Source: Candidatus Moraniibacteriota bacterium (GTDB lineage Bacteria > Patescibacteriota > Minisyncoccia > Moranbacterales > UBA1568). Taken from it: a stretch of DNA of 64,000 nucleotides. Numbering within the stretch: position 1 is the stretch's first letter; every line of letters starts with the position of its first letter. The stretch spans positions 11,467-75,466 of the forward strand of contig JAHFON010000002.1 in assembly GCA_023261695.1 (NCBI GenBank). The letters are read 5' to 3'. Below the pieces are notes generated by a model. The model searched no databases. It had not been told where the DNA came from and saw nothing but the letters and a program-made list of their open reading frames with translations. Of this stretch, positions 1-64,000 are shown piece by piece. The translations under genes and the position numbers were made by a program.

Positions 1-6
1 TATGCA

Positions 7-468
7 ATGAGAGAAAGATTAAGCATGAAGCACGGAGTGACTTATGAAAATATTGAAGCTGCTGAGATCGAGTATTCTGATTATTTCACTACTGAGTTAC
101 GAGATGAACTTTTTTTGGCTAGTCGTTTATTAGGATTTAAGGCTGATCAGGAAAATGTTAATAGATTGATTGATATTTTAAGTAGAAAGAATGGATTTAA
201 CTCATCTGAATTAAGAACAGAACTTGGACAATATCTAGGGGAAAAGACCAGCAAATTAGGTAGAAAGAAAATCGAGGCATTCATTGAAGAGTTGTGGTGG
301 TACGGCATTTTAGGATTTAAAGAAGACAAAAAACAATTGATAAATTTCCGCTATGTCGCTGGACGTACGCCATTCGTGGTTTCTAAGATTAAAAGTTATT
401 TTCTTTTTCTTCATAGAGGTCTTTGGTGGTTTTCTCAAAAAAGAAAGATAGATAGTGACAAAACATAA
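7..468 (+). CDS. hypothetical protein; no stop codon in-frame between the window edge and the first Met, so it may be N-terminally truncated
   Basis: ORF track. No recognisable motifs. The ORF in the same frame could extend upstream of position 7. Confidence 0.3.
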   Translation: MRERLSMKHGVTYENIEAAEIEYSDYFTTELRDELFLASRLLGFKADQENVNRLIDILSRKNGFNSSELRTELGQYLGEKTSKLGRKKIEAFIEELWWYGILGFKEDKKQLINFRYVAGRTPFVVSKIKSYFLFLHRGLWWFSQKRKIDSDKT

Positions 469-472
469 ATTT

Positions 473-670
473 ATGCCATTACACAAAGATTTTCCAAAAG
501 ACCCATACGTGATACTTGACCCTATATTGAGGTGGTTTCCTGCTGCGCGAAAAAGGAGTAATACAGAAACTTCTCCCAAAGTTGCTACAAAAGGCAAGCA
601 CAAAATCGCCATAAAGGTCGTGGATATTTTCGGGAACGATACGACGAGAGTAATTGAAGTAAAAATATAA
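473..670 (+). pseudogene. remnant/duplicate of the 5' end of the Type III res gene (first ~25 codons) fused to unrelated C-terminal sequence
   Basis: Codons MPLHKDFPKDPYVILDPILRWFPA are almost identical to the N-terminus of the 897-aa Res at 2286 (MALHKDFPKDPYEILDPNIRWFPA). The nucleotide stretch around 470-545 matches 2283-2360. The ORF is only about 66 aa. Confidence 0.45.
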
Positions 671-672
671 CT

Positions 673-2112
673 ATGGAACAAGAAGATTTTGAAAAATTGA
701 TCAAGGATTTAACTGCTCTTCCTGCCGAGACAGAAACTGTTGAATTTAAGGAAAATCATTTTACCGAAGGAGAGATAGGGAAAAGGATGTCGGCACTTTC
801 TAATTCAGCAAACCTACACGATCAAAAATACGGATATCTGGTCTTTGGTATTCAAGATTCAACTCATAATATCATTGGCACCCACTTTTCTATCGATAAT
901 GAAAAGATAGGAAATGAGGCATTGGAATTCTGGTTGTCTAAGAATCTAACTCCCAAAATTGATTTTAGGGTATGTAGTAAAAGGTTTGAGGGTAAGCAGA
1001 TTGTGCTTATTATTGTTCCGCCAGCAATAAATCAACCTACTAAATTTCAGGATGTTGCTTATATAAGGGTCGGTTCAACCACTCCAAAGCTCTTGGATTA
1101 TCCTGAAAAAGAAAGAAAAATTTGGACAAACATTAATCGTAAAAGCTTCGAAAAAGGAATAGCCAAAGAAAATCTTACAGTTTCTCAAGTACTCGAATTA
1201 TTGGACTATGGAAAATACTTCTCTCTTACGAAACAGGAACTACCAACAGAAACCCAACAATTTGTGGAGAAAATGGTTCAGCATGGTTTAGTAAAAAAGA
1301 TATTTGATAATAATTATGACGTCACAAATCTAGGAGCTATCTTATTCGCAAAAGAGCTTAAGAATTTTCCTACGGTCAAAAGGAAATCCGTAAGAGTGAT
1401 TATTTACAAAGGGAATAATAGGGCCGAACGACTGAAGGAACAGGAGGGCTCTTTCGGATATGCTATCTCTTTTGAAAATCTACTCGATTATATAAATGAT
1501 AAGCTGCCACAGAACGAAGAGATTTCTAAATCTTTAAGAAAAGAAGTAAAAATGTATCCTGAAGTCGCGATTCGTGAGTTTGTTGCAAACGCGCTCATTC
1601 ACCAAGATTTGTCTATATCTGGCGCTGGTCCCATGATTGAAATATTTAAAGATCGCATTGAAATTACAAATACTGGGGAACCATTGATTGACACGGAAAG
1701 ATTTATTGATCATCCTCCAAGATCTCGCAATGAAGACATGGCCTCTTTTATGAGGCAAATTGGTGTATGCGAGGAGAGTGGAACTGGTATTGATAGAGCG
1801 CTAATAAATATGGCTTTGTATCAATTACCCGCTCCAAATTTTGAGAAGTTTGATAATTTTACGAAAATAACCCTGTATGCACACAAAGAATTAAAAGATA
1901 TGACTGCAGACGACAAAGTTCGGGCGTGTTTCCAACATTGTGTTTTGAAATATGTTGAAAATTCTAGGATGACTAACTCGACGTTAAGAGAGCGACTTGG
2001 CATAGGTGAGAAAAATTATCCAGCTGCTTCAGTGATTATCAGGGATACTATATTGAGGAGATTGATTAAGGAATCGGAGAAACCTAAGGAATATGTTCCA
2101 ATTTGGGCCTAA
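673..2112 (+). CDS. AlbA_2 (Schlafen-like, 'divergent AAA') domain protein with C-terminal HATPase_c_4 (RecG-C-terminal-like) domain; putative nucleic-acid-binding regulator/defence-associated
   Basis: The N-terminal region resembles AlbA_2. The C-terminal EFVANALIHQDLSISGAGPMIEIFKDRIEITNTGEP resembles the HATPase_c_4 family. About 480 aa is typical for this architecture. Confidence 0.6.
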   Translation: MEQEDFEKLIKDLTALPAETETVEFKENHFTEGEIGKRMSALSNSANLHDQKYGYLVFGIQDSTHNIIGTHFSIDNEKIGNEALEFWLSKNLTPKIDFRVCSKRFEGKQIVLIIVPPAINQPTKFQDVAYIRVGSTTPKLLDYPEKERKIWTNINRKSFEKGIAKENLTVSQVLELLDYGKYFSLTKQELPTETQQFVEKMVQHGLVKKIFDNNYDVTNLGAILFAKELKNFPTVKRKSVRVIIYKGNNRAERLKEQEGSFGYAISFENLLDYINDKLPQNEEISKSLRKEVKMYPEVAIREFVANALIHQDLSISGAGPMIEIFKDRIEITNTGEPLIDTERFIDHPPRSRNEDMASFMRQIGVCEESGTGIDRALINMALYQLPAPNFEKFDNFTKITLYAHKELKDMTADDKVRACFQHCVLKYVENSRMTNSTLRERLGIGEKNYPAASVIIRDTILRRLIKESEKPKEYVPIWA

Positions 2113-2285
2113 ATCATGTAGTAATTAAATGACGTATTTCTCTAAAACAGCAAAAAATCCTTTATTTAAGCGGTTAATTAATGTAGCGGGTATGTAGTAA
2201 AATTATGATACTTTATTTACTAATGACGAAAGTAAATAACCATGCCAGCCGCTCGCTATAAGCATTTTTAGACACTTTATTTACT

Positions 2286-4979
2286 ATGGCATTACACAAA
2301 GATTTTCCCAAGGACCCATACGAAATACTTGACCCGAACATTCGGTGGTTTCCTGCTGACGAAGATTTGCGGGAAAAAGGGGCTATACAAAAACTCCTCC
2401 CTCCTCTTGTGGCTGGTTTGCGGGAAAAAGTGAAAGAATGGCGAGACAAAAACTACGAGGGAGCAAGCGATACTTCTAAATCACTTCTAAATTGGTGGTT
2501 TAAAGAGGAACATATTTTGTATGACCAGCACGGAACATCTTCTCATTTCAGATATTATTTTGCGCAAAGAGAAGCTCTGGAAACAGTCGTTTGGCTCTAT
2601 GAAGTTGCAAAAGTAAAGGACAAATATGATCTCATTCGTTACAACACGACTGGCGTGCTAAGCCCGCAAATGTTTACCGAGGAATGGCTTCGCTTTGTAA
2701 TAAAGATGGCGACAGGCGCAGGCAAGACTAAGGTGATGAGCTTAATAATCGCATGGGCGTATTTTCATAAAAAATATGAGGAAGATTCTAATTTGGCAAA
2801 GAATTTTCTTTTGATAACTCCGAATGTCATTGTTTTTGAAAGAATCAAAAATGACTTTGAGGGGTTAAAAATCTTTTTTAGCGATCCTGTTTTGCCGGAC
2901 AATGGGTATCGCGGACAAAACTGGCAGGATGATTTTCAAATGACTTTGCATTTGCAGGATGATTTGCGCAATGTCTCCGACACAGGAAATATATTTTTGA
3001 CCAATATCCACAGAGTTTTTGAGGGTGATGTACGAGACGCGAGCGCGGAAGATGAGGACACTTCGCGATATTTCTTGGGCGATAAGCCAGTTACGAAAAC
3101 AAGCGATTCTACTGTTGATCTCGGTATGATTGTGAGAGACATTGATGAATTGATTGTTATCAACGATGAAGCTCATCACTTGCACGATGACAAATCGGCT
3201 TGGGTTAAATCTATCACAGACATAGACAATAGATTGAAACAGAAAGGAACTGGACTATCTTTGCAAATTGATCTAACCGCTACTCCAAAAAAGAATGACG
3301 GCTCTATTTTTGTGCAGACAATTTCTGATTATCCGCTTGTTGAAGCAATACATCAGAGAGTTGTAAAAAATCCAGTTGTGCCAGACGCGGCGAGCCGGGG
3401 GAAACTGAAAGAAAATCAGAGCACTCTATTTAGCGAAAAATACAGGGATTATATAAATCTTGGCATTGAGGAATGGCAGAAAACATACGATGTACTGAAG
3501 CCGATGGGTAAAAAATCCATTCTTTTCATAATGACGGACGATACAAAAAACTGCGATGAAGTAGCGGAATATATTGAAACAAGTTTTAAAAATCTGAAAG
3601 GCGCGGTTTTGACCATTCACACGAATAAAAGCGGAGAAATTTCTGAAAACGTGTCTGGTAAAAGCAAAGAAGAATTGGATTTGCTTAGAAAACAAGCAAA
3701 CGAAATTGATAGTTGGGAAAGCCCGTTTAAGGTGATCATTTCTGTGATGATGCTCAAGGAGGGTTGGGATGTAAAAAATGTAACAACGATTGTGGGATTG
3801 CGTCCTTATGCCGCCGATTCAAAAATTCTTCCCGAACAAACTCTTGGACGAGGGCTCCGCAGAATGTTTTTTGGTAGAGATGATGTTGAAGAATATGTGA
3901 GTGTCGTTGGAACTTCCGCTTTTATGGACTTTGTTGAGTCAATCAAGGGAGAGGGCGTTATTCTTGAGAAAAAAGCGATGGGAACAGGGGCTAAACCGAT
4001 TGCTCCGATGGTTATTGAAGTTGATAAGGATAATCCGAAAAAGGACATTGAGAAACTTGATATTGAGATTCCGGTGATGTCCCCAAGGATTCAAAGAGAA
4101 TATAAAAATCTTGCAGAATTGGATGTTTCTAAATTTGGAAATAAAAAAGTTAAGGTAAAAACTTTCTCCGAGGAGGAAAAGAGAGAAATTGTTTTTAAGG
4201 ATGTCGTTGATGAAAAAACTCACCACACAACAATACTTTCGGGCGATATTGAGCCCGATTATCAAAGTGTTGTCGGCTTTTTTGCGCAAGCAATAATGCG
4301 GGAACTGCGACTGTTCGGTTGCTATGACATTTTGTTCGGCAAAGTAAGAGAATTTGTGCAGAGTAATATGTTTGATAGCAGAGTGGACTTGTCAGACCTC
4401 AATATTTTAAGAAACTTGTCGGAAGTTGAGTATATTCGGCTTATAAAAGATTCTTTCAAGAAAGCCATTAATGATCTTACGGTCGAAGATAAAGGAGATA
4501 CAGAGATAAAAAATTATATAAAAATAAGCGAAGCGCGTCCTTTTGTCGTCAATGATAAGTCGTACTTGATACCTAAAAAATCTGTTTTCAATAAGATTGT
4601 AGGAGATAGTGATTTTGAGTTGGTATTTTCTGACTTTCTTGAGAATTGTGAGGATGTAATTTCTTTTGCAAAAAACTTTCAAAATAAGGAAGCGGGTGCG
4701 CTTAGAATTGAATATAAAAATTCAGAGGGATTTATAGCTACCTATCACCCAGACTTTTTTGTTAAGAAAGATGAAAAAACCGTTTACATTATCGAGACAA
4801 AGGGGCGCGAAGAAGATGACGATAAATTAAAATTTGAAAGACTGCAAAAGTGGTGTGAGGACGTGAACGATCGACAAAGCAGAGTCATCTACAAAGCCCT
4901 ATATATAAAACAGGAAGAATGGGAGAAGGACAAGCTCAAAAACTTTGATGAAGTTATCAGAGTATTTAGCAAAAAATAA
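2286..4979 (+). CDS. res: Type III restriction endonuclease Res subunit (SF2 DEAH helicase + C-terminal PD-(D/E)xK nuclease)
   Basis: Walker A-like AGKT and the DEAH box VINDEAHHL are present. A C-terminal PD...E.K motif (HPDFFV...YIIETKG) is present. The N-terminal LDPNIRWFP-type leader is typical of ResIII proteins. Length 897 aa. Confidence 0.7.
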   Translation: MALHKDFPKDPYEILDPNIRWFPADEDLREKGAIQKLLPPLVAGLREKVKEWRDKNYEGASDTSKSLLNWWFKEEHILYDQHGTSSHFRYYFAQREALETVVWLYEVAKVKDKYDLIRYNTTGVLSPQMFTEEWLRFVIKMATGAGKTKVMSLIIAWAYFHKKYEEDSNLAKNFLLITPNVIVFERIKNDFEGLKIFFSDPVLPDNGYRGQNWQDDFQMTLHLQDDLRNVSDTGNIFLTNIHRVFEGDVRDASAEDEDTSRYFLGDKPVTKTSDSTVDLGMIVRDIDELIVINDEAHHLHDDKSAWVKSITDIDNRLKQKGTGLSLQIDLTATPKKNDGSIFVQTISDYPLVEAIHQRVVKNPVVPDAASRGKLKENQSTLFSEKYRDYINLGIEEWQKTYDVLKPMGKKSILFIMTDDTKNCDEVAEYIETSFKNLKGAVLTIHTNKSGEISENVSGKSKEELDLLRKQANEIDSWESPFKVIISVMMLKEGWDVKNVTTIVGLRPYAADSKILPEQTLGRGLRRMFFGRDDVEEYVSVVGTSAFMDFVESIKGEGVILEKKAMGTGAKPIAPMVIEVDKDNPKKDIEKLDIEIPVMSPRIQREYKNLAELDVSKFGNKKVKVKTFSEEEKREIVFKDVVDEKTHHTTILSGDIEPDYQSVVGFFAQAIMRELRLFGCYDILFGKVREFVQSNMFDSRVDLSDLNILRNLSEVEYIRLIKDSFKKAINDLTVEDKGDTEIKNYIKISEARPFVVNDKSYLIPKKSVFNKIVGDSDFELVFSDFLENCEDVISFAKNFQNKEAGALRIEYKNSEGFIATYHPDFFVKKDEKTVYIIETKGREEDDDKLKFERLQKWCEDVNDRQSRVIYKALYIKQEEWEKDKLKNFDEVIRVFSKK

Positions 4980-5267
4980 CTCATGCAAATGAAGTCAAAA
5001 TAACCCCACAGCAAACACGCCGTGTTGCAACGGGGCAGACAAACTCTTGAATGGAGAAAAGAAACTGCCATACAACACATTTTCAAAAAGTGCTAAAATA
5101 TAGACAGTAGCATTTCTATATTATTAGTTATATTAATTTATTTACATGAAATTCATATTCGTATCGCGGCCGTTTTCAAAAGAAAGTAAAAGGGAAGCGA
5201 TCAGGGAGCTTCTGGAAAATACCGTTCCCGATCGTGGCAAATAAAAAAAAGCATTTAACTAAAAGCT

Positions 5268-5579
5268 ATGCAACAAAATATTATCACTTTGAAAGACGCC
5301 GTGGAATATCAAAAAGGCGCGGTGGTCAGCAAAGAAATCCTAAAAACGTCCAATGGCACGGTCACTATTTTTGCTTTTGATGAGGGGCAGGGATTAAGCG
5401 AACACACGGCGCCGTTTAGCGTGCTGGTTCAGATTTTGGACGGCCAAGCGCAAATCAATATTGAAAAAACGCCGCATATTGTGGCAGATGGTCAGATGAT
5501 TGAATTGCCTGCCAATAAAACGCATTCCCTTCAGGCGTTGGAGAGGTTTAAGATGCTTTTGATAATGTTAAAGAAGTAA
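5268..5579 (+). CDS. cupin domain protein
   Basis: A 103-aa small beta-barrel-like sequence with His residues in the cupin_2 pattern (GLSEHTAP...HSLQA). Confidence 0.5.
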   Translation: MQQNIITLKDAVEYQKGAVVSKEILKTSNGTVTIFAFDEGQGLSEHTAPFSVLVQILDGQAQINIEKTPHIVADGQMIELPANKTHSLQALERFKMLLIMLKK

Positions 5580-5594
5580 AGCGGTAAAAAATAT

Positions 5595-6776
5595 ATGATT
5601 TCAGAAGTTATTATTTCTGTCATCGCGGTGGTTTTGGCGTTAGGCGTAACAATTTTTTTGTTAAAAGGCGTTGTTTCGCGGTATTTGCAAGTATTTTTGC
5701 AAAAGATGCTGGAGGAAAACTTCAGTATTGCCGAACAAAGGAACAAAGAGCTTTTTCGGGAGGAGCGGGAGAGACTGTCCGAGCAATACCGCTCGGAAAA
5801 AGAGTTGCTTCAGGAAAAATTGAAAGCAGGCGAACAATATATTGAACACAAAAAAGACAGCATCAAAGAACTGGTGGAAAAAATTCATAATGAACTGTCG
5901 GAAAGCCAAAAGAAACTGGAGCATACGGAGAAAGAGAGAATCGGGGAATTCAGCACGCTGAAAGCGGTTTTGAACGAATACAAAATTATCACCGGCGGTT
6001 TGAAAGAATCCACCGACCACCTCAAAAACATCTTGTCCAATAATCAATTGCGCGGAAAGTATGGCGAAGAAGTGGCGGAAAATTTGCTCAAATCAGTAGG
6101 TTTTGTGAAAGGGCAAAATTATGTGGCGAACGAAAGCCAAGATTCTGTCGCTTCCCGTCCGGACTTCACCATTTTTCTGCCGGACGGCACCAAGGTGAAC
6201 GTGGACGCGAAATTTCCTTTGCAGGCCTTGATCAAATATCAGGAGAGCGAAGACAAACAGGAAAAGGAGAGATATTTGCGGGAGTTTACTGCCGATGTCA
6301 AACAAAAAATCAAACAAGTGACTACGCGGGACTACATAAATCCGGAAGAGAAGACCGTGGACTTTGTGATCTTGTTCGTGCCGAACGAAATGATTTTCAG
6401 TTTTATTTATGATCGCTTGAACGAAGTGTGGGATGAAGCGATGAAAAAGAAAGTGATTATGGCGGGGCCGTTTAGTTTTACGGCGATGCTCCGAATGATA
6501 TTTCAGTCGTATAAAAACTTTAAGTATCAGGAAAATCTGTATGATATTATCAAGTTGATTAAAATTTTTGAGCAGGAGTACGAAAAGTTTAACGCGGCGC
6601 TGGATATTCTCGGGACGAGAATGCAGTCGGCGGCCAACCAGTATCAGGTGGTTTCCGTTACCAGAACCAAAAAGTTGTCAGGCGTAGTGGAAAAAATCAA
6701 AGGGGAAAATGTTTTGTTTGAAAATCCGGAGGCCGGTCCCGCGATTGAAGCTCCGGAATTAGCTGAAGAAAAGTAA
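5595..6776 (+). CDS. rmuC: DNA recombination protein RmuC
   Basis: N-terminal TM segment, long coiled-coil, then the conserved RmuC core (GKYGEEVAENLL...RPDFTIFLPDGTKVNVDAKFPLQA). Confidence 0.8.
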   Translation: MISEVIISVIAVVLALGVTIFLLKGVVSRYLQVFLQKMLEENFSIAEQRNKELFREERERLSEQYRSEKELLQEKLKAGEQYIEHKKDSIKELVEKIHNELSESQKKLEHTEKERIGEFSTLKAVLNEYKIITGGLKESTDHLKNILSNNQLRGKYGEEVAENLLKSVGFVKGQNYVANESQDSVASRPDFTIFLPDGTKVNVDAKFPLQALIKYQESEDKQEKERYLREFTADVKQKIKQVTTRDYINPEEKTVDFVILFVPNEMIFSFIYDRLNEVWDEAMKKKVIMAGPFSFTAMLRMIFQSYKNFKYQENLYDIIKLIKIFEQEYEKFNAALDILGTRMQSAANQYQVVSVTRTKKLSGVVEKIKGENVLFENPEAGPAIEAPELAEEK

Positions 6777-6788
6777 GCGCGCAAAATT

Positions 6789-7019
6789 ATGAAAAAAGAA
6801 GGACAAACATCGGAGCAATTGAGTCTCGGTATCAATGGGGCTAATGGGCAAACTGAAATAGACTCGTCTTTGGCGGAAGGCGAAGCACTAATGAGTTCTG
6901 ATGAAAAGGAATCCGGTGTTCCCAGAATAATTACAAAGAAGAAACTAGAAGAGGAGCGTGAGAGGGCGCGCGCTGTTAGAGACGATTCTCTTAGGCGGGT
7001 TAAAGAAATACTTAAGTGA
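6789..7019 (+). CDS. hypothetical small acidic protein
   Basis: ORF followed immediately by a bidirectional terminator. The RBS is weak. Confidence 0.25.
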   Translation: MKKEGQTSEQLSLGINGANGQTEIDSSLAEGEALMSSDEKESGVPRIITKKKLEEERERARAVRDDSLRRVKEILK

Positions 7020-7026
7020 AAAAGCG

Positions 7027-7064
7027 AAAGCCCCTCTTGAACCGATGTTCGCGAGGGGCTTTGA
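7027..7064. terminator. bidirectional rho-independent terminator hairpin (agcccctc...gaggggct)
   Basis: An 8-bp GC-rich inverted repeat between convergent ORFs, flanked by T/A runs. Confidence 0.5.
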
Positions 7065-7073
7065 ATGTGTAAC

Positions 7074-7328
7074 TTAATATTGCAAGAGTTGGCGGAACTC
7101 AGCTTCTAGTTCCGCCCACTCCTCACTTGTGAGGAGTGTGGCCTCATCGATGTCGGGCGGCGTACTTTCAGACTTCACGCTCCTAAAGCTTAACTGGTGA
7201 AGTTTTTTCCAAAAAGTTCTGTGAGCAGGGGATCTTTCCGTGAATTGCCAGTGGTCCATTTCTGGCAATCCGGTCTCCTTGAATATCAAATTTCTAAAGT
7301 CTCGTACCGTCCCTATCAATTTTCTCAC
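7074..7328 (-). CDS. hypothetical protein
   Basis: ORF track only. Confidence 0.3.
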   Translation of the reverse strand: MRKLIGTVRDFRNLIFKETGLPEMDHWQFTERSPAHRTFWKKLHQLSFRSVKSESTPPDIDEATLLTSEEWAELEAEFRQLLQY

Positions 7329-7458
7329 CTCCTTTCCCTTGTCTATTTTGACAAGAAGACCTGATAGTTTAAATTTAAATGTACAAAACCCATCACATAT
7401 TTATGTGATGTTTCAGTATAGCGTGTTGCCATAAAAAATCAAGTGCTGATGAGAAAAG

Positions 7459-7541
7459 TGCTGCGGGAGAGACTCGAACTCTCACGCCCTTACGGACACT
7501 TGGTCCTAAACCAAGCGCGTATACCATTCCGCCACCGCAGC
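7459..7541 (-). tRNA. tRNA-Leu (anticodon TAG), long variable arm
   Basis: Hand-folded. Acceptor GCTGCGG/CCGCAGC, anticodon stem CTTGG/CCAAG with loop TTTAGGA, long variable arm, T-arm GAGAGTTCGAGTCTCTC. No encoded CCA. Confidence 0.8.
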
Positions 7542-7544
7542 AGT

Positions 7545-7856
7545 CTAAATTATCTTTGCTTTTTCTCCAAAAATACCGATAAGCCGTGAAACTTCTTCTT
7601 TTAACGGGCCTCCGTTTTCGTATTCTCCGTGGTGTCGCGTCGTTTCGCCGTAAGTGTGTTTTTTTTGATCCAGATGCAAATTGAGAGTGAGCGTAAGTTT
7701 ATCCAGTTTGGCGTAGCAGTGGAAGCGGGGATAGCCGGCGCTCGCCAGCGCGCGGATAAAACTCATCTCCGCATTTTCTTCGCGCTGAAAAACATATCCC
7801 GCTTTACGAAGCAGGGATACGGGATTTTCAGTGATGGGGTTGATAATAATTTTCAT
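7545..7856 (-). CDS. hypothetical protein (103 aa) sandwiched between two tRNA genes
   Basis: ORF track. No motif recognised. Confidence 0.35.
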   Translation of the reverse strand: MKIIINPITENPVSLLRKAGYVFQREENAEMSFIRALASAGYPRFHCYAKLDKLTLTLNLHLDQKKHTYGETTRHHGEYENGGPLKEEVSRLIGIFGEKAKII

Positions 7857-7857
7857 G

Positions 7858-7928
7858 TCGGAGTGCCGGGAATTGAACCCGGATTACACGAACCCGAATC
7901 GTGCGTAATGCCGTTATACCACACTCCG
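7858..7928 (-). tRNA. tRNA-Pro (anticodon CGG)
   Basis: Hand-folded. Acceptor CGGAGTG/CACTCCG, anticodon stem CACGA/TCGTG with loop TTCGGGT (G37), T-arm CCGGGTTCAATTCCCGG. Confidence 0.7.
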
Positions 7929-7966
7929 AAAATAACTCTAAATTCTTACCACTTTGAATTTCACAT

Positions 7967-9490
7967 TTACTCCACCCAATGTCTTTTTTTAATTTTATCA
8001 TTTTCCGCCACTTTTTTTTCTTGGATTTTTTCTCTGGCTAGCTCGCGCAAAGTTTGCAAGTCGCTTTCCTGAAGAATTTGAGCGCGTTTTAATAATATCT
8101 CTTTCGTGTTTAATTCAGGATTCTCAATAACTTCCGCGAGCAATACTTCCACGATCGCGCCGATCTTGGGTCCGGCCGGAATGCGAAGCTCATTCATCAG
8201 ATCGTGCCCATTGACGGCGAGCATTTTGGCGGAAATCGGATCGTGAGAAACCTTCTCAATCATATATTCCAAATGACGCAGTTTGTAGGGTTTGGCTTTG
8301 GGCACGCCGGAACCCAGTCTATCACCAATGCGCACCGCCATCAAATCCTGCATATTTTCCAGTCCGACGCGTTTGATGAGACGGCGCACGGAAGCCTCGG
8401 TCACTTCGCCGACATTGTAATAAAAAAGATGGTTGTCCACGAGAAGCGCGGATTTTCTGATGATTTCTTTGGGAAAGCGCAAACGCGTGAGCATCTGCTC
8501 CGTAAGGCGCGCGCCGATATGATCGTGGCTGTAAAAAGTGGAATAATATCCTTCGCCGCGTTTGGCGCGGGGCTTGCCGACATCGTGAAGCAAAGCGGCC
8601 AATCTTGTTTCCAGTTTGGGCGACGGGCAAGTGGCGAGCGCGCGCAAATTATGTTCCCAGACCGTATAGATATGATGCAAATTTTGGGTTACGCCGATAC
8701 CTTCTCTCAATTCTGGAAGTACAAAGCGAAGCAAGCCGGTTTTCTCCAGCATAGCAATGCCTTCGCTCGGGCTGTCGGAGAGAATAATTTTAGAAAGTTC
8801 GTCGCGGATGCGTTCGGGAGAGACTGCCTTTAGATGTTCGGAAAGTTTGCTTATGGCCACTTCGGTGTTTTCTTCGATGCGCCACTGGTGCGCCAGTTTG
8901 GTTTTTTTTGTCTCGCTTGTAACTGTAGGCGGGGTGCGATCGCGCAACTTAGCGAAGAGGCGCACGGCGCGCATCAGACGCAGAGCGTCCTCGTTGAAAC
9001 GTTCCTCCGGCTCACCCACCGTGCGAATAATTTTTTTTTGCAAATCCTTCGCTCCGTCGTAAGGATCAATCACTTCCCATTTCTCGTCTGCGGTTGGACC
9101 ATACGCTATGGCGTTGATGGTAAAATCGCGGCGCGCCAGATCCTCCTTTAGAGAAAGCGTGAAATTGACTTCGCTGGGACGGCGTTTGTCTTTATATTGC
9201 CCTTCCGTGCGGTAAGTGGTAACTTCCACGATGTCATATTCATAGTCAGGCATCGTTTCCAGAAAGCGCGGCACTTTGACGCCGACGGTGCCGAACGTAT
9301 TTTCATAGAAACTTTCCGGAAAAATTTTCAGAACCTGATCCGGCGTGGCGTTGGTGGTGATGTCCCAATCTTTGGGCGCGTGTTCCAAAAGGAGATCGCG
9401 TACGCACCCGCCCACCACAAACGCCTCAAAACCGGCCTTTCGCAAGGCCTGAATAACATTCAAAATTGGTTCTGGAATTTTTCTTATCAT
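7967..9490 (-). CDS. cca: CCA-adding tRNA nucleotidyltransferase with HD domain
   Basis: GGCVRD head motif of the poly(A) polymerase/CCA family. HD motif (LHDVGK). 507 aa. Confidence 0.85.
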   Translation of the reverse strand: MIRKIPEPILNVIQALRKAGFEAFVVGGCVRDLLLEHAPKDWDITTNATPDQVLKIFPESFYENTFGTVGVKVPRFLETMPDYEYDIVEVTTYRTEGQYKDKRRPSEVNFTLSLKEDLARRDFTINAIAYGPTADEKWEVIDPYDGAKDLQKKIIRTVGEPEERFNEDALRLMRAVRLFAKLRDRTPPTVTSETKKTKLAHQWRIEENTEVAISKLSEHLKAVSPERIRDELSKIILSDSPSEGIAMLEKTGLLRFVLPELREGIGVTQNLHHIYTVWEHNLRALATCPSPKLETRLAALLHDVGKPRAKRGEGYYSTFYSHDHIGARLTEQMLTRLRFPKEIIRKSALLVDNHLFYYNVGEVTEASVRRLIKRVGLENMQDLMAVRIGDRLGSGVPKAKPYKLRHLEYMIEKVSHDPISAKMLAVNGHDLMNELRIPAGPKIGAIVEVLLAEVIENPELNTKEILLKRAQILQESDLQTLRELAREKIQEKKVAENDKIKKRHWVE

Positions 9491-9654
9491 AAAACTATCG
9501 TAGCAAAAGAAAGCTGACTTGACGAGACTGGGTAAATAAAGAAATTGTAGTAATACGACGCGATTTGTTTTCGAGGCAAAGGGCGGCTATTTGAACACAC
9601 GGCACGAATTGGCGGTTGTTATTTGAAGCCGTATTGATTTTGTGAAAATTAAGA

Positions 9655-10737
9655 ATGACGCGACGTATTTTTTTTGCTATGATGAACGTAAAAAATAGTA
9701 TGTATGAAAGTGGTCCTGATAATATACATCGCCAGCAGAATGCGAAAAAGGAAGTAGAGCAGAAGCGTTATTCTCGAGAGTCTGTGGATGAGGCGTGGCG
9801 GAAATTGCATTTTGAGGTGAACGGTAGGCAAGTTGAGTTGTATGGCGTTTTACACGTGCCTGAAACGCTTGAAGTTGACGAATATCGCGAAACACTGAAA
9901 CAAGCGATCGCGCGCGCTTCGCTTGTTGTGATTGAGTCTATGCCAACCGCCTCCGGAATGCATTCGGAGAGATTTATAAAATTTATACTGGAAATGGCGG
10001 AAAAATCTAGCGAGAAAATATCACGGGAGCCAATTGTGAATTTTTTTGAGACAGAAAAGTCTGGCCGATTTTTTCGCCAAATTGAAAATTTTGCTGCGAA
10101 TCTGCACAAAAAAGCGGCTATGGTAGATCCGTGGATTCAGAACATTGAACATCCAGTCGTCGTGTATGATTTGTTGCGCAGAGACTCCGATGTTCTTACC
10201 ACGAAAACAGTACTTGGAATGTTGGGGACAATAGCTTTTGCTTTTTATAATCTCACCGGCAATAAAGCGAATATAAAAAATGAACAAACGGATAACAGCC
10301 CCGGTTTGTCGGGGAAAAGCGGTTTGACGCGGAGACAATTTTTAAAAGGTTTGTCCGGGGCCGTTATGGGCGGCGGTTGGTTGTCTTCTATGGCCTCTGT
10401 GATAGACAGCAGTTCTGGGATTAGTGTGCGGGGTGGTCGCGCGGACAATCCGCTGGGTCCTTTTTTATACAATCTTCTAGATTATAGAGATGTGACTGTT
10501 GCAAAGGGACTGGATATACTAACGAAAAAAGAGTTAGGTGAAGGTCCGATCGTGATGATTTACGGCGCTGGTCACGCGTCGGCGATACGCCATTACGCTG
10601 AAGCTTCTTTGGAACGCGAGGCAAAATATACCACCTACGCGCCTTATCGCTCGGTGGATCCGCCGCAGCTACACACTTATGAGTTTGACGCGTCCAAAAA
10701 AGAATGGGTTACGGTTGAAATGGCGGATATCTTATAG
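9655..10737 (+). CDS. TraB/GumN family protein
   Basis: N-terminal VELYGVLHV...LVVIESMP and C-terminal IVMIYGAGHASAIRHY match the TraB-family GxxH signatures. The true start may be an internal Met. There is an internal RRQFLKG twin-arginine-like segment. Confidence 0.45.
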   Translation: MTRRIFFAMMNVKNSMYESGPDNIHRQQNAKKEVEQKRYSRESVDEAWRKLHFEVNGRQVELYGVLHVPETLEVDEYRETLKQAIARASLVVIESMPTASGMHSERFIKFILEMAEKSSEKISREPIVNFFETEKSGRFFRQIENFAANLHKKAAMVDPWIQNIEHPVVVYDLLRRDSDVLTTKTVLGMLGTIAFAFYNLTGNKANIKNEQTDNSPGLSGKSGLTRRQFLKGLSGAVMGGGWLSSMASVIDSSSGISVRGGRADNPLGPFLYNLLDYRDVTVAKGLDILTKKELGEGPIVMIYGAGHASAIRHYAEASLEREAKYTTYAPYRSVDPPQLHTYEFDASKKEWVTVEMADIL

Positions 10738-10774
10738 TGGGTTATAAGAAAACGCATCAAAAATTTTTAGAAAG

Positions 10775-11611
10775 CTAGAACTTAGTTGGCTTATCATATT
10801 TTCCTTCCAAGCCTTTCCACGTAATTTCAAATACTTCACGCAAAGCCTTGGCTAATTTGGGGGATTCAATGATGAGTGATTGAACGCTCTCAATGAGCGC
10901 GATGCGTACGAACTGGTCGTCGCATGATTCAATAGATACTTTAGCGCTATACATATTTTCAGGGAGAAATTTACCCGTAATTTCTGTTGTTTCTGGCAAG
11001 AGCCACTTCGCGTATGGCTTTAGTGTCGGCGTGTCCACCGTCAATCCCATCACATGGGTATGATGGCGTTCTTTGTATTCGTTCCATTCATAAAAAACTT
11101 CGTTTACTTCGGATGAAGCATCTTCAGGGTTGGCAAAAAATCCAACTATATTTTTTTCATGCAATTCCTTTTTTTTATAATCATACGCCTGTCGCAAGCC
11201 TTCAATACCTTCAAAGTACAGAACACTTGCCTTTTCAGAGGTTTCTTTTTGGAGAGACTTCAATTCCGGTAAAACACTTTTTGTTTTAAGCAGTTTCGCT
11301 TCTTGCGCTTCCAAAACAGCTTCCGGTGAACGGGCGATGTAGCGTTTTGGCTCTTCGCCGGGAACGTGTACGATTAGGCCCTTTACCACCAATTCTTCGG
11401 CAATCACATAGGCCGTCGGGCGTTTCAATCCCGCTTTTTGCGCGATCCGGTACGGGGTGGCCGGTCCAAGCTGAAGTAAAGCCAAATATATCTTTGCCTC
11501 TTTTTCACTTAATCCGAGATTTTTCAATGGTTCAATGAGATGTTGCATAGGGATGATTATGTCCAGTATACACCTATTTGTAATATTAGTCAATAATTTT
11601 GACAAATACAA
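10775..11611 (-). CDS. TrmB family transcriptional regulator
   Basis: N-terminal winged-HTH (LGLSEKEAKIYLALLQLGPATPYRIAQKAGLKRPTAYVIAEELVVKGLI) followed by a TrmB C-terminal-like region. The start may be the internal Met at 11548. Confidence 0.6.
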   Translation of the reverse strand: MYLSKLLTNITNRCILDIIIPMQHLIEPLKNLGLSEKEAKIYLALLQLGPATPYRIAQKAGLKRPTAYVIAEELVVKGLIVHVPGEEPKRYIARSPEAVLEAQEAKLLKTKSVLPELKSLQKETSEKASVLYFEGIEGLRQAYDYKKKELHEKNIVGFFANPEDASSEVNEVFYEWNEYKERHHTHVMGLTVDTPTLKPYAKWLLPETTEITGKFLPENMYSAKVSIESCDDQFVRIALIESVQSLIIESPKLAKALREVFEITWKGLEGKYDKPTKF

Positions 11612-11929
11612 CTGTCATATTGTCGAGCACTCTTTATATTAAGCCACAAAGTAGCTATATTTAGGGATATTTTTACCATAAAAATAGACTATATTATTGA
11701 CCTTTTGACGATTATTTGCTATACTGCTCTTTCAATGATGAGGACAGCAACACTCGCTTTGAAAAGTTCTTTAATTTCCATATTAAAGTTTGCGCGTTCG
11801 CTAAATCCGTATCGGCGAAATGAGAGAAGGCCTATGAGTTCGGGCGCTCTCGGCTATGCCGTGTTCCGAGACATCTCGGAATGTTTCCGAAATAACCAAA
11901 AAGTTGTTTCGGATAGTCAGAGAACTTAA

Positions 11930-12900
11930 TCTTGGACAGGGGACGTAAAATACCACAACCCCAGCGTATTGGTAACGGTCATACCAATTTCCAAGAGACG
12001 CACAAAAAATAAGTAACGAGGTGTGGTTTGTAAATAAAATGGAAAGTTACTTGCAACCATAATCGTAACCGAGCAGGAAAACCGTTTTGATGCGGCATAG
12101 GAGGGCGCAACAAAAACGGCGAGTACGTAAGCTCTCGGTGAATAACCGAAAGGAGGCCGATACTGAAAAGTGTCGCCTTTGTCACCTACAACGCAGTAGG
12201 TGAAGACCTTTCGAGCGGTTGGCACGGCTCAGACGACCGAATGGCCCTCGTGTTGCAAAACACGAAGGGCGATGGGGGTCTCAATAGAGGCCACATCGGG
12301 ACCGAGCGACGTCGTGAAGAGATCGGCATTCTCTGGGAGAAACTCCAAGAGTCACTACCCTATCTCGATCACGTCGTGGTCTACGTCGGAGCGTCAGGGT
12401 CGGAGCGAGTCATTGCACTGGCAGCACAGTTGCCTGCGTCAAAGGTCACGTTCGTCGGCTGTGATTGCGGGCTTCCTAACAAGGAGGCTCTCATCCAAGC
12501 GGCTGACTTGGACGATGCGCGGCGGATACTCTGCGAGTGCGGTGGTCGCCGAACCATGAAGTTGCTTTTTCAGAACTTCATGGAAACCGGTGAGCTCCTT
12601 CTGGCTGTGCCAGCCTAGCTCTCGCTCACCAAGAATGGTGCTCTCTGCGGAAGAGGGTTCTGGCAGTAGGCAGTAATCGGTCCTGCCAGAAGCGCTGTCA
12701 AAGGGGAAGCATTCCGCAAGTGCCCGTGCAAACCCAAGCAGGGTTCGCCCTGAGATGTCGCCACCGAAAAGCGCGGCATCGCGAAAGACTAATGCACGGC
12801 TCTACCGTCACTCTAGAACACGAGTCAAAACTGTTTGGTTGCGAGGTAAGCTGGTGGGAATAACTCGCAACCTCTTCCGCAAGGAAGACGGCAAGGTCAA
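11930..12900. other. anomalous GC-rich (~55-58%) hairpin-rich block without convincing coding frame; candidate large structured RNA/leader or horizontally acquired fragment
   Basis: Composition differs sharply from the ~40% GC flanks. Several perfect 8-10 bp hairpins: ggccctcgtg..cacgaagggc, tctggcag..ctgccaga, gttgcgag..ctcgcaac. Only short mutually overlapping ORFs in several frames, none with a Shine-Dalgarno. Confidence 0.3.
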
Positions 12901-13038
12901 CGCCGATAATGACTACCACTTTGGAGAAAAAGAATGAATCTATTTTTTTTCTCCTCTCAATTGAGATTTCAATTATGAAATTGAAGTTTCATAGAGAAAA
13001 AGTTCTTTTCAAACCTTTTCAAACAAGGAGGAATACAA

Positions 13039-13190
13039 TGAGGGAATTGAGCGGTGCAGAAATGATCGCGCGAGGACTCGGTATGCTGTTAGCGGAAAGT
13101 GTAGGAAATCAAGAGGCAATAGAGATCTGCAATGAAATGATGATAATGTTGTTCAAACTGGAAAAAACTGCAAAAAACCATCAAGGATAG
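13039..13190 (+). CDS. small protein (~50 aa), first gene of a three-gene small-protein operon
   Basis: Strong RBS aaggaggaatacaATG. Preceded by an AT-rich region with the palindrome atgaaattgaagtttcat. Confidence 0.45.
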
Positions 13191-13201
13191 GAGGAAAAAT
13201 C

Positions 13202-13510
13202 ATGGCAAAGTTGAATTTCTATCAGCTAACAGATCGTCAATCCGATGAAAGTAAGACTGTTCTTCGTGAAGGCGACAAGATGATTTTTTACCGTGAAAGC
13301 GGACTTGTTCGCTTTTCCCGAGATGGTAGGCCGCTTTACGGGTGTATGGGTGATGATAAATGTATCATTGGAAATAATAAAAGCTTTATGATTAGCGTAC
13401 TTCATCATTTTGGGATAGGCGTGGATCTGGTTGCTGAGAAAAATGATTTGATAATATATAAGCTCCGACAGTTGAGTAGTTTTTCAACGAGGTCTGCGCG
13501 AAAAGCGTGA
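13202..13510 (+). CDS. hypothetical small protein (102 aa)
   Basis: RBS aggaggaaaaatcATG. 11-nt spacing from the upstream gene. Confidence 0.5.
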   Translation: MAKLNFYQLTDRQSDESKTVLREGDKMIFYRESGLVRFSRDGRPLYGCMGDDKCIIGNNKSFMISVLHHFGIGVDLVAEKNDLIIYKLRQLSSFSTRSARKA

Positions 13511-13525
13511 GGGAGGAAGGTAAAA

Positions 13526-13828
13526 ATGGTACAGTTCTTGAGATTTGTGACTGATCTTGTAGAGGTTTGGTTGGAAGTGATGATGACAATAGTCACGACC
13601 TATCCGTGGCTTGCGTGGACTCTCGTTGTATTGGTGGTTCTTGGGATTGTTTTGGAGCTGTATTGGCAGATATTCGCCAGTCCTGAGGAGCGCCGCCGCG
13701 ATGAAGAATGCCGGCGCTATGTCAAAGAACATCGCCGTAAAGAGATGTCCGAGAGTTTGCGGCGTGAAGTGGATAGGCGGAGAGTAGTTTACTCTTCGTT
13801 ATTAAAGCCGTCGAGTAGGTGGCGATAA
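13526..13828 (+). CDS. hypothetical small membrane-anchored protein (100 aa) with highly charged C-terminal tail
   Basis: RBS gggaggaaggtaaaaATG. One hydrophobic helix (LAWTLVVLVVLGIVLELYW), then an Arg/Glu-rich tail. Confidence 0.5.
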   Translation: MVQFLRFVTDLVEVWLEVMMTIVTTYPWLAWTLVVLVVLGIVLELYWQIFASPEERRRDEECRRYVKEHRRKEMSESLRREVDRRRVVYSSLLKPSSRWR

Positions 13829-13844
13829 AGAAGGGGAAAGTTTC

Positions 13845-13889
13845 TGGGGACGAGAGAAGTAATAGCTTCACTCTCGTCCCCATTTTTAT
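13845..13889 (+). terminator. rho-independent terminator (tggggacgagag...ctctcgtcccca + TTTTT)
   Basis: A 12-bp perfect stem followed by a T-run, directly after the small-protein operon. Confidence 0.65.
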
Positions 13890-14030
13890 GATCTAATTTT
13901 AGTAACGAGTAACTTCCTAATCAAGTTTTCTATAAGTAATTCTCTGGATTGTTTTTATATCATCTTGTGGAGCCTAGATTCCCGCCTTCGCGGGAATGAC
14001 AAAGAAACAAATTTAATGTCATGTTTATAA

Positions 14031-15809
14031 TTACAGCGCGCGTTTCTTTTCCTCCTCTTTGTAACAAATGAGAGTATCGCCGACCTGGATTTTGACATTG
14101 CCTTCAAAGACGATGCCGCATTCGTTGCCTTGATTGACTTCATCTGCGTTTTGTTTGTTCTGCTGAAGATTCATCATTTTACCTTGTCCGATAATTTCTC
14201 CATCGCGTTTGATTTCAATCAGCGAGCCGCGCAACATTTTGCCGGAACTCACGCGTCCGCCGACGATCATATCGCGTTTGCCGGTTTTGAAAATGGCCAG
14301 CACGGAAAGTTCTCCGTAGTCCGTCCGTATGATTTCCGGAGGCAGGAGCGCCGCCAGTTTTTCTTTGACCGCTTCCACTAATTTGTAAATGATGTTATAG
14401 GTTTCTATTTGTATCTTGCTGGCTTCAGCCAGGCGTTTAGCAACGGAAGTCGGCTCACTATTGAAGCCCAAAATAAGAGCGCCGGCGCTTTCCGCGATTC
14501 TGACATCGGATTCTGTAATACTGCCCACGCCCGATGAAATGATGTTCAGCGCCACTTCTGGAGATTCAATGCTGGAAAGAATTTGTTCAACGGCTTCCAA
14601 CGATCCTTGCATATCGGCTTTAAGGATGAGCGTCAGTTTTTTCTTTTGGTCATCTTCTTCTTGAATTTTGCTTAATTTTTTAACGCTGGCTTCTTGGGAT
14701 TTCTCGCGCGCTAAAGTCTTGCCGCTGACGACTTGCACGACGTCATTGACTTGCGGCGCGGTATTGAATCCATAGATGATGGTCGGAACGGATGGACCGG
14801 CTTGCTCCAAATTCTTGCCGCTCCAGTCTTCAATGCGGCGGATGCGGCCGAAAGAACCTCCGCTGATAATGTCTTGGCCGACTTTGAGTGTGCCGGTACG
14901 CACCAGTGCGGTGGCCACAGGCCCCTTTTGAGGATCCAAGTGGGACTCCAGCACGATGGCCAGTCCGTCGCGTTTGGAATCGGCGCGAAAATCTTCCACT
15001 TCGGCGAGCAGAGCGATATTTTCCAGCAGTTTGTCTATACCGATATTGTTTTTGGCGCTAATTTCCGCGCACATAGTGTCGCCGCCCCATTCTTCAAAAA
15101 GAATGCCGTGCTCGGCTAATTCCTGTTTCACCCGCTCAGGTTTGGCATCCGGTTTGTCTATTTTGTTGATGGCCACTATGACCGGCAATTTGCGTTCCTT
15201 GATGTACGCGATGACTTCTTTGGTTTGCGGACGCACGCCGTCATCCGCCGCGACCACGAGAATGGCGATGTCGGCGATGGACAATCCGCGCTTACGCATC
15301 GCGGCGAAGGCCTCGTGTCCCGGAGTATCAATGAAGGTGATGATTTGTTTGCGTTTTTTCGTTTGATAGGCGCTGATGTGTTGGGTGATGCCGCCCGCTT
15401 CGCCGGCCGCGACGTTAGCTTTGCGTATCGTGTCCAGTAATGTCGTCTTGCCATGATCCACATGGCCTAAAATTGTCACGATCGGTGCGCGCGGGAGAAG
15501 ATTTTTTCCGGAACTTTTTTCTTGAGCAATGAGTTTGTCCAGCTCTTCCAGAGTAAGGCGGCCGCCCTCGGTTTTCTCTTCGGCTGGTTCTGTTTCAAAT
15601 TCCAAATCTCCCGCGATAATACTGGCGGTATCATAATCAATCTCCTCGTTGATAGTTGCCAGAATGCCGTTTTTCATCAATTCTGTAATGATAGTCGCTA
15701 CCGGCAATTGCAAAATCTCGCTCAATTTTTTGACGCTGACGGAAGAAGGGATTGTCACTTTTTTCTTAGGCTGGCTAGCGGTATCGCTAGAATTTTCCTG
15801 TGGAGACAT
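14031..15809 (-). CDS. infB: translation initiation factor IF-2 (short form)
   Basis: GHVDHGKTTLLD G1 motif, DTPGHEAF and NKIDK motifs. 592 aa. Confidence 0.9.
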   Translation of the reverse strand: MSPQENSSDTASQPKKKVTIPSSVSVKKLSEILQLPVATIITELMKNGILATINEEIDYDTASIIAGDLEFETEPAEEKTEGGRLTLEELDKLIAQEKSSGKNLLPRAPIVTILGHVDHGKTTLLDTIRKANVAAGEAGGITQHISAYQTKKRKQIITFIDTPGHEAFAAMRKRGLSIADIAILVVAADDGVRPQTKEVIAYIKERKLPVIVAINKIDKPDAKPERVKQELAEHGILFEEWGGDTMCAEISAKNNIGIDKLLENIALLAEVEDFRADSKRDGLAIVLESHLDPQKGPVATALVRTGTLKVGQDIISGGSFGRIRRIEDWSGKNLEQAGPSVPTIIYGFNTAPQVNDVVQVVSGKTLAREKSQEASVKKLSKIQEEDDQKKKLTLILKADMQGSLEAVEQILSSIESPEVALNIISSGVGSITESDVRIAESAGALILGFNSEPTSVAKRLAEASKIQIETYNIIYKLVEAVKEKLAALLPPEIIRTDYGELSVLAIFKTGKRDMIVGGRVSSGKMLRGSLIEIKRDGEIIGQGKMMNLQQNKQNADEVNQGNECGIVFEGNVKIQVGDTLICYKEEEKKRAL

Positions 15810-15872
15810 AAAATATACAGTTTAGTTACGCGTTGATGATAAATATAAGTAAATAAGTTTGAAATTTTTGCG

Positions 15873-16391
15873 TTAAACGGCGACAGGTTTGCCTTGCATG
15901 GCTTGAGTGATGGCTGACTTTTCTTCTTCGGTGAAAGGGAAACTGCCGGCCTGTCCGGCGACGACTGGTTTGGCGTAAACGCGCGTGCTTTCGCGAGTAT
16001 GGAGCGATGAGATAACGAGTCCGGAATTCTTGCCGTCTAGGAGTACCACGCAAAAGCTTTGATTGCCGCCGACTTCTTTGAAGGGATTGAAACGGAGCAC
16101 GCTCGTTTTGTGAAGACTTTTCATTCCGAGCTCGCGCAAGCGATTGGAAATTTCAAAAAGTTCCTGAATTTCCCCATCCAATTCCCTGATTTCTTTTAGT
16201 TGATCCAGCAACACCTTTTCCAAATCCTGGGCATTTTTACCGGAAAAGAAAGCGGACAATTTTTGGTTTAGCCGGCGGTTCTGCATCCACAAAAAAATCA
16301 AAATCACAAAAAGAATCGCCTCTCCCAATATCAGAACCCCAAAACTGAGGTTTATGACAGCGGGCGAAAATTCTTGGGTGAAAACCAACAT
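15873..16391 (-). CDS. DUF4446-like membrane-anchored protein
   Basis: N-terminal TM followed by a coiled-coil and conserved C-terminal region. Recalled family resemblance only. Confidence 0.4.
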   Translation of the reverse strand: MLVFTQEFSPAVINLSFGVLILGEAILFVILIFLWMQNRRLNQKLSAFFSGKNAQDLEKVLLDQLKEIRELDGEIQELFEISNRLRELGMKSLHKTSVLRFNPFKEVGGNQSFCVVLLDGKNSGLVISSLHTRESTRVYAKPVVAGQAGSFPFTEEEKSAITQAMQGKPVAV

Positions 16392-16521
16392 AGGCGGCGT
16401 TTATGGGACTTCTCGTTCACGTTATCACCATTTTGGCTTAATGTAAACTCTGGCTGTCGCAAAGCGTATCAATGGACGAGCGGGTTAAACTCAAGTATAA
16501 TCCACATAAAGAGCGAAAAAT

Positions 16522-17352
16522 ATGATACATTTTTTCAATGGTAAATTGGTTTCCGAGAGCGAGCTTGTGATATCGCCTCGTGACTTGGGATTTTCCCGCG
16601 GCTACGGGGTGTTTGATTTCTTGAAAACCTATCCGCATCATCGCCCGTTCAAATTACGCGAACACATTGACCGGCTTTTTAACTCGGCTAATCTGATCGG
16701 CCTTCAAATCCCTTGGGATAAAGAACAGATGCAGAAATGGGTGATGACCACGCTGGAAGCTAACCAAACCGCTGAAGAAAAATTCATCAAAATTATTATT
16801 TCCGGCGGAGCGTCTGACACGATGTTGCCTGCGGGGGATCCGACTATTGTGGTATTGGTGAACGAGGCGGTGGCATATCCGAAGGAGCATTACGAAAAAG
16901 GCATCGGCGTGATCGCAGTCAAACATACGCGCTATACTCCGGAGGCGAAATCCAATAATTATATTGAAGGCGTCAAGCAAACACAGAAAGCTCACAAGCT
17001 GGGAGCGGTGGAACCGATTTACTATTCCGACACCCAAGTTTTTGAGGGTTCCAACAGTAATATTTTCGCTATACTCAATGGCAAGCTGACAACTTCCGCC
17101 AATAATATTTTAGAGGGCGTAACTCGGAGCGTGTTGCTGGAAATTTTGAAGTTGGATGTGCCGGTTGAAGTGAGAGATTTTAGTTTTGACGAATTGCTGA
17201 GCGCGACAGAAGTGTTTTTAACCGGTAGCGGCAAAGAGGTTACGCCGGTTACTTTGATTGACGGCCAGCCGGTAGGGAGTGGCGCGGTGGGACCGGTGAC
17301 CCAAGAAGTGATGCGTCAATATCAAGCGTATGTTTATTCCGATTTGTGGTAA
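16522..17352 (+). CDS. class IV aminotransferase (branched-chain amino acid / D-amino acid aminotransferase family)
   Basis: Fold-type IV PLP enzyme pattern, including EGSNSNIF. 276 aa. Confidence 0.7.
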   Translation: MIHFFNGKLVSESELVISPRDLGFSRGYGVFDFLKTYPHHRPFKLREHIDRLFNSANLIGLQIPWDKEQMQKWVMTTLEANQTAEEKFIKIIISGGASDTMLPAGDPTIVVLVNEAVAYPKEHYEKGIGVIAVKHTRYTPEAKSNNYIEGVKQTQKAHKLGAVEPIYYSDTQVFEGSNSNIFAILNGKLTTSANNILEGVTRSVLLEILKLDVPVEVRDFSFDELLSATEVFLTGSGKEVTPVTLIDGQPVGSGAVGPVTQEVMRQYQAYVYSDLW

Positions 17353-17364
17353 TTTATCTATTTT

Positions 17365-18069
17365 ATGAGACTGCTAATAAAATTATCTGGTGAGAGTTTG
17401 AGCGATGGCACGGACGCTGTACACAATCAGTACAATGAACGGACGCTGGAAACTATAGTCGCTGGAATAAAAGCGCTTCAGGAAAAAAAACATGCCATCG
17501 CGTTGGTAGTGGGCGGCGGCAATCTGTTTCGCGGCCGTGAACTGACGGGGAAACTCGCCATTGAACGTCCGACGGCGGATTATATCGGAATGTTGGCTAC
17601 GGCCCAAAACGCATTGGTGCTTCGTGATTACTTCAAGTCAAAAGGGGTGGAAACGCGCGTGTCCTCAGCGATTTCTATGCCGCAAATTTGCGAGGGTTAT
17701 ATTCCCAAAAGAGCGGAAAGACATCTGGCGAAAGGCAGAGTGGTGATATTCGCCGCGGGGTTGGGCGCTCCGTACTTTACAACTGATTCTACTTCTGTTC
17801 AGCGCGCGCTGGAAATGAATATGGATCTCTTGGTTATGGCCAAAAACGGAGTAGACGGATTGTATACCGCCGCTCCGGAAAACGACGCGTCAGCCACTCT
17901 TATCAAAGAGATCAGCGCGAGCGAAGTGTTGGAAAAGAACCTCAAGATAGCCGATCAATCCGCTATCGCGCTGGCCAAAGAGCATAACCTGACAATCAAG
18001 GTCATCGGCGTGGCGGATATTGCCCGCGCGCTTAACGCGGAAGTCGGCTCTATCATCCAGCCAAAATAG
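17365..18069 (+). CDS. pyrH: UMP kinase
   Basis: KLSGESL, VVGGGNLFRG, and the GMLATAQNAL signatures. Confidence 0.85.
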   Translation: MRLLIKLSGESLSDGTDAVHNQYNERTLETIVAGIKALQEKKHAIALVVGGGNLFRGRELTGKLAIERPTADYIGMLATAQNALVLRDYFKSKGVETRVSSAISMPQICEGYIPKRAERHLAKGRVVIFAAGLGAPYFTTDSTSVQRALEMNMDLLVMAKNGVDGLYTAAPENDASATLIKEISASEVLEKNLKIADQSAIALAKEHNLTIKVIGVADIARALNAEVGSIIQPK

Positions 18070-18129
18070 CGTATGCAGAATACTATTTCCCGATGTATCT
18101 TAAAGAAAGAGCGCTTAAGATAATCACCT

Positions 18130-19947
18130 ATGAAAATAGTCAACCTGCTACTTTTGCTCGTGAGTGCCCTGCTCGCTTTGGTTATTATCAATGGCGGAAT
18201 TATTTACTACTTTAACAATCAAATGACGAGTGACAGCCGGGTAGTCAACTATGCCGGTATTATACGAGGGGCAACTCAGCGGGTCATCAAATTGGAATTG
18301 GCCGGAGATTACTCGCAGGCCGATGAACTGATCGCCGAATTAGATCAGATCATCAGCGGATTAAAAAACGGTGACAAGAATCTAAATTTACCTCAAGCGA
18401 GCGGTGACAAGTTTATAGCGGTTATAAATGAAGTAAGCGATACTTGGATTACTCTCAAGCAGACGCTCTATCAGACCAGACAGGATTCCGATTCAAGAAG
18501 CCGGCTTGTAGAAGAAAGTGAGGATTATTTTTATTTAACCAATCAAGCGGTAGGCGTTGCCGAAGAATTTTCTCGGAATAAAGTTACGAACTTGAAGACA
18601 GTCATTATTGTTTCCTCGATAATTTCTCTCGGTATAATTTCAGCAATGTGGGTGGTGATCAGAAGAAAAATCTTCAAGCCCCTAATCAATTTAGCCGAAA
18701 TATTGCCTAAAATAGCGGGCGGCGACTTGTCTCAAAGACTCAAGGTAGAATCAAATGACGAGTTTGGAATTCTGGCTTCTCTGTTTAATATTACGGCCAC
18801 TAAATTGCAGCAGTCGTATGAAAAAATAAAAGAGAAAACCGGCGAACTTTCCGTAAAAGTGGGGGAGCTCCAAAAATTTCAATTGGCCGTTGAGAATGCC
18901 AACGAGCACGTGATTATTACTGATGCCGACGGAAATATTTTGTACGTCAATCCCGCCGCTGAACGTATTACTGGTTATTCACGAAGAGAAAGCATCGGCG
19001 CCAGACCGTCGCTCTGGGGTAATCTGATGACAAAAGAATTTTACGCGAACCTGTGGAGGATTATAAGAGATGAAAAAAAAGTTTTCACCGGAGAAATTAC
19101 CAACCGCAGGAAATCCGGCGAGTTGTATCAGGCGATAGTGAACATCAGCCCTATTCTCGGCGCTGGCGGGGAAGTAAAATTTTTCGTCGGTCTGGAGCGC
19201 GATGTTACGCTCGAGCGCAATATTGACAAAGCCAAGACTGAGTTTGTTTCGCTCGCTTCGCATCAGTTGCGCACGCCGCTTTCCGCGATTAACTGGTATA
19301 CCGAAATGCTCTTGGCTGGAGACGCGGGCAAGATCAACGCGGTTCAGAAGAGATATTTGGAAGAAGTGTATCAGGGAGGCCAGCGGATGGTCGGGCTGGT
19401 CAATGTGTTTTTGAATGTTTCCAGAATTGAGCTGGGAACGTTTGTGATAGAACCGGAGCCGGTGAATTTGCAAGAAGCGGCTCAGATCGCGTTAAAAGAA
19501 TTGAGGCTGATTATCAGGGAGAAAAAAATAAAAGTCACCGCAACATACGACGCAAAACTGCCCAGTATACTGCTTGATCCAAAGCTCATTAATATTATTT
19601 TTCAAAACCTGCTTTCCAACGCGGTAAAATATACTCCAGCCGAAGGCGCCGTGTCACTTGAGGTGTCCCAAGATGAAAAGAATGCTATAATTAGAGTGTC
19701 GGATACGGGCTGTGGCATCCCTCGGAATCAGCAGGCCAAGATTTTTTCCAAACTCTTTCGAGCCGACAATGCGGCTTCCCAAGAAACCGAAGGGACCGGT
19801 TTGGGACTGTATATTGTGAAAGCCATTATTGACCGTTTGGGAGGAAGCATCCGATTTGAATCAGAGCAAGATAAAGGAACGACGTTTTTCGTAACCTTGC
19901 CGCTTGCGGGGATGGCCAAAAAAGAAGGAATTAAAACATTGGAATAA
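18130..19947 (+). CDS. sensor histidine kinase (TM - HAMP - PAS - HisKA - HATPase_c)
   Basis: Two TM segments, a HAMP-like linker, a PAS region, an H-box (SLASHQLRTPLSAI), and N/G boxes (SNAVKYT, GTGLGL). Confidence 0.8.
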   Translation: MKIVNLLLLLVSALLALVIINGGIIYYFNNQMTSDSRVVNYAGIIRGATQRVIKLELAGDYSQADELIAELDQIISGLKNGDKNLNLPQASGDKFIAVINEVSDTWITLKQTLYQTRQDSDSRSRLVEESEDYFYLTNQAVGVAEEFSRNKVTNLKTVIIVSSIISLGIISAMWVVIRRKIFKPLINLAEILPKIAGGDLSQRLKVESNDEFGILASLFNITATKLQQSYEKIKEKTGELSVKVGELQKFQLAVENANEHVIITDADGNILYVNPAAERITGYSRRESIGARPSLWGNLMTKEFYANLWRIIRDEKKVFTGEITNRRKSGELYQAIVNISPILGAGGEVKFFVGLERDVTLERNIDKAKTEFVSLASHQLRTPLSAINWYTEMLLAGDAGKINAVQKRYLEEVYQGGQRMVGLVNVFLNVSRIELGTFVIEPEPVNLQEAAQIALKELRLIIREKKIKVTATYDAKLPSILLDPKLINIIFQNLLSNAVKYTPAEGAVSLEVSQDEKNAIIRVSDTGCGIPRNQQAKIFSKLFRADNAASQETEGTGLGLYIVKAIIDRLGGSIRFESEQDKGTTFFVTLPLAGMAKKEGIKTLE

Positions 19948-19986
19948 TCACTAGCCACTTATGTTTTAGCAATTGAAAATTTATCT

Positions 19987-20376
19987 ATGACCAAAAAAAG
20001 CCAAACAATTTTAATCGTGGAAGACGAAAAGCCTCTCATCCGCGCCCTGTGTGATAAATTTCGCCACGAAGGTTTTAACGTGCTGGAGGCAAGAAACGGA
20101 GCAGAAGGGTTGGAAGTCGCTCTGCGCGAACATCCGGATTTGATCCTGTTGGATATTATAATGCCGGTGATGGATGGTGTTTCTATGTTCAAAAAATTAC
20201 GCGAGGACGAATGGGGTAAAAGTGTTCCGGTGATTATGTTAACGAACTTGATTTATAACGAGAAAATCGCCGAGGCTATTATGCAGGGCAGTCATGAATA
20301 TCTGGTAAAATCTGATTTTAAGCTAGAGGATGTGGTGGCAAAAGTCAGAGAGCGGCTAGCAATGCCTCATAATTGA
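19987..20376 (+). CDS. response regulator, receiver domain only (CheY-like)
   Basis: ILIVEDE...D(54)-type motif LLDIIMPVMDG and the conserved K. 129 aa. Confidence 0.8.
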   Translation: MTKKSQTILIVEDEKPLIRALCDKFRHEGFNVLEARNGAEGLEVALREHPDLILLDIIMPVMDGVSMFKKLREDEWGKSVPVIMLTNLIYNEKIAEAIMQGSHEYLVKSDFKLEDVVAKVRERLAMPHN

Positions 20377-20539
20377 GACCCGGACGGTTTCGAACAAATT
20401 GCTCTCTCATTATTTTTTGTGGTAAGCGAAGTTTTTTCCAGCGCTAAAACAACCCAATCAAAAATCCGAACTGATTTTGCGACCGATTGACTCGGCGGGC
20501 GGAATACAAATGCGAGCATACGGAGCACGCATAAAAGTT

Positions 20540-20588
20540 CTTTATAAAAAGAATGAGCCCATCAGCGGTCCGAAGACATGATGGGCTC
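20540..20588 (-). terminator. rho-independent terminator for the 144-aa zinc-ribbon gene
   Basis: A 9-bp stem gagcccatc/gatgggctc followed, on the minus strand, by a T-run. Confidence 0.5.
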
Positions 20589-20611
20589 GTTGGTGACGTT
20601 CGGTGTCTCGC

Positions 20612-21046
20612 TTAGGCGTAAACCGGAGCGCCGTGGAAATCCGGCTCCTTCTCGCAGTTCGGACAGTATAGAGCCGTCTCGTACCGGCACTCGCCGAGTC
20701 TGGCGTCAGGCATCTCGCGCAGGTGAACAGGATGCCCCACCAATCTGCCGAGAATTGCCCCACCGCAGCCCTTGCATTTGTAAGCTTCGCCGTCCTTGAC
20801 GTAGTTGTCCATATTTCCGGGCGCGCGCTTCTCGCTGTCTGGCTTCTCTTTCGCCGACGGCTTGCCGTCGACGATCTGTCCGTCGAAAACGAGAAACCGC
20901 TCGTTATTGTCGTCCGGCCAGAGGCGGGCGATAGCTTCTCTGACTGCCTTGTCGTCCCCATATGGACCGTAGATGGAGCTGATAAGCGAGTAGTCGCCAT
21001 CACGGCCTTTGTTGTAGCGAAAACCAAGCGGGATGAAGAACTTCAT
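20612..21046 (-). CDS. hypothetical protein with C-terminal CxxC...CxxC zinc-ribbon; GC-rich (~58%) gene in a 40% GC background
   Basis: Strong RBS aaggaggaaaagcaaATG. Cys pairs CKGC...CPNC. Competing ORFs in other frames lack an RBS. Confidence 0.5.
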   Translation of the reverse strand: MKFFIPLGFRYNKGRDGDYSLISSIYGPYGDDKAVREAIARLWPDDNNERFLVFDGQIVDGKPSAKEKPDSEKRAPGNMDNYVKDGEAYKCKGCGGAILGRLVGHPVHLREMPDARLGECRYETALYCPNCEKEPDFHGAPVYA

Positions 21047-21301
21047 TTGCTTTTCCTCCTTCTTAATGAACTGGTTGACTGCATCAAACCACCGCGGCTT
21101 GATTTCGCACCATCATAACATTACTAACCTAATACATCAAGAAGCCGCAGTAATCCCTCGCGCCCCCCTTGAACGTGATGGAATAACGCCGTCATTGAGA
21201 GGCCTCCACGAGCTCGCAGAGGTACGGAGCAAGCCGTAACCGCATACGCGGTGTTATATGATGTTTGGGTTCGAACAAAGGAACTATCTAACAGCATCCA
21301 T

Positions 21302-21943
21302 TTATGCCTCGAAGCGTTTTTCAATAAGGGAGATCAATTCATCGTAAAAGGATAATAAAAAAGTATTCCATTCCATTTTGTCTCGGTCTTTCTTGACCGC
21401 TTTGATGATGTCAAAGCCAAAGTAGGCGTGACGTTTTTGTGCTAATTCCTTTTCTACGATCAGCTCATATAAATTTGGTGAAATTTTGTCGACCGAATGG
21501 GCAAACTTTGCTTCGTTGGAATTGTTGTTGTTAAATTCCTTGTAAAGAGGGTGATAGTTTTTATTGAGCTGATGCAGCGCCGCCTCGTCTTCATTTTTTA
21601 TTTCTTTGGTCGTTTTGTTCCGTTTCACGGTTAATACGTCGCCAACTTTAGTTTCTCCAATATCGTGGACTGCGAGCATAGTAAGTACCTTTCCAATATC
21701 TATATTTTCATTGAGATAAGGATAAAGAAAGGTGGCTATAACTGGAAGCGCTCCAATATGATCAATAAGTGACTCACGTAAAATTTTACTGCCCGGCGGT
21801 GCCGTCGTTTGAGTTACTCTCGATGGAGCATAGGGGCCCCGATAAACGTTGGAATACCGAATAAGAAGATCTAATAGATTGGATAGTTCCGTTGATATTT
21901 TATTTGTTTTCATACCTTCTGAATAAAAGAGTGTTCGAACCAA
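21302..21943 (-). CDS. HD domain phosphohydrolase (YfbR-like 5'-deoxynucleotidase family)
   Basis: H...HD motif (LAVHDIGE) and an N-terminal region resembling YfbR. The start may be the internal Met at about 21913. Confidence 0.6.
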   Translation of the reverse strand: MVRTLFYSEGMKTNKISTELSNLLDLLIRYSNVYRGPYAPSRVTQTTAPPGSKILRESLIDHIGALPVIATFLYPYLNENIDIGKVLTMLAVHDIGETKVGDVLTVKRNKTTKEIKNEDEAALHQLNKNYHPLYKEFNNNNSNEAKFAHSVDKISPNLYELIVEKELAQKRHAYFGFDIIKAVKKDRDKMEWNTFLLSFYDELISLIEKRFEA

Positions 21944-22072
21944 AATTTCGCATAACGTTTATGTATCATCCGAAGTTTTTGTTTCTCCTCCTTGATATAT
22001 AAAAAGAAAAGGGAAACAAAAATTTTAGAAAGGGGCTGTCCGTTGGTTGGACAGCCATGAAGGGGTTGCTTG

Positions 22073-22306
22073 TTAAGCGGCGAGTTTCAGAGGAATCTCC
22101 TCGAAACATGTTTCTTCAATCTCATCATCGGGATCGGGCGGATAATCGCAACTTGGCTCAATATGAGTTTTGAAAACGATCAGTTGGTGGTTATCGTACA
22201 GATGAACTGACCCCTCATAATATTCGCCAGGCTCGATATATCTGCAACATCGATCGCACCAATGTTGCGTTTGTGCAACGTGTCTATACGTGCGCAGTAT
22301 ACGCAT
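22073..22306 (-). CDS. hypothetical Cys-rich small protein (77 aa)
   Basis: Strong RBS aacaggaggtgaaacATG. Downstream terminator hairpin ggctgtcc..ggacagcc. Motifs CDRCC, CDY. Confidence 0.45.
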   Translation of the reverse strand: MRILRTYRHVAQTQHWCDRCCRYIEPGEYYEGSVHLYDNHQLIVFKTHIEPSCDYPPDPDDEIEETCFEEIPLKLAA

Positions 22307-22536
22307 GTTTCACCTCCTGTTTTTTTGTAGGCCCCTTTCTAAAATTTTTATTTAAAAGAGCAATATTTCCGATAATGTATCCGAGTATACGAAGTTCGCT
22401 TTTCTGATTTATTGATTGTTATTTGAATTATCTAATTACTATTTTAGCTGATTTTAGCTTAAATTACCACTAAACAGAGAAAAACGAATTTACCTGCCGG
22501 CAGGTAGCGGGCGAGCCAATGAACCCATTTCCTAAC

Positions 22537-22626
22537 TGGCGGAAGCGGGAGGATTCGAACCTCCGATACCCTTGCGAGCATACCGCATTTCGAGTGCGGC
22601 CCATTCAACCTCTCTGGCACGCTTCC
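22537..22626 (-). tRNA. tRNA-Ser (anticodon CGA) with encoded CCA
   Basis: Hand-folded. Acceptor GGAAGCG/CGCTTCC + G + CCA. Anticodon stem CCGCA/TGCGG with loop CTCGAAA. Long variable arm. Followed by a perfect 16-nt palindrome tacctgccggcaggta that serves as a terminator. Confidence 0.8.
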
Positions 22627-22676
22627 AAATTTTCTGTATATTATTTTTTCAAATGACCAAATTGTTCTTTAATCTA

Positions 22677-22694
22677 TCTCTCTGGCACGCTTCC
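22677..22694. repeat. 18-nt direct duplicate of the 5' end of tRNA-Ser (ctctctggcacgcttcca) about 50 nt upstream of the tRNA
   Basis: Exact match to 22610-22627. Confidence 0.5.
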
Positions 22695-22807
22695 ATTCTT
22701 TTGTTGTACAGGAAAATGGTTAGGGAATCAATCTTGTGTAAGGCTAAACTGTTTTGACGCGGGGACATCCGGTGGTATACTGAAAATATAATTTTTATTT
22801 AAGCTAT

Positions 22808-23446
22808 ATGAAAAAAAACCTGCTGATTGTGCTGGTGCTGATTATTCTGGCGCTGGTTATCGGGTGGTATCTGGTCAAAAGTCGGAACACGGCGCCTGTC
22901 TCGGTCATGGAAACCGGCAAAGATATCGTGAATACCAATGAAGCGCCGCCGTCTGCCGGAGGGGCGAGTGGCGTGATTGGTTCTATCAAGGATGCCATGG
23001 GACTTGGGAAAAAGATGAAGTGCGCTTATTCTGGGAAAGACGGAGGAACCACTTCCACGGTATTTGTGGATGGCCAAAAATTCAAATTCGTTTCAGAAAT
23101 GAACGGAGAGAAATTGTACGGTCTTTTTGACGGGGAAACACAATATACCTGGACGGCCGGCGCGCAGAAGCAGGGCTGGAAAATGACTAAATCTTGTATG
23201 GATGAACTGGGGACGCTCTCCGCGCGGGAAACACAAAGCGCCGGTAATGATACCGCGCCGCAGGACTACCAGAAATCTTTTGATGCCGCGCAAAACGTGC
23301 GGTGCGAAGCCGCAGCGGGAGAAGACTTCTCCGTGCCGGCGGATATTGTTTTTGCCGATCAATGCGCAATGCTCAAAAACAGCATGAAGAGTTTGCAAAA
23401 CATTAAGGGACAGCTTCCGTCCGGCGTGAATATCCCGGGATATTAG
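22808..23446 (+). CDS. hypothetical secreted/membrane-anchored protein
   Basis: N-terminal signal/TM (LLIVLVLIILALVIGWYLV). Confidence 0.45.
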   Translation: MKKNLLIVLVLIILALVIGWYLVKSRNTAPVSVMETGKDIVNTNEAPPSAGGASGVIGSIKDAMGLGKKMKCAYSGKDGGTTSTVFVDGQKFKFVSEMNGEKLYGLFDGETQYTWTAGAQKQGWKMTKSCMDELGTLSARETQSAGNDTAPQDYQKSFDAAQNVRCEAAAGEDFSVPADIVFADQCAMLKNSMKSLQNIKGQLPSGVNIPGY

Positions 23447-23510
23447 ATATCTTGCGAATTTTTGTTGTATAATATATATGTTTGCGCATAAAATTTTTTA
23501 AATATATTTT

Positions 23511-24056
23511 ATGGACACGCCATCGGCTCTGACGTTTGCCGACCCATCCGCTATCGTAGATCAGTTGGATATAGAATTGAAAAGCCAGGTCGCCGACTTT
23601 GGTTGCGGTTCGGGATTTTTTTCTTTTGAATTCGCGAAACGCGTGGGAGCGGAAGGGGTGGTGCACGCTTTTGATATTCTGCCATCGGCGCTGGAAGCGG
23701 TAGCCAGCCGCGCAAAAATTCTTAATCTGTCCAATATTGTCACCAAACGAGTGAATCTGGAAAAGGAGGGCGGGTCGGGACTCGCTTTGCAAAGTATGGA
23801 TTGGGTTGTGATCAAAGACGTTTTGTTTCAAAACAAAAACAAAAAACTGATTCTGGAAGAAGCGGCGCGTATTTTGAAGTCTGGAGGGCATGCTATCCTA
23901 ATGGAATGGGATCCTCGGAAATCTCTTGTTGGTCCGGACGCAGGATTGCGGGTGACTCCGGAACAATTGCGTACGCTGGTGGAAGCCGCCAATTTGGCCG
24001 TGGAGAAAGAGTTAAATGTAGGGGGGTTTCATTATGCTTTTCTGGTAAAAAAATAA
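23511..24056 (+). CDS. class I SAM-dependent methyltransferase
   Basis: Motif I VADFGCGSGFFS. 181 aa. Confidence 0.7.
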   Translation: MDTPSALTFADPSAIVDQLDIELKSQVADFGCGSGFFSFEFAKRVGAEGVVHAFDILPSALEAVASRAKILNLSNIVTKRVNLEKEGGSGLALQSMDWVVIKDVLFQNKNKKLILEEAARILKSGGHAILMEWDPRKSLVGPDAGLRVTPEQLRTLVEAANLAVEKELNVGGFHYAFLVKK

Positions 24057-24094
24057 TTATTACTGCGCTCAAGCGTGTAAGCCCAGAATCTTTT

Positions 24095-25513
24095 ATGTCT
24101 ATCAAATTTTTTTTTCGTAAGAGATTCTTTTTTTTGATAGGGGTTGTTTTCGCGACCATGTCGCTTTCCGGTTGTATTTTCAAGCAAACCGCTCCAGAAC
24201 AATACAAAGTTAATTTGGAAGTGTGGGGGGTTTTTGATGACAGTGATGCTTACGCGGATGTTTTTAACCAGTACCGAAAAATCAATCCGTATATTGGAGA
24301 GATTAATTACCGCAAGCTTCCGCTGGAAACCTATAAAGACGACATTTTGAACGCTCTGGCGGCCGGCAAAGGGCCGGATATTTTTATGATTCGCAACGCG
24401 TGGCGCGGTTCTTTTGAAGACAAAATCGCGCCGGCGCCGGAATATCTGCTGACGGAAAAGCAGTATCGGGATGTGTTTGTGGACGTGGTGGCGGAAGATT
24501 TTATCGGCAATGGCAAGATATACGGCGCGCCGCTGTCCGCTGATTCTCTGGCGCTCTATTACAATAAAGATCTGTTCAACGCGGCGGGCATCGTGAATCC
24601 GCCGACCACTTGGGATGAGCTTCTTGGTGATATTTCAAAACTGAATAGGGTTGACCAGTTTGGTAATGTCGTTCAATCGGCTGTGGCGCTCGGTACGGCG
24701 TATAATATCAATCGTTCTATGGATCTTCTCACCGTATTGATGTTTCAAATGGGGTCATCTATTTTGCCGCCCGGGCAGAAACGCGTTGAACTGACCGATG
24801 AAAACAGCCGCAAAGCTCTGGAATTTTACACTCAATTTTCACGTATCAACTCCAATACCTATACATGGAATCCGAGCCTGCATTATTCTATCGATAGTTT
24901 TTATGAAGGGACGCTGGGTATGATGATAGATTATTCTTGGCATTTTGCCACTGTCAAACAAAAAAACTCCAAGCTGAATTTTGCCGTGGCGCCTCTGCCG
25001 CAATTTTCTGACGGTAAACCTGTGAACTTTGCCAATTATTGGGGATTCGCGGTAGCTAAAAATAAAGTTGCAGAAGATAAGCCGGGGCAGGCGGCGCCAC
25101 AGGGAGCGGTGAAACCAGATTTAGAAAAACAAAATTATTTGCGTATTCACGAGGCTTGGCAATTTTTGAATTATCTGACCTTGCCGCATCCCGACAACAA
25201 AATAACTTTACAAAACGGCATTGCCGGTACTACCAAGGAATTTACTTTGAGTTTTGATCCGGCGAAAAAATACCTGGAAAAAACTGACAAACCGGCGGCG
25301 CGCCGCGATTTGATAGAAGAACAGAAAAATGACGTCAGGCTGGCGCCTTTCGCGACGGGAAACCTGATCGCGAAAAATTGGTATCAGGGAAATATGGAAT
25401 TGGTGGAGGCAATTTTCGCGGAAATGATTGACAGCGTGAATAAAGGCGAGAAAAGTGTTTACGACGCTCTTACGATCACTACCAATCGCGTCAATGTGTT
25501 GACAAAGCAGTAA
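24095..25513 (+). CDS. ABC transporter substrate-binding lipoprotein (extracellular solute-binding family 1, sugar-type)
   Basis: Lipobox LSGC after a signal peptide. SBP_bac_1-like length and composition. The track ORF starts at 23801, but it overlaps the upstream MTase, and the Met at 24095 followed by a signal peptide is the likely start. Confidence 0.65.
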   Translation: MSIKFFFRKRFFFLIGVVFATMSLSGCIFKQTAPEQYKVNLEVWGVFDDSDAYADVFNQYRKINPYIGEINYRKLPLETYKDDILNALAAGKGPDIFMIRNAWRGSFEDKIAPAPEYLLTEKQYRDVFVDVVAEDFIGNGKIYGAPLSADSLALYYNKDLFNAAGIVNPPTTWDELLGDISKLNRVDQFGNVVQSAVALGTAYNINRSMDLLTVLMFQMGSSILPPGQKRVELTDENSRKALEFYTQFSRINSNTYTWNPSLHYSIDSFYEGTLGMMIDYSWHFATVKQKNSKLNFAVAPLPQFSDGKPVNFANYWGFAVAKNKVAEDKPGQAAPQGAVKPDLEKQNYLRIHEAWQFLNYLTLPHPDNKITLQNGIAGTTKEFTLSFDPAKKYLEKTDKPAARRDLIEEQKNDVRLAPFATGNLIAKNWYQGNMELVEAIFAEMIDSVNKGEKSVYDALTITTNRVNVLTKQ

Positions 25514-25582
25514 CAACCAGATACACTGCGGAAGTGTTTTAAGGCGTGGCCACGCCTTTTTTTCAATGAACTTTTTATTTTT

Positions 25583-27370
25583 ATGGAGATTAGAAATATC
25601 GCCATCATTGCGCACGTGGATCACGGCAAAACTACTTTGACCGATGCTTTGATGCGCCAGACGGGAATGGTGACGGCCGCCGGTGTTTCTATGGATTCCA
25701 ACGCTCTGGAGCAGGAGCGCGGTATCACGATTTATGCCAAGAACGCCGCCTTGTTGTGGAAAGATACGAAAATCAATATCGTGGACACACCTGGGCACTC
25801 CGATTTCGGTTCGGAAGTGGAGCGCGTTTTGCGTTCCATTGACAGTGTGATATTGGTGGTGGACGCTCAGGAAGGGCCGATGCCGCAGACGCGTTTCGTT
25901 TTGAAAAAATCTTTGGAATTGGGTTTGAAGCCGATCGTGGTTTTGAACAAAATTGACAAGCCGGCCGCGCGTCCGAAGGAAGTGCAGGAAATGGTGTATG
26001 AATTATTTCTTGATTTAGGCGCGAGCGATGAGCAACTGGACTTCGCGCTCGTCTATGCTATCGCCCGCGAGGGCATAGCCAAACTTTCTTTAGAAGATGA
26101 TAGTAGCGATTTGGCGCCTCTTTTGGATACTATCTTGAAAAAAGTGCCGGCCGCGCTGTCGGATACAACCAAGCCTTTACGCGCCCAGCCGTTCAATTTG
26201 GGTTACGACAATTTTGTCGGCCGGTTGGCGGTCGCGCGCGTTTATGAAGGCGCGCTCAAGATCAACGATGCCGTGCTGATGAGAAACATTCATGGTAAAA
26301 ATGAAACTGGTCGTGTCGTGAAATTATTTACCTTTCGCGGTTTGGAACGTGTGGCGGTGGACGAAGTTACGGCGGGCGATATCGTGATGATTGCCGGTCT
26401 GGCCAAAATTGAAATCGGCGACACAATTTGCGCGAGTGCCGATCAGGAATTATTGCCGGCCATCGCCATTGATGAACCGACCATCTCTTTGAATTTTCTG
26501 GTCAACGATTCGCCATTCGCCGGACGCGAGGGCAAGTTTGTCACCAATAAACAATTGCGCGAGCGGTTGGAAAAAGAGCTGGAAATCAACGTGGGTTTGA
26601 AGATAGAGTTTTCGGACGATCATTATAAAGTCTACGGCCGCGGAGAATTGCACGTGGCGATTCTTTTGGAAAATATGCGCCGCGAAGGTTACGAAGTGCA
26701 AGTTTCCCAGCCGCAGGTTATCATTAAAGATGTGGACGGCGTGAAGTCGGAGCCGTTTGAAGAAGTGACGGTGGAATGCCCGATGGCGGTTTCCGGTACA
26801 GTGATTGAAAAAATGGGCAAACGCAAGGGGATTATGACGGAAATGAAAGAGGGGTCGGGAGGTTTTACACGGCTGATTTTTGAAGCGCCGACGCGCGGAT
26901 TGTTGGGGTATCGCGGAGAATTTACGGTGGATACGCGCGGTGAAGGTGTTCTCTACACTCGGGTGATCGGTTTCAGACCTCATGTCGGTGTCATCAAGAA
27001 GCGCGACGAAGGTTCAATGGTATCCATGGCCACCGGTAAGGCGCTGGCTTTTTCTCTCAACAATTTGCAATCGCGCGGTACGCTGTACATTGCTCCGTCC
27101 ACGGAAGTCTATGAAGGTATGGTGGTGGGTAACGTGACCAAGGGCACTGATATGGCCGTCAACCCGATCAAGGGGAAAGCTATGAGCAATATGCGTTCTT
27201 CCGGCGCGGATGAGGCTATCAAACTCACGCCGCCCATTGAAGTATCCATTGAACGCGGGTTGGAAATTATTTTGGCTGATGAATATTTGGAGGTGACACC
27301 CAAAAGCGTGCGTTTGCGCAAGCAGTATTTGACTGAAACCGAGCGCGTGCGGTACGCGAGAAAAAAATAA
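25583..27370 (+). CDS. typA: translational GTPase TypA/BipA
   Basis: IAIIAHVDHGKTTLTD and DTPGHSDF. 595 aa with an EF-G-like domain arrangement. Confidence 0.9.
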   Translation: MEIRNIAIIAHVDHGKTTLTDALMRQTGMVTAAGVSMDSNALEQERGITIYAKNAALLWKDTKINIVDTPGHSDFGSEVERVLRSIDSVILVVDAQEGPMPQTRFVLKKSLELGLKPIVVLNKIDKPAARPKEVQEMVYELFLDLGASDEQLDFALVYAIAREGIAKLSLEDDSSDLAPLLDTILKKVPAALSDTTKPLRAQPFNLGYDNFVGRLAVARVYEGALKINDAVLMRNIHGKNETGRVVKLFTFRGLERVAVDEVTAGDIVMIAGLAKIEIGDTICASADQELLPAIAIDEPTISLNFLVNDSPFAGREGKFVTNKQLRERLEKELEINVGLKIEFSDDHYKVYGRGELHVAILLENMRREGYEVQVSQPQVIIKDVDGVKSEPFEEVTVECPMAVSGTVIEKMGKRKGIMTEMKEGSGGFTRLIFEAPTRGLLGYRGEFTVDTRGEGVLYTRVIGFRPHVGVIKKRDEGSMVSMATGKALAFSLNNLQSRGTLYIAPSTEVYEGMVVGNVTKGTDMAVNPIKGKAMSNMRSSGADEAIKLTPPIEVSIERGLEIILADEYLEVTPKSVRLRKQYLTETERVRYARKK

Positions 27371-27409
27371 ACTTCAGAAAAAAGCTAAAGCGTCTCACGG
27401 GAGGCGTTT

Positions 27410-29236
27410 TTATTTTTCCACCTTGATAACTTTAATAAAATTGCCAGGATGGTTGCCGATGAAAAGTTGCCAGTCCGGATTTGAAACATTGTAGTATTTG
27501 TAGGCGGTGAGACCGGATTTCATTTCCCAGTTATCGTATTTGGACATATAGCGGATGCCGCCGCGGCGGGTAAGGACGTAGTAATCCGGCTTGATTTTTT
27601 CCTTGTCGAAAGTGTAGGCGGTTAAGCATCGGCCGACAAAAAATTCGCAGACACCATAATAATCCGACCAGATTGCGGAATTTTTGGCGTTTGGTAATGT
27701 ATTGAGATATTGAGCCGCCTCGTAGCCGCCATAGCCCCAGGCGTCATTGATGATTATCTTTTGCGGCAAAAGAAGGTTAGTGTAATTAAAATAAAATGGT
27801 CTGATGAAAATAATACTGACAACGGAGGCTATGAAAATAAGAGCAGTAATGAGAAGTTTACTTAAGGGATATTTTGCGAAACGTTTTGCAATATGCCAGA
27901 AGCCGAGAGCGGCGAGCACGGAGAAAATGGGGTAGAGCAGGATGGTATAGCGTACGGTGGCGAGGATATTGGAATGTAAAAGAATGCTGATATAAATGAG
28001 AATGAGAAGCGGCAAAAGAGAAGAGAGAAATAGATACTGATTGTTTTTAGAACGCAGGGTGTGTATCCAGAGGTTGCCTAATCCGAAGAGCGTGATGGGA
28101 GTAAGCGAAAAGACGAGCGGCGACCATTCAAGCAGAAAAGATTGAAAAGTATTGAGCGGTATTCCGTAATAGCGTGAGTTGGTGATGTTTTTAATGTCAA
28201 AAGGAATTTGAGTGAAAATGTTCCAGTCAGGAAACAGGTGGCGTGTGAGGATGACAAACGTGAAAAGAAACAGAAAGAAAGCTGGAATGACAAAAGCAAA
28301 GTGCAAATGTTTCCGGCAGAAGGCGCGTAGTTTGATCAGGAATCTACTGTGAAAAAAACAGGTGTCAATGAGGAAGAGTATAAGAGGAACACTGGCGGCG
28401 ATAAGCGGAGGTGTTTTATCGGGAATGGTAGCGAAAAAAAGTCCGAGAGTTTTGGGGTTGAGCAGAATAGCCGGGAGGAAAAAACAGAGGATGCCAAGCG
28501 CTACGATTGCGATGATGCTGAAAGAGAAAAGTTGGCGGAGAAGCGTTGCGCGCGGTGTCGGCAGTTCCTCATCAGGAGCAATGAGGAAATAGGCAGTGAT
28601 AAGGAGAAGGTAAAACGGCAGAAGAATGATGGCGGTATATTTGGAGAGAAGAGCTAGCCCGGTAAAGAGAGCGGCTAGTGCGATATATTTTTTTTCCGGA
28701 TATTTGAGGACGACGAGGAAAGAAAAAATCCCGATACTGCCGAAAGACCAGAGCAGCGCATCCGGGTTTACGATTTGTGAAATACCGAGCAAGATAGGCG
28801 AGAGAGCGATGAGCATAGTGCTCCAGAGAGCGATCCAAGAATTGGTGAGCTTGGAGATGAGGAAGAAGCAAAGAATCAAAAGTACCCCGTTGATAAGCAG
28901 AATAGGAAGACGAAAGGCAAAATAGAGAGTTTCTGTTTCGTCTGTTTTGCAGGTATAAAATTTATCATCATTTTGTTCACAATGTTTTGTAGAATCTGGG
29001 TGCAAGAAATATCCGATTCCCGATACCAGTGCCAGACTGACGCCGGGTTTGTCGTTGATGAAAGTTTTTTTCCACTTGTGTTCCGCAATGGCCTTCCAGT
29101 ATTGCGGGATGCGTTCATAGACCCAATAATGTTCGTCGGCCGTGATGAACTGCGTGACGTGATACAAGCCAAAAGCAAAATAACTCACAAGTATGAGTCC
29201 GAGAAACAGGTGTCTGATGTTGAAGAATGAGTGCAT
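27410..29236 (-). CDS. polytopic membrane glycosyltransferase, GT39/ArnT-PMT-like
   Basis: 608 aa with more than 10 TM helices and a C-terminal soluble domain, typical of GT-C family 39 enzymes. Family assignment is from architecture only. Confidence 0.45.
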   Translation of the reverse strand: MHSFFNIRHLFLGLILVSYFAFGLYHVTQFITADEHYWVYERIPQYWKAIAEHKWKKTFINDKPGVSLALVSGIGYFLHPDSTKHCEQNDDKFYTCKTDETETLYFAFRLPILLINGVLLILCFFLISKLTNSWIALWSTMLIALSPILLGISQIVNPDALLWSFGSIGIFSFLVVLKYPEKKYIALAALFTGLALLSKYTAIILLPFYLLLITAYFLIAPDEELPTPRATLLRQLFSFSIIAIVALGILCFFLPAILLNPKTLGLFFATIPDKTPPLIAASVPLILFLIDTCFFHSRFLIKLRAFCRKHLHFAFVIPAFFLFLFTFVILTRHLFPDWNIFTQIPFDIKNITNSRYYGIPLNTFQSFLLEWSPLVFSLTPITLFGLGNLWIHTLRSKNNQYLFLSSLLPLLILIYISILLHSNILATVRYTILLYPIFSVLAALGFWHIAKRFAKYPLSKLLITALIFIASVVSIIFIRPFYFNYTNLLLPQKIIINDAWGYGGYEAAQYLNTLPNAKNSAIWSDYYGVCEFFVGRCLTAYTFDKEKIKPDYYVLTRRGGIRYMSKYDNWEMKSGLTAYKYYNVSNPDWQLFIGNHPGNFIKVIKVEK

Positions 29237-29308
29237 AATCTTCCGTTAGCATAGCAGTTGTGATAGTATAAGAGCAAACGCTTCATCCCATTCCAATTTT
29301 TTACATTT

Positions 29309-29776
29309 ATGATCTTACCATACAAGTCAGCACGTTATTTTTTCTTGAGCCTTTTTATATTTTCTTTCACGCTGATGGCTTTACCATTACCGGCGGGCGC
29401 TGCGATAGTTCCTTGTGGACGATCAAGTAACGACGCTCCTGCTGAAGAAAAAAAACCTTGCACTATTTGTCACTTGGTGGTCGGCGGTAATAGAATTATT
29501 AAGTGGGGTTTGACAGTAATGACTTTTATAGCGATAGCCGTGATCGTGGCGATGGCGATTTTTTATATCGTGTCTACCGGCAACGAGGGAATGATGCAGA
29601 CCGCGAAAGGCGGCATTACGGCGGCGCTGGTCGGTTTCGCCATAATGCTGGCGGCGTGGCTGATCGTGAATACGACATTGAGAATTTTCACGGCCACAAT
29701 TCCTGGTCTTACGGTCTCAAGTACAGGGTTTAGCTTTACCTGCGATACCACTTCTTCAGCTGGCTCGGCTCAATAA
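29309..29776 (+). CDS. TrbC/VirB2-like (T4SS-pilin-like, PF18895-type) small membrane protein, paralog 1
   Basis: Signal peptide plus two C-terminal hydrophobic helices with a conserved loop (YIVSTGNEGMMQTAKGGI). Shared with four downstream paralogs. Confidence 0.55.
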   Translation: MILPYKSARYFFLSLFIFSFTLMALPLPAGAAIVPCGRSSNDAPAEEKKPCTICHLVVGGNRIIKWGLTVMTFIAIAVIVAMAIFYIVSTGNEGMMQTAKGGITAALVGFAIMLAAWLIVNTTLRIFTATIPGLTVSSTGFSFTCDTTSSAGSAQ

Positions 29777-29859
29777 AATGATATGCGCAGATATTAAATA
29801 TGAGAAAAATTGAGATTTCTCTACATAAGGAGCGATATTTGAAGTAGCACTACGCGGGT

Positions 29860-30153
29860 ATGTTTGATTTTTTCCTCATAGATACGGCATTCGCCGCCGG
29901 TTCCATTACCAACGCGCCGCAAGTAGCGGATATACTTTTGAACATATTGTATTTTTTATTGTCAATCGTGGGAATTGTTGCTATAATCGGGTTGGTAGTG
30001 GCGGGGGGGTTTTATTTGACGGCCGGCGGCAATGAGCAGCGTATAACTCTTGCAAAACGCGCGTCGCTCGCGTCCGTCATCGGAGTCATTGTGGCGTTGG
30101 GAGCGCTGGTGATAGTCAGCCAGTTGACGAAGTTTTTCTTGATGCCACTTTGA
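29860..30153 (+). CDS. TrbC/VirB2-like pilin-family protein, paralog 2
   Basis: LNILYFLLSIVGIVAIIGLVVAGGFYLTAGGNEQRI...VIGVIVALGALVIV matches the paralog consensus. Confidence 0.55.
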   Translation: MFDFFLIDTAFAAGSITNAPQVADILLNILYFLLSIVGIVAIIGLVVAGGFYLTAGGNEQRITLAKRASLASVIGVIVALGALVIVSQLTKFFLMPL

Positions 30154-30229
30154 TTTCGCGCGATGTTTCTCGTCTGGTTCGCTTACGAATTATAAAATCA
30201 AAAATAAAACAGAAAGGAGGTGAGACGTT

Positions 30230-30598
30230 ATGAAACAAATTAGACAAGTATTATATGCGGCTTTCGCGGTTGCTCTTACGACAGCCCCGGTTGTGGCGAG
30301 CGCTGACTGGAATTCGGGGTTTCAGAATGCTCAAGGTTCACAATTGCCGAGAGGTAGCATTTATAACATTATTCAGTCAACGATGAATTGGCTTTTGGCC
30401 ATTCTCGGTTTTATCGGCATTATCGGGTTTGTGATTGCAGGTATCCTCTATCTCACCGCCGCCGGCAGTGAAGAGCAAATAGAAAAGGCTAAGAGCGCTA
30501 TGTTGTATTCCATCATTGGTATCGTAGTTGCACTTCTCGGTTTCGTCATTATCAAAGCAGTAGACACCTGGTTGCAAGGCAGTGCGTCGGCATTCTAA
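30230..30598 (+). CDS. TrbC/VirB2-like pilin-family protein, paralog 3
   Basis: RBS aaaggaggtgagacgttATG. NWLLAILGFIGIIGFVIAGILYLTAAGSEEQIEKAK... Confidence 0.6.
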   Translation: MKQIRQVLYAAFAVALTTAPVVASADWNSGFQNAQGSQLPRGSIYNIIQSTMNWLLAILGFIGIIGFVIAGILYLTAAGSEEQIEKAKSAMLYSIIGIVVALLGFVIIKAVDTWLQGSASAF

Positions 30599-30725
30599 AT
30601 TATCGCCGAGCATTTATTTTTTGGACAGGTGCGAATAAAATACCTTGCAGTAAACTAGCGAGGTATTTTATTTTTTCTCAAAATAGAGTAATATGGAAGC
30701 ACGCTGAAGTTGTAAAAACAAAAAT

Positions 30726-31124
30726 ATGTTGCGTTTGTCTTTTTTGAGTTTATTGTTTTTGGCGGGCGTGGTTTTTTTGTCTTTTAATATTCCTGTGGTT
30801 GAGGGTTCCGTCGTCTGTACTGGAGCTCAAGATATAGGACCAGGTGGCATCTGCATTCCCAATAATACGGGGCTCGCCGATAAGCCGGCGGCGGATATTC
30901 TCAAGGGGCTGATGAATTGGCTTTTAATCATTTTGGGATTTATCGGGATTATAGCGTTTGTGATTTCCGGCATGCAGTATCTTTTGGCGGCAGGCAGTGA
31001 GGATATGGTAGAAACAGCCAAGCGCAATATGTTGTATTCTATCGTGGGTATTGTCGTGGCGCTCTCTGGTTTGGTGATTATTATGGCGATTAATCAGGCA
31101 CTCCGCGGTAGCAGTGCGTTTTAA
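30726..31124 (+). CDS. TrbC/VirB2-like pilin-family protein, paralog 4
   Basis: NWLLIILGFIGIIAFVISGMQYLLAAGSEDMVETAK... is nearly identical in pattern to paralog 3. Confidence 0.6.
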   Translation: MLRLSFLSLLFLAGVVFLSFNIPVVEGSVVCTGAQDIGPGGICIPNNTGLADKPAADILKGLMNWLLIILGFIGIIAFVISGMQYLLAAGSEDMVETAKRNMLYSIVGIVVALSGLVIIMAINQALRGSSAF

Positions 31125-31143
31125 GAGTCTAAAGTTTTAACTT

Positions 31144-31905
31144 ATGTTTGCTGAAAAGTTTTTCGTTTGGGATAAATACTTATTGCTGGCGCTTGCTGTT
31201 TTTTTAGGCGTTCTTTTTTTCGCACCGCGCGTTTTGGCTGGGACCTGTGCGAGTGCTGGTGGACAATGTGTGGCGAGCGGAACTCCTTGTCCTTCTGGTA
31301 CGAATCCGTCAGGCGCGTGTACTATTGCTGATGATAATTTTACTGGTACTTGTTGTAAGAATCCAGCTCCCCCTAGCGGAGGCGGTAGTATAGAGTTTAA
31401 AAATCCTCTCGCGTACGATACAGTAGAAGGGGTGCTGAACAGCATCCTTGGCACATTGAGGAGCATAATCGTAACTCTGTCTCTGGTCTTCATTGTGGTG
31501 GGCGCGGTGATGTATATCGTATCGTCGGGCAATGACAAGATGATGACACTGGCCAAAGGCGCCATCACGGCCGCTATGATCGGGCTGGCTATTGGCTTGG
31601 CCGCCCCGTCCTTCCTCCTGGAAATCGGAAAAGTGCTCGGTTGGGGAGCTGTGAATAGCGGTCCTGTAGCCGACGCGCTCACTTTGTCTCAAATTGCTCT
31701 CAATGTGCTGGACTTCTTGCTTTCCATCGTGGGTATTTTGGCGATTATTATGCTGGTAGTGGGCGGTATAATGTATCTGACGTCCGCCGGTGATGAGGAT
31801 CGTATGGAGACCGGCAAGAAAATTGTGATTTATTCAATTGTCGGTATATTTGTGGCTTTGGCTGCTTTAGTGATTGTGAAACAGATTACCAATTTTTTCG
31901 TATAA
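31144..31905 (+). CDS. TrbC/VirB2-like pilin-family protein with Cys-rich N-terminal region and two tandem pilin domains, paralog 5
   Basis: Two copies of the ...VGAVMYIVSSGNDKMMTLAKGAI... / ...VGGIMYLTSAGDEDRMETGKKIV... module within one 253-aa ORF. Confidence 0.55.
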   Translation: MFAEKFFVWDKYLLLALAVFLGVLFFAPRVLAGTCASAGGQCVASGTPCPSGTNPSGACTIADDNFTGTCCKNPAPPSGGGSIEFKNPLAYDTVEGVLNSILGTLRSIIVTLSLVFIVVGAVMYIVSSGNDKMMTLAKGAITAAMIGLAIGLAAPSFLLEIGKVLGWGAVNSGPVADALTLSQIALNVLDFLLSIVGILAIIMLVVGGIMYLTSAGDEDRMETGKKIVIYSIVGIFVALAALVIVKQITNFFV

Positions 31906-31978
31906 TTTTTTTTGAGAAAAAGAAAACGACGGGACAATGAGTATTATCATCGCCCGCCGTTTGTCGTCGTCTTACCTC

Positions 31979-32923
31979 TTACCTGAAATTTGCCCGCAAG
32001 GTTTGCGGGTCAATTGTTTTCTCCAACACCTCCTTGGGCAAGGCGTAAGAGACTTCCACTTTACCCGTGCTCTCAACTTCAAGGCTTTCGTTCGGTGGCG
32101 TTCCATTCATCCGAACGTAGCTGGTTATATCTTGATCTTCTCCATTGATCCGGATGTATTGTTTTTCCGGAATGGAGAATTTTCTTCGCCCTGGTTTTAT
32201 GCCGCCCAACTTTTGCGGCTGGAGCGATTTCACCTCGAACTCCACTGTTTTGGAATAGGTGAGGTCGCTGACGATATTATTCAGTGGTCGCGGTTTTTCT
32301 TCCGCGAACACTTGGTGGAATGACGCCAGCGCTCCGATCACAAGTACCGCGATTGTAATGCGCCGGTACCATTTAGTTGCGCCACCCAAAGCAAATGACC
32401 ACATTCCAATACCAGCTAGAGCGGGAAAGAAAACCAGCGCTGCGGTCGGATGGTTGACTTGCCATAACTCCAACACCGTCCCGGTCGCGATGGCTACTAT
32501 TAGGAAATGCGCCGGTAGTTTAAGCGCCGACACACAAGCTTGCCATCCTTGCTTCGCAATTTCACTGATCTGGATGTCTGGGAATACCACCGCTTCATCC
32601 AGGAATATATTTCTCCACGACCAGTTGTAACCAACCAGTTTCCACCCAGCGCCAGCTCCAAACATTGTCAAGAATGTTGCTGGTGTTGACATATAGAATC
32701 CCAGCACAAGCATAATCGCCATGTTGACGATAGCGATTATCAGCGGAGCCCCCGCATAACTCATCATCACATCAATGACAATGACGAGTATCAGGGATGG
32801 CACACCAATCCAGTACAGCGTCTTGTGCAACCTGACTGCTTCTTGATAGATTTCCTCTGGGGTATTAGTTGCCCCAGTGAAAAATCTTCTCGCCCGTTCT
32901 CTAGCAGTAGCAGTAGTAGGCAT
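31979..32923 (-). CDS. hypothetical polytopic membrane protein
   Basis: Multiple TM helices. No motif recognised. Confidence 0.4.
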   Translation of the reverse strand: MPTTATARERARRFFTGATNTPEEIYQEAVRLHKTLYWIGVPSLILVIVIDVMMSYAGAPLIIAIVNMAIMLVLGFYMSTPATFLTMFGAGAGWKLVGYNWSWRNIFLDEAVVFPDIQISEIAKQGWQACVSALKLPAHFLIVAIATGTVLELWQVNHPTAALVFFPALAGIGMWSFALGGATKWYRRITIAVLVIGALASFHQVFAEEKPRPLNNIVSDLTYSKTVEFEVKSLQPQKLGGIKPGRRKFSIPEKQYIRINGEDQDITSYVRMNGTPPNESLEVESTGKVEVSYALPKEVLEKTIDPQTLRANFR

Positions 32924-32958
32924 AGCCTCCTCCCATTAGTTATAATTTTGTCGTTTCG

Positions 32959-33915
32959 TTAATGGAACAAAATGCCAGAAAGGATCGTTAAGAATGCCAC
33001 CCCCACTATAATCGTTATAATTCTTCTGCTTCTGGGTGTTATTCTTTTTCGATCGCCTGTTCGGATTCGTCTTGCGCGGCGTTCCTCACGTGCTTGCAAA
33101 TGCTGGAGACGTAATTTTTGCAGTTGTTTTTCCGAGCTTCGTGTATGTCGCTTCCCAATTCGCTCGTATGTTTTTCCGAGCCGGAAGCGCAGCACTTCTT
33201 CGAGGCCAGCCTCCAATGTTTTTTCGGCCTCTTCTTTGATTTGTTGGCGCATCTTGCCCGTTGTTAGGAACCCGTCAGCCTCCAGCGAATCAATCACCGA
33301 AGCGATAGCTTGAGCTTCGGTTACATTTACATTTATCTGGGCTGACACCAACCCGGCAAGACGTTTGAGATATAAAATCCTCAAATCCTTGTCGGTGAAG
33401 CGCGGATCGTTTTTACGGATCACAGTTTCCTGAGGTCCATCCGACTTTCCCGGTTTCTTTTCGTCACGTTGAGCTTTGGAGGCGCCGCTAGCCCCTTTAT
33501 CTTGATCTGGCGGGACCTGTGCTTTTTTTGTGACGACTTCCTCTGTCACCCGATTGGGCATAATGAGGACGCCGACACGAAACGAGTCTACACGCCTACC
33601 CCGATCTTCATCATCGCGACGTTTCATTTCCGCGACGAGTTTCTGTATGACGCTGAAAGTACCAGCGTCCACAAGGGTCATCATGGCCTGCCAATAGCTG
33701 TCGTCCACTTTTGTGAACTTTTCCGTAAGCAGACCTTTTGGAAGAGTGTCGTCGCTTTTGATTTCAGACGACGCTTTAACACCCTGCCCTCTTCCTCTGC
33801 TAAATAGTCCATCCAGCCCTTTGATGCCGAGTATATTCATCCAACCTCCGACATCTCCGGCAACGTCTAGGGTCCCACTTACAAACTCCAGTATTTTTTT
33901 TACGAAGCCAAACAT
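32959..33915 (-). CDS. hypothetical protein
   Basis: ORF track. Charged, low-complexity C-terminal half. Confidence 0.35.
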   Translation of the reverse strand: MFGFVKKILEFVSGTLDVAGDVGGWMNILGIKGLDGLFSRGRGQGVKASSEIKSDDTLPKGLLTEKFTKVDDSYWQAMMTLVDAGTFSVIQKLVAEMKRRDDEDRGRRVDSFRVGVLIMPNRVTEEVVTKKAQVPPDQDKGASGASKAQRDEKKPGKSDGPQETVIRKNDPRFTDKDLRILYLKRLAGLVSAQINVNVTEAQAIASVIDSLEADGFLTTGKMRQQIKEEAEKTLEAGLEEVLRFRLGKTYERIGKRHTRSSEKQLQKLRLQHLQAREERRARRIRTGDRKRITPRSRRIITIIVGVAFLTILSGILFH

Positions 33916-34228
33916 AGCTCCCCCCTTCCACTTAACTTATCATCAGTTGTCAATGAGCCAGAGACGGGGAACCCGCCTCGTTACAATCAGACTTTTTGTC
34001 CAACTTTGTAACCTTGTATTTTACACTAAAAAACGAAAAACGTCAATACGACAAAAATGGCTTTAGAATGGGATAAAATTGACGTTTGACAAAAGTCAGC
34101 GCGTCAGCTATTATAGTTGCATAAGTATGAGATTCTGTGTATGAAAGTTCGCTATAAGCGAGCTTTTTTCATTCAGAGCCAGCCGACATAATCATTGAGA
34201 GGAAAATTAATTTTATAAAAGTGAAAGT

Positions 34229-35554
34229 ATGCCAAAGAGAAAAGTTATAAAAGTGGAAGACGAGGCCGCTGAAGAGAGCAGTCTTTCCGGCCGTTTGGGA
34301 GAATTTGGAAGCGCGGTGATGCAGATCGCCGAAGAAAAAGGTATTTCCAAAGAACGGGTGTTGGAAGTGGTGGAGGCGGCGCTGGCGGCGGCCTACAAGA
34401 GAGACTACGGTAAAAAAGGCCAAGTGATTCGCGCACAGTTTGATGAGGTAAGCAAGGAAACGAAATTTTTTCTGGTGAAAGAAGTTGTGGATGAAACCAC
34501 GCGCGAGTTTGCGGAGGAACCCGACCAAACGGCTTTGCAGACCGGAACGAGCAAAGATGAAATTATTGATTCCGTTGAATCTGACGCGGACCGTTTGCCG
34601 CGTTTCAATCTGGAGCGCGATATACTAATGGCGGAAGCTAAAAAGCTGAAGAAAGGCATCAAGCTGGGTGAAACTATAGACCTGCCGCTGGAAACGCACA
34701 ATGAATTTGGTCGCGTGGCCGCCCAGACCGCCAAGCAAGTAATTATTCAGCGTATTCGCGAAGCCGAACGCGAGAATATGTTTGAAGAGTACAAGGAGAA
34801 AGAAGGTCAAGTCGTGAGCGGCATAGTCCAGCGCGTGGAAGGACGCAATGTGTTTGTGGATTTAGGCAAATCCATCGGTATTTTGTTTCCTTCGGAACAA
34901 ATTGAAGGAGAAAATTATCGTATCGGCAAACACCTGAAAGTTTATCTGGTGCGTGTGGAGTCGGACACCAAGGGGCCGGGACTGCTTCTGTCGCGCGCGC
35001 ATCCGGAAATGGTGAGGCATCTCTTTACGCTGGAAGTGCCGGAAATTTTTACCGGTACTGTGAAGATCAAGGCCATTGCCCGCGAAGCCGGATCGCGCAC
35101 CAAGATCGCGGTATTTTCGGCGGAAGAGGGAGTGGATCCGATCGGTTCCTGCGTGGGACAAAAAGGCACACGCGTGCAGGCGATTATTGACGAACTCGGA
35201 GGCGAGAAAATCGACATCATTGAGTGGAAAGAAGACACGGGAAAATTTATCAGCGCCGCATTGTCGCCGGCCAAGGTGCTGAATGTCAAATTATTTGAAA
35301 AAGAAAAACGCGCTTTAGTGACGGTGCCGCAAGATCAGCTGTCTTTGGCTATCGGCCGGCGCGGTCAGAACGTGCGTTTGGCGGCCAAACTGACAGATTG
35401 CAAAATTGATGTTACGGCCGATACCGTTTCGGAGGAAACTGTAGCCGAAAGTGAAGCTGTGCCGGAAGCCACCGAAGAAGCTGCGCCAGCGGTTATTGAA
35501 GAAGTCGTTGAAAAAGCGGATCCAGTTTCCGAATCTGAAGCAACGAAAGAGTAA
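34229..35554 (+). CDS. nusA: transcription termination/antitermination factor NusA
   Basis: NusA N-domain, an S1-like region (VSGIVQRVEGRNVFVDLG), tandem KH domains, and an acidic C-terminal tail. Confidence 0.85.
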   Translation: MPKRKVIKVEDEAAEESSLSGRLGEFGSAVMQIAEEKGISKERVLEVVEAALAAAYKRDYGKKGQVIRAQFDEVSKETKFFLVKEVVDETTREFAEEPDQTALQTGTSKDEIIDSVESDADRLPRFNLERDILMAEAKKLKKGIKLGETIDLPLETHNEFGRVAAQTAKQVIIQRIREAERENMFEEYKEKEGQVVSGIVQRVEGRNVFVDLGKSIGILFPSEQIEGENYRIGKHLKVYLVRVESDTKGPGLLLSRAHPEMVRHLFTLEVPEIFTGTVKIKAIAREAGSRTKIAVFSAEEGVDPIGSCVGQKGTRVQAIIDELGGEKIDIIEWKEDTGKFISAALSPAKVLNVKLFEKEKRALVTVPQDQLSLAIGRRGQNVRLAAKLTDCKIDVTADTVSEETVAESEAVPEATEEAAPAVIEEVVEKADPVSESEATKE

Positions 35555-35597
35555 AATATTCTAAAATAAAAAATCTTAAATCTTAAATCAAAATAAT

Positions 35598-36128
35598 ATG
35601 AACTTGTGGCATGAAATTTCAGCCGGTAAAGAGTCCCCGAATCTCATCAATGTGATTATTGAGATTCCCAAGGGCTCAAAGAACAAATACGAGATTGACA
35701 AAGAGAACGGTCTGATCAAATTGGATCGCGCGATGAAATCTTCACAAGATTATCCGTTTGATTACGGTTTTGTGCCGCAATCTTATTGGGAAGATGATGA
35801 TCCGCTGGATGTGGTTCTCTTGACCACTTATCCTTTATCCCCGGGAATTTTAGTGGAGGCGCGGCCGGTGGCTGTGATGTGGATGAAAGATGGCGGCGAT
35901 GGCGATGACAAGATTATTGCCGTGCCGAAAAACGATCCTCGTTGGGATGAGGTAAAAGATCTCGCGGATGTCAACAAGCACACCATCAAAGAAATTCAGC
36001 ATTTTTTTGAGACTTACAAGTCCATTGAAGGCAAGGAGGTCAAAGTGAGCGGCGTTGATGGACGAGAACGGGCGTTGGAGATTATCAAGAAGGGGCTTGA
36101 GATGTATCGTGAAAAATTCAGCAAGTGA
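35598..36128 (+). CDS. ppa: inorganic pyrophosphatase
   Basis: Family I PPase signature (KYEIDKENG...DPLDVVLL). Confidence 0.9.
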   Translation: MNLWHEISAGKESPNLINVIIEIPKGSKNKYEIDKENGLIKLDRAMKSSQDYPFDYGFVPQSYWEDDDPLDVVLLTTYPLSPGILVEARPVAVMWMKDGGDGDDKIIAVPKNDPRWDEVKDLADVNKHTIKEIQHFFETYKSIEGKEVKVSGVDGRERALEIIKKGLEMYREKFSK

Positions 36129-36131
36129 TTT

Positions 36132-37421
36132 ATGGACACAGTTGTAAAAAAACTTCCCAAATCAAAAGTGGAATTGCGAATTTCTCTCCCGTGGGAAGAA
36201 TGGAAGGGGGAAATTGAACACGCGGCGGAACATCTGGCGCGAGAAATAAAAGTGCCCGGTTTTCGTCCCGGCAAAGCGCCGCGCGCCGTGATGGAAAAGC
36301 GTTTGGGTAGGGAAGCTATTTTGAATGAAGCGGCAGAACATATTGTCTCGCATTCTTATTCAAAAGCGCTGGCGCAAGAAAAGGTACAGGCGATCGGTGC
36401 TCCGGAAGTGAAGTTAGGAAAATTGACGGAGGGCGAAACTCTGGAATATGTCGTTACCGTCGCAGCTTTGCCTGAAGTGGTACTTAGTCCGTGGCGGGAC
36501 GCAGTGAAAAACGTGAACGCGGAGTTTGCCAAACATCAAGAAATTGTGGAAGAGAAAGAAATTGACACGGAGCTAGAGAAGCTGGCCGCGATGCGCGCGA
36601 AATTGGTGACCGTGAATCGCGAAGCCAGACTGGGCGACAGCGTCTTGGTGGACTTTTCCGTTTTGCAAGACGGAGTATTGATAGAAAACGGCAAGGGCGA
36701 AAAGCACCCGCTGGTTTTAGGTAGCGGCGTCTTTATTCCCGGATTTGAAGAAAAACTTTTGGGTATGCGGGCGAACGAAGAAAAGTCTTTTGATCTGACG
36801 TTTCCCAAAGAGTATTACGCCAAGCGTTTGGCGGGTAAGAAGGCGACATTTCAGGTGAAAATAAATGTGGTGCAGGAACGCGACTTGCCGACGGTGGATG
36901 ACGCGTTTGCTAAAGGTCTAGGAAATTTTGAATCTCTGGAAAAATTAAAGGAAAATATGCGCGAGGGGATGCCGGAGGAAAAGAAGATAAAAAGAGAGGA
37001 AGATCATCGCGCTAAAATTCTTGACGCGCTTGCGGAAAAATCAGAAATTGAACACCCGGACATTCTCGTAGAGGAAGAACTGAAGCGTATGGCGCGCGTT
37101 CTTCAAGCGCAAGCAGAGTCAATGGGACTCAATTTTTCCGAATATCTGGTTCAAATGCAAAAAACAGAAGCTGATCTGAAAAAAGAATGGGAACCGCAGG
37201 CGAAAAAGATGTTGGCTGTGAATTTGATTTTGGATGTTTTGGCCAAAGAAGAGGAAATAGACGTGGATAGTCCGGAGGTGGAAGCGGAAATGAATAAGAC
37301 GCTCGCGCAGTATCAAAATATCAAGGACATCAAGAAAAAAATTGATATGGAGCGTCTCTACATCTCCGCGCGTAACCAATTATTGCAAGAGAAAACTCTC
37401 TCTTGGCTGAAATCTTTGTAG
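36132..37421 (+). CDS. tig: trigger factor
   Basis: N-terminal ribosome-binding GFRPGKAPRAVME motif, an FKBP-type PPIase middle domain, and a C-terminal arm. Confidence 0.85.
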   Translation: MDTVVKKLPKSKVELRISLPWEEWKGEIEHAAEHLAREIKVPGFRPGKAPRAVMEKRLGREAILNEAAEHIVSHSYSKALAQEKVQAIGAPEVKLGKLTEGETLEYVVTVAALPEVVLSPWRDAVKNVNAEFAKHQEIVEEKEIDTELEKLAAMRAKLVTVNREARLGDSVLVDFSVLQDGVLIENGKGEKHPLVLGSGVFIPGFEEKLLGMRANEEKSFDLTFPKEYYAKRLAGKKATFQVKINVVQERDLPTVDDAFAKGLGNFESLEKLKENMREGMPEEKKIKREEDHRAKILDALAEKSEIEHPDILVEEELKRMARVLQAQAESMGLNFSEYLVQMQKTEADLKKEWEPQAKKMLAVNLILDVLAKEEEIDVDSPEVEAEMNKTLAQYQNIKDIKKKIDMERLYISARNQLLQEKTLSWLKSL

Positions 37422-37475
37422 AATAATGAGTCGGTGAGAACCATAAGTTGTCTATAATAATTTATTCCAATCAAT

Positions 37476-38060
37476 ATGCAAAATCAATATCTCATTCCGA
37501 TGGTGGTGGAGAAGACGAGTTTCGGCGAACGGGCTTATGATATTTACTCGCGCTTGCTCAAAGACCGCATTATTTTTATCGGCGCGCCGATTGATGACGG
37601 GGTGGCGAATACGGTGATCGCGCAGTTGCTTTTTTTGGAATCGCAAAATTCCAAAGAGGACATCAAGATGTACATCAATTCTCCCGGAGGGGTTGTGACG
37701 GCGGCGTTGGCGATTTATGACACGATGCAGTATGTGAAGCCGGAAGTGCAGACAATCTGTATCGGTATGGCGGCTTCGGCGGCGGCTTTACTTTTGGCCT
37801 CCGGTCAAAAGGGCAAGCGGATGATCTTGCCGAACGGCGAGGTGCTGATCCATCAGGTGCTGGGCGGCGCGCAAGGACAAGCCACGGACGTGGATATTCA
37901 CGCCCGCCATATTCTGAAGACGCGCGACCGTTTGAATCAGATATTAGTCAAGCACACCGGCCAAAAATTATCCAAAATTGAAAAAGATACCGAACGCGAC
38001 TATTTTATGTCAGCCGCGGAAGCCAAACAATACGGCATCGTTGATAAAGTGATACAGTAA
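37476..38060 (+). CDS. clpP: ATP-dependent Clp protease proteolytic subunit
   Basis: Ser-His-Asp triad context ([16 protein letters not shown]). 194 aa. Confidence 0.9.
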
Positions 38061-38061
38061 T

Positions 38062-39633
38062 TTATTTCAAAACGGCGAGAAGGCTGGTGCCGTTCATTTC
38101 AGCCGGTTTTTGTTTTTGAAGCCCCATAACCTCCAGCACGGTGACGGCGATGTCTGAAAGCAAACCGTTCACTTCGTTTTGTTCGCGCACCATTTGTTCT
38201 GCGTTTTTTTCATGGTGATTGTCGGGAGTGATATACCAGAGCGGGACCGGATTGGTAGAATGTTCCGTGTCTATTTCGCCGCTCGTTACTTTTTTCACCT
38301 CTTCCACGTTGCCGTGATCGGCCGTAACGATCAGCGCCCCGCCTATTTTGAGTACGGCCGGCACTAAAATGGAGAGGCTTTTGTCCGTGGCTTCCACGGC
38401 CTTGATGGAAGCTTCTTCGTTGCCGGTGTGTCCCACCATATCGGGGGCGGCGTAGTTGACCAGTATAAAATCATACTCGTTTTTTTTGAGAAGATTGATC
38501 AGTGTTTCGGTAATCTGCGGCGAGCTCATCTCCGGCACTTCATCAAAATGTGAAACACTGGGGGAAGGCACCAGAATGCGATCTTCCCCGGAGAAGGCTT
38601 TTTCTTTGCCGCCGTTGAAAAAATAGGTGACGTGGGCGTATTTTTCCGTTTCGGAAATACGCAGTTGTTTTTTACCAGCCAGACTCAAAGTTTCGCCCAA
38701 GCTATGTTGGATGTCTTCCGGCGGAAACGCCACTAACACCGGCAAATCGCGTTCATATTCCGTCAGCGTGACGAATTGGATATTGAGCAGTTTGCGTTTG
38801 AAACCGTCAAAATCAGGACTGACAAACGCGCAAGTGAGTTCGCGGGCGCGATCCTCGCGGAAGTTAAAAAAAATGACGCTGTCTTTATCCTCTATAAGCG
38901 TTGGAGGTTTGTTCCCTTCGGTAATGAGGGTGGGCTCAATGTATTCATCCGTGATATTTTTTAGGTAAGACTGTTCAAGGGCTATCAGGGGATCGGTGGC
39001 GCTATCGCCCTGACCTTCCGTCAGCATCCGGTAAGTTTTCTCAATCCGATCCCAATTATTATTGCGGTCCATAGAAAAATTGCGACCGGAGATGCTGGCT
39101 ATTTTTCCGATGCCGATCAAACGCATTTCTCTCGCCAATTCTTTAATTTGTTGGATGCCGGCGGTGGGCGCTGAATCGCGTCCGTCCATAAACGCGTGCA
39201 GATAAACTTCGTCCACTCCCTCATTCTTGGCGAGACGCAAAAGCGCAATGACATGATCTTTGTGCGAGTGCACTGAACCGGAACTGATGAGCCCCATAAA
39301 ATGCAGTTTGCTTTTATTCGTCTTGGCGGCGTTTATCACTTTCAGTAAATTTTCATTTTTGAAAAAACTGCCGTCTTGGATAGCGAGTGAGATGCGCGGC
39401 ATATTTTGATAAATAATGCGTCCGGCGCCCATGGTCATATGGCCGACTTCGCTGTTACCGGCGGTGTTCCAGGGCAAGCCGACGGAAATGCCCGAAGCCT
39501 GAATGGTCGTCATCGGATAAAAACGATTCAGTTTTTCAAAGGTCGGTAAAACAGCTTCTTTAATAGGATTTCCCTGCACGCTGTTGCTGACACCCCAGCC
39601 GTCTAAGACGACCAATACGACAGGCTTGTACAT
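38062..39633 (-). CDS. gpmI: 2,3-bisphosphoglycerate-independent phosphoglycerate mutase
   Basis: N-terminal VLVVLDGWG and the iPGM domain order. 523 aa. Confidence 0.9.
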   Translation of the reverse strand: MYKPVVLVVLDGWGVSNSVQGNPIKEAVLPTFEKLNRFYPMTTIQASGISVGLPWNTAGNSEVGHMTMGAGRIIYQNMPRISLAIQDGSFFKNENLLKVINAAKTNKSKLHFMGLISSGSVHSHKDHVIALLRLAKNEGVDEVYLHAFMDGRDSAPTAGIQQIKELAREMRLIGIGKIASISGRNFSMDRNNNWDRIEKTYRMLTEGQGDSATDPLIALEQSYLKNITDEYIEPTLITEGNKPPTLIEDKDSVIFFNFREDRARELTCAFVSPDFDGFKRKLLNIQFVTLTEYERDLPVLVAFPPEDIQHSLGETLSLAGKKQLRISETEKYAHVTYFFNGGKEKAFSGEDRILVPSPSVSHFDEVPEMSSPQITETLINLLKKNEYDFILVNYAAPDMVGHTGNEEASIKAVEATDKSLSILVPAVLKIGGALIVTADHGNVEEVKKVTSGEIDTEHSTNPVPLWYITPDNHHEKNAEQMVREQNEVNGLLSDIAVTVLEVMGLQKQKPAEMNGTSLLAVLK

Positions 39634-39897
39634 TGTAAGTTTCTCTAAAATTTGATTAAAATATCTTCAGCATCCGCCACAACAATTCATTCGTGTTTTT
39701 ATAATAACATCATTTTCACCGCTAAACAAAATTGAGAGCTTGCTCTTTGGCGCGATACACGCTATGATGCGTTTATAACATTAATTGTTGAATTATTGCC
39801 TCAATTGAACCTATGTTGCAGAATCACTTGTTTTTTTTCGTGAAAGGCGAAGCTTTTGCGTCATTTCCAAGTTATCAATTGCGGGCAGTGCACTCGT

Positions 39898-41430
39898 ATG
39901 ATGCTGAATCTTGTTTACGTTTTTCTTTCGGCTGGATTTTTGGCCGGAGGAGCTATTTTGGGGTATCTGGTTAGACAAAGTGTTGCCAAAAGGCAACTTT
40001 CTACCGCCGAAGGTCAGGCGGCGAAAATGCTAGAAGAGGCCGGAATCAAGGCTAAAGAGATCACGCTGGACGCTAAAAATAAAGCCGTCGAGATTCTTGA
40101 GGAAGTGAAAAAAAATGAAAAAGCGCGCGATGAGAAACTCTTGTTTCAAGAACAGCGCGTTGAGAAACGCGAAGATCAAATCGAAAAGGAAGCGCAAGAA
40201 ATAGATTCTGAAAAACGGCGCTTGTTGCAAAAAGCTGAAGAAATAAAGGCTATCCGCGCGGAAGCGGAAAAATTGCGTCAAGAGGAGTTAGGTTATCTGG
40301 AAAAAATTTCCAAACTTTCCAGGGAAGAGGCGCAGGCAAAAATATTCACCTTGGTGGAAGAAGAGAGTAAGGAGGCTCTGGTGAAGAGAATGTCCAAACT
40401 GGAAAATGAGGGATATGAAGAGCTGGAGAAGAGCGCGCTCAATGTTATGGCGACGGTTATTCAGAAATACGCCCGTTCTCACGTTTCTGAATTTACGACG
40501 ACGACGGTCGCCATTCCTTCTGATGAAGTGAAGGGGAAAATTATCGGTAAAGAAGGCCGGAATATTCGGTCGCTGGAAAAGGAAACCGGCGTGGAATTTA
40601 TCATTGATGATACGCCGGAGACGGTGATTATTTCCGGATTTGATCCGGTGCGCCGTGAAATCGCCCGCATTGCTTTGGAAAAACTGATTGCCGACGGCCG
40701 TATTCATCCGGCGCGCATAGAAGAAATCGCGGAAGCCAGCAAGAAGGAAGTGGATTTGAAAATTAAAGAAGCCGGCGAGGCCGCCGCTTACGATGCCGGT
40801 ATTGCCGGACTGCATCCGAAATTGCTCTATATTCTCGGGCGTTTGCGTTTTCGCTATAGTTATAAACAAAACGTCCTTTTACATTCGCTGGAGGTAGCCT
40901 ATTTGGCCGGAGCTTTGGCATCCGAGCTGGGAGCGGATGTGGCTTGCGCCAAGAAGGCCGGCCTGCTTCATGATATCGGCAAGGCTGTGGATCACGAAAT
41001 TGAAGGGACGCACGTCAAGATTGGTATGCGCATCCTGGAGAAATTCGGCATCGGTCAAAATGTGATTGACGCTATGAAGGCTCATCACGACGAATATCCA
41101 AACCAAACTATAGAGTCGTTTATCGTCACGGCGGCTGATGCTATTTCGGCGGCGCGTCCCGGTGCGCGCAAAGAGACGGCGGAGAAATACATCAAACGTC
41201 TGGAAGAATTGGAAGCGCTGGTTAATTCATATCCGGAAGTGGAGAAGTCTTACGCGATTCAGGCGGGGCGCGAAGTGCGTATTTTCGTCAATCCGGAAAA
41301 AACCGATGACTTGGGCGCTATGAAATTGGCGCGCGACATCGCCAAGCGAATTGAAGAGGAGTTAAAATATCCCGGTGAAATCAAAGTCAACGTGTTTCGC
41401 GAAACGAGGGCGATTGAGTATGCCAGATAA
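39898..41430 (+). CDS. rny: ribonuclease Y
   Basis: N-terminal TM, coiled-coil, KH domain (GKIIGKEGRNIRSLE), HD domain (LLHDIGK). The track ORF begins at 39856, and the Met at 39898 is the likely start. Confidence 0.85.
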   Translation: MMLNLVYVFLSAGFLAGGAILGYLVRQSVAKRQLSTAEGQAAKMLEEAGIKAKEITLDAKNKAVEILEEVKKNEKARDEKLLFQEQRVEKREDQIEKEAQEIDSEKRRLLQKAEEIKAIRAEAEKLRQEELGYLEKISKLSREEAQAKIFTLVEEESKEALVKRMSKLENEGYEELEKSALNVMATVIQKYARSHVSEFTTTTVAIPSDEVKGKIIGKEGRNIRSLEKETGVEFIIDDTPETVIISGFDPVRREIARIALEKLIADGRIHPARIEEIAEASKKEVDLKIKEAGEAAAYDAGIAGLHPKLLYILGRLRFRYSYKQNVLLHSLEVAYLAGALASELGADVACAKKAGLLHDIGKAVDHEIEGTHVKIGMRILEKFGIGQNVIDAMKAHHDEYPNQTIESFIVTAADAISAARPGARKETAEKYIKRLEELEALVNSYPEVEKSYAIQAGREVRIFVNPEKTDDLGAMKLARDIAKRIEEELKYPGEIKVNVFRETRAIEYAR

Positions 41431-41565
41431 TGAAAGTTGCGTGCTTTGGAAAAAAGGCTTAAAATAAAGAGCAGGAAGTCGTAACTAGCACTTTTTCCCA
41501 TATAATGCTTTTTGAAGTAATATAGAGTGGAATCAAGTTCTAAACTAGAAAGGCAGGTGAAAAGT

Positions 41566-41847
41566 ATGAATAATGTCAATAAGGACACGCTGGTTCACAT
41601 GATTATGGAGAAGACCGAGCTTTCCAAGAAAGACGTGGAAGCTGTTTTGGAGTGCTTCGTGGATCAAGTAACCTCGGAACTTAAGAAAGGTAACAAGGTG
41701 ACCCTTACCGGTTTTGGCACGTTTAAGGTTTCCAACCGCGCCGCTCGTGAAGGTATCAACCCGCAGACCAAAGCCAAGATCACGATTCCGGCTATGACCG
41801 TGCCGAAGTTTACAGCCGGCAAGACTTTGAAAGAGGCTGTAAAATAA
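41566..41847 (+). CDS. hup: HU family DNA-binding protein
   Basis: MNNVNKDTLVHMIMEKTELSKKDVEAVLE...GFGTFKVSNRAAREGINPQTKAKITIPAMTVPKF is a classic HU/IHF fold sequence. RBS aggcaggtgaaaagtATG. Confidence 0.8.
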   Translation: MNNVNKDTLVHMIMEKTELSKKDVEAVLECFVDQVTSELKKGNKVTLTGFGTFKVSNRAAREGINPQTKAKITIPAMTVPKFTAGKTLKEAVK

Positions 41848-42007
41848 TTTAAATTCCGTCCAGAGGCGTTTGTTTCGAGGCGGAAAAAAGAAAAAGATAG
41901 AATGACAATCCCGCTTTGGCGGGATTGTCGCTTTGTATCAACAGCAGTGTTTAATGTAAAGTATTTTGGGATTTATTGTATACTATAATATAAAGAGAGG
42001 ATCGTAT

Positions 42008-42078
42008 CGGGGTGTCGTATACCGGCAGTACGCATGCTTTGGGAGCATGTTGACTGGGTTCGATTCCCAGCACCCCGA
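42008..42078 (+). tRNA. tRNA-Pro (anticodon TGG)
   Basis: Hand-folded. Acceptor CGGGGTG/CACCCCG, anticodon stem CATGC/GCATG with loop TTTGGGA, T-arm CTGGGTTCGATTCCCAG. Confidence 0.7.
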
Positions 42079-42199
42079 CTAACAAAGACATTTTGAAAAA
42101 TTTATACCAATCCAAGCAACAGAAACATACTTAGTTTTTAAGTTGATATATGCTTTACGACGAATTCAATTTATATAAAAACTTTGCTAAAACAGCAAT

Positions 42200-43051
42200 A
42201 TGAAAAAAAATAAACCAAAAAATTTAGCGATTTTTGAAGGCAAAAGAGTGCGGCGGATTTGGGATGAGAAAAAGGAAATGTGGTATTTCTCTGTAGTGGA
42301 TATTGTGCAAGTTTTAACCGATCAGCCGAATTATCAATTAGCGAGAAATTATTGGAAAGTGCTAAAAAATCGCTTAAATAAAGAAGGGAGTGAAACGGTT
42401 ACAAAATGTAACCGGTTGAAAATGGAAGCAGAGGACGGAAAATTAAGAGAAACAGATACGGCTGATGTTGAAACATTATTACGCCTAATTCAATCTGTTC
42501 CCAGCCCAAAAGCCGAGCCGATTAAGTTATGGCTTGCCAAAGTCGGTTATGAAAGGATACAGGAAATAAATGATCCGGAAAAAGCACTCAATCGTAGCCG
42601 CGAATACTGGCAAAAAATGGGGCGAAGCGAGAAGTGGATTCAGCAAAGGATGATGGGGCAGGAGATACGGAATAAATTGACGGATTATTGGAAAAATAAT
42701 GAAGTTAAAGAGCAAAGTAAATACGCGATTTTGACGAATATAATCCATCAGGAATGGAGCGATATTTCAGTGAAAGAACATAAAAATTTGAAAAGCTTGA
42801 AAACGGAAAATCTGCGCGATCATATGACGGACGCGGAGCTGGTTTTTACGGCATTGGCGGAATTGTCCACGCGCCAAATCGCCGAAACAATGAAGGCAAA
42901 AGGTTTTGAAGAAAACAAGATTCCTGCCAAAAAAGGCGGAGCGGTTGCCAAGAATGCCAGACTGGAATTGGAGCAAAAGACCGGCAAAAAAATCGTGAGC
43001 GGCGGTAATTTCAAATCATTGCGAGAGCATAAGAAATTAAAAGGCAAATAG
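42200..43051 (+). CDS. DinD-like / Bro-N domain protein (DNA-damage-inducible protein D family)
   Basis: The N-terminal Bro-N-like region (KRVRRIWDEKKEMWYFSVVDIVQVL) and the C-terminal KNLKSL...TELVFTALAELSTRQIAE...KGG pattern resemble E. coli DinD. Confidence 0.5.
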   Translation: MKKNKPKNLAIFEGKRVRRIWDEKKEMWYFSVVDIVQVLTDQPNYQLARNYWKVLKNRLNKEGSETVTKCNRLKMEAEDGKLRETDTADVETLLRLIQSVPSPKAEPIKLWLAKVGYERIQEINDPEKALNRSREYWQKMGRSEKWIQQRMMGQEIRNKLTDYWKNNEVKEQSKYAILTNIIHQEWSDISVKEHKNLKSLKTENLRDHMTDAELVFTALAELSTRQIAETMKAKGFEENKIPAKKGGAVAKNARLELEQKTGKKIVSGGNFKSLREHKKLKGK

Positions 43052-43073
43052 CTCTTTATGCTTTACGAAGATT

Positions 43074-43856
43074 TTGATGCGAAAACTCGAAAGGTGTTCG
43101 GGCGGGTTGTTGGTTGCCGTTTGCCTTGCTATAATGGGCTATATGAATACATATTCCGTCCGTTTGAAAAATAAATATGAGATAGCCGAGCGGACGCTCG
43201 CTTTTGTTTTTGAAAAACCTAAGGGGTTTCAATTTCAAGCCGGGCAATACACGGCTATGACTTTGCCTAAACTGGATTTCGCGGACGCGAAAGGGGCAAC
43301 GCGCGTTCTTTCCATCGCTTCCGCTCCGAGCGACGATGAACTGGTGTTTGGCGCGCGCATTACCGAAAGCGCGTTTAAAAAAACCTTGGCGCAAATGCCC
43401 GTGGGCGGAGAAGTGACGATTCACGAGGCGACGGGGCATTTTGTTTTACCGGAAGATCAAACGCGTGAGATTGTTTTTTTAGCTGGCGGTATCGGCATTA
43501 CTCCGGTGCGGAGTATTTTGCGGCAAGCCTTCGCAGAGAAACGAAACAATCCATTCGTTTTATTTTATTCCAATCGTCGTCCGGGAGACGCGTCATTTTG
43601 CCAAGAGATGCAAAATTTTTCCGGATTGAATTACCGGTGTATTGATACATTGACGCAGAATGAGGGTGTGTGCGACTGGCAGGAGGAATCCGGGTATATC
43701 TGCGCCGCTATGCTGAAAAAATATTTGAAGGAAATTCCGCACGCGCTTTATTATATTGTCGGCGCGACCGGTTTTATTCAAGCGATGGGAAAAATACTTG
43801 AAGAGCTTGGCGTGCCGGATACAAATATCAAGAAAGATCCGTTTACCGGATTATAG
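43074..43856 (+). CDS. FAD/NAD(P)-binding oxidoreductase (ferredoxin-NADP reductase-like fold)
   Basis: FAD_binding_6-like region (FQAGQYTAMTL...RVLSIASAP) and NAD-binding region (LAGGIGITPV). The start may be the internal Met around 43134. Confidence 0.55.
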   Translation: MMRKLERCSGGLLVAVCLAIMGYMNTYSVRLKNKYEIAERTLAFVFEKPKGFQFQAGQYTAMTLPKLDFADAKGATRVLSIASAPSDDELVFGARITESAFKKTLAQMPVGGEVTIHEATGHFVLPEDQTREIVFLAGGIGITPVRSILRQAFAEKRNNPFVLFYSNRRPGDASFCQEMQNFSGLNYRCIDTLTQNEGVCDWQEESGYICAAMLKKYLKEIPHALYYIVGATGFIQAMGKILEELGVPDTNIKKDPFTGL

Positions 43857-43859
43857 ATT

Positions 43860-43933
43860 GCGGGAGTAGCACAATGGTAGTGCACCTGCCTTCCAAGCAG
43901 GGTACGCGGGTTCGATTCCCGTCTCTCGCTCCA
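43860..43933 (+). tRNA. tRNA-Gly (anticodon TCC) with encoded CCA
   Basis: Hand-folded. Acceptor GCGGGAG/CTCTCGC (one G-T pair), anticodon stem CCTGC/GCAGG with loop CTTCCAA, T-arm CGGGTTCGATTCCCG, 3' TCCA. Confidence 0.8.
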
Positions 43934-43936
43934 TAA

Positions 43937-43973
43937 AAACACAGGAGTCCCGCTAAGGACTCCTGTGTTTTAT
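43937..43973 (+). terminator. rho-independent terminator after tRNA-Gly (aacacaggagtcc...ggactcctgtgtt + TTATT)
   Basis: A 13-bp perfect stem. Confidence 0.6.
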
Positions 43974-44245
43974 TGAGCTCAATTCTAAATTTTGCACGAA
44001 CCTACTACGAACGGGAAACTGACCTCGAAAGCGGAAGTTGTTTCGCTGCCGCTCGTCACCCAAAAGAAAAGTTTTGTTCGCTTTTTCTGATGGGCGCGCG
44101 CCCGAGTTTTCTTTCAAAAAGGAAAAGTCAGTTTTTCTGGACTGTTCTGCTCTTTGGAGCAGAGTGGCGTGGCCGTCTGCTTATTCCAGTATACCAGAAT
44201 ATCTAAAGTTTAGATATTTACTTTCCGTATATATGCTGATAGTAT

Positions 44246-44467
44246 ATGGACAAGACAATACAGACAAAAGAATACGCACGATTTATCGAGAAATTGCACA
44301 AAGCAAGGCTTGAGGCTAGTTTGAAACAGATCGAGGTTGCCAAGAAGCTCAAGCGTCCGCAATCCTATATTTCTCGCGTGGAATCCGGGGAGTATCGTCT
44401 TGATATTCTTGAGGTGAAGCGATTTGCAAAGATTTATGGAAAGAGCGTTGATTATTTTGTGAAGTAG
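44246..44467 (+). CDS. XRE-family helix-turn-helix transcriptional regulator
   Basis: HTH_3 pattern LKQIEVAKKLKRPQSYISRVESGE. 73 aa. Confidence 0.75.
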   Translation: MDKTIQTKEYARFIEKLHKARLEASLKQIEVAKKLKRPQSYISRVESGEYRLDILEVKRFAKIYGKSVDYFVK

Positions 44468-44468
44468 C

Positions 44469-45110
44469 ATGATTACAAAAGTCATCACAGATAAGGATGG
44501 TGAAAGATACATAGGTATCTGTAATCACTGCGGTAATAATACTTCTCAAAAAGTATTGTTTACACATATTGGGTCTGAAATCGCATATATACCAAATGGG
44601 GATGAAGTCAGTTTTGAAGTTGAATATCGACTCACAGAATGTGGGACTTGCGAAAATATATCGCTTTATGGAAAACCGGAATTTGATGATCATCTCTTCG
44701 GTCACGTGCTCTATCCACGACAAAGTAATTTATCAAGTTCTATCCCTGCAGAGATACGCAAAGTCTATGATGAAGCAAAATTAATATCAAAATTAGCCCC
44801 GAATGCCTTTGCAGTCCAGATTCGCCGCGCGCTGGAATTTCTTTGTAAGGATAAAAAAATAAGTGGGAAGAATTTAAGTGGACAACTAAAGGAGATGGCT
44901 AAACAGGGATTGATTCCACCTATCTTGGCAACGATGACTGATGGCATTCGTATCTTAGGTAATATTGGAGCACATGCCTCTAACATGGGGGTTAAATCAG
45001 AGGATATCTCTCTTATAGATGATTTTTTCAAAGCGATTTTAGAGTATGTTTATGTAGCCCCAAACAAGATAGAGGTTTTTAAGAAGCGTTTGGGCGAAAT
45101 AAAGAAGTAG
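44469..45110 (+). CDS. DUF4145-domain protein with N-terminal Cys4 zinc-ribbon-like region
   Basis: C-terminal IRRALEFLCKD...ILGNIGAHAS resembles DUF4145. N-terminal C..C(x~35)C..C. The start is 2 nt after the XRE stop codon. Confidence 0.5.
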   Translation: MITKVITDKDGERYIGICNHCGNNTSQKVLFTHIGSEIAYIPNGDEVSFEVEYRLTECGTCENISLYGKPEFDDHLFGHVLYPRQSNLSSSIPAEIRKVYDEAKLISKLAPNAFAVQIRRALEFLCKDKKISGKNLSGQLKEMAKQGLIPPILATMTDGIRILGNIGAHASNMGVKSEDISLIDDFFKAILEYVYVAPNKIEVFKKRLGEIKK

Positions 45111-45151
45111 TAGCAATTTTTTTATATCTCGTTTATTTTCCGAAAATAGCT

Positions 45152-45352
45152 ATGAGCGAACCATATACTTTCAAAAGTTTTCTCGGTCGGAATTGGTGGT
45201 TTCTTGTTATTGGGCTTTTTAGTGCCCTACGACAATCACAAAGAGAAAGTGTTTCAGGATCTATTGTGTTAGATGCGCTTTTTGGTGAGGGAATTATTTT
45301 GGTGATGATGTTTGCTTATTGGTTTGTTAGGTATGGCAGAAAATTAGAATAA
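45152..45352 (+). CDS. hypothetical small two-TM protein
   Basis: ORF with two hydrophobic helices. Confidence 0.3.
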   Translation: MSEPYTFKSFLGRNWWFLVIGLFSALRQSQRESVSGSIVLDALFGEGIILVMMFAYWFVRYGRKLE

Positions 45353-45356
45353 TTAT

Positions 45357-46019
45357 ATGGGGCTATTCAACTTTAACAGCTACAATCAGATTGAACAGGG
45401 ATTGTTAGACATATATTCTTTAATGTTGACAGCAAGTGGTATTGATAAAGAAGAGGCGAAAAAAATGATTGAGGATATGCTTAACACAGCTATCGAGCAA
45501 TCCAAAAAAGGGGGAAACTATTTTCTTCCTCAAAATTTAGGGAGCATTATTGTGGGGGAAGCCGAAACGGACGATCAGGGTATACAGAAATATACGCAAG
45601 CTCTTAGAGAAAGGATGCCCCAGAATGAGGGAATAAGCTTAGATGATATACGGATGTGGTGGAATTTGAATGATGTGGAGCGTCGTATGATACAAATGCA
45701 GGACATGGCTACGAAATCAACAGCGATGTTCGGATTTTTGAAATCAGGAATGGCTTCTAGCCCAGAGCAAGCAATTGCTATGGTTTGTAAAATTCATCCA
45801 GTCTACGGAAACCCGAATGACAATAGTCAGAGCAGTGGGGATGATCGGCCACTACCTTACGAGCTGAAAGATAGAATAAATATTTACATTCAAAAAAGGT
45901 CGGTCAAGGTTCGGAAGAGTACAAAAAAGAAATGGAGCAGTCATCCTCTTTCAATGCCTTGGTTCGAAAAGAAATTAGAAATGATAATTTATGATTGGTG
46001 GAAAAATAAACATTATTGA
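45357..46019 (+). CDS. hypothetical protein
   Basis: ORF track. 5-nt gap from the previous ORF. Confidence 0.4.
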   Translation: MGLFNFNSYNQIEQGLLDIYSLMLTASGIDKEEAKKMIEDMLNTAIEQSKKGGNYFLPQNLGSIIVGEAETDDQGIQKYTQALRERMPQNEGISLDDIRMWWNLNDVERRMIQMQDMATKSTAMFGFLKSGMASSPEQAIAMVCKIHPVYGNPNDNSQSSGDDRPLPYELKDRINIYIQKRSVKVRKSTKKKWSSHPLSMPWFEKKLEMIIYDWWKNKHY

Positions 46020-46135
46020 AGTACCTATTTGGATTATCGGCTGTGTTATTGCTTACAAAACAGACCTTTTTAAATTGGATGGGGCTTTTGGTATAGGAAA
46101 TAAAAAGGTATAACAACTCAAAATTTCAAAAATAT

Positions 46136-46858
46136 ATGAAAAAATGTCCATTTTGTGCAGAAGAAATTCAAGATAATGCTAAAAAATGCAGGTATTGTGG
46201 AGAATGGATTACAGCTCAATTGGGTAATAGTGATGATAAAGAAAAAACCAGTGACAGAGAAGTTAGGAAGTTAAATAAAGAATTCGTTTTTTGGAAAACT
46301 TTTGTGTGGTCAACGCTGGTTGTAGCGGTTATTTTTGTGATTCTGTTTGGATTTATTGGTGAACTTAAGAATGATACTACAGATGCATTACTTGGAATTT
46401 TAATTATTTCTGGGCTTATAGGGGTGTTAATTACTTTTATCATCAAGGGTCTTAGGGGTGGGAAAAAAGAGGATGGTCTCGAATTAACTACTGAAGAAAT
46501 TTCTAAATATAACGGACTTGCAGGCTGGCTTTTTTTGGTTGCACTTGGATTAGTTATAAGTTTTTTTAGAATTTCTTCAAATGTTTCTATGCTGAATGGT
46601 AGTATCGATAAGGTATTTAATGGGATTTTCGCAATATTTATTGCTTATGTTTTGTATCTATTCTTTGCTAAGAAAAAGAAGTTTAAGCCATTTTTTATTG
46701 CGTTTATTGTTATTAATTTATTATTTGCGACACTAGCTGTTATTACAGATAATAGTGGTGAAATAATGAAGGATTTTTTTGCATCAATAGTTTCTTTGAT
46801 GATCTGGATTCCATATATAATTAAATCAAAGCGAGTCAGGGCAACTTTTATAGAATAA
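46136..46858 (+). CDS. membrane protein with N-terminal zinc-ribbon (CPFC...CRYC) and four TM helices
   Basis: MKKCPFCAEEIQDNAKKCRYCGEW followed by hydrophobic helices. Confidence 0.5.
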   Translation: MKKCPFCAEEIQDNAKKCRYCGEWITAQLGNSDDKEKTSDREVRKLNKEFVFWKTFVWSTLVVAVIFVILFGFIGELKNDTTDALLGILIISGLIGVLITFIIKGLRGGKKEDGLELTTEEISKYNGLAGWLFLVALGLVISFFRISSNVSMLNGSIDKVFNGIFAIFIAYVLYLFFAKKKKFKPFFIAFIVINLLFATLAVITDNSGEIMKDFFASIVSLMIWIPYIIKSKRVRATFIE

Positions 46859-46888
46859 CTCGTTAGATTTTGAGGTAAAGTATTTATT

Positions 46889-47689
46889 ATGACAAATATA
46901 GCGCTAACGGCAGTAAAAAGGGTATTTAGAAATGCAGATGATGTGCAGAGCTTCTTCGATAATATGCTTAAAGCTACATTGACATATAAATTCAAAGAAC
47001 TAACCAAGGATAATCCCAAAGTATTGATAAATAGTAAAGATTTGACGGAGGCTATTTTTACGCTAACAGCCAAGGATAAAATTGAAATTTATAATCAGAC
47101 AATCAGCGGGTTAAGAATAAAGGAGCTTTTTATTGCAACAATTTATTTGAAGTATCTTGTATCCACTTTGAAAAAAGAGATTATTTTGGTAGCCTTTCCT
47201 TTTCAAGAAGAATACTACGATATTGCTTTCTTTGTTATAGAAGAAGCGACTTATGCTGTTTTGGGTAGTAAATTTCATATACCCGAAAATTCAACGGCTT
47301 ACTATATTCAAATCAAGGAGGATTTTGACTATGAAGAATACAAAAAATTCAATGAGTCAAATGAGCCTAAAAAATTTGATTCCCAAAAAATTAAAGATAC
47401 CGCTTCAAAATATACTGACGTCCTCGCTCTCTTTTTCAGCAGAAACTATGCCTTATTTGAATCAGGAAACATAACATCTTTTTTAGATAAGAACAGAAAT
47501 GTAGGAATTATTTTAATGCCGTCTTTGGCTAACCCAGAAATTGAATTAACAGGAGGAAAAGATAAGGGCAAAAAAATCCCACTGGATAAGGACAAATATA
47601 ACTTTCTATTGGAAACAGGGGGTAAAACTGTTCATATAAAATTCAGCGTTCCAAAATTTATGGAAAAAACTGATCCTCCTCAAAATTGA
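46889..47689 (+). CDS. hypothetical protein
   Basis: ORF track. Confidence 0.4.
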   Translation: MTNIALTAVKRVFRNADDVQSFFDNMLKATLTYKFKELTKDNPKVLINSKDLTEAIFTLTAKDKIEIYNQTISGLRIKELFIATIYLKYLVSTLKKEIILVAFPFQEEYYDIAFFVIEEATYAVLGSKFHIPENSTAYYIQIKEDFDYEEYKKFNESNEPKKFDSQKIKDTASKYTDVLALFFSRNYALFESGNITSFLDKNRNVGIILMPSLANPEIELTGGKDKGKKIPLDKDKYNFLLETGGKTVHIKFSVPKFMEKTDPPQN

Positions 47690-47822
47690 AAGCTCCGATT
47701 TTAACTATTGCCATATTTATGTTAAAATATGCATAAAGAAATAACCACTTGTTTGTGGCTGTATTTATTGACAAATCCATTGGATTTACATAAAATAAAA
47801 AACCAAACTTAATACAACTACT

Positions 47823-48308
47823 ATGTCTATTAAAAAAACAACCCATTCCGCGTTAGAAGTCGGCTTGTATTTTTTGTATTTAGCCAATCAGTCAGGAAAG
47901 AAAATTACCAATAAAAAAATGCAAAAGCTTGTTTATTATGCACAAGCTTGGTCTTTGGTTGTAAATAATAAGAAGCTTTTTGGGGATAAAATTGAAGCTT
48001 GGGTTCACGGTCCAGCTGTAAGAAGTTTATATGTCAAATATAAAGAATTTGGTTTCAATCCAATAATTAAGGAGATTGATCAACAAACAGCAGAAGTATT
48101 TTCAACAAAAGACAAAAAGCTTATAGATCAGGTATGGAGCTTGTATGGATCGCTGGACGCCGGATATCTTGAAATGCTTACTCACTCCGAAAGACCGTGG
48201 CAGGAAGCAAGAGAGGGACTTCAAAGTTCTGAAAGTTCAAGCAGCGAAATATCTACGAAGATAATGAAGGAGTTTTATTCCGAAAAGCTTCAAGAGGCTA
48301 AAAAGTAA
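47823..48308 (+). CDS. Panacea-domain (DUF4065, SocA/GepA-like) antitoxin-type protein
   Basis: MQKLVYYAQAWSLVVNNKKLFGDKIEAWVHGPAVRSLYVKYKEFG matches the DUF4065 consensus. Confidence 0.65.
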   Translation: MSIKKTTHSALEVGLYFLYLANQSGKKITNKKMQKLVYYAQAWSLVVNNKKLFGDKIEAWVHGPAVRSLYVKYKEFGFNPIIKEIDQQTAEVFSTKDKKLIDQVWSLYGSLDAGYLEMLTHSERPWQEAREGLQSSESSSSEISTKIMKEFYSEKLQEAKK

Positions 48309-48314
48309 AATTAT

Positions 48315-48755
48315 ATGGTAGATATACCTAATGAGGTAACTCAAATGCAAAATGACGGTGATATACCAAAGACTGTCGCAGAGTTACCACAAGATTCTGA
48401 TGTATCAGAAGTTGAACCCTATAAAATATCCTTTTCCAAATATAATAATAAGCTTTGCGAAATTTCTGAATTAGGAAAAAACAAGGGCAATAAGGCACTT
48501 ACCATTCTCAAAGAAATTGGAACAAAGGTATTTTCCAGGGCAGATTTCCAAAAACACAACATTCAAACAAAAGGAATTTCTTATGACGGAGCTTACAAGC
48601 CTCTTTATAGTAAGATTGCTGATGGCATAGAAATCAAGGAGCTTTTTTTACAAGGGACTGGTCGTATTTTTTATTTTGACATTGAACCGGAAAGAATGCT
48701 TTATATTGTTGCTATCAAGGAGAATCATTTTGAAACTGAAAAAGTAAGGCGATGA
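48315..48755 (+). CDS. putative RelE/HigB (Gp49-like) family toxin
   Basis: C-terminal QGTGRIFYFDIEPERMLYIVAIKENHFE resembles the HigB/Gp49 beta-strand core. Lies 6 nt downstream of the Panacea gene. Confidence 0.4.
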   Translation: MVDIPNEVTQMQNDGDIPKTVAELPQDSDVSEVEPYKISFSKYNNKLCEISELGKNKGNKALTILKEIGTKVFSRADFQKHNIQTKGISYDGAYKPLYSKIADGIEIKELFLQGTGRIFYFDIEPERMLYIVAIKENHFETEKVRR

Positions 48756-48923
48756 AAGTATTATGCTTGTGTACTTAAATTAAGGACATAAATGTATTCT
48801 CGCGTATTCATAAAGAAAGTTCTAACTTCCTCCACAGTCCGGCTCCATAAATAAAAAAATGGCTCCGCGGGACAGATGTCACACGCGGAGCCGGAACGGG
48901 GTTGACTGAGGACTTAACTTCGA

Positions 48924-49424
48924 TCAGAGAAAACGGCCGCGATAACGCGGTCTTTCGTCTTTGACGACAAGCCAGAGGCCGTTTTCGGCGGCCACTGACC
49001 AGCTCAATCCAGGTTTCCAAGTGCCGTCTTTATTACATAGGCAGGCTATACGGCGCACGCCGTTGTGGGACATCTCCCATTCTGATGTCCCAAAAAAGAC
49101 GAATTTCGCTTCCGGCCGGTTGTTATCCGGCACGGGAAATCTTTTTTGGAAGCTTTCCCAGGCTTGTCCTTCCAAAAGTCGCCCGCCCAATTTTTTGGCT
49201 TCCACTTGCGCTTGAGCGAGATTTGTGACGCCGAAATATTGCAACGTCACGTTTGTATATATAGACCGCCCCTCAAAGTAGGGGCCGATAAAAGCGCACT
49301 CGCCCTTGTTAATGCCCGCGAGTTCCGCCAGAACAGCTGGTTCTCTATAGATCACATCCAGCTGAAATTCCTCGCCGATCTTTGGCAGAAATGCGTGCCT
49401 GTGAGATTCAAGCAATTGTGTCAT
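48924..49424 (-). CDS. hypothetical protein in GC-rich patch
   Basis: ORF. Followed by a strong hairpin ggctccgcg...cgcggagcc at 48862-48897. Confidence 0.4.
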   Translation of the reverse strand: MTQLLESHRHAFLPKIGEEFQLDVIYREPAVLAELAGINKGECAFIGPYFEGRSIYTNVTLQYFGVTNLAQAQVEAKKLGGRLLEGQAWESFQKRFPVPDNNRPEAKFVFFGTSEWEMSHNGVRRIACLCNKDGTWKPGLSWSVAAENGLWLVVKDERPRYRGRFL

Positions 49425-49619
49425 CAGTCGCCCCTTTCATTGGTTGCGGCTTTCCCTATCTCGCTTTGGAGAATGGGGAATGAGCCAGGTTTTAGAGCCT
49501 CAAAGATAAGATGTCAAAGGACAGCAAAGTAATGTAATATCAAAATTGGCAATTTGTCAATCTCAAGTCCCAGTTTTTTGTTTATTTAACGGGTGATATA
49601 ATACGCTCATCTTTCTGAA

Positions 49620-50876
49620 ATGACTATGTGGCAATTTTATTTTCTTAAACTGCGACAGATATTTTCCAAGAAGATTTTTTGGAGCGTAATTTTGGGAATT
49701 AGCGTTTTCGCGGCCGGCGCTTATTTTTTTCAACGGAGTTATTTCGCCGATGTTTTGAAAAAAAAGAACGTTTTGGAAAAAGAAAGCGCGCTTTCCGATT
49801 GGGTGGATGAATCGCCTGTGTTTGACGCGCAAGATGTTTCGCCCAATGGCGGGGAAGAAATTTTTCCCGCGCCCCCGCCTCCTCCTCCGTCAATGGAACG
49901 CATGAAAAAACAAGGCTGTGTGGCGGACGGCTTTCTCTCCGGTTACGGAGGCGATATCAATAGCTCCATCGCTTTGATCAATCGCTCGCAGTGTTATTAT
50001 TTGCATCGGGCGCTGGAGACGTGGTTGCGGCCGCCGGATTTCAAATTGGCGCGCAAAATTATGAGCAAGGTGACGAAACCCAACACGGTATACGGGATGT
50101 TTATAGCGGAGGCTATAGACACCAAAGCCAATTATTTTTATCCGGCGGGGAAACGCGACTTCAATTTTGACGAGATGTGCGCTGTAGGCAGTAAAAATTA
50201 TTGGGGAGAACACACGTGCAAACCTTCGTTTACGCGCAAAGAATATCGAAAATACGTTCAATACATTGCTGAACAGGCGATGGATTTGGGCATCCAGAGT
50301 TTTATTTTTGGGCAGGTGTTTTATCAGGATGGAGGGGATACGGCGCCGGAGATTATGGCTGAAGTAATCCGTGATATGCGCGAGTACGCTGATTTTCGCG
50401 GTATGAAAATTGTAATTGGCGCGCAGACCAACGACATCACGGATGAAAAATATTTGCGTCTGTTTGATTATATTGAAGGCGGTGTGGGGCTGCAGAGCGA
50501 CGGCAGTATTGAAGACGGACCTTGCTTTTCGCGCTGGTGGCAGAAGCCGGGTGATTGGTGCTGGGCGCTTCTCTGGCATCCGGATTTTTTGAACAAAGCC
50601 AACAATGTTTTCACGCATTTTGATTGGAGCGGAAAAATGGGGGATGATATGAGTGTTTTCACGCGTATGGATCAGGATCAACGCGAGACAACCTTGCGCC
50701 GCCTCCATAATTATTTCACTGATCGCAACGTGGGATTTCTGATGCCCCTTCTAGCCACACTGCATCGGGACAACGGCGGTTGCAGCGGACCGAAAAAACG
50801 CTTTTATTCGGCGAGCAAAAAGTATTCCTGCGCGGACGAAGATGCGATTAACCAGATTATTTCCGGCAAAAAATAA
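49620..50876 (+). CDS. hypothetical membrane-anchored/secreted protein (possible TIM-barrel hydrolase-like)
   Basis: N-terminal TM and a poly-Pro linker (PAPPPPPPS). Confidence 0.4.
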   Translation: MTMWQFYFLKLRQIFSKKIFWSVILGISVFAAGAYFFQRSYFADVLKKKNVLEKESALSDWVDESPVFDAQDVSPNGGEEIFPAPPPPPPSMERMKKQGCVADGFLSGYGGDINSSIALINRSQCYYLHRALETWLRPPDFKLARKIMSKVTKPNTVYGMFIAEAIDTKANYFYPAGKRDFNFDEMCAVGSKNYWGEHTCKPSFTRKEYRKYVQYIAEQAMDLGIQSFIFGQVFYQDGGDTAPEIMAEVIRDMREYADFRGMKIVIGAQTNDITDEKYLRLFDYIEGGVGLQSDGSIEDGPCFSRWWQKPGDWCWALLWHPDFLNKANNVFTHFDWSGKMGDDMSVFTRMDQDQRETTLRRLHNYFTDRNVGFLMPLLATLHRDNGGCSGPKKRFYSASKKYSCADEDAINQIISGKK

Positions 50877-50917
50877 ATCTCGTCAATTGGCCGCTAAGTT
50901 TTGCATTATGTGGTACA

Positions 50918-51253
50918 ATGCGTTTAAGTTTTGCGATGTCACAATTTCAGAATAAAATATTTCAGCGGCGCAAGGAGGATTTCATCTGCGAACAATGCGG
51001 CGAGTTTGTCGGCGGCGACGGCTACACGAATCATTGCCCGAAATGTCTGTATAGCAAGCACGTAGACATTTTTCCGGGAGACCGCCAGGCGCCGTGCGGA
51101 GGACTGATGCGGCCGGTGGTATTTGAACAGAGTCGGGGCGGATATTCTCTTACGCATCGTTGTATTTCTTGCGGATACATGAAAAAAAACAAAACCGCCA
51201 AAGACGATGATTTTGAAACACTGGTTGCGCTTTCATGCAGTCTTATTGGCTAG
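50918..51253 (+). CDS. RNHCP domain protein
   Basis: YTNHCPKCLYSKHVD...CISCGY matches the RNHCP zinc-binding motif. The start may be the Met at 50936. Confidence 0.5.
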   Translation: MRLSFAMSQFQNKIFQRRKEDFICEQCGEFVGGDGYTNHCPKCLYSKHVDIFPGDRQAPCGGLMRPVVFEQSRGGYSLTHRCISCGYMKKNKTAKDDDFETLVALSCSLIG

Positions 51254-51277
51254 CGGTTCAAATAAATACAAAATGTT

Positions 51278-53845
51278 ATGGTGTGGAAAAAGTTTTCTTC
51301 AGAAGACTTAGCTCAAGTTTTCGCTGAACTGCAAAGCTCTGCGGCGGGATTGTCTACCTCTGCGGCGGCGGAACGTTTGCGGATCACGGGAGAAAACAGA
51401 TTAGAAGAAGAGTCTTTTTCTCTTATCAAGCTGATCAAGCGGCGCGCGCATTCTTCTTTTTTGTATCTGCTGTTGGCGGCGGCGTTACTTTCCTATTTTC
51501 TGGGAGAACATTTGGAAGCCTTGCTAATTTTGATTTTTATCACGATCAATGTCTCGCTTGAGACATATCAGGAATATCATTCCGAGAAAGTAACACGACT
51601 TCTCAAGCGCTATCTCGTGGCCTATGCGCGCGTGCGCCGCGATGGCAAAATAGTAGCCGTGGAAAGTAAAGAGATTGTTCCAGGGGACATTCTGCTGGTG
51701 GAAGCCGGTGACCGCTTGTCCGCGGATGTGCGTTTTATTGTTACTCGGGGATTGGAAATAGATGAAAGTTTACTGACCGGAGAATCGGCGGCTATCAGTA
51801 AGTCGACGGCCGCCTTGAATGTGCTGCCGACCGAAATGTATGAAGCGCAGAATATCGGTTTTGCCGGTACGGCCGTGACAGCCGGCCGAGGAGAAGCGGT
51901 GGTTTTGGCGACAGCCGGAGAAACAGCCTTAGGAGAAGTCTCTTCTTTGACAGCCGGGAACGGACACAAGACGGAATTTGAAAAATGGATTGAGGAATTC
52001 AGCCGCTTTATACTCAAGTTTGTTATTTTGACGCTGGCGTTTGTTTTTATTGCTAATATTCTGATTAAAGGAAACGGTATTGATATACCAGCCCTCCTCA
52101 TTTTTTCTTTGGCGCTGGCTGTGTCGGCGGTTCCCGAAGCTTTGCCGATTATTGTTACGGTGGCTTTTGCTCGCGGATCATTGAGACTGGCTCAAAAAAA
52201 AGTGATCGTGAAACGGCCGTCAGCCATAGAAGATTTGGGCAGTATTGAAGTCTTGTGTGTGGATAAAACGGGAACGCTTACGGAAAATATCTTGTCTGTC
52301 AGTCAGGTGAAGGCAAAAAATGAGGAAGAATGTCTGAAGCTGGCTTTTCTGTCTGCTTTGGAAACGCCCGATCATCACGGCAACCTTCATGATGCTTTTG
52401 ACTTGGCATTGTGGCGGAAACTTTCTCCTCAAGCGCGCTTGGTCGCTCAGAAGTCGCGGCGCCTAGATAGCATACCGTTTGATCCGGAGCGTCGCCGCAA
52501 TAGCGTTCTGCTCCAAATGGCGGATGGGAAAAAAGAAATTGTGGTGAGGGGAGCGCCGGAAGAAATTATCCGACTTTCTAGTAATTTGGATGCGTACACG
52601 GCAAAAAATTTGATGCACTGGATGGGAGAGGCGGGACATAAAGGCGAGCGTGTTTTAGCAGTAGCTCGCAAGCCGCTTTTACGCGAACAGCAACTGACTC
52701 TTTATCAGGAACAGCATTTGGAATTTATCGGTCTTATTTCTTTCGCCGACACATTGAAGAAAACAGCCAAAGAAACTATCGCGCAAGCTCAAGAATTCAA
52801 TATACAGGTGAAAATTTTGACAGGAGATAGCCTGGAAGTGGCGGGCGCTGTGGGTTGTGCCGTCGGTTTACTCAATCGTCCAGAAGCGGTTGTGACAGGC
52901 AAGAAGCTTACTTCAATGGCGTATGAAGAACGCCGCCGGGCTATTTTTTCGGGATCTGTTTTTGCGAGAATTTCTCCAAGTGAGAAGCACGAGATTGTCA
53001 AAATTATTCAAGAAAAATATATAGTGGGATTTTTGGGCGAGGGCATCAATGATGCTCCCGCGCTCAAAGCGGCCAATGTCGGACTGGTCGTGCAGGGAGC
53101 TTCCGATATAGCGCGGGAAGCGGCGGATGTCGTGTTGTTGCAGAAAAGTTTGGAAACCGTGATTGACGGCGTGAAAGAAGGACGCGTGATTTTTGCGAAC
53201 ATTTTCAAATATATAAAAATCACCCTCACATCTAATTTTGGCAACTTTTATTCCGTGGCTTTGGCCTCGCTGTTTATGCCGTTTATTCCGCTTCTGCCTA
53301 TCCAAATTCTTTTGCTGAATCTTTTGTCAGATTTTCCGATGCTTGCCATAGCCACTGATACGGTAGATGCGGAGAAGAAAGAAAGCTCAAAAAATTACCA
53401 AGCGCACTCCATTATATTGGCCGCTATTTTGCTGGGCGGAGTGAGTTCATTGTTTGATTTTATGTTGTTTGGAATTTTCGCGCGAGTTTCTCCTCAGGTC
53501 TTGCAGACAGCCTGGTTTATTTTGAGCGTGATAACGGAAGTGTTTCTGATTTTCTCTTTGCGCACGCGGTTAGTTTTTTTCCGCGCGCGCCGGCCGTCTT
53601 TTATGTTGATATTTTTTTCGCTAGTTATTTTGGCGGTTACCGTCTTAATTCCATTTGTTCCTTGGGGAGCCGGTACTTTTCATTTTATCCAGCCGAACAT
53701 TTCTTTTATGCTGATTATAATGAGTCTGGCCGTCGGTTATTTCATAGCCACGGAGTTAGTGAAACACTTGTATTACAATCATCTTAATGGGCGGCGTGTT
53801 TCGCACGGAAAAATCAGCGGGCAAAAAATATTAGTCAGCGCGTAA
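51278..53845 (+). CDS. cation-transporting P-type ATPase (P2/P3 type, Ca2+/Mg2+-like)
   Basis: CVDKTGTLT phosphorylation motif, TGES-like region, GEGINDAPALKAANVG hinge, 10 TM pattern. 855 aa. Confidence 0.85.
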   Translation: MVWKKFSSEDLAQVFAELQSSAAGLSTSAAAERLRITGENRLEEESFSLIKLIKRRAHSSFLYLLLAAALLSYFLGEHLEALLILIFITINVSLETYQEYHSEKVTRLLKRYLVAYARVRRDGKIVAVESKEIVPGDILLVEAGDRLSADVRFIVTRGLEIDESLLTGESAAISKSTAALNVLPTEMYEAQNIGFAGTAVTAGRGEAVVLATAGETALGEVSSLTAGNGHKTEFEKWIEEFSRFILKFVILTLAFVFIANILIKGNGIDIPALLIFSLALAVSAVPEALPIIVTVAFARGSLRLAQKKVIVKRPSAIEDLGSIEVLCVDKTGTLTENILSVSQVKAKNEEECLKLAFLSALETPDHHGNLHDAFDLALWRKLSPQARLVAQKSRRLDSIPFDPERRRNSVLLQMADGKKEIVVRGAPEEIIRLSSNLDAYTAKNLMHWMGEAGHKGERVLAVARKPLLREQQLTLYQEQHLEFIGLISFADTLKKTAKETIAQAQEFNIQVKILTGDSLEVAGAVGCAVGLLNRPEAVVTGKKLTSMAYEERRRAIFSGSVFARISPSEKHEIVKIIQEKYIVGFLGEGINDAPALKAANVGLVVQGASDIAREAADVVLLQKSLETVIDGVKEGRVIFANIFKYIKITLTSNFGNFYSVALASLFMPFIPLLPIQILLLNLLSDFPMLAIATDTVDAEKKESSKNYQAHSIILAAILLGGVSSLFDFMLFGIFARVSPQVLQTAWFILSVITEVFLIFSLRTRLVFFRARRPSFMLIFFSLVILAVTVLIPFVPWGAGTFHFIQPNISFMLIIMSLAVGYFIATELVKHLYYNHLNGRRVSHGKISGQKILVSA

Positions 53846-54018
53846 AATTCTCTTCTTTATTTTTTGCGGCCATAAAAGTGGAAGAACCCGGAATCGTGGC
53901 TCGCGACTCCGGGTTCTTTGCGCGTGGGCGTTACCACGCTGGGCGGTCAGCACGCAGGGGACGTGCCTTTTATTACTATCAATGTAGCACGGGGAAGATA
54001 TTTTTGTAAAGTCTCGTT

Positions 54019-55248
54019 TTAACTTTTATCAGCAATGGCTTTTTGGATAATTTCGAGAGATTTTGAAAGTGTTTGTGTTCCAAGCGATCCGGTGTCGCGA
54101 TGTTCCATACTTACGCTTTGTGTTTCCACTTCTTTGTCTCCTATGACGAGCAAGTAGGGAATTTTTTGCGTCTTGCCGGAGCGCACACGTTTGCCAAGCG
54201 GTTCGTTGTCTGCGTTGAGTTCCGCGCGAATATTGTTTTCTTGGAACAGGTATGCGACTTTTTCCGCGAAGTTTCTGTGTTTTTCTCCGATCGGCAGTAC
54301 GATTACTTGGACAGGCGCAAGCCACACCGGAAAGCTACCTCCATAATGCTCAATGAGCACGCTCAAGAAGCGTTCTATGGAACCCATAATGGCGGCGTGG
54401 ATCATCACGATGCGTTCTTTTTCTCCTTTTTCGTTCACGCAAGTGAGATCAAAGCGCTCCGGCATATTCATATCCAGTTGGATAGTGGCCACTTGCCATT
54501 CCCGTCCGAGATTGTCTTTGGCCATAAAATCCAGTTTGGGTCCGTAAAAAGCCGCTTCACCGATTCCGTCAACGGTTTCTGCGCCCTTATCCCGCGTAAT
54601 CTCACGTAAGATATTTTCCGCGCTTTGCCAGCGCGCTTGATCGCCTAAAAATTTTTCCGGCTGTTTCGGATCGCGGAAAGACAAACGGATTTTCAAATGA
54701 AACCCGAATGTTTTATAAAAAGTTTCCACAATTTCCCAGATTTTCAGAAATTCTTCCTTCACTTCCGTTTCCCGACAAAAAACGTGAGCGTCGTCTTGGG
54801 TGAAAGCGCGCGTACGGGCCAGGCCATTTAATTCCCCGGTTTGTTCATCACGATAACACATCGTGGAATTGGCGTAGCGCTGGGGCAGTTCGCGATAACT
54901 CCATAATTTGCGCGCGTAAATCTGGGTATGATGGGGGCAATTCATCGGTTTTAGAGCAAATAGGTCTCCTTCACGCGTGGTAATTTTGAAAAGATCGTCT
55001 TGGAATTTATCCCAATGCCCGCTGGTTTCGTAAAGATCGCGCTTGGTGATGTGCGGAATTTCCACTTTTTGATAACCGTATTGTTTGCGCAATTGCCAAA
55101 CAAAATCGTCTAAAGTATCGCGCAAAAGGGTGCCTTTCGGAGTCCAGAGCGGCAAGCCGCTTCCCACCAGATCGGAAAATACGAAAAGGTCCAGTTCTCG
55201 TCCGAGTCGTTTGTGATCATTTATTTTTTCTTCCGCGGTGGTTGGCAT
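54019..55248 (-). CDS. thrS: threonyl-tRNA synthetase, catalytic + anticodon-binding core only (409 aa)
   Basis: Class II motif 2 (FRDEQTGELNGLARTRAFTQDDAHVFC) characteristic of ThrRS. Lacks the N-terminal TGS/editing region. Confidence 0.8.
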   Translation of the reverse strand: MPTTAEEKINDHKRLGRELDLFVFSDLVGSGLPLWTPKGTLLRDTLDDFVWQLRKQYGYQKVEIPHITKRDLYETSGHWDKFQDDLFKITTREGDLFALKPMNCPHHTQIYARKLWSYRELPQRYANSTMCYRDEQTGELNGLARTRAFTQDDAHVFCRETEVKEEFLKIWEIVETFYKTFGFHLKIRLSFRDPKQPEKFLGDQARWQSAENILREITRDKGAETVDGIGEAAFYGPKLDFMAKDNLGREWQVATIQLDMNMPERFDLTCVNEKGEKERIVMIHAAIMGSIERFLSVLIEHYGGSFPVWLAPVQVIVLPIGEKHRNFAEKVAYLFQENNIRAELNADNEPLGKRVRSGKTQKIPYLLVIGDKEVETQSVSMEHRDTGSLGTQTLSKSLEIIQKAIADKS

Positions 55249-55258
55249 AAGTAGAGAG

Positions 55259-56770
55259 TTACTTATTTTCTTCTATGGTTTGGATGGAAAAATTGAGGTC
55301 TTTGGTTAGCTCGGCGTTTTCTGTATATTCTTGATCTTTGGTTTTCAGGTGAACAGTTACTGGCAGACTGCCTACGCCGGATTGTTTTTGGATGAGCAGG
55401 CGATAATTCTCCGGCGTAATAGTGTCGGGAAGTTCATATTGGATGGAAGTTTCCAGCGTTTGTCCGATGACCGCGTCCACCTTGTAGCCGAAGACGGTTT
55501 TTTTCAACTCAGGAGAATCTTGGGTCAGAATGCCGCCGGTGTTTTTGCGGGTCTGCTCTATGTATTTTGCTCCTTGGGGAGCAAGAATACGGGTATAAGT
55601 GTGGTAATCACTGGTACGCCAATCGCCGTGCGTAGCCGTATGATTGTAAGTGTATGTGACGGTGGCTCTTGGTTTTTCGCCTGTGAAATCCACCAGATAA
55701 TCAAGCGAGCGCTTGATGTAATAATCAGTTTTCAGCGCTCCCAGATTAGCATCCACGAGCATCAGGTAGTCGCTTGGCCAGTCTTTGGCGACACCACCAT
55801 CCCAATGGACGCTTTCCGCAAGCGATTGGAGATTTTCATCCGGGAAGTAGAGCATTACGTTTTTATTGCGGAGCTCTTGCTGAACGAACTCGGCGATTTT
55901 CGGAATACTTTCTATATGATTGAGACGCTGGATGATTTCCGCCGCGATTTGTTTCATTAAGTTTTTGCGGTTCTGTTTGAGTTCGGCCGGCACATCTTTA
56001 TCATCAATAAATTTTTTTTCCACGGCTTCTTCCAGAAGCAGAGTGCCGTTTTCTCCGCTGAAAGTTCTGGTGTCAATTTTTTTTACATAAGCCCCGTCCA
56101 GGGTCTTCGTGAAGCTTTCCACGGAAACCGTGATCGGACCGGCGAGCTCCAGTATGTGATTGAAAACATCGGAATTGACCGCGATCACCCCGTCAAATTT
56201 TTCACGGCCTCCGCCGAGCCGGTAGAAATACTCGGCCTTTTCCGCGTTAAACGGAAAATCCGGGGAAAAATTGGAATCATGAAGCAACCAGCGTTTCGTT
56301 TGAGCGTAGCGGATGAGCGGCCAGGGCGGCGTAATTTTGATATTGGCGTTTTTGATGCGCTGATCCAGCAGGTTGGCGTCTTCCACGAAGGATGAAATCA
56401 CCGCCCCATTTTTGATTTTGATGATGGCATATTGACCCAAGAAACCGCCACCGGGACGAAGCTCGTGATCGTTTTGGAGAAGTATCATAAAGGAGCGAAT
56501 TTTGTCGTCCTGTTTTGTGAATTCTTGGACCAGCGTGTTGGTTATCTCAATTTCCTTTTTGGTATCCGGAGCCAGCGGGAGCAGTTTGGAAACTTTTTGA
56601 AAAAGATTTAAAGAGTTTACGGCAAACTCTGTTTTGTGATTTTTGGCATAGAAGAAAAGATAGACTCCGCCTGCGATGATTATCGCGATAACAGAAAAAG
56701 CAATAAGCCGGTTTTTAGCAGGCAATTGATACATAAAGAAAGTGAAACAGATGAAAAAATTGTAAGCCAC
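55259..56770 (-). CDS. DUF4012-like membrane-anchored protein
   Basis: N-terminal TM and the conserved RPGGGFLGQY segment recalled from DUF4012. Confidence 0.45.
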   Translation of the reverse strand: MAYNFFICFTFFMYQLPAKNRLIAFSVIAIIIAGGVYLFFYAKNHKTEFAVNSLNLFQKVSKLLPLAPDTKKEIEITNTLVQEFTKQDDKIRSFMILLQNDHELRPGGGFLGQYAIIKIKNGAVISSFVEDANLLDQRIKNANIKITPPWPLIRYAQTKRWLLHDSNFSPDFPFNAEKAEYFYRLGGGREKFDGVIAVNSDVFNHILELAGPITVSVESFTKTLDGAYVKKIDTRTFSGENGTLLLEEAVEKKFIDDKDVPAELKQNRKNLMKQIAAEIIQRLNHIESIPKIAEFVQQELRNKNVMLYFPDENLQSLAESVHWDGGVAKDWPSDYLMLVDANLGALKTDYYIKRSLDYLVDFTGEKPRATVTYTYNHTATHGDWRTSDYHTYTRILAPQGAKYIEQTRKNTGGILTQDSPELKKTVFGYKVDAVIGQTLETSIQYELPDTITPENYRLLIQKQSGVGSLPVTVHLKTKDQEYTENAELTKDLNFSIQTIEENK

Positions 56771-56894
56771 TCCAGTGTATCAGGATCGGAGAGGTTTGAA
56801 AAGTAAAGCAGTCCGCGTTACAATAACTCTATCGGGTTCTTTATCTGTGGAATACGCGTGACAAATGAGCTTTTTGTCACGTTAAAAATATTAT

Positions 56895-56965
56895 GCGAGT
56901 GTAGTACAATGGTAGTACACGACCTTCCCAAGGTTGAGACAGGGGTCCGATTCCCCTTACTCGCT
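56895..56965 (+). tRNA. tRNA-Gly (anticodon CCC)
   Basis: Hand-folded. Acceptor GCGAGTG/TACTCGC (G-T), D-arm GTAC..GTAC, anticodon stem CGACC/GGTTG with loop TTCCCAA, T-arm AGGGGTCCGATTCCCCT. Confidence 0.65.
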
Positions 56966-57038
56966 CAAAGATTTAGGGTGCGACCTAGATGAAAAAAGAT
57001 TTTGAAAATTAAATAATAAGCTGTTAAAATCAGGTTTT

Positions 57039-57491
57039 ATGAAAAAAATTATCTTAATTATTTTAGTTTTAGCTATTGTCGGCATTGCCTATCGGCTTGC
57101 TTCGCCGCTTTTTATAAATAAAAAGGTGATAGAAAAAATTGAAGATATTGCGCCGCAGGGAAACGTGAATCAAGTAGAAACGACCGCCGCCGGAACATTT
57201 GTCGGACTTGAAGGACATACGGCGCAAGGTACGGCAAAACTTATCAAAAATGGCAGTGATTATTTTGTAAGGTTGGAGGACGACTTCCGCGTGACCAACG
57301 GGCCTGATTTATTCGTATACCTTGGCAAAAATGGGGCGTACGATCCTAAGGCTCGTCTCGGCGAACTCAAAGGCAATATCGGATCGCAGAATTATGCAAT
57401 TCCCAGCTCTCTGAATGTATCCGACTACGATGAGGTGTGGGTATGGTGTTGGAGTTTTTCAGTAGCCTTTGGTAAAGCGGTTCTTAAATAA
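57039..57491 (+). CDS. DM13 domain protein (secreted/membrane-anchored)
   Basis: Signal/TM, then GTFVGLEGHTAQGTAKL...FRVTNGPDLFVYL resembling the DM13 pattern. Confidence 0.5.
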   Translation: MKKIILIILVLAIVGIAYRLASPLFINKKVIEKIEDIAPQGNVNQVETTAAGTFVGLEGHTAQGTAKLIKNGSDYFVRLEDDFRVTNGPDLFVYLGKNGAYDPKARLGELKGNIGSQNYAIPSSLNVSDYDEVWVWCWSFSVAFGKAVLK

Positions 57492-57537
57492 GCAGAACGT
57501 CTTCTTAAAAAACTGAATTACACAAATAGTAAAATAG

Positions 57538-58893
57538 ATGAAAGGTGTTCAGTCAAAAAATTACAACGTGGTGATCGTTGGCGGCGGGATTACCGGCGCC
57601 TCCCTGCTTTACGTATTGAGCCGGTACACGAATATTCCGCGTTTAGTTCTTATCGAGAAATATAATGAAATTGCTCACGTAAATTCACACTTCAATAACA
57701 ATAGCCAAACTCTCCATTTCGGCGACATTGAAACGAATTATTCTTTGGAAAAAGCCAGGCGAGTTAAAGAGGCGGCCGAGATGTTAAAGCGCTATCTTGA
57801 ACAATATGCCAGAGGAGCCTTCCGCAAAGGATATAAAATGGTGCTGGCGGTAGGTGAAAGCGAAGTTGCCGAACTGGAGCGTCGTTATGAGGAATTTCTG
57901 CCGTTATTTCCTAAACTTAAAAAAATAAATAGAGAAGAAATAGCTCGCCTAGAGCCTCGGGTTGTGAAAGGGCGAAATCAGAACGAAAAAATACTCGCTC
58001 TTTTTACTGAAGATGGTTACGCGGTTAATTTCAAAAAACTGGCTGAATCTTTTATTCGAGAATCGCGAAGCGTGGAAAAAGAAGGAAAACAGATTGATAT
58101 AGTACTTGACACTGAAGTAGCAGACATTGTTAAGAGTGATGACGGGTATCGCCTAGAAACAAGCCGTGAAGTTTTCACAACTGATGCGGTAGTGGTAGCG
58201 GCTGGTCCGCATAGCCTGATCTTCGCGCACTCTTTGGGATACGGCAAGGAATTCGGTATTTTACCGGTGGCTGGCAGTTTTTACTTGGCAAATAACGTCT
58301 TAAACGGCAAAGTTTATACAATGCAGATTAAAAAATTGCCATTTGCCGCTATTCACGGTGATCCGGATGTAGACAATCCGCAAGAAACTCGCTTTGGTCC
58401 GACGGCCAAAGTGCTTCCTCTGCTTGAACGCCACAAATATCGTACGGCGCTGGATTTTTTGCAAACTTCCGTTTGGAATGTTCGCGGGGTAAGGAGTTTG
58501 ATGAAAATTATTTCTGACAAAACAATATTTTTCTACGTGTTAAAAAATATTCTTTATGATTTACCGATTATCGGAAAACGGATTTTTCTGAAAGAGGCAA
58601 AAAAAATCGTCCCGCTGTTAGAAATTAGCGAGTTGCGATATGGCAGAGGCATTGGCGGAATTCGTCCGCAAGTTGTCAATACAATAACTAAAAAACTCGA
58701 GATGGGAGAAGCGAAAATCACAGGAAACCGGATTATTTTCAACATAACTCCCTCGCCCGGCGCTTCGGTGAGTTTGAAAAACGCGGAACAGGATGCGTTG
58801 CAAGTAGTATCAATGCTGGGCGCGCCGTTTCAATTTTATGAAAAGAGGTGGTGTGAAGATATCGGGTCCTCTATGGTAGAATGCAGAGAGTAA
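57538..58893 (+). CDS. FAD-dependent oxidoreductase, malate:quinone oxidoreductase (Mqo)-like
   Basis: VVIVGGGITGASL dinucleotide-binding motif. NSQTLHFGDIETNY resembles the Mqo NAGTGHSAL.ELNY segment. Confidence 0.5.
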   Translation: MKGVQSKNYNVVIVGGGITGASLLYVLSRYTNIPRLVLIEKYNEIAHVNSHFNNNSQTLHFGDIETNYSLEKARRVKEAAEMLKRYLEQYARGAFRKGYKMVLAVGESEVAELERRYEEFLPLFPKLKKINREEIARLEPRVVKGRNQNEKILALFTEDGYAVNFKKLAESFIRESRSVEKEGKQIDIVLDTEVADIVKSDDGYRLETSREVFTTDAVVVAAGPHSLIFAHSLGYGKEFGILPVAGSFYLANNVLNGKVYTMQIKKLPFAAIHGDPDVDNPQETRFGPTAKVLPLLERHKYRTALDFLQTSVWNVRGVRSLMKIISDKTIFFYVLKNILYDLPIIGKRIFLKEAKKIVPLLEISELRYGRGIGGIRPQVVNTITKKLEMGEAKITGNRIIFNITPSPGASVSLKNAEQDALQVVSMLGAPFQFYEKRWCEDIGSSMVECRE

Positions 58894-58939
58894 TAGGTCG
58901 AATTACTTTTTGGAGTTAATCAAGATTAATTTATAAACT

Positions 58940-59320
58940 ATGTTGGAACAACTAACGCAATACAATGATATCGGGCTTTTTATTTTACGTTTGGCGATCG
59001 CGGCAATATTTATTTACCACGCTATGCCGAAACTGCAGAACGCCAAAGGTATGGCACAAATGATTGGTGTGCCGACGGGAATGATATTGGCATTGGGTAG
59101 TATGGAATTTCTGTCATCAGTAGGATTGGTGTTGGGCATTTATATCCAACTGGCCGCGTTGCTTTTGGTAATCGTTATGATCGGCGCGATCGGTATGAAA
59201 GTGATGAAGTGGGGCGTACCTTTCGCCGCAATGGATAAAACGGGCTGGGAATTTGATTTGATTTTGTTGGCCGGAAGTCTCGCGCTTCTTTTGGGCGGCG
59301 GCGGCGCCATTGGGATTTAA
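58940..59320 (+). CDS. DoxX family membrane protein
   Basis: FILRLAIAAIFIYHAMPKL and a four-TM pattern. Confidence 0.65.
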   Translation: MLEQLTQYNDIGLFILRLAIAAIFIYHAMPKLQNAKGMAQMIGVPTGMILALGSMEFLSSVGLVLGIYIQLAALLLVIVMIGAIGMKVMKWGVPFAAMDKTGWEFDLILLAGSLALLLGGGGAIGI

Positions 59321-59321
59321 T

Positions 59322-59645
59322 TTACAAAGTAGCTTGGGTGATAGCCTGTTCTGTACTTGTGACGAGGCTATCCACTCTTTGGAAAGACTGCCTTATCCGG
59401 CCTTCAACGAATTCGCGACGCAAAACATAGACTTTATCTTTAGGTAACTTTGCGTTTTCGCAGACACTATTGAGCTCTGCCGTAGTGTCGTTTTTCGCAG
59501 TGGCCGCCTCACTGCCCACTTCCTCTTTTATTTCCTCCCCGTATTGCATCAGCGCTTCAGGGCTGTTAATATCAGCGCTCTCTGGCGTGTGCTGAGGATC
59601 TTCTGGTTTTTCGGCAATGTGTAATTCTCCTCTGTTGTAGCTCAT
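59322..59645 (-). CDS. hypothetical acidic protein
   Basis: ORF. Its start overlaps the upstream small ORF stop (ATGA). Confidence 0.3.
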   Translation of the reverse strand: MSYNRGELHIAEKPEDPQHTPESADINSPEALMQYGEEIKEEVGSEAATAKNDTTAELNSVCENAKLPKDKVYVLRREFVEGRIRQSFQRVDSLVTSTEQAITQATL

Positions 59646-59824
59646 ATAATACCGAGAGATTTTTTAACTTCTTTGAGTCTTTCACCGCGGAGCACTTCTT
59701 CAAAATCAGCGATGATTTTGTCTTGTTCTTTTTTCAGTTCCAAAAGCCGATCCAGATACGTGGCATAAATTTTTTCTATTTCTTTGACTCTTTCTTGGAT
59801 TTCTTCTTGGGTCATAGGATTCAA
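59642..59824 (-). CDS. hypothetical small coiled-coil protein
   Basis: ORF track. Confidence 0.3.
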   Translation of the reverse strand: MNPMTQEEIQERVKEIEKIYATYLDRLLELKKEQDKIIADFEEVLRGERLKEVKKSLGII

Positions 59825-59879
59825 AATAATTACAATTACTTAACGTGAGTATAGCCGAAACGCTCTTTTTATGAAAGAC

Positions 59880-61877
59880 TCACTCGTTGGATGGGGCATT
59901 TCGTATATTATTGAGATAGGCGTTGAATTTAAAAAACGTTTCTTGTATCAGGGATAATGCTTGTCGCGCTAAGCCTGGATTGCTATCATGATAAGTAAAT
60001 CCTATATCCTCCGGAGGAGCTGTGTCTGTTCCGAGACTGATCAATCGCAACCACTGTCTGTCGCGCACGTCTTGATTTGTCGGCGGCTCTGTAATAGACG
60101 CGCCCAAGACTTCTTTTTCCGCACTTGGATCATCTGGCGACTCGGGAATGGCGGAAGTGTCGTTTGTAGGGGCGGAATCTTCATTAGAAGGCGGCTCGGT
60201 GGGGGAAACGGAAAACGCATTTTTTTCCGAATCAACATCTTCAGTTTCTGTTATTTCAAAACTCCACCGTGTTCCTTTGGTCTTCTTATAGACGATATTG
60301 TCAGCGAGGGATTTTTCCGGTTTATATTTTATTTTCTGCAAGACTTTACCGTCTGGCGCACGCAGTTCAACTTTGCCCTTCTGATTGGTAAGCGTGAAGA
60401 GAGAATTTGCCCGCGTCAGTTTGAGTTCTTGTTTGGGCTTGATGATAAAATTTTCGCGGACGGGATGATTAACGAGATTTTTCCAGCCGGTGGCGATACC
60501 AAAGCCTTTGAGATTGACGGCTTTCTTGTCTTGGTTTTCCAGCATCACCCATTCATTGTCCGTATCCTTTCCCGCAGGATTGGGCATCAATGCTGTGATG
60601 CGAAGTTTCGGATAAGTCAAAGAACGTATTTCAATAGTGAAAGTTTCCAGCAGGTCTTCTTGTCCGTCGGTAGTTTTGAGTGTGACCGTATATGTCCCGT
60701 TTTGTTGGTAAATATGAGAAGTTTTTCCCTTATAACTTTTGTGGCCATCGCCGAAATCCCAAACATATTTGAGCGTGTCGCCATCCGCGTCTTCTCCTTT
60801 GGCTCTGAATTCTACGGATGTACCGCGGTAACCTTTTTTGGGAACTTTTTCTTTGACTTCAGGCAGATTGTTAATTTGATTGAGCGTTCCCGGCGTGGGC
60901 GTGCCGCCGCGCCAGCCGGAGGGGGTGTAGTTGAGCGAGATATCTTCTCTGGTTTTTTCATAGCGCATAGAATCAACTAAGATATTTGAAACATCAAACA
61001 GCGAGATAGTTTCACTGGTATTGTTGAGAGAAATCTTGAATGTCTGATCGGTTATGAGGAAATATGTTTGCGCCTTGATGTTTGACTCTGGCGGGAAAAC
61101 GTATTTGCCGGTCTTAGTGGCATCTCGAATGATCCAGCCAGAAACATCTTCATCGGTGTTGCCAAAATTATAGAGCTCAATGAATTCGCCCGCATCACCC
61201 TTGGCCGATGGGTTAGGAAGGAGTTCATTGAGGCGGATGGAATATGTTTTGGGCGGGGCGGAAGGAGGAGGGCTTGGTGGTGGATCTGGCAATGGTGGTT
61301 CGTAGGTCTTGCCTTGGCTATTAGTCGGGGTTGGAAGTGCGTTTTCTTCCCAAAGCAATGTTGCGGGATTGCGTGTATGAGATTTGTTTTTAGTGGGATT
61401 GGACAAAAGAGGCGATGGTGAAAAAGGCAAGGTATGTCCGGTTCCCCAAGTCACGGAATCTATGAGAACATCTTTGTCATCAAACAGCGCCAGTGAATTA
61501 TTGTCCGTCAAGGAATCTGTGGTTTTGATGTCTGCGATATCAATATATTTTTTTCCGCCACCGTTTACCCAAAGCAAAAATGTTTTTGGCGCAATGTTAT
61601 CGGCCGATGAGAAAGCTTTTATTGAATTGCTGCTTGATTTGCAATCAGCAATGTTACTTTTTGTGCGCCGACACAAATGCCACCCTTTTAACGAGATAAT
61701 CGCATCTCCGGGATTATAAAGCTCGATGAAGTCATCATTCGCAGTGTTGTCGCCAGCAATTTGAATTTCGCTTATGATGACTGGCGGCAAAGTTTCAGCC
61801 TGAACTTTGGGTATTGGGACGTATGCCTGTATAAGTAAAAGAACAGCAATGCCAATAAGAGCAGTTTTCATTCGCAT
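59880..61877 (-). CDS. secreted protein with lamin-tail (LTD) and PKD domains
   Basis: Signal peptide. Two LTD-like segments (EIQIAGDNTANDDFIELYNPGD..; LNELLPNPSAKGDAGEFIELYNFGN). PKD-like YVWDFGDGH...GTYTVTLKTTDG. Confidence 0.55.
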   Translation of the reverse strand: MRMKTALIGIAVLLLIQAYVPIPKVQAETLPPVIISEIQIAGDNTANDDFIELYNPGDAIISLKGWHLCRRTKSNIADCKSSSNSIKAFSSADNIAPKTFLLWVNGGGKKYIDIADIKTTDSLTDNNSLALFDDKDVLIDSVTWGTGHTLPFSPSPLLSNPTKNKSHTRNPATLLWEENALPTPTNSQGKTYEPPLPDPPPSPPPSAPPKTYSIRLNELLPNPSAKGDAGEFIELYNFGNTDEDVSGWIIRDATKTGKYVFPPESNIKAQTYFLITDQTFKISLNNTSETISLFDVSNILVDSMRYEKTREDISLNYTPSGWRGGTPTPGTLNQINNLPEVKEKVPKKGYRGTSVEFRAKGEDADGDTLKYVWDFGDGHKSYKGKTSHIYQQNGTYTVTLKTTDGQEDLLETFTIEIRSLTYPKLRITALMPNPAGKDTDNEWVMLENQDKKAVNLKGFGIATGWKNLVNHPVRENFIIKPKQELKLTRANSLFTLTNQKGKVELRAPDGKVLQKIKYKPEKSLADNIVYKKTKGTRWSFEITETEDVDSEKNAFSVSPTEPPSNEDSAPTNDTSAIPESPDDPSAEKEVLGASITEPPTNQDVRDRQWLRLISLGTDTAPPEDIGFTYHDSNPGLARQALSLIQETFFKFNAYLNNIRNAPSNE

Positions 61878-62048
61878 AATCTTTATAAAATAAGTGTTTC
61901 TGGTATTTATCCCGCCTAGTCACATTTTTATCGTATCTCGTTTTAGAATTTAGAGAGCGAGGCATTTTATGTTCATAGCACAGGAAAACGCGTTTGGCAA
62001 CTGGAAATAGCGCGGCAGATATGCTATACTGGAAAAGTTGAAAAAAAT

Positions 62049-62366
62049 ATGGAAGAGAAAATGAAAACACCAAAAAACGAAAATAGCGGCTGGATGGGAT
62101 TCCTACTGGAGAATATTTTTGGTATTATCCGATCTTTTGCGGAAAGTCTGTTTGAGAATGCGGAGGAAGCGACGTTTGCGTTTACTAGAAAATTAGCCAG
62201 GCGGGTTTTTCTGACTTTTTTCGCCTGCGCGGGAGTGGTTTTTATTTTGGCGGGTGTAGCGCGCTTCTTGAGTCTGTGGTATCGGTTGCCCGGTGCCGGC
62301 GAAGTATTGGTGGGAGCGTTCGTGCTTTTAATATCATTTATGCTATACTTTTTTACTAGTGATTGA
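62049..62366 (+). CDS. hypothetical small membrane protein
   Basis: ORF with two TM helices. Confidence 0.3.
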   Translation: MEEKMKTPKNENSGWMGFLLENIFGIIRSFAESLFENAEEATFAFTRKLARRVFLTFFACAGVVFILAGVARFLSLWYRLPGAGEVLVGAFVLLISFMLYFFTSD

Positions 62367-62426
62367 TATTGATCGGTGTTATGTAAGTAACTAATTATAA
62401 AAAAGTAATCAATTAAAATAAATGTT

Positions 62427-62687
62427 ATGGTGAGTCAGAAAAATGTGGTTGAGGAGATGAAAGAAATGAAGACGCGTGTGATCGGTAAACTGGAAGAAAG
62501 TCGCAAGCAGGCCGAAAAAGAAATGGCCAAAGTCAGGCAGTATGTCGGATCCTCTATCAAGCAGATTGAAGGTTATGTCAAGAAAAATCCGGAAAAGGCG
62601 GCTATGATTTCAGCTGGTATTGGCGCGGCCTTTGGCGCGGCTCTGGCTTTGCTGACTGGTAATACAAAAAAAACCAAGAAAAAATAA
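62427..62687 (+). CDS. DUF883 (ElaB/YqjD-like) membrane-anchored protein
   Basis: Coiled-coil, then NPEKAAMISAGIGAAFGAALALL C-terminal anchor. Confidence 0.45.
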   Translation: MVSQKNVVEEMKEMKTRVIGKLEESRKQAEKEMAKVRQYVGSSIKQIEGYVKKNPEKAAMISAGIGAAFGAALALLTGNTKKTKKK

Positions 62688-63053
62688 ATGAAAAATATTG
62701 AGCCGCAGGTTTATCGCCAGCGATTGGTGATTGAGGCGCGTTATACCATTGAAGTAACCCGTGAAACTGTAAAAAAATACCTTCTGGATCTGGCTAAAGA
62801 ATTGGGGATGACTTTGCATCCGAGTTTAGCGGAACCGATTATCACTTCCGCTACCGGCAAAAGCAATCCCATTCATGACGGTTATGAAGGTATTGTTATC
62901 TGGCTGGAATCAGGCTCTTCTCTTTATATTTGGGAAAAATTTAAGTTTCTTACAGCCGATATTTATACCTGTAAACCTTTCCCGGCCCAAAAAGCCATTG
63001 ATTTTACCGCTCAATTTTTCCAGACGAGCGAAATGGAACATTTGGAGATATAA
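62688..63053 (+). CDS. S-adenosylmethionine decarboxylase proenzyme (SpeH-type, small form)
   Basis: IHDGYEGIVIWLESGSSLYIWEKFKFLTADIYTC resembles the AdoMetDC cleavage site/core (..ESH..IHTWPE...DIFTCG). Confidence 0.5.
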   Translation: MKNIEPQVYRQRLVIEARYTIEVTRETVKKYLLDLAKELGMTLHPSLAEPIITSATGKSNPIHDGYEGIVIWLESGSSLYIWEKFKFLTADIYTCKPFPAQKAIDFTAQFFQTSEMEHLEI

Positions 63054-63064
63054 GACCATAAACT

Positions 63065-63799
63065 ATGGGACTAGTCGGGCTGTTGATCGCGGTAATTTTT
63101 ATGGCGTTTGGCGCGTGGCATTTTTTTTCAAACGGTTCTAATTTAACCACAATCACCAATGATGCGTCTCCTATAGCGTTCACGGAAGGACTGGTGCGTT
63201 ATGAAGATGCCAAGGAACAAGCTTTGAACGTGAAGCATCTGGTGGAACAAAAATCCGCGGATACAAACATTGACGCGCCCGATAAATTGACAGAAAAAAA
63301 AGTTACGGAAAACCGGGAAGCAAAAGCTGATGAAGTGAAAATTATAAACCGTCTGATGACTTCCGGTTTTGCAGTCTCGGTGAAAGCGCGCGCGATAGAT
63401 ACGATTGTTTTGCACTCTTCTTATGATCTGACGGGGCAGGATCCGTATTCTGTCAGCGGCGTTATTCAGGAGTACGGGGATTACGGAGTTTCCGCACACT
63501 ATCTCATTGATCGCGCGGGCACTGTGTATCGTCTGGTGGAAGATAAAGACGTGGCTTATCACGCGGGAGCAAGCCAAATGCCGGACGGCCGAAAAAATGT
63601 CAATGATTTTTCTCTCGGTATCGAAATGCTTGGTACTTTAGACGGGCAATATACTGAAGCGCAATACAAATCAGTGAACGAGCTTATAGATTTTTTAAAG
63701 ATACAATATCCCATCAAATTTATAGTCGGACACAAAGATATCGCTCCCGGACGTAAAACTGATCCGTGGAACTTTGATTGGACACGTTTGAAATTTTGA
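63065..63799 (+). CDS. N-acetylmuramoyl-L-alanine amidase (Amidase_2/PGRP family) with N-terminal membrane anchor
   Basis: DTIVLHSS...SAHYLIDRAGTVYRLVEDKDVAYHAG...GHKDIAPGRKTDP. Confidence 0.7.
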   Translation: MGLVGLLIAVIFMAFGAWHFFSNGSNLTTITNDASPIAFTEGLVRYEDAKEQALNVKHLVEQKSADTNIDAPDKLTEKKVTENREAKADEVKIINRLMTSGFAVSVKARAIDTIVLHSSYDLTGQDPYSVSGVIQEYGDYGVSAHYLIDRAGTVYRLVEDKDVAYHAGASQMPDGRKNVNDFSLGIEMLGTLDGQYTEAQYKSVNELIDFLKIQYPIKFIVGHKDIAPGRKTDPWNFDWTRLKF

Positions 63800-63815
63800 T
63801 TTTTCAGCTTGCTTT

Positions 63816-64000
63816 ATGCCGTATACATTCAAACTGCTTGTGGGAAAAGAAAAAACCAAGCTGGCGCTTTTCAATGAAAGTAAAGAAACGGATAGCATAG
63901 AATGGACGGAAGGCCGTGATATGGGAAAGCGCTTGCTTCAAGCTATTGAGGAATTGTTGAAAAAAAACCATCTTCAGCCGGAAGATGTGAGTGATTTCGC
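63816..64000 (+). CDS. partial CDS running off the window; possibly TsaB/YeaZ-like (Kae1 family N-terminal region)
   Basis: ATG at 63816. KLLVGKEKTKLALF...RDMGKRLLQAIEELL weakly resembles TsaB. Confidence 0.25.
   Translation, partial: MPYTFKLLVGKEKTKLALFNESKETDSIEWTEGRDMGKRLLQAIEELLKKNHLQPEDVSDF

What the first reader, a model, noticed from the sequence alone, without database searches (positions are those of the whole stretch)
12905..13890. Compact operon of three small proteins with textbook RBSs, a palindromic operator and a strong terminator, immediately downstream of the GC-rich block
Three consecutive ORFs (about 50, 102 and 100 aa) each have an AGGAGG-type Shine-Dalgarno at optimal spacing and intergenic gaps of 11-15 nt. 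The AT-rich stretch 12940-13030 contains the palindrome atgaaattgaagtttcat, an operator-like site, and the unit ends in a 12-bp-stem terminator. None of the three proteins matches a family I recognise. The third is membrane-anchored with an Arg/Glu-rich tail. The arrangement of small, tightly coupled, separately terminated genes beside an anomalous structured region is typical of toxin-antitoxin, abortive-infection or phage-exclusion modules. It is my strongest candidate for an undescribed system in this window.
Basis: partly seen in the sequence, partly recalled or inferred. Interest (0 to 1): 0.7.

Follow-up and report, generated by a model that had tools for sequence, protein, structure and literature searches.

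The report
Small-protein operon behind conserved leader RNAs
The three small genes are a real operon, but they show no sign of being a toxin-antitoxin or anti-phage module: they are the cargo of a 4.5-kb inserted island in a Moranbacteria (CPR) genome, and only the middle gene recurs elsewhere, always with a TrmB-type regulator and two undescribed structured RNA elements.

Summary
ORF1 (13038-13190, 50 aa), ORF2 (13202-13510, 102 aa) and ORF3 (13526-13828, 100 aa) each have a GGAGG Shine-Dalgarno 6-9 nt upstream. The gaps are 11 and 15 nt, and a strong intrinsic terminator follows (13845-13890).

The interpretation mostly fails. There are no TA, Abi, defence or phage family hits, and the trio is not conserved as a unit. 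ORF1 and ORF3 have no database homologs. ORF2 belongs to a rare family of about 10-13 proteins of 90-105 aa, under purifying selection, with no informative fold match.

The "palindromic operator" is the apex of an RNA hairpin that covaries in 11 of 13 pairs and is followed by GUUCUUU. This 5'-UTR module recurs before ORF2-family and neighbouring cassette genes in other CPR-like contigs. In one such array, hammerhead ribozymes occupy the same position.

Just upstream lies a second undescribed RNA motif, "R1" (12837-12920): three hairpins plus a pseudoknot, with 8 of 24 pairs compensatory.

The block 9491-14030 is absent between infB and cca in eight sibling genomes. The closest ORF2 locus (L098) repeats the layout trmB <-> promoter -> R1 -> hairpin/GUUCUUU -> ORF2.

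Best reading: a horizontally acquired, TrmB-linked accessory operon expressed through a long structured leader. The protein functions are unknown.

The parts
9655..10737 (+). 360-aa ORF, the first gene of the inserted island. It has only a weak TraB/PrgY/GumN match.
   Evidence: Pfam PF01963 E=0.0011, below the curated cut-off. It is absent from the infB-cca interval of the sibling genomes.
10775..11548 (-). TrmB-family winged-helix regulator. The likely start is the ATG at 11548, not the TTG at 11611. It is divergent from the leader/ORF1-3 transcription unit.
   Evidence: PF01978 E=2.3e-16. 27-30% identical TrmB genes lie 2.4-3.8 kb from ORF2 homologs in L085, L087 and L088. A weak-Pfam TrmB is divergent from the ORF2 homolog in L098.
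11565..11593 (-). Promoter-like site for trmB (TTGACT-17-TATACT).
   Evidence: 10 of 12 consensus matches.
11697..11725 (+). Promoter-like site (TTGACC-17-TATACT with an extended TG). It is the likely start of the leader + ORF1-3 transcript.
   Evidence: 10 of 12 matches with TG. No terminator-like site lies on the + strand between it and ORF1. A first GTTCTTT copy follows at 11766.
11732..12330 (+). Highly structured 5' part of the GC-rich block (leader RNA candidate).
   Evidence: RNA folding z = -3.6 for 11732-12030 and -5.0 for 12031-12330, with 0 of 200 shuffles as stable. No Rfam match.
12241..12618 (+). Ambiguous 125-aa ORF inside the GC-rich block.
   Evidence: Coding-like GC1/2/3 of 0.66/0.41/0.64 and a codon score of +0.11. 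Against it: no SD, no homolog in related loci, called only in one Logan assembly, and AF2 pLDDT of 54.6.
12837..12920 (+). R1: a conserved structured RNA motif. H1 is 12837-12872, H2 is 12873-12888, H3 is 12889-12905, and a pseudoknot joins the H1 loop (12853-12857) to the 3' tail (12916-12920).
   Evidence: 89-95% identical to two copies in L086. Also present in L089/L090 and L098-L100. 24 pairs are 99.2% paired and 8 carry compensatory changes, while slid controls give 38-60% paired. There is a single copy in the window. No Rfam match.
12923..12954 (+). A/U-rich hairpin A (GGAGAAAAAGAAU...AUUUUUUUUCUCC). It takes the place of the GC-rich, terminator-like hairpin found in other copies of the module.
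   Evidence: Folding of 12915-13045: z = -3.3. Comparison with other loci.
12955..12998 (+). Hairpin B of the conserved 5'-UTR module.
   Evidence: 81% identical to L085 5897-5962, directly upstream of an ORF2 homolog. In a 14-copy alignment, 13 pairs are predicted and 11 have compensatory changes. For the 78 nt upstream of GTTCTTT at 13002 (hairpins A and B together), sense-strand dG is -27.1 against -15.2 kcal/mol for the reverse complement.
13002..13008 (+). Conserved single-stranded GUUCUUU box that follows the hairpin (or, in L088, a hammerhead ribozyme) 17-55 nt before the SD.
   Evidence: TCTTT is invariant and the preceding GT nearly invariant across 16 aligned copies. About 28 instances occur in ORF2-family loci and only one functional-looking copy in the 64-kb window.
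13038..13190 (+). ORF1, a 50-aa predicted helical protein specific to this lineage.
   Evidence: SD AAGGAGG ends 6 nt upstream. Codon score is +0.24 in frame and negative in the other five frames. It forms a singleton cluster. It is absent from L098, L004 and L085, where the module abuts ORF2 directly.
13202..13510 (+). ORF2, the conserved core gene. It belongs to an undescribed family of 90-105-aa proteins.
   Evidence: 13 hits in 1.84 billion representatives, of which 10 are small family members. A profile search returns 10. Invariant residues are D25, F38, R40, L45, D52, K53, H69, I72, Y86 and L88. dN/dS is about 0.19 between L098 and L004. AF2 gives pLDDT 78.5 and pTM 0.70. No informative fold match.
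13526..13828 (+). ORF3, a membrane-anchored 100-aa protein with an Arg/Glu-rich tail.
   Evidence: SD GGGAGG ends 9 nt upstream. It has a TM segment and a charged tail. It has no homolog in 5.8 billion proteins. There is a weak tail similarity to the L086 835-1197 product: 43% over 35 aa, phmmer E=1.3e-5 in a small ORF set.
13845..13890 (+). Intrinsic terminator that closes the operon.
   Evidence: A 16-pair stem followed by AUUUUUAU. The centroid energy is -25.7 kcal/mol and z = -4.0.

Best explanation
ORF1-ORF2-ORF3 are the protein-coding end of a horizontally acquired accessory locus of about 4.5 kb (window 9491-14030), inserted between cca and infB of a Moranbacteria-like (CPR) genome.

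Shown directly:
- The locus pairs a TrmB-family regulator gene with a divergent sigma-70-type promoter (11697-11725).
- A leader of about 1.3 kb follows and ends in two conserved RNA elements. The first is R1, a three-hairpin pseudoknotted motif. The second is a covarying hairpin followed by GUUCUUU.
- Three SD-led, closely spaced genes and an intrinsic terminator complete the unit.
- The conserved core across genomes is trmB + R1/hairpin-GUUCUUU + ORF2. ORF1 and ORF3 are lineage-specific passengers.

Inferred:
- TrmB controls the divergent promoter.
- The whole leader and the three genes form one transcript.
- The hairpin/GUUCUUU module is an RNA-level processing, stabilising or translation-control element that defines the 5' end of each cassette mRNA. 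The basis is that in a related array (L088) type III hammerhead ribozymes sit at exactly that position.
- R1 is a cis-regulatory leader element. It could be a ligand- or protein-sensing aptamer, a read-through (antitermination) element acting on the hairpin that always follows it, or a ribozyme.

The proteins themselves have no assignable biochemical function. ORF2 is a small beta-rich protein with invariant D, R, DK and H residues. ORF3 is a membrane protein. ORF1 is a short helical peptide.
For: Island:
- In L005, L007, L008, L009, L010, L013, L015 and L016 the cca homolog follows infB within about 10-135 nt.
- L012 carries a different insertion at the same site.
- SD use is atypical for the host.

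ORF2 family and selection.

Recurrent TrmB linkage: window, L085, L087, L088 and L098.

Parallel architecture in L098: trmB(-), promoter, AGUUCCUUGAA, a 93-aa gene, R1, a GC hairpin, hairpin-GUUCUUU, SD and the ORF2 homolog.

R1:
- Covariation in 8 of 24 pairs, 99.2% paired.
- R1 is 89-95% identical between the window and L086. The synonymous sites of the two ORF2 genes are saturated, with pS 0.93.

Hairpin module:
- 11 of 13 pairs covary, and a U.G wobble is conserved.
- Stability favours the sense strand.
- Specificity: there is one copy in the 64-kb window and none with hairpin context in the 80 infB loci.

Hammerheads in the equivalent position: L088 3138-3192 and 3535-3589 score E=1.5e-6 and 3.6e-6, and the sequence reads ...CGAAACAGAAAAAGUUCUUU.

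Promoter present and no + strand terminator before ORF1. Structured leader. Terminator.
Against: - No expression data exist. The single-transcript model, TrmB control and any processing are inferences.
- R1 is known from only five distinct sequences, so part of its conservation could reflect recent transfer.
- The L088 hammerheads score 42.6-43.9 bits, below Rfam's gathering score of 48.5.
- The 125-aa ORF in the GC-rich block has a coding-like composition. The 'leader' may therefore contain a gene.
- L086, the largest array, shows no TrmB gene in the 10 kb available.
- ORF1 and ORF3 have no homologs. Their reality rests on SDs, codon bias and gene calls only.
- The L098 TrmB does not align with the window TrmB by tblastn.
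Confidence: 0.55

Rival explanations
1. The three genes form a toxin-antitoxin, abortive-infection or phage-exclusion module. The membrane protein ORF3 or ORF2 acts as the toxic effector, and a small partner neutralises it.
For: - The genes are small, translationally coupled and separately terminated, and they sit in an acquired island.
- ORF3 has a TM segment plus a charged tail, and a weak PHROG holin hit at E=0.0015.
- A weak PADLOC LeoBC hit scores E=0.011.
- A hicAB pair lies next to the ORF2 homolog in L098.
Against: - No significant hit was found in PADLOC, Pfam, NCBIfam or PHROGs.
- The trio, or any pair from it, is not conserved. ORF2 homologs stand alone next to ffh, UPF0102, DUF4116 and clpP.
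- ORF1 and ORF3 are orphans.
- No antitoxin-type DNA-binding domain is present.
Confidence: 0.1
2. Only ORF2 is a real gene. ORF1 and ORF3 are chance ORFs flanking it inside a noncoding, structured region.
For: - ORF1 and ORF3 have no homologs anywhere.
- In L098, L004 and L085 the RNA module abuts the ORF2 homolog directly, and a different 28-aa ORF follows it.
- Their codon scores (+0.24, +0.11) lie below the host mean of 0.29.
Against: - Both have GGAGG at 6 and 9 nt from an ATG, in a genome where this is rare.
- Only the annotated frame scores positive among the six frames.
- The gaps of 11 and 15 nt and the terminator placed right after ORF3 fit a three-gene unit.
- Independent assemblies call all three genes.
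- The ORF3 tail resembles a cassette protein in L086.
Confidence: 0.1
3. The repeated hairpin/GTTCTTT elements and R1 are DNA-level recombination sites of an integron-like or other cassette-shuffling system. The window holds one such cassette array.
For: - L085, L086 and L098 share 75-95% identical noncoding modules in shuffled order, between unrelated small co-oriented ORFs.
- L086 carries many intergenic repeats.
- Different genes follow the same leader in L089 and L090.
Against: - No integrase or recombinase appears in any locus.
- GTTCTTT does not fit the attC core GTTRRRY. This comparison rests on the sequence and on established knowledge of attC sites.
- The modules lie upstream of SDs, on the sense strand.
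- Mismatches in the stems are G.U on the sense strand only, and a U.G wobble is conserved. A pseudoknot also covaries. All of this points to RNA.
- Hammerhead ribozymes substitute for the hairpin.
Confidence: 0.06
4. The operon is a prophage or lysis-cassette remnant, with ORF3 acting as a holin.
For: ORF3 gives a weak PHROG holin hit (phrog_4237, E=0.0015) and has a TM-plus-charged-tail architecture. A KilA-N protein lies next to trmB in L087.
Against: - There are no endolysin, capsid, terminase or integrase genes nearby.
- R1 and the ORF2 family were not found in 2.9 million viral contigs.
- The leader region (11700-13040) has no blastn match in 50,697 phage records.
Confidence: 0.04

Closest known systems
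Hammerhead/twister-punctuated operons of small genes in bacteria and phages (ribozyme-associated gene arrays). This comparison is drawn from my own knowledge of Perreault et al. 2011 and Weinberg et al. 2015, which I did not re-read here.
   Same: Related arrays (L088) carry type III hammerheads between small co-oriented genes of unknown function. In the window, a structured RNA module occupies the same position immediately 5' of the same GUUCUUU box and SD.
   Different: The window has no hammerhead core (CUGANGA...GAAA) and no Rfam ribozyme hit. The hairpin would need a trans-acting nuclease if it is cleaved at all. The link to a TrmB regulator and the R1 motif has not been described, as far as I could find.
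RNase III processing hairpins between genes of the phage T7 early operon (established knowledge).
   Same: Long, imperfect, sequence-related hairpins lie directly upstream of each cistron's ribosome-binding region in a polycistronic unit.
   Different: No cleavage has been shown. Here the hairpin is paired with an invariant single-stranded GUUCUUU box, and often with a preceding terminator-like GC hairpin.
Cis-acting leader RNAs: riboswitch aptamers, and processive-antitermination RNAs such as HK022 put or the Bacillus EAR element (established knowledge).
   Same: R1 is a compact, pseudoknotted, highly conserved element in the 5' leader. In all five distinct copies a stem-loop follows it immediately, ahead of the coding region.
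   Different: R1 matches no Rfam family, EAR and the riboswitch classes included. No ligand is known, no alternative-pairing platform could be demonstrated, and the following hairpins mostly lack clear U-tracts.
Type II toxin-antitoxin operons.
   Same: Small, overlapping or closely spaced genes with their own terminator, sitting in accessory DNA.
   Different: There is no recognisable toxin or antitoxin domain. The gene pair is not conserved. There are three genes rather than two. Regulation appears to come from a separate TrmB gene and a long leader, not from autoregulation at an operator.
Integron gene-cassette arrays.
   Same: Co-oriented small ORFs of unrelated function are separated by related structured repeats, with the order shuffled between genomes.
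   Different: There is no integrase and no attC core. The repeats lie 5' of the genes, on the sense strand, and have RNA-type covariation.

Membership tests
Type II toxin-antitoxin module | The toxin and/or antitoxin belongs to a recognised superfamily (for example RelE, MazF, PIN or HicA toxins; RHH, HTH or AbrB antitoxins). | tested here: not met
   There are no Pfam, NCBIfam or PADLOC hits above threshold for ORF1-3. The ORF2 model has no toxin- or antitoxin-like fold match.
Type II toxin-antitoxin module | The gene pair co-occurs across genomes. | tested here: not met
   ORF2 homologs occur without ORF1 or ORF3 in L085-L088, L091-L097 and L098.
Type II toxin-antitoxin module | One product is toxic and is rescued by its partner. 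| not testable with these tools
   This needs expression assays.
Known anti-phage defence systems (PADLOC-DB) | A match to a defence-system protein model. | tested here: not met
   The only hit is ORF3 against LeoBC at E=0.011 and 12.9 bits.
Phage holin / lysis cassette | A holin family match together with an adjacent endolysin. | tested here: not met
   phrog_4237 scores only E=0.0015. There is no lysin gene nearby. There are no viral-contig relatives.
Hammerhead ribozyme, type III (RF00008) | The conserved core CUGANGA ... GAAA with stems I-III. | tested here: not met
   The window has no match. Two near-threshold matches with a visible core occur in the related array L088, at the position equivalent to the window hairpin.
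Any Rfam 15 family (for R1, the hairpin module and the GC-rich leader) | A covariance-model score at or near the gathering threshold. | tested here: not met
   The best score is 21 bits against a gathering score of 49.9, for freshwater-2 on either strand of the A/U-rich hairpin. The canonical module copies in L094 give no hit.
Riboswitch (for R1) | A conserved aptamer whose structure is supported by covariation. | tested here: met
   8 of 24 pairs are compensatory, including one in the pseudoknot, and 99.2% of cells are paired. Only five distinct sequences are available.
Riboswitch (for R1) | An expression platform with mutually exclusive pairing, and a ligand. | tested here: inconclusive
   A hairpin always follows R1. 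No convincing alternative pairing or U-tract was found. The ligand cannot be tested here.
Integron cassette / attC | An IntI integrase nearby, and R''/R' core sites (RYYYAAC / GTTRRRY) on a folded bottom strand. | tested here: not met
   No integrase appears in any locus. GTTCTTT does not fit GTTRRRY. Structure is favoured on the sense strand.
TrmB-family transcriptional regulator (gene 10775-11548) | An N-terminal TrmB winged-helix domain (PF01978). | tested here: met
   E=2.3e-16, 59.8 bits against a cut-off of 25.6.
Rho-independent terminator (13845-13890) | A G+C-rich stem-loop followed by a U-tract. | tested here: met
   A 16-pair stem followed by AUUUUUAU, z = -4.0. The simple scan missed it because of its loop and bulge geometry.

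The most novel reading that the evidence does not exclude
The window and its relatives would define an undescribed, CPR-restricted expression system. A TrmB-type regulator drives arrays of small, mostly secreted or membrane proteins. Each mRNA would be released or controlled by interchangeable RNA modules that share a GUUCUUU box: a hammerhead ribozyme, a covarying hairpin, or a third 'GCUCUUCCGAG...GAAGAGC' type. R1 would be a new class of functional RNA that gates the array, either a riboswitch, an antitermination element or a self-cleaving ribozyme. The ORF2 family would be the conserved effector.
Probability: 0.2. Interest if true: 0.8.

Novelty: new variant of a known kind. Interest (0 to 1): 0.55.

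Why it matters
CPR/Patescibacteria genomes are small and poorly understood, and almost nothing is known about how they regulate accessory genes.

This locus gives concrete handles that can be tested:
- Two compact RNA motifs have strong covariation and are absent from Rfam.
- One of them sits exactly where related arrays carry hammerhead ribozymes. This suggests functional equivalence between a ribozyme and a nuclease-dependent hairpin in mRNA maturation.
- A rare, conserved small-protein family is repeatedly linked to a TrmB regulator.

It also corrects a tempting misreading. Small coupled genes with a palindrome are not, in this case, a TA or defence module with an operator.

Tried and rejected
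- Family searches for ORF1-3 and the 125-aa ORF in Pfam, PHROGs, PADLOC and NCBIfam gave only sub-threshold noise: TraQ, holin, LeoBC, MptE.
- Word-based homology searches found one homolog for ORF2 and none for ORF3. Only the exhaustive HMMER search and a profile search revealed the ORF2 family. Three large repeat proteins in that list (P0010, P0014, P0016) were judged spurious repeat matches.
- Back-translated scans for the ORF2 family in JGI metagenome contigs and in viral contigs found nothing. Two earlier calls failed because the alignment was too diverse.
- Sequence and profile searches against PDB gave nothing.
- A single-sequence AF2 model of the 125-aa ORF had too low confidence (pLDDT 54.6) to search with.
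- blastn of the leader against phage genomes found no match.
- I considered group I/II intron, tRNA-like and known large ncRNA readings of the GC-rich block. Rfam shows none.
- The cloverleaf-like closing stem predicted for R1 is not conserved in the other copies, so I rejected it.
- I looked for a sigma-70 promoter inside the hairpin/GUUCUUU module. No acceptable -35/-10 pair is shared among the copies (and inspection).
- I looked for target-site duplications at the island ends. The flanks are too diverged to align.
- Literature searches for ribozymes or structured RNAs in CPR found nothing relevant.
Full report
**1. Observation**

The window region 12905-13890 contains three co-oriented ORFs:
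- ORF1, 13038-13190, 50 aa.
- ORF2, 13202-13510, 102 aa.
- ORF3, 13526-13828, 100 aa.

Each ATG has a GGAGG core ending 6, 7 or 9 nt upstream, and the gaps are 11 and 15 nt. This is not chance. GGAGG occurs 0.77 times per kb per strand. Only 2 of 20 long housekeeping genes in the window have an SD-like sequence. ORF1-3 account for 3 of only 20 hits where GGAGG sits 4-11 nt before a start codon opening at least 45 codons, and many of the other hits are internal starts of longer ORFs.

In a codon-usage log-odds score trained on the window's long genes, only the annotated frame is positive for each ORF. The scores are +0.24, +0.03 and +0.11. Host genes score 0.29 +/- 0.14 and off-frames -0.6 +/- 0.2.

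The unit ends in a 16-pair stem followed by AUUUUUAU (13845-13890). Its centroid energy is -25.7 kcal/mol and z = -4.0. The palindrome at 12976-12993 and the upstream block of 55-59% GC are also real.

**2. Known families**

None of the three proteins matches a known family:
- Pfam, PHROGs, PADLOC and NCBIfam give only sub-threshold hits.
- ORF3 finds only itself among 5.8 billion proteins.
- ORF1 is a singleton cluster.
- Identical copies of the locus occur in three other assemblies of the same population.

**3. ORF2 is a real, conserved gene**

An exhaustive HMMER search of 1.84 billion representatives gave 13 hits. Ten of them are proteins of 90-105 aa, and a profile search recovered 10.

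The alignment has ten invariant residues besides the initiator Met: D25, F38, R40, L45, D52, K53, H69, I72, Y86 and L88. Two recognisable motifs are (G)DDK and H(F/L)GI.

Selection is purifying. Between L098 and L004, dN/dS is about 0.19. Between the window and all homologs the synonymous sites are saturated (pS 0.81-0.93) while pN is 0.25-0.34.

**4. The locus is an insertion**

The window comes from a Moranbacteria-like CPR genome, since its IF-2 is 71-80% identical to those of Moraniibacteriota MAGs.

In eight sibling genomes the CCA-adding enzyme gene follows infB within about 10-135 nt. In the window, 4.5 kb separates the two genes (9491-14030). This block holds:
- A 360-aa ORF with a weak TraB/GumN match.
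- A TrmB-family regulator (PF01978, E=2.3e-16).
- The GC-rich block.
- ORF1-3.

L012 carries a different insertion at the same site. No relatives were found on viral contigs or in phage genomes.

**5. Genomic contexts of the ORF2 family**

The trio is not conserved. ORF2 homologs lie next to ffh, UPF0102, DUF4116, clpP or hicAB, without ORF1 or ORF3.

What does recur is a TrmB-family gene within 0.8-3.8 kb, in the window, L085, L087, L088 and L098.

The closest homolog with long context is in L098 (60% identical by tblastn, 65% in the HMMER search). It reproduces the window layout:
- trmB on the minus strand, divergent from a promoter.
- AGUUCCUUGAA, an SD and a 93-aa gene.
- An R1 copy and a GC hairpin.
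- The hairpin-GUUCUUU module, an SD and the ORF2 homolog.
- A GGGAGGAAGG SD and a 28-aa ORF.

The conserved core is therefore trmB + RNA elements + ORF2. ORF1 and ORF3 are lineage-specific. ORF3 has only a weak tail resemblance to a two-TM cassette protein of L086.

**6. The 'operator' is an RNA hairpin**

Window 12948-13014 is 81% identical to the sequence directly upstream of the L085 ORF2 homolog. The same module has three parts: an often terminator-like GC hairpin, a long hairpin flanked by AUCUUU and AGAGAU, and GUUCUUU followed 17-55 nt later by the SD. It precedes ORF2-family genes and their neighbours in L004, L085, L086, L087, L088, L094, L096/97 and L098, about 28 instances in all. 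The 64-kb window has only one such copy, and the 80 infB loci have none with hairpin context.

In a 14-copy alignment RNAalifold predicts 13 pairs. Eleven of them carry compensatory changes, and one position is a U.G wobble in 10 of 14 copies.

Stems are markedly more stable on the sense strand, for example -44.2 against -30.1 kcal/mol. In the window, the 78 nt upstream of GTTCTTT (hairpins A and B together) fold at -27.1 against -15.2 kcal/mol for the reverse complement. G.U pairs are confined to the sense strand. This is the signature of an RNA structure, not of a protein-binding DNA palindrome.

In L088, two type III hammerhead ribozymes (E=1.5e-6 and 3.6e-6, just below gathering score, core visible) sit in exactly this position...CUGAUGAG-UCCAAAAGGA-CGAAAC-AGAAAAAGUUCUUU. 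L085 and L086 carry a third module type that ends in the same box. I infer that the module acts at the RNA level, in processing, 5'-end definition or translation control. This step has not been shown.

**7. R1**

Immediately upstream, at 12837-12920, lies a motif that is 89-95% identical to two copies in L086. It is also present in L089/L090 and L098-L100.

R1 has three hairpins and a pseudoknot between the loop of the first hairpin and the 3' tail. Across five distinct sequences, 24 pairs are 99.2% paired and 8 carry compensatory changes, including one in the pseudoknot. Slid controls give 38-60% paired.

Its conservation far exceeds that of the linked protein genes, whose synonymous sites are saturated. 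In L089 and L090 the same promoter-leader-R1 unit precedes unrelated genes.

R1 has no Rfam counterpart. Its role as a riboswitch, an antitermination element or a ribozyme is open.

**8. Transcription model (inferred)**

Two sigma-70-like promoters face away from each other. One, at 11593-11565 on the minus strand, serves trmB. The other is at 11697-11725 on the plus strand.

No terminator-like site lies on the plus strand before ORF1. The first 600 nt of the leader fold far better than shuffles, with z = -3.6 and -5.0. No acceptable promoter is shared within the hairpin/GUUCUUU module.

The 125-aa ORF at 12241-12618 is ambiguous. Its composition is coding-like. Against it, it has no SD, no homologs in the related loci and a low-confidence model.

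**9. Verdict**

The operon is real and uncharacterised.

The better-supported picture is an acquired, TrmB-linked accessory operon whose expression runs through undescribed structured RNA elements. These elements are shared by a small network of CPR cassette arrays.

The functions of the proteins remain unknown. The RNA motifs are the most tractable and most novel part of the locus.

Noticed in passing
window 11732-12330: The 5' half of the GC-rich block folds far better than shuffled controls (z = -3.6 and -5.0). It has no Rfam match. It may be a large structured leader or a separate ncRNA.
   Followed up: partly
window 12241-12618: A 125-aa ORF has coding-like GC1/2/3 (0.66/0.41/0.64) and a predicted alternating beta-alpha topology. 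It has no SD and no homolog in the related loci, and the AF2 pLDDT is 54.6. Whether it is a gene or an RNA remains unresolved.
   Followed up: partly
whole window (for example the starts of 673, 2286, 5595, 14031-15809, 18130): The host genome largely lacks Shine-Dalgarno sequences: only 2 of 20 long genes have one. The trmB promoter lies only about 17 nt from its ATG. This suggests leaderless or non-SD initiation is the norm, and it makes SD-led genes stand out as foreign or special.
   Followed up: partly
window 11600-11617: The palindrome TGACA-N8-TGTCA lies between the divergent trmB and leader promoters. TGTCA/GACA repeats also occur in the equivalent L098 intergenic region (5190-5300). 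It is a possible TrmB operator.
   Followed up: no
L088 3138-3192 and 3535-3589: Two type III hammerhead ribozymes lie between small genes downstream of a TrmB gene. They score 42.6-43.9 bits, just under the gathering score of 48.5. Each is followed by AAAAGUUC(U/A)UU.
   Followed up: partly
L086 700-800, 1715-1811, 4444-4531, 5575-5650, 8185-8264; L085 4700-4790: A third repeated intergenic module, GCUCUUCCGAG...GAAGAGC followed by GAGCGAAAUUGUUCGCUC, ends in the same GUUCUUU box. It has no Rfam hit and may be another structured or catalytic RNA.
   Followed up: no
L098 5745-5778; L085 5805-5838; L086 5952-5985: A conserved element of about 34 nt, GGAGCGGGCUGAUAUCCCGCUUGGCAACAGAAGG (a hairpin plus GGCAACAGAAGG), lies upstream of R1 or of the ORF2 homolog's SD.
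   Followed up: no
L088 5162-5845 and L089 726-1415: These are homologous proteins of about 228 aa with a receiver-like N-terminus (MKILVIDDS...) and a conserved 'VVTDxxHHxHPASA' segment. One lies next to an ORF2 homolog and the other directly after an R1 leader. They form another recurrent cassette family with no Pfam match for the family (the L088 protein has only a weak Anti-TRAP hit, E=0.00037).
   Followed up: no
L012 9743-12450: A different insertion occupies the same infB-cca site in a sibling genome. It holds a 367-aa protein and a 204-aa winged-helix-like protein. The intergenic site appears to be an insertion hotspot.
   Followed up: partly
window 9655-10737: The 360-aa island ORF contains a Tat-signal-like motif (LTRRQFLKG) near residue 225, in the middle of the protein. 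It may be a fusion or a mis-called start.
   Followed up: no
window 13966-14002: A 37-nt segment with the hairpin tcccgccttcgcggga, just downstream of infB, is 89% identical to L012 117-153. It may be a small conserved repeat or the infB terminator.
   Followed up: no
L098 6323-6409 and L004 468-505: A 28-aa ORF (MNEMSNAKAIKISHLEKLVNNKAFTATP) follows the closest ORF2 homologs, behind the same GGGAGGAAGG SD context that precedes ORF3 in the window. Its N-terminus loosely resembles that of ORF1 (MRELSGAEMI). The minus-strand 'gene' called at L004 2-85 overlaps the plus-strand hairpin/GTTCTTT module and is probably spurious.
   Followed up: no

What the first reader, a model, noticed from the sequence alone, without database searches (positions are those of the whole stretch)
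29309..31905. Tandem array of five TrbC/VirB2-like pilin paralogs, the last with an internally duplicated pilin domain
Five consecutive same-strand genes encode small proteins sharing a signal peptide plus two hydrophobic helices separated by a conserved short loop (…L.AAGSE(E/D)…AK…). The fifth (253 aa) carries a Cys-rich N-terminal segment and two complete copies of the module. The array is followed by two unknown membrane proteins and preceded by a GT39-family membrane glycosyltransferase that could glycosylate the pilins. No VirB4/VirB6/relaxase genes are nearby. The array therefore probably builds a surface appendage (episymbiont attachment?) and not a conjugation pilus. The mosaic sequence suggests ongoing gene conversion and diversification.
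Basis: partly seen in the sequence, partly recalled or inferred. Interest (0 to 1): 0.6.

Follow-up and report, generated by a model that had tools for sequence, protein, structure and literature searches.

The report
Conserved VirB2-like pilin array, Moranbacteria
Five neighbouring genes in this ultra-small (Patescibacteria/Moranbacteria) genome encode six related copies of a small secretion-system pilin domain. This kind of array is already published for the phylum, but here the copies are old, individually conserved and specialised, not a churning variable set.

Summary
Five same-strand ORFs at 29309-31905 carry six PF18895 (T4SS_pilin) hairpin domains, and the fifth ORF is a two-domain fusion behind a six-cysteine module.

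The organism is a Moraniibacteriota (CPR/Patescibacteria) bacterium. Tandem arrays of divergent VirB2-like pilins in this phylum are already published: 441 arrays of 2-11 genes, and an essential array in Southlakia epibionticum. The core finding is therefore a new member of a known kind.

What this work adds:
- **Conserved locus.** The array sits in one fixed housekeeping neighbourhood (SBP/BipA ... NusA-PPase-trigger factor-ClpP) across Moranbacteria.
- **Positional orthologues.** Each paralogue matches the same-position gene in relatives at 64-81% identity, against 28-53% between types. There are no long identical DNA tracts, so "ongoing gene conversion" is refuted.
- **Expression signals.** Only the third gene has a Shine-Dalgarno site, a perfect AAGGAGGTGA that is unique among 47 window genes. 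A terminator hairpin follows it, and both features recur in relatives. This marks it as the likely major subunit.
- **SLT fusions.** Two relatives fuse the first pilin to an SLT lytic transglycosylase.
- **No T4SS genes nearby.** None lie in the roughly 78 kb I could reach.
- **Glycosyltransferase.** Its adjacency to the array is not conserved.

Most likely function: subunits of a heteromeric surface filament assembled by a T4SS encoded elsewhere in the chromosome. This is inferred, not shown.

The parts
29309..29776 (+). P1, type-1 pilin (155 aa). It has a Sec-type signal peptide (...PAGA|AIVPCG) and then a single pilin hairpin. Conserved extracellular cysteines: VPCG, CxxCH just before helix 1, and F-x-F-x-C-D after helix 2.
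   Evidence: ORF. PF18895 scores 24.0 bits, below the 26.6 cut-off. 46% identity to P5a, E = 9e-13. Orthologue alignment fixes the start codon and the Cys pattern. CxxC occurs in 58 of 59 homologues and is followed by His in 57.
29860..30153 (+). P2, type-2 pilin (97 aa). It has a short uncharged 12-residue leader and a single hairpin. Its closest paralogue is P5b (51%).
   Evidence: (37.8 bits). Same-position orthologues at 56-66% identity.
30214..30223 (+). Perfect Shine-Dalgarno sequence AAGGAGGTGA, 6 nt upstream of the P3 start codon.
   Evidence: It is the only one of 47 window genes with an SD match of 6 nt or more. The same AAGGAGGTGAGA sits before the P3 orthologue in L006-L009, and no comparable SD precedes the other pilin genes; the only partial match is a 6-nt AGGTGA before L007 g2.
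30230..30598 (+). P3, type-3 pilin (122 aa), the candidate major subunit. It has a signal peptide (...VVASA|DW) and a single hairpin.
   Evidence: PF18895 43.1 bits. NCBIfam 'Mbov_0395 family pilin-like conjugal transfer protein' 39.0 bits against a cut-off of 40.
30633..30684 (+). Intrinsic-terminator-like hairpin (AATAAAATACCTTGC / GCGAGGTATTTTATT) followed by a T-run, between P3 and P4.
   Evidence: Inverted repeat I5. The P3-P4 intergenic region folds at -30.1 kcal/mol. A hairpin plus T-run with a different sequence follows the P3 orthologue in L006, L007, L008, L009 and L020. The generic consensus scan did not list it.
30726..31124 (+). P4, type-4 pilin (132 aa). It has a signal peptide, a short 2-Cys N-terminal segment and a single hairpin. 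63% identical to P3.
   Evidence: (37.4 bits; TrbC PF04956 E = 0.02).
31144..31905 (+). P5, a fused two-domain pilin (253 aa): signal peptide (aa 1-32), six-Cys three-stranded beta module (aa 35-72), disordered linker, hairpin a (aa 87-166), conserved external linker APSFL..GW, hairpin b (aa 174-253).
   Evidence: PF18895 72.8 bits with two stretches. 676 homologues, of which the 120 best are listed and most of those span both hairpins. Alignment A1. AF2 model with pLDDT 80.2; the helices are mostly above 90.
31246..31356 (+). Six-cysteine module of P5 (C-x6-C-x6-C-x9-C-x10-CC), with beta-defensin-like spacing. Predicted to be extracellular.
   Evidence: Five of the six Cys positions (C35, C42, C49, C59, C71) are at least 90% conserved in A1; the sixth, C70, is not in that list. 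Three beta strands in the model. Pfam Defensin_beta or Defensin_beta_2 hit 9 and 7 of 47 orthologues at sub-threshold E down to 9e-6, but not the window protein itself. The module is found in 55 of 120 homologues and is duplicated in 14.
31979..32923 (-). U1, a polytopic membrane protein (314 aa, about 5 TM helices plus a C-terminal beta domain), convergent with the array. Function unknown. It evolves fast but keeps its position.
   Evidence: No Pfam or NCBIfam hit. Only 11 homologues. A minus-strand polytopic membrane gene occupies this slot in most relatives. AF2 pLDDT is 60 overall and above 80 only for aa 223-314. Foldseek gives nothing significant.
32959..33915 (-). U2, a charged 318-aa protein with one C-terminal TM helix. 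Function unknown.
   Evidence: No family hit. A similar-sized minus-strand gene with one or two predicted TM helices sits between the array and nusA in most relatives.
27410..29236 (-). PMT/PMT_2-family (GT-C, GT39-like) membrane glycosyltransferase, divergent from the array. Probably not a dedicated partner.
   Evidence: PF13231 41.9 bits and PF02366 36.9 bits. Present at this position only in the window, L006 and L008.

Best explanation
The five genes encode the subunit set of a heteromeric VirB2-like (PF18895) surface filament or channel lining in a Moranbacteria (Patescibacteria) cell.

**Topology.** Each protein inserts into the membrane as a helical hairpin. The N- and C-termini face outward and the short conserved G-(D/N/S)-E...AK loop faces the cytoplasm. 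P5 is a covalent heterodimer of a type-1-like and a type-2-like hairpin.

**Division of labour.** P3 is made in large excess because of its unique strong SD and the terminator after it, so it is the major subunit. P1, P2, P4 and P5 are accessory or minor subunits. Their outward-facing termini carry disulfide-rich modules: the six-Cys module of P5 and the CxxCH staple of P1. In relatives the P1 tail carries a peptidoglycan-cleaving SLT domain.

**Assembly and role.** Assembly is presumably driven by the chromosomal, relaxase-less MPF-FATA-type T4SS (VirB4, VirB6, VirB3/PrgI) that most Patescibacteria encode elsewhere, often near dnaA. The structure would serve host contact or exchange, not conjugation.

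**Shown.** Family membership, fusion architecture, positional orthology, the expression signals, the SLT fusions, and the absence of T4SS genes within about 78 kb.

**Inferred.** Topology, filament formation, stoichiometry, dependence on a distant T4SS, and a role in host interaction.
For: **Family.** PF18895 scores are above the cut-off for P2-P5. There are two stretches in P5, and all 47 P5 orthologues tested hit the family. Near-threshold NCBIfam hits go to the Mycoplasma ICE pilin-like protein. The AF2 model shows two long helical hairpins, mostly at pLDDT above 90.

**Conserved, non-redundant set.** The locus keeps its gene order in 15 or more Moraniibacteriota genomes. Paralogues match same-position orthologues. 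Within-type identity is 64-81% and between-type identity is 28-53%. The fused gene is present in nearly every array.

**Major and minor subunits.** P3 alone has a perfect SD, in a genome where 36 of 47 genes have none. This is conserved in four relatives. A terminator-like hairpin with a different sequence follows the P3 orthologue in five relatives.

**Outward-facing decorations.** Every Cys-bearing segment lies on the predicted external side. P1 orthologues in L009 and L020 are fused to an SLT domain, which is the VirB1 activity (58 and 31 bits).

**T4SS link from the literature.**
- The pilin series inside the Southlakia T4SS cluster is essential (PMC10633639; PMC12857230).
- 441 arrays were found in 383 assemblies, and pilin genes lie near virB4 in 1135 of 1948 assemblies (PMC12102498).
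- 13 of 15 Moranbacteria assemblies in the part of Table S1 I read have VirB4. One of them, GW2011_GWE2_35_2-, appears to be the source of the P5 homologue P0077, whose source name is cut off in the output.
Against: - No VirB4, VirB6, VirD4 or VirB8 gene lies in the window or in the flanks I could reach. None lies next to the single PF18895 genes in L024, L026 or L028. Whether this genome has a T4SS at all could not be checked.
- Direct similarity to genuine VirB2 is weak. hhalign gives 10% probability and E = 0.003, although the alignment is in register. TrbC PF04956 hits only P4, at E = 0.02, and 1 of 47 P5 orthologues. PDB sequence and fold searches give nothing significant.
- P1 and P2 lie upstream of P3, presumably on the same transcript, so the terminator alone does not set their levels.
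- According to the papers read, no pilus built from these proteins has been seen in any Patescibacterium.
Confidence: 0.55

Rival explanations
1. The array is a repertoire of interchangeable pilin variants for antigenic or host-range variation. One or a few are used at a time, as proposed for VirB2 paralogues of Bartonella and Anaplasma, and suggested for Patescibacteria in PMC12102498. The first reader added diversification by gene conversion.
For: There are multiple divergent paralogues in tandem. The external termini vary in length and in their modules between relatives.
Against: Orthology is strictly positional, and within-type identity far exceeds between-type identity across five genomes. 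There are no identical DNA tracts; the best match is 73% over 171 nt. The same five types, including the fusion, are kept across deep divergence. Only one gene carries strong expression signals. I did not see invertible promoters or silent cassettes.
Confidence: 0.12
2. The proteins are small integral membrane proteins that never polymerise outside the cell. They might organise the membrane or anchor displayed domains such as the Cys modules and SLT. In this reading they are independent of any T4SS, and 'pilin' is only an inherited family name.
For: No T4SS genes lie within about 78 kb. Similarity to experimentally verified VirB2 is marginal. Fusions to SLT and Cys modules would also fit simple membrane anchoring. 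The locus sits in housekeeping synteny.
Against: In other Patescibacteria, members of the same family sit inside essential T4SS clusters. The NCBIfam near-hit is to an ICE conjugal-transfer pilin-like protein. A single very highly expressed member plus conserved accessory members is the pattern expected for filament subunits.
Confidence: 0.25
3. This is an ordinary conjugation pilin cluster belonging to an integrated conjugative element whose other genes lie just outside the window.
For: Only the family name, and the near-threshold match to a Mycoplasma ICE pilin-like family.
Against: The neighbours are BipA, NusA, pyrophosphatase, trigger factor and ClpP, in the same order in genomes sharing only 40-60% protein identity. 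The 10 kb upstream and 4.6 kb downstream that I reached hold DnaG, RpoD, defence genes and two-component genes. I saw no integrase, relaxase or coupling protein, and no GC anomaly at the locus.
Confidence: 0.02

Closest known systems
VirB2-like pilin arrays of Patescibacteria: the essential series of about 6 pilins in the Southlakia epibionticum ML1 T4SS cluster SEML1_0006-0019, the TM7x 'Sec secreted array', and the 441 arrays surveyed in PMC12102498
   Same: Same phylum and same Pfam family (PF18895). Tandem, sequence-divergent, structurally similar hairpin pilins on the chromosome. No relaxase context.
   Different: - This array is not inside or beside a T4SS cluster. It lies in a fixed housekeeping neighbourhood.
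- It contains a conserved two-domain fused pilin with a six-Cys module.
- The top paralogue identity (63%) is above the published maximum (54%).
- The papers I read do not mention positional orthology, the SD and terminator marking of one gene, or the pilin-SLT fusions.
Tandem virB2 paralogues of Rickettsiales (Anaplasma, Ehrlichia, Neorickettsia) and of Bartonella
   Same: Several virB2 copies in tandem. In Rickettsiales they are separated from other scattered virB genes in a reduced genome of an obligate symbiont (this point is from my own knowledge plus the titles). The comparison itself is made in PMC12102498.
   Different: Those are diderm MPF-T systems with bona fide PF04956 VirB2, and they are interpreted as antigenic variants. 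Here the cell is monoderm-type, the family is PF18895, and the evidence points to fixed, specialised types.
VirB2/TrbC/TraA conjugative pilins (A. tumefaciens T-pilus, F-pilus)
   Same: Size and plan: a leader, two hydrophobic helices and a short polar loop. The profile alignment to Ti-plasmid VirB2 is in register.
   Different: Profile similarity is not significant (10% probability). PF04956 scores are below threshold. There is no adjacent virB1/B3/B4, as seen in L029 and L030. Known pili are homopolymers of one pilin plus a VirB5 tip. I found no report of a fused double pilin.
Mbov_0395 family pilin-like conjugal transfer protein of Mycoplasma ICEs (NCBIfam NF045849)
   Same: It is the best NCBIfam match for all five proteins (P3: 39.0 bits against a cut-off of 40). 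It is also a small hairpin protein of a monoderm MPF-FATA-type system.
   Different: All scores are below the curated cut-off. That protein is ICE-borne and single-copy, whereas these genes are chromosomal and arrayed.

Membership tests
Pfam PF18895 T4SS_pilin | HMM score at or above the gathering threshold (26.6 bits) | tested here: met
   P2 37.8, P3 43.1, P4 37.4 and P5 72.8 bits, with two stretches in P5. P1 scores 24.0, just under the threshold. It is homologous to P5a (E = 9e-13), and its orthologues reach 26.6-27.9 bits.
Pfam PF18895 T4SS_pilin | Architecture: a leader, then two hydrophobic helices joined by a short polar loop | tested here: met
   Alignment of the six domains. AF2 hairpins at residues 94-126/131-164 and 181-213/218-252. 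P2 has only a 12-residue leader.
TrbC/VirB2 pilin (PF04956; verified conjugative pilins) | Significant sequence or profile similarity to verified VirB2/TrbC | tested here: inconclusive
   PF04956 hits only P4, at E = 0.02 and 15.5 bits against a cut-off of 27.9, and 1 of 47 P5 orthologues. hhalign against Ti-plasmid and Acetobacter VirB2 gives 10% probability and E = 0.003, in register. The PDB profile search finds no pilin.
TrbC/VirB2 pilin (PF04956; verified conjugative pilins) | Encoded beside virB1/B3/B4 or an equivalent mating-pair-formation operon | tested here: not met
   No such gene appears among the window ORFs scanned or in the reachable flanks. Contrast L029 and L030, where virB1-B2-B3-B4 are contiguous.
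TrbC/VirB2 pilin (PF04956; verified conjugative pilins) | Polymerises into an extracellular pilus in a VirB4-dependent way | not testable with these tools
   This needs microscopy and genetics.
Patescibacterial VirB2-like pilin array (as defined in PMC12102498) | Two or more PF18895/VirB2-like genes in tandem, or separated by one non-pilin gene, in a Patescibacteria genome | tested here: met
   Five contiguous genes. The closest homologues and syntenic loci are named Moraniibacteriota or Moranbacteria.
Patescibacterial VirB2-like pilin array (as defined in PMC12102498) | Paralogues within an array are strongly divergent (published mean 25%, maximum 54%) | tested here: met
   Identities range from 20 to 63%. 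The P3-P4 pair is slightly above the published maximum.
Patescibacterial VirB2-like pilin array (as defined in PMC12102498) | The genome also encodes the MPF-FATA-like VirB4 T4SS | not testable with these tools
   Only about 78 kb of this genome could be reached. Indirectly, 13 of 15 Moranbacteria assemblies in the part of Table S1 I read are VirB4-positive.
Conjugative element (ICE or plasmid) pilin cluster | Relaxase, coupling protein, VirB4, integrase or attachment sites close by, with variable genomic location | tested here: not met
   The locus sits in housekeeping synteny that is conserved across many genomes. None of these genes was detected.
Gene-conversion or antigenic-variation cassette array | Long identical or near-identical DNA tracts between copies, and paralogues clustering by genome instead of by position | tested here: not met
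   The best tract is 73% over 171 nt. Best hits are positional. Within-type identity is 64-81% against 28-53% between types.
Beta-defensin-like six-cysteine module (PF00711/PF13841) | C-x6-C-x4-C-x9-C-x6-CC spacing, a three-stranded sheet, and an HMM score above threshold | tested here: inconclusive
   The window P5 has C-x6-C-x6-C-x9-C-x10-CC, and the model shows three strands. The window protein gets no Pfam defensin hit. 9 and 7 of 47 orthologues hit at E down to 9e-6. PDB beta-defensins score E of about 1.5. Convergence cannot be excluded.
GT39/PMT protein O-mannosyltransferase acting on the pilins | PMT-family membership of ORF 27410-29236 | tested here: met
   PF13231 41.9 bits and PF02366 36.9 bits, both above their cut-offs.
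GT39/PMT protein O-mannosyltransferase acting on the pilins | Conserved genomic linkage with the pilin array | tested here: not met
   Adjacent only in the window, L006 and L008. Absent from that position in L007, L009 and the more distant loci.

The most novel reading that the evidence does not exclude
The array encodes a purpose-built, multi-subunit host-breaching filament. A P3 homopolymer shaft would carry fixed minor subunits: a covalent double pilin (P5) tipped with a beta-defensin-like membrane- or lipid-binding module, and a disulfide-stapled CxxCH pilin (P1) that in some lineages directly carries a lytic transglycosylase. Such a structure would let a VirB2-type pilus from a monoderm epibiont cut through the host cell wall and open a conduit for nutrient or macromolecule exchange. 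It would be the first heteromeric VirB2-family pilus with major and minor pilins, and the first fused pilin dimer.
Probability: 0.2. Interest if true: 0.75.

Novelty: new member of a known kind. Interest (0 to 1): 0.4.

Why it matters
The T4SS and its pilin series are among the few machineries shown to be essential for the epibiotic life of a Patescibacterium, and what they do is, in the field's own words, 'completely unknown' (PMC11665869).

This locus does not reveal a new kind of system. It does give testable structure to the problem in a different class (Paceibacteria/Moranbacteria):
- The paralogues are ancient and individually conserved. That points to a defined heteromeric assembly and away from antigenic variation.
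- One gene is marked as the major subunit.
- One member is a natural covalent dimer, which constrains how subunits can pack.
- The fusions to SLT and to disulfide-rich modules suggest what the outward-facing ends do.

These are concrete hypotheses for cryo-ET, proteomics, and genetics in tractable relatives.

Tried and rejected
- **Solved structures by sequence.** A profile of the P5 family against the PDB gave only chance-level hits: TARP gamma subunits at E of about 0.1 and beta-defensins at E of about 1.5.
- **Solved structures by fold.** Foldseek of the P5 model against the PDB gave no hit at E of 0.001 or better. Long helical hairpins carry too little information.
- **Profile against genuine VirB2.** hhalign of the CPR pilin profile against VirB2 fetched from a Ti plasmid and an Acetobacter plasmid gave 10% probability. 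I treat this as inconclusive.
- **R388 trwL as a second reference.** The accession is not in the plasmid collection.
- **U1 as a possible VirB6-like channel protein.** It has no family hits and only 11 homologues. The AF2 model has pLDDT 60, with the membrane part below 55. The best Foldseek E is 0.011, and the PliG-like matches have an rmsd of about 10 Å. Nothing usable came of this.
- **Generic promoter and terminator scan of the locus.** Counts were no higher than in shuffled sequence, and the scan missed the P3 hairpin. I relied on direct folding and on cross-species recurrence instead.
- **VirB4 beside more distant single PF18895 genes (L024, L026, L028).** None was found. The neighbours were PNPase, CCA-adding enzyme, and glycosyl hydrolases or amidase.
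- **Gene conversion.** Rejected.
- **Dedicated pilin glycosyltransferase.** Rejected as a conserved partner.
- **P1's CxxCH as a haem c site.** Considered, but I know of no cytochrome c maturation system in this group and could not check the genome. Disulfides or metal binding are more likely.
- **Literature.** I found no paper describing fused VirB2 pilins or defensin-like modules in Patescibacteria. The library does not cover all journals.

Full report
**1. Observation**

The window holds five consecutive + strand ORFs: 29309-29776 (P1, 155 aa), 29860-30153 (P2, 97 aa), 30230-30598 (P3, 122 aa), 30726-31124 (P4, 132 aa) and 31144-31905 (P5, 253 aa). Against Pfam-A, P2-P5 match PF18895 'T4SS_pilin' above the gathering score (37.8, 43.1, 37.4 and 72.8 bits; cut-off 26.6). 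P5 matches twice.

P1 scores 24.0 bits, just below the cut-off. It is still a clear family member: 46% identical to the first half of P5 (E = 9e-13). NCBIfam's best match for all five is the Mycoplasma ICE 'Mbov_0395 family pilin-like conjugal transfer protein', always below its cut-off (P3: 39.0 against 40).

The six hairpin domains fall into two groups, P1/P5a and P2/P3/P4/P5b. Identities range from 20% to 63%. An HMM built from the six domains finds no further copy in the 64 kb.

Three details need correcting:
- P2 has only a 12-residue uncharged leader.
- The flanking glycosyltransferase and the two unknown membrane proteins are on the opposite strand.
- Public gene calls truncate P1 to 133 aa, whereas orthologue alignment supports the 155-aa start.

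**2. Organism and context**

The nearest homologues and syntenic loci are from Candidatus Moraniibacteriota/Moranbacteria, within Patescibacteria/CPR. The window is ordinary chromosome: IF-2, CCA-adding enzyme, BipA, NusA, inorganic pyrophosphatase, trigger factor, ClpP, iPGM, RNase Y, a tRNA synthetase, a P-type ATPase and six tRNAs. NusA, pyrophosphatase, trigger factor and ClpP are named from their sequences and from homologues in relatives; I did not scan them against Pfam.

None of the 38 window ORFs I scanned is a VirB4, VirB6, VirD4, VirB8 or relaxase homologue. Overlapping assemblies extend the view about 10 kb upstream (DnaG, RpoD, Fic, a methyltransferase) and about 4.6 kb downstream (two-component genes, FIST) with the same result. 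GC content at the locus is unremarkable.

**3. What is already known**

The literature tools show that the phenomenon is published.
- Wang et al. [quoted passage not shown]
- Quiñonero-Coronel et al. 2025 (PMC12102498) searched 3,035 Patescibacteria genomes with PF18895 and PF04956. They reported 441 VirB2 arrays of 2-11 genes in 383 assemblies. Mean identity within arrays was 25% and the maximum was 54%. Relaxases were mostly absent. Pilin genes lay near virB4 in 1135 of 1948 assemblies.
- A 2025 FEMS review repeats this (PMC12857230).
- A PNAS perspective calls the role of the T4SS 'completely unknown' (PMC11665869).

**4. What the comparative data add**

*(a) Fixed locus.* A scan of GTDB species representatives returned 23 loci. 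Across Moraniibacteriota the order is: methyltransferase, solute-binding protein, (BipA), (PMT), 3-6 single-domain pilins plus one two-domain pilin, two minus-strand membrane-protein genes, then NusA, PPase, trigger factor and ClpP.

*(b) Positional orthology.* In the four closest genomes each window paralogue's best match is the gene at the same position, at 56-82% identity. Over five genomes, within-type identity averages 64-81% and between-type identity averages 28-53%. At the DNA level the best paralogue match is 73% over 171 nt. The duplications are old and each type is kept, which contradicts ongoing gene conversion and argues against interchangeable variants.

*(c) The fusion is a conserved family.* P5 has 676 detectable homologues. 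The 120 best are listed, and most of those span both hairpins. Invariant residues lie in both hairpins and in the external linker (APSFL...GW). The AF2 model (pLDDT 80.2) shows a signal helix, a small three-stranded Cys-rich module and two long helical hairpins. With a cleaved signal peptide, the topology places the module, the inter-hairpin linker and the C-terminus outside and both loops inside. P5 would then be a covalent heterodimer of a type-1-like and a type-2-like pilin. This topology is inferred.

*(d) One gene is marked for high expression.* Among 47 window genes, 36 have no SD match and none but P3 has more than 5 nt. P3 has a perfect AAGGAGGTGA. The same motif precedes the P3 orthologue in L006-L009, and no comparable SD precedes the other pilin genes; the only partial match is a 6-nt AGGTGA before L007 g2. 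A strong hairpin plus T-run follows P3. Hairpins with different sequences follow the orthologue in L006, L007, L008, L009 and L020. I infer that P3 is the major subunit and that P4 and P5 are expressed at lower levels.

*(e) Decorated outward-facing ends.*
- P1-type proteins conserve VPCG...CxxCH before helix 1 and an aromatic-x-aromatic-x-C motif after helix 2.
- In L009 and L020 the P1 orthologue is fused at its C-terminus to an SLT lytic transglycosylase (PF01464, 58 and 31 bits). This is the enzymatic activity of VirB1.
- The P5 six-Cys module has beta-defensin-like spacing and draws recurrent sub-threshold defensin hits in orthologues.

*(f) The PMT gene is not a conserved partner.* It lies next to the array only in the window, L006 and L008.

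**5. Mechanism**

The best-supported reading is a heteromeric VirB2-like filament or channel lining. P3 would be the shaft subunit, and P1, P2, P4 and P5 would be fixed accessory subunits that display disulfide-rich or enzymatic modules. A T4SS encoded elsewhere would assemble it for host interaction, not for conjugation.

The T4SS link rests on three things: the literature, the family assignment and the SLT fusions. It is not shown for this genome. 13 of the 15 Moranbacteria assemblies in the part of Table S1 I read are VirB4-positive.

Similarity to experimentally verified VirB2 is weak. hhalign gives 10% probability, PF04956 scores are below threshold, and there are no PDB hits. So 'works like VirB2' is better supported than 'is a VirB2'.

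The main rival holds that these are membrane-resident anchors that never polymerise. It cannot be excluded (confidence 0.25). The variant-repertoire reading (0.12) and the conjugative-element reading (0.02) are disfavoured.

**6. Verdict**

The pilin paralogues, the fusion and the non-conjugative context are right. Gene conversion is refuted, the glycosyltransferase link is weak, and the array type is already published.
- Interest is moderate. The conserved fused pilin, the positional orthology, the major-subunit signature and the pilin-SLT fusions are useful new details for an open question, but they do not amount to a new class of system.

Noticed in passing
window 29309-29776 (P1), motif at aa 51-55; homologues P0132-P0196: P1-type pilins carry a near-invariant CxxCH just outside helix 1: CxxC in 58 of 59 homologues, followed by His in 57. 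They also have a VPCG Cys and a C-terminal Cys. CxxCH is the canonical haem c attachment motif, but two disulfides or a metal site are more likely in a lineage not known to mature cytochromes c.
   Followed up: partly
L009 7070-8143; L020 2-757; L016 4986-6695: In some relatives the first pilin of the array is fused at its C-terminus to an SLT lytic transglycosylase (PF01464, 58 and 31 bits). In L016 the same position carries several N-terminal Cys modules and a C-terminal extension with a lysozyme-like 'GIWQIN' motif that gets no Pfam hit. The window's P1 lacks any such extension.
   Followed up: partly
window 24095-25513 (+), and the gene upstream of the array in L013, L019, L021-L023, L025: An orphan SBP_bac_1/8 solute-binding protein, with no adjacent permease, is the conserved upstream neighbour of the pilin array. 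In the more distant relatives it abuts the first pilin gene directly, on the same strand.
   Followed up: no
window 31979-33915 (-): A polytopic membrane protein (U1) and a tail-anchored charged protein (U2) fill the gap between the array and nusA. A similar minus-strand pair occupies this slot in most relatives, but the sequences diverge so fast that only 11 homologues of U1 are found. No family or fold could be assigned.
   Followed up: partly
window 673-6776 and about 10 kb upstream (L003): A cluster of defence-type genes. Inside the window: Schlafen/AlbA_2 with HATPase_c_4, a ResIII helicase (897 aa) and RmuC. Upstream of the window: Fic, RhuM, an N6/N4 methyltransferase and GIY-YIG.
   Followed up: no
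window 43860-48800: A low-GC stretch (0.31-0.39 against about 0.46) begins right after tRNA-Gly(tcc) at 43860-43933. It encodes DUF4145, a zinc-ribbon/DUF2569 membrane protein, a SocA/Panacea antitoxin and several ORFs with no family; a Bro-N protein (42200-43051) lies just upstream of the tRNA. It looks like an integrated island.
   Followed up: no
window 59880-61877 (-): A 665-aa protein with three lamin-tail domains and a PKD domain, so a probable surface or adhesin protein. Nearby are a DUF4012 protein (55259-56770) and an Amidase_2 peptidoglycan amidase (63065-63799).
   Followed up: no
window 18130-19947 (+): A histidine kinase whose N-terminal sensor is a PilJ-type domain, followed by HAMP, PAS, HisKA and HATPase domains.
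   Followed up: no
window-wide, 47 gene starts: The genome makes almost no use of Shine-Dalgarno sites: 36 of 47 genes have no match of 4 nt or more to AAGGAGGTGA. This makes the perfect 10-nt site before P3 stand out.
   Followed up: yes
P5 homologues P0004, P0006, P0016, P0056, P0073 and others; L008 7948-8637: The six-Cys module is mobile within the family. It is duplicated in 14 of 120 P5 homologues and also appears at the C-terminus of the P1 orthologue in L008.
   Followed up: partly

Follow-up and report, generated by a model that had tools for sequence, protein, structure and literature searches.

Gene order and architecture of the locus

The window examined is a 64,000-nucleotide stretch of a Candidatus Moraniibacteriota genome, and the interval of interest (positions 42008 to 51253) runs from a tRNA-Pro gene to the last gene before a P-type ATPase. 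It is composed of a conserved gene backbone and two variable slots, one directly 3′ of each tRNA gene. The framework features are as follows.

42008–42079, + strand: tRNA-Pro(tgg), conserved left border of slot A, located after HU in 30 related loci
42080–43142: slot A, with one cargo gene here
43143–43856, + strand: FNR-like flavin reductase, 237 aa (NAD_binding_1, E 2.6e-15), core gene
43860–43933, + strand: tRNA-Gly(tcc), which forms the conserved left boundary of slot B
43934 to about 49570: slot B, with a low-GC mosaic inside it at about 44200–48860
49620–50876, + strand: 418-aa membrane-anchored or secreted protein, core gene and right border of slot B
50918–51253, + strand: RNHCP protein (Pfam E 3.8e-28), core gene

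Our comparison set consisted of 54 metagenome loci anchored on RNase Y and mapped by tblastn. The backbone reads HU, tRNA-Pro, FNR-like reductase, tRNA-Gly, 418-aa envelope protein, RNHCP and P-type ATPase, and the order from tRNA-Pro onwards is kept in relatives whose RNase Y proteins are 69–88% identical to the one here. The FNR-like gene, whose start was set by alignment with the relative L008, lies between the two tRNA genes in 28 related loci. Homologues of the 418-aa protein (53–73% identity) occur in 11, with a conserved promoter region, and directly precede RNHCP wherever the locus extends that far; RNHCP itself is syntenic in seven. Because this gene order is conserved, we regard all three as core genes. 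Their GC3 values are core-like (0.50, 0.53 and 0.51, respectively), and none has a match in PADLOC.

The slots behave very differently from this backbone. None of the 10 cargo genes is present at the same locus in the 54 relatives. Slot A, measured from tRNA-Pro to the FNR-like gene, spans 9 to 4326 bp among relatives and slot B spans 61 to more than 7000 bp, compared with about 1.1 and 5.6 kb here. Both are empty or nearly so, with the backbone intact, in L013/L055 and L060, as is slot B in L014. Alternative cargo includes the PADLOC candidate PDC-S01 in slot B of L015/L044 (E 8e-118) and an AbiEi-HATPase-DUF4325 protein in L029, and housekeeping-type genes (CofD, NUDIX, HAD and radical SAM) also occupy relatives' slots. 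In some relatives the apparent slot B is a point where synteny ends, tRNA-Gly being followed by GyrB and further housekeeping genes, so the variability of this slot reflects island turnover only in part.

Base composition and the extent of acquired DNA

GC content falls to 0.27–0.40 across about 44200–48850, with breaks at about these two positions, and the GC3 of cargo genes is 0.23–0.43 versus 0.48–0.60 for core genes. The initial annotation had placed a local GC anomaly at 48800–49560. What is anomalous is instead the AT-rich block to the left; from 48850 to 49450 GC is 0.50–0.53, close to or a little over the 0.44–0.51 background and conspicuous only beside that block. The 267 bp adjoining tRNA-Gly (43934–44200) also have core-like GC.

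The initial annotation interpreted the whole interval as one accessory island of about 9 kb, reaching from tRNA-Pro to the P-type ATPase and acquired as a unit. The tRNA genes at and within the interval, the density of defence and toxin-antitoxin genes, and the lowered GC across much of its length would all fit this proposal. Nevertheless, we consider it very unlikely. The conserved backbone contradicts a contiguous island, and near-empty slots flanked by intact backbone genes occur in three relatives. Moreover, cargo genes differ among themselves in GC (0.31–0.40), which favours several acquisitions. Since the backbone genes are conserved in order and have core-like GC3, the proposed island resolves into two separate slots, with tRNA-Gly as the left border of the second rather than an internal feature. 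The comparison with relatives that the initial annotation recommended therefore divides the interval. The cargo is variable as predicted, whereas the FNR-like gene, the RNHCP gene and the gene for what was termed a secreted hypothetical protein (the 418-aa protein, which may indeed be secreted) show the conservation named as evidence against an island. What survives of the defence-island idea is variable, tRNA-adjacent DNA rich in defence and toxin-antitoxin modules. The identities of both tRNAs, the reductase and RNHCP were as first described.

An assembly chimera, in which metagenome assembly or binning joined foreign AT-rich DNA at the tRNA genes, could mimic such an arrangement. Short-read unitigs from SRR14366796 do break within tRNA-Pro and tRNA-Gly (L080 covers 42027–43914 and L001 starts at 43885), and the ENA contig L002 stops at 48864, at the GC jump. 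However, L002 (41235–48864; a different sample and assembler) runs unbroken from RNase Y through both tRNA genes and slot B, and L001 (43885–54936) extends from within tRNA-Gly across the right junction. Both are independent assemblies 99.99–100% identical to the window, so every junction lies within at least one independent contig, and we judge a chimera to be extremely improbable.

Slot A carries a Bro-N gene

42149–42166, + strand, and 43057–43074: imperfect 18-nt direct repeat to the left and right of the Bro-N gene (16 of 18 positions match, the first 12 exactly)
42200–43051, + strand: 283-aa Bro-N domain protein (Pfam E 1.9e-7), PADLOC candidate PDC-S13

A search with defence models, also recommended by the initial annotation, yielded PADLOC matches for two genes. 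One is this Bro-N gene, whose product matches PDC-S13 over profile positions 4–274 of 286 (E 8.5e-122) as well as phrog_15286 (E 2.2e-92). It had been described as DinD/Bro-N-like; the Bro-N domain is evident, but its homologues are annotated solely as Bro-N or antirepressor proteins, and these annotations give no support for the DinD label. Homologues of about 50% identity reside on plasmids of several phyla, and the gene is relatively AT-rich (GC 0.40, GC3 0.43). We classify the product as a DNA-binding protein and only a candidate for defence, given that PDC-S13 is itself a computational candidate, a term absent from the searchable literature. In the closest relative, L008, a mere 26 bp separate tRNA-Pro from the FNR-like gene, and in 10 relatives a CofD gene takes the place of Bro-N. 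The significance of the flanking 18-nt repeat is uncertain, as repeats of this size arise by chance in the region.

Slot B begins with a regulator and a RAZR homologue

43936–43971, + strand: perfect 15-bp hairpin with T-run, directly after tRNA-Gly
44246–44467, + strand: XRE-family HTH regulator, 73 aa (HTH_3, E 5.8e-11)
44469–45110, + strand: RAZR (PD-T7-4) homologue, 213 aa (DUF4145, E 4.8e-18)

The hairpin is likely the terminator following tRNA-Gly, as first annotated. The coupling of the XRE gene to the DUF4145 gene was also recognized correctly: the TAG stop of the former lies 1 nt ahead of the ATG of the latter, an arrangement indicative of translational coupling. The regulator has weak PADLOC matches to capH and control-protein models.

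Its partner is the second gene recognized by PADLOC, matching PD-T7-4 over profile positions 16–189 of 211 (E 6.8e-17). RAZR proteins combine a zinc ribbon with a HEPN RNase, and their mechanism has been characterized experimentally (PMC13017515). The 213-aa protein has a Cys4 zinc ribbon (C18, C21, C58, C61) and carries R161..H169 within a DUF4145/HEPN domain; in its match to PDB 9y9c (E 7.3e-5), RILGNIGAH pairs with RIVGNQAVH. Although the match is distant, at about 25% identity, both the ribbon and the catalytic R..H pair are kept. By analogy with Escherichia coli RAZR, we infer that the zinc ribbon would bind to phage proteins that assemble into rings, for example portals, that the oligomer so formed would switch on the HEPN RNase (R161/H169), and that the activated enzyme would cut single-stranded RNA and halt translation, causing abortive infection. 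The XRE protein presumably holds expression of this effector low. An upstream XRE gene was not evident in either of two plasmid homologues that we inspected, and thus the coupled regulator is not a feature of the family.

Orphan genes and a PanA module

45152–45352, + strand: 66-aa orphan, two hydrophobic segments; independent assemblies also call it as a gene
45357–46019, + strand: 220-aa orphan whose family has more than 173 members, 3′ end frameshifted in the A6 run at 45893–45898
46136–46858, + strand: zinc-ribbon and DUF2569 membrane protein, 240 aa (DUF2569 E 4.3e-19; GC3 0.23)
46889–47689, + strand: 266-aa orphan, one of a rare family with 13 members, motif FPFxEExYDIAFF...YYIQIKE
47768–47796, + strand: promoter-like site TTGACA-17 nt-TAAAAT upstream of the Panacea gene (11 of 12 positions, consensus match only)
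47823–48308, + strand: PanA antitoxin, 161 aa, SocA_Panacea domain (Pfam E 2.7e-22; phrog_1281 E 1.3e-45)
48315–48755, + strand: 146-aa toxin candidate with a predicted RelE/HigB/YoeB fold, from a family not in Pfam

The XRE-RAZR pair is followed by four co-directional genes, including the zinc-ribbon membrane protein noted initially; its CxxC..CxxC pattern is visible by eye, with zinc-ribbon models scoring under cut-off. The 66-aa orphan has no family match in Pfam, PADLOC, PHROG or NCBIfam, and homologues of the 220-aa orphan stand alone in varied contexts. The 266-aa protein is 71–77% identical to proteins on other contigs, one of which is named Desulfobacter postgatei, and a fold search gives weak matches to PD-(D/E)xK nucleases. 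Its relatives are the middle gene of a trio (270 aa, 262 aa and Abi_C) inside integrase-bearing restriction-modification (RM) islands.

The Panacea assignment of the initial annotation is well founded. The HigB/Gp49-like label for its partner agrees with the predicted fold; searches of Pfam, PADLOC, PHROG and NCBIfam returned no match for this protein. PanA is a known partner of mRNA-interferase and ParE-type toxins (PMC8832971). The two genes occur together in unrelated contigs, beside RM genes, integrases and a transposase, and from these sequence comparisons they form a conserved mobile pair. They would constitute a type II toxin-antitoxin system with its own promoter-like site, in which PanA would neutralize the toxin by direct binding; the toxin candidate is probably a ribosome-dependent mRNA endonuclease.

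It is fair to ask whether the variable genes might simply be ordinary lineage-specific accessory genes whose profile matches reflect widespread HTH, HEPN-like and Bro-N domains. PDC-S13 is unvalidated, five of the 10 cargo genes lack a family assignment, and housekeeping-type genes such as CofD enter the slots of relatives. We find this view doubtful, given that the PD-T7-4 match is nearly full length, that PanA and its partner travel jointly beside RM systems and integrases, that relatives of the 266-aa gene are flanked by RM genes on one side and by Abi_C on the other, and that PDC-S01 occupies slot B elsewhere.

Right-hand end of the low-GC block

48808–48846, + strand: conserved non-coding element, 37–39 nt, with an exact 29-nt core at 48817–48845
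48861–48892, − strand: hairpin with 9-bp stem and a T-run on the minus strand, beside the minus-strand ORF
48924–49424, − strand: 166-aa orphan (GC 0.51, GC3 0.55, core-like)

On contigs with 266-aa relatives the non-coding element is also found, downstream of Abi_C. The hairpin is likely the terminator of the 166-aa orphan, which has a promoter-like site at 49560 to 49531. Both ORF and hairpin exist as initially described, but the gene looks GC-rich only against the neighbouring AT-rich block. It is absent from the 54 related loci, has 46 distant homologues with the motif RLLEGQA..FGGSEW and, given its composition, may be a long-standing resident of the locus and not cargo.

Possible routes of acquisition

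As had been noted, no ORF of the interval encodes an integrase, recombinase or transposase domain. The initial annotation suggested a search for repeats of tRNA 3′ ends, and no such repeat of 23 nt with three or fewer mismatches exists anywhere in the window. There is, however, a 10-nt direct repeat, GCTCCATAAA, that brackets the low-GC block (43928–43937, + strand, and 48842–48851). Its left copy takes in the final 6 nt of tRNA-Gly and the 4 nt that follow, and the extended repeat matches at 13 of 16 positions. We estimate that a 10-nt repeat would arise by chance about once per ten such comparisons if position is ignored.

A second lead comes from an element of about 12 kb in which 266-aa relatives are accompanied by two integrases, a small terminase, HTH_36 and IstB-like proteins and RM genes. 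Its homology with the window covers 46880–47673 and 48809–48859, and the unmatched stretch between them indicates that PanA and its toxin candidate stand here in the place of Abi_C there. These observations make it possible, if less than probable, that slot B derives from a single satellite- or prophage-like defence island, now decayed, that inserted site-specifically at the tRNA-Gly 3′ end and lost its integrase end. One copy of the repeat overlaps the 3′ terminus of tRNA-Gly and the other the block's right-hand edge, where homology to other contigs ends (48859) and GC jumps, and three cargo proteins match PHROG families. Against this, no integrase fragment was found and non-coding space in which one could hide is scant, the repeat is short, and the DNA beside the tRNA gene has core-like GC. 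The only sequences that the integrase-bearing element has in common with the window are the 266-aa gene and the short non-coding element, and both the gene-to-gene GC variation and the exchange with Abi_C indicate a mosaic built in multiple steps.

We therefore consider it likely that this locus consists of a chromosomal backbone, conserved among relatives, and of two hypervariable slots in it that carry acquired AT-rich genes from several sources. The repeat at the tRNA-Gly 3′ end and the DNA common to integrase-bearing elements are leads on mobilization, for which an integrase may have been responsible. As with the biochemical activities proposed above, the insertion route is one that we infer: integrative elements targeting tRNA 3′ ends probably brought the cargo and then decayed, with the integrase since lost, and recombination between conserved flanking sequences would later have swapped cassettes. 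The contents of both slots here, phage-defence and toxin-antitoxin genes gained by horizontal transfer, are mostly of known kinds, and the locus is an ordinary small defence hotspot.

Two variable slots within a conserved backbone

The initial annotation read 42008-51253 as a single tRNA-flanked accessory defence island of about 9 kb. Defence and toxin-antitoxin (TA) genes do lie there in variable tRNA-adjacent DNA, but the single island does not hold, as the FNR-like gene, a 418-aa protein and RNHCP belong to a conserved backbone. The locus instead consists of two variable slots within that backbone: slot A, 3' of tRNA-Pro(tgg) (42080-43142), and slot B, 3' of tRNA-Gly(tcc) (43934 to about 49570). 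The gene labels already given (Bro-N, FNR-like, XRE, DUF4145, zinc-ribbon membrane protein, Panacea and RNHCP) are mostly borne out by Pfam, and both tRNAs by ARAGORN and Rfam.

Features of the locus (window coordinates; strand where given)
42008-42079, tRNA-Pro(tgg), called by ARAGORN and Rfam
42200-43051, Bro-N gene (Pfam Bro-N)
43143 (start), FNR-like gene (Pfam NAD_binding_1)
43860-43933, tRNA-Gly(tcc), called by ARAGORN and Rfam
44246-44467, XRE regulator (Pfam HTH_3)
44469-45110, DUF4145 protein, 213 aa (Pfam DUF4145, E 4.8e-18)
45152-45352, plus strand, 66-aa gene
45357-46019, plus strand, 220-aa gene
46136-46858, membrane protein with CxxC..CxxC and DUF2569
46889-47689, plus strand, 266-aa gene
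47823-48308, plus strand, SocA_Panacea antitoxin (PF13274, E 2.7e-22, 80 bits against a cut-off of 25.7)
48315-48755, plus strand, 146-aa toxin candidate
48808-48846, conserved non-coding element, 37-39 nt
48924-49424, minus strand, 166-aa gene
50918-51253, RNHCP protein (Pfam RNHCP)
51278-53845, P-type ATPase (Pfam)

The two-slot reading follows from a conserved gene order combined with variation in spacing and cargo among relatives. A metagenome scan with RNase Y yielded 54 related loci (RNase Y identity 50-94%), onto which the proteins and tRNAs of the window were mapped. The order kept in relatives is iPGM (minus strand), RNase Y, HU, tRNA-Pro(tgg), FNR-like gene, tRNA-Gly(tcc), 418-aa protein, RNHCP, P-type ATPase and class II aaRS (minus strand), and, where the contigs are long enough, 28 loci have the FNR-like gene, 11 the 418-aa protein and seven RNHCP. 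The distance from tRNA-Pro to the FNR-like gene ranges from 9 to 4326 bp, and that from tRNA-Gly to the 418-aa gene from 61 bp to more than 7 kb. Both slots are almost empty in three loci (L013, L055 and L060), and in a locus with 88% RNase Y identity (L008) the FNR-like gene begins 26 nt past tRNA-Pro. The 54 related loci contain no homologue of any of the window's ten cargo genes. Slot A of ten relatives' loci holds CofD, and NUDIX, radical SAM, HAD and Band 7 genes are further slot occupants. Slot B carries a DUF4143 ATPase corresponding to the PADLOC candidate PDC-S01 (E 8e-118) in L015 and L044, and an AbiEi-like AbiEi-HATPase-DUF4325 protein in L029. In a few relatives, GyrB and other housekeeping genes follow tRNA-Gly, which marks a break in gene order, and part of the variability among relatives is rearrangement of this kind, not island turnover.

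Alignment with the closest relative sets the FNR-like start codon at 43143 and not at an upstream TTG, and a perfect 15-bp hairpin lies 3' of tRNA-Gly. A chimeric assembly is unlikely, since all junctions are spanned by independent assemblies at 99.99-100% identity; two metagenome samples supplied the contigs identical to the window. The closest FNR-like proteins and many cargo homologues are from Patescibacteria, for which reason the uncultured organism is probably a patescibacterium. When genome contigs were scanned with the FNR-like protein, the matches listed were only 34-40% identical, came from Patescibacteria and Acidiferrales in unrelated contexts and were of no use for synteny. Strain variants lacking the island were sought by exact look-ups of the FNR-like and 418-aa proteins, which returned the same strain only.

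Several side observations concern this backbone. Contigs of the independent assemblies stop inside tRNA-Pro and tRNA-Gly, two of them (L080 and L001) overlapping by 30 nt (43885-43914), and a third (L002) stops at 48864, at the hairpin that begins at 48861; these ends at slot borders could reflect k-mers shared between tRNAs or strain heterogeneity. A metagenome contig with a relative of the 266-aa gene (L066) also encodes, 4 kb from that relative, a homologue (11936-12907) with 60% identity to the 'core' 418-aa protein, so the 418-aa family is not restricted to the backbone position; serine recombinase, SNase, CAP, SIMPL and amidase genes lie on the same contig. Finally, -10-like boxes stand 0-7 nt ahead of the ATG of the FNR-like gene (TGCTATAAT, 43121-43145) and of the XRE gene (TAGTAT, 44225-44248), where no obvious Shine-Dalgarno sequence is seen, and together these features suggest leaderless transcripts. 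In L008, a GGAAAGG leader precedes the FNR-like gene.

Base composition of core and cargo

Against a window background of about 0.44-0.51, GC is 0.27-0.40 over about 44200-48850 and then rises sharply to 0.50-0.53 over 48850-49450. GC3 is 0.23-0.43 in the Bro-N gene and in the genes from DUF4145 through the 146-aa toxin candidate, and 0.48-0.60 in core genes, a class that includes the FNR-like gene (0.50), the 418-aa protein (0.53), RNHCP (0.51) and the minus-strand orphan (0.55). Given this background and these GC3 classes, the interval 48800-49560, which had been singled out as a GC anomaly, is a return to normal composition, and the true anomaly is the low GC of about 44200-48850. Rfam searches (whole window at the gathering score; slot B at E up to 1) yield tRNAs only, which means that no known RNA gene accounts for the GC-rich stretch.

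A second low-GC block lies at 7-4979 (neighbours to 7928), with GC of 0.34-0.39 and GC3 of 0.29-0.38. Its three genes encode a 153-aa orphan, a Schlafen AlbA_2 and HATPase_c_4 protein with weak PADLOC matches (PDC-S50 and Aga_SIR2), and a ResIII helicase of 897 aa with a match to type III restriction enzyme models (E 3.7e-23). Next come RmuC and, after it, tRNA-Leu and tRNA-Pro(cgg). The block looks like another tRNA-adjacent defence patch.

Origin of slot B

As the initial annotation had remarked, no integrase or transposase is visible: integrase, recombinase and transposase domains are absent from every ORF of 42008-51253. As to the direct repeats of tRNA 3' ends that it proposed to look for, neither 23-nt 3' end has a second copy in the window with up to 3 mismatches, and a short exact repeat of 10 nt is present. 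This 10-mer, GCTCCATAAA, occurs at 43928-43937, where 6 nt are the end of tRNA-Gly and 4 nt lie beyond it, and at 48842-48851. The right copy coincides with the right-hand limit of the low-GC block, which was defined independently, and homology to other contigs ends at 48859, where GC jumps. A repeat of 10 nt alone is weak evidence, but as its copies fall on two borders that were defined independently, a microhomology-mediated join or an old att-like joint would be plausible.

Slot B might have arisen by a single integrase-mediated insertion followed by decay. The locus resembles tRNA-integrated islands in its atypical composition and variable presence among relatives, but the integrase found at one end of such islands is absent here. 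We consider this origin rather unlikely. Assembly of a mosaic in several steps accommodates the heterogeneous GC better.

The Bro-N gene in slot A

The Bro-N protein gives a full-length match to PDC-S13, a single-gene defence candidate in PADLOC (E 8.5e-122, 404 bits, profile 4-274 of 286). The term 'PDC-S13' is absent from the searchable literature, and the match is one to a defence candidate. Homologues about 50% identical are carried on plasmids of Bacteroidota, Campylobacterota, Chloroflexota and others. The name 'DinD' finds no match in NCBIfam, and the plasmid homologues are called only Bro-N or antirepressor. An imperfect 18-nt direct repeat surrounds the gene, with TATGCTTTACGACGAATT at 42149-42166, 34 nt ahead of the start codon, and TATGCTTTACGAAGATTT at 43057-43074, 5 nt past the stop codon. 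Repeats of this size are frequent in the region, and this one may be a chance match or an insertion scar.

A RAZR homologue preceded by an XRE regulator

A PADLOC-type profile check had been suggested for this region, and it matched both PDC-S13 and, with the DUF4145 protein, PD-T7-4 (E 6.8e-17, profile 16-189 of 211). PD-T7-4 was renamed RAZR, for the ring-activated zinc-finger RNase of E. coli, in a 2026 study in Nature (PMC13017515). RAZR combines a Cys4 zinc-finger domain with a DUF4145/HEPN RNase, forms a 24-mer around ring-shaped phage proteins including portal proteins, cleaves single-stranded RNA and halts translation, and it needs R146 and H154 (PMC13017515).

Judged by its sequence, the DUF4145 protein is a distant but architecturally complete RAZR homologue. 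Aligned by phmmer with the solved RAZR chain (PDB 9y9c), it gives E 7.3e-5 at about 25% identity, and its RILGNIGAH (R161 to H169) pairs with the RIVGNQAVH that holds the catalytic Arg/His pair. The two proteins differ little in length (213 aa against 219 aa for RAZR), and both join an N-terminal Cys4 zinc ribbon and a C-terminal DUF4145/HEPN domain in one protein, with an R-x7-H motif that aligns with R146/H154. The zinc-ribbon cysteines are CNHC at 18-21 and CGTC at 58-61, the second CxxC aligning with that of RAZR.

Apart from the low identity, the differences are in host, gene arrangement and zinc ribbon. The host is an uncultured, probably CPR, bacterium, and an XRE regulator lies ahead of the gene and is translationally coupled to it, with 1 nt between the XRE stop codon and the DUF4145 start codon, whereas E. 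coli RAZR acts as a single gene. The zinc-ribbon domain, which is the trigger-specificity part in RAZR, is unrelated in sequence, and the trigger is therefore not predictable. Coupling to XRE as a family trait was considered and set aside, no upstream XRE being evident in the two plasmid homologues inspected. A search of viral contigs with the DUF4145 protein found nothing.

A Panacea antitoxin with a RelE-fold toxin candidate

The genes for the Panacea antitoxin (PanA) and the 146-aa protein lie on the same strand with a 6-nt gap. PanAT modules pair a Panacea/DUF4065 antitoxin with diverse toxins, the PanA partners including mRNA-interferase-like and ParE-type toxins (PNAS 2022, PMC8832971). 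The window pair is similar in that the Panacea protein is directly upstream of a small same-strand partner and in that the two genes stay together where the genomic surroundings are unrelated. For two homologues of the 146-aa protein (P0038 and P0076), five contexts were recovered, and in these a 161-aa Panacea gene precedes the toxin gene. The flanks differ between the two homologues, with RM genes and ParB in one case and integrases and a transposase in the other. Unlike PanAT partners, the 146-aa protein, whose toxin role is putative, has no Pfam toxin match and carries about 30 additional N-terminal residues for which disorder is predicted.

The description of this protein as HigB/Gp49-like stands at the level of the fold but not at that of the sequence family. 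None of its 86 homologues carries a Pfam domain, and the protein itself matches no Pfam, NCBIfam, PHROG or PADLOC family at E up to 0.01 and no PDB sequence. In an AlphaFold model built from 46 sequences (pLDDT 74; first 29 residues predicted disordered), it adopts the compact alpha/beta fold of the RelE/ParE superfamily, with N-terminal helices on an antiparallel beta-sheet, and Foldseek agrees in its ranking but weakly (E 0.01 or worse). The model thus predicts a RelE/HigB fold, yet with no family-profile match the protein falls outside the described sequence families.

The RelE/HigB/YoeB family consists of ribosome-dependent mRNA endonuclease toxins. For comparison with these, conserved basic, histidine and acidic residues of the 146-aa protein cluster near its C-terminus; E109, Q113, R117, Y120, H138 and E140 are invariant, and R145 and R146 nearly so. 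It differs from them in its identity to solved toxins (8-18%, with no profile match) and in its antitoxin, which is PanA and not RelB, HigA or YefM.

A conserved non-coding element and an integrase-bearing element

For the 266-aa gene, the homologues number only 13 (38-77% identical, one named as Desulfobacter postgatei), and its relatives elsewhere are the middle gene of a trio (270 aa, 262 aa and Abi_C) beside RM genes. When the window is compared by blastn with contigs that carry these relatives, 46880-47673 (77-79%) and 48809-48859 (94%) are homologous, and the DNA between is not, being occupied by PanA and the toxin candidate in the window and by Abi_C in the other contigs. Two different abortive-infection-type modules thus occupy one position between conserved flanks.

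The right flank contains a non-coding element of 37-39 nt, with counterparts at L066 8873-8911, L068 8595-8633 and L081 11595-11633. It is 36-38 of 39 identical across three lineages, more conserved than the adjoining genes, and its 29-nt exact core, AAGTTCTAACTTCCTCCACAGTCCGGCTC, is at 48817-48845. In all three lineages, it stands 30-50 nt past the last gene of a co-directional array, and the sequences part directly after it. It belongs to no known Rfam family, and neither its 29-nt core nor a 22-nt core was found in viral contigs. A tRNA or tmRNA 3' fragment was rejected, as ARAGORN calls nothing and the spacing, examined by hand, disallows a T-arm plus acceptor stem. The end of an integrase-bearing element was also rejected, as two contig versions (A and B) remain identical for about 370 nt further and diverge near 12000.

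That integrase-bearing element (L081-L087) is about 12 kb long and encodes two tyrosine integrases, a small terminase, HTH_36, an IstB-like protein and RM genes. It shares with the window the 266-aa gene (77-79% nucleotide identity) and the 37-39-nt element that lies 3' of the last gene. Missing from the window are the integrases, small terminase, RM genes, 270-aa gene and Abi_C, and here the PanA-toxin pair holds the Abi_C position.

The trio itself, with an Abi_C of 249 aa, is present in L066-L070 and L081-L087 (for example, L081 9174-11559). It adjoins an HsdR-like helicase and an MmeI-type methyltransferase inside the integrase-bearing element, so such cargo is mobilized by integrases elsewhere, and it is possibly an uncharacterized defence module on a satellite-like element. 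Just before the divergence of versions A and B (about 12000), L081 11875-12005 is tRNA-like: GGACGTC near its start can pair with GGCGTCC (then A), and a segment containing GAGTCCCGCC precedes a terminator hairpin. ARAGORN and Rfam call nothing in this stretch, which may be a degenerate tRNA or an att remnant at the element end.

A broader proposal would make the 266-aa protein and the 37-39-nt element a modular defence unit with an exchangeable effector slot, filled by Abi_C in integrase-bearing elements and by the PanA/RelE-fold pair here. The element would then be a recombination or cassette-boundary site, and the 266-, 220- and 166-aa families would be new defence-associated genes. We regard this proposal as improbable. 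If it is true, mobile defence islands would exchange abortive-infection effectors by a previously undescribed route.

Orphan genes

Pfam gives no match for the 66-, 220-, 266- and 146-aa genes. The 220-aa family has more than 173 proteins, which stand alone in varied contexts. In the window, an A6 run (45893-45898) close to the 3' end of the gene carries a frameshift, which is the same in two independent short-read assemblies, and the conserved C-terminus of the family (..GSEEYKKEMEQSSSFNALVRKEIRNDNL) lies in another frame ending at 45992. Pairing of the 66-aa and 220-aa genes elsewhere was rejected, the small upstream gene in L073 being unrelated. The minus-strand 166-aa gene has 46 distant homologues with the common motif RLLEGQA..FGGSEW, and it has its own promoter-like site and terminator. 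A 9-bp hairpin at 48861-48892 is followed by a T-run on the minus strand and therefore looks like the terminator of this ORF. Three orphan families and the conserved non-coding element would be inexpensive to follow up.

A small defence hotspot

Hotspots of defence and TA genes adjacent to tRNAs are well known. The locus is a small hotspot of this known type, split over two tRNA-adjacent slots, with the PD-T7-4 and PDC-S13 matches and the PanAT pair within 6.7 kb and with other defence cargo at the same site in relatives. It shares with such hotspots the variable content between core genes directly 3' of tRNAs, atypical composition, enrichment in defence and TA genes, and different cargo in the same slot of relatives. 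It differs in its small size (slots of 1.1 kb and 5.6 kb) and in having neither an integrase nor long att repeats. Its cargo includes a new RAZR homologue together with its regulator, a PanA module whose toxin candidate has a predicted RelE fold, a defence-candidate Bro-N gene and several orphans.

As this type of hotspot is already known, no new principle emerges. The gain in annotation is the separation of core from cargo and a clean defence-hotspot map in an uncultured, probably CPR, bacterium. The recently characterized RAZR effector family now appears in a new lineage, where it has a coupled XRE regulator, and PanA has a new partner in a putative RelE-fold toxin family that is paired with Panacea here and absent from Pfam.
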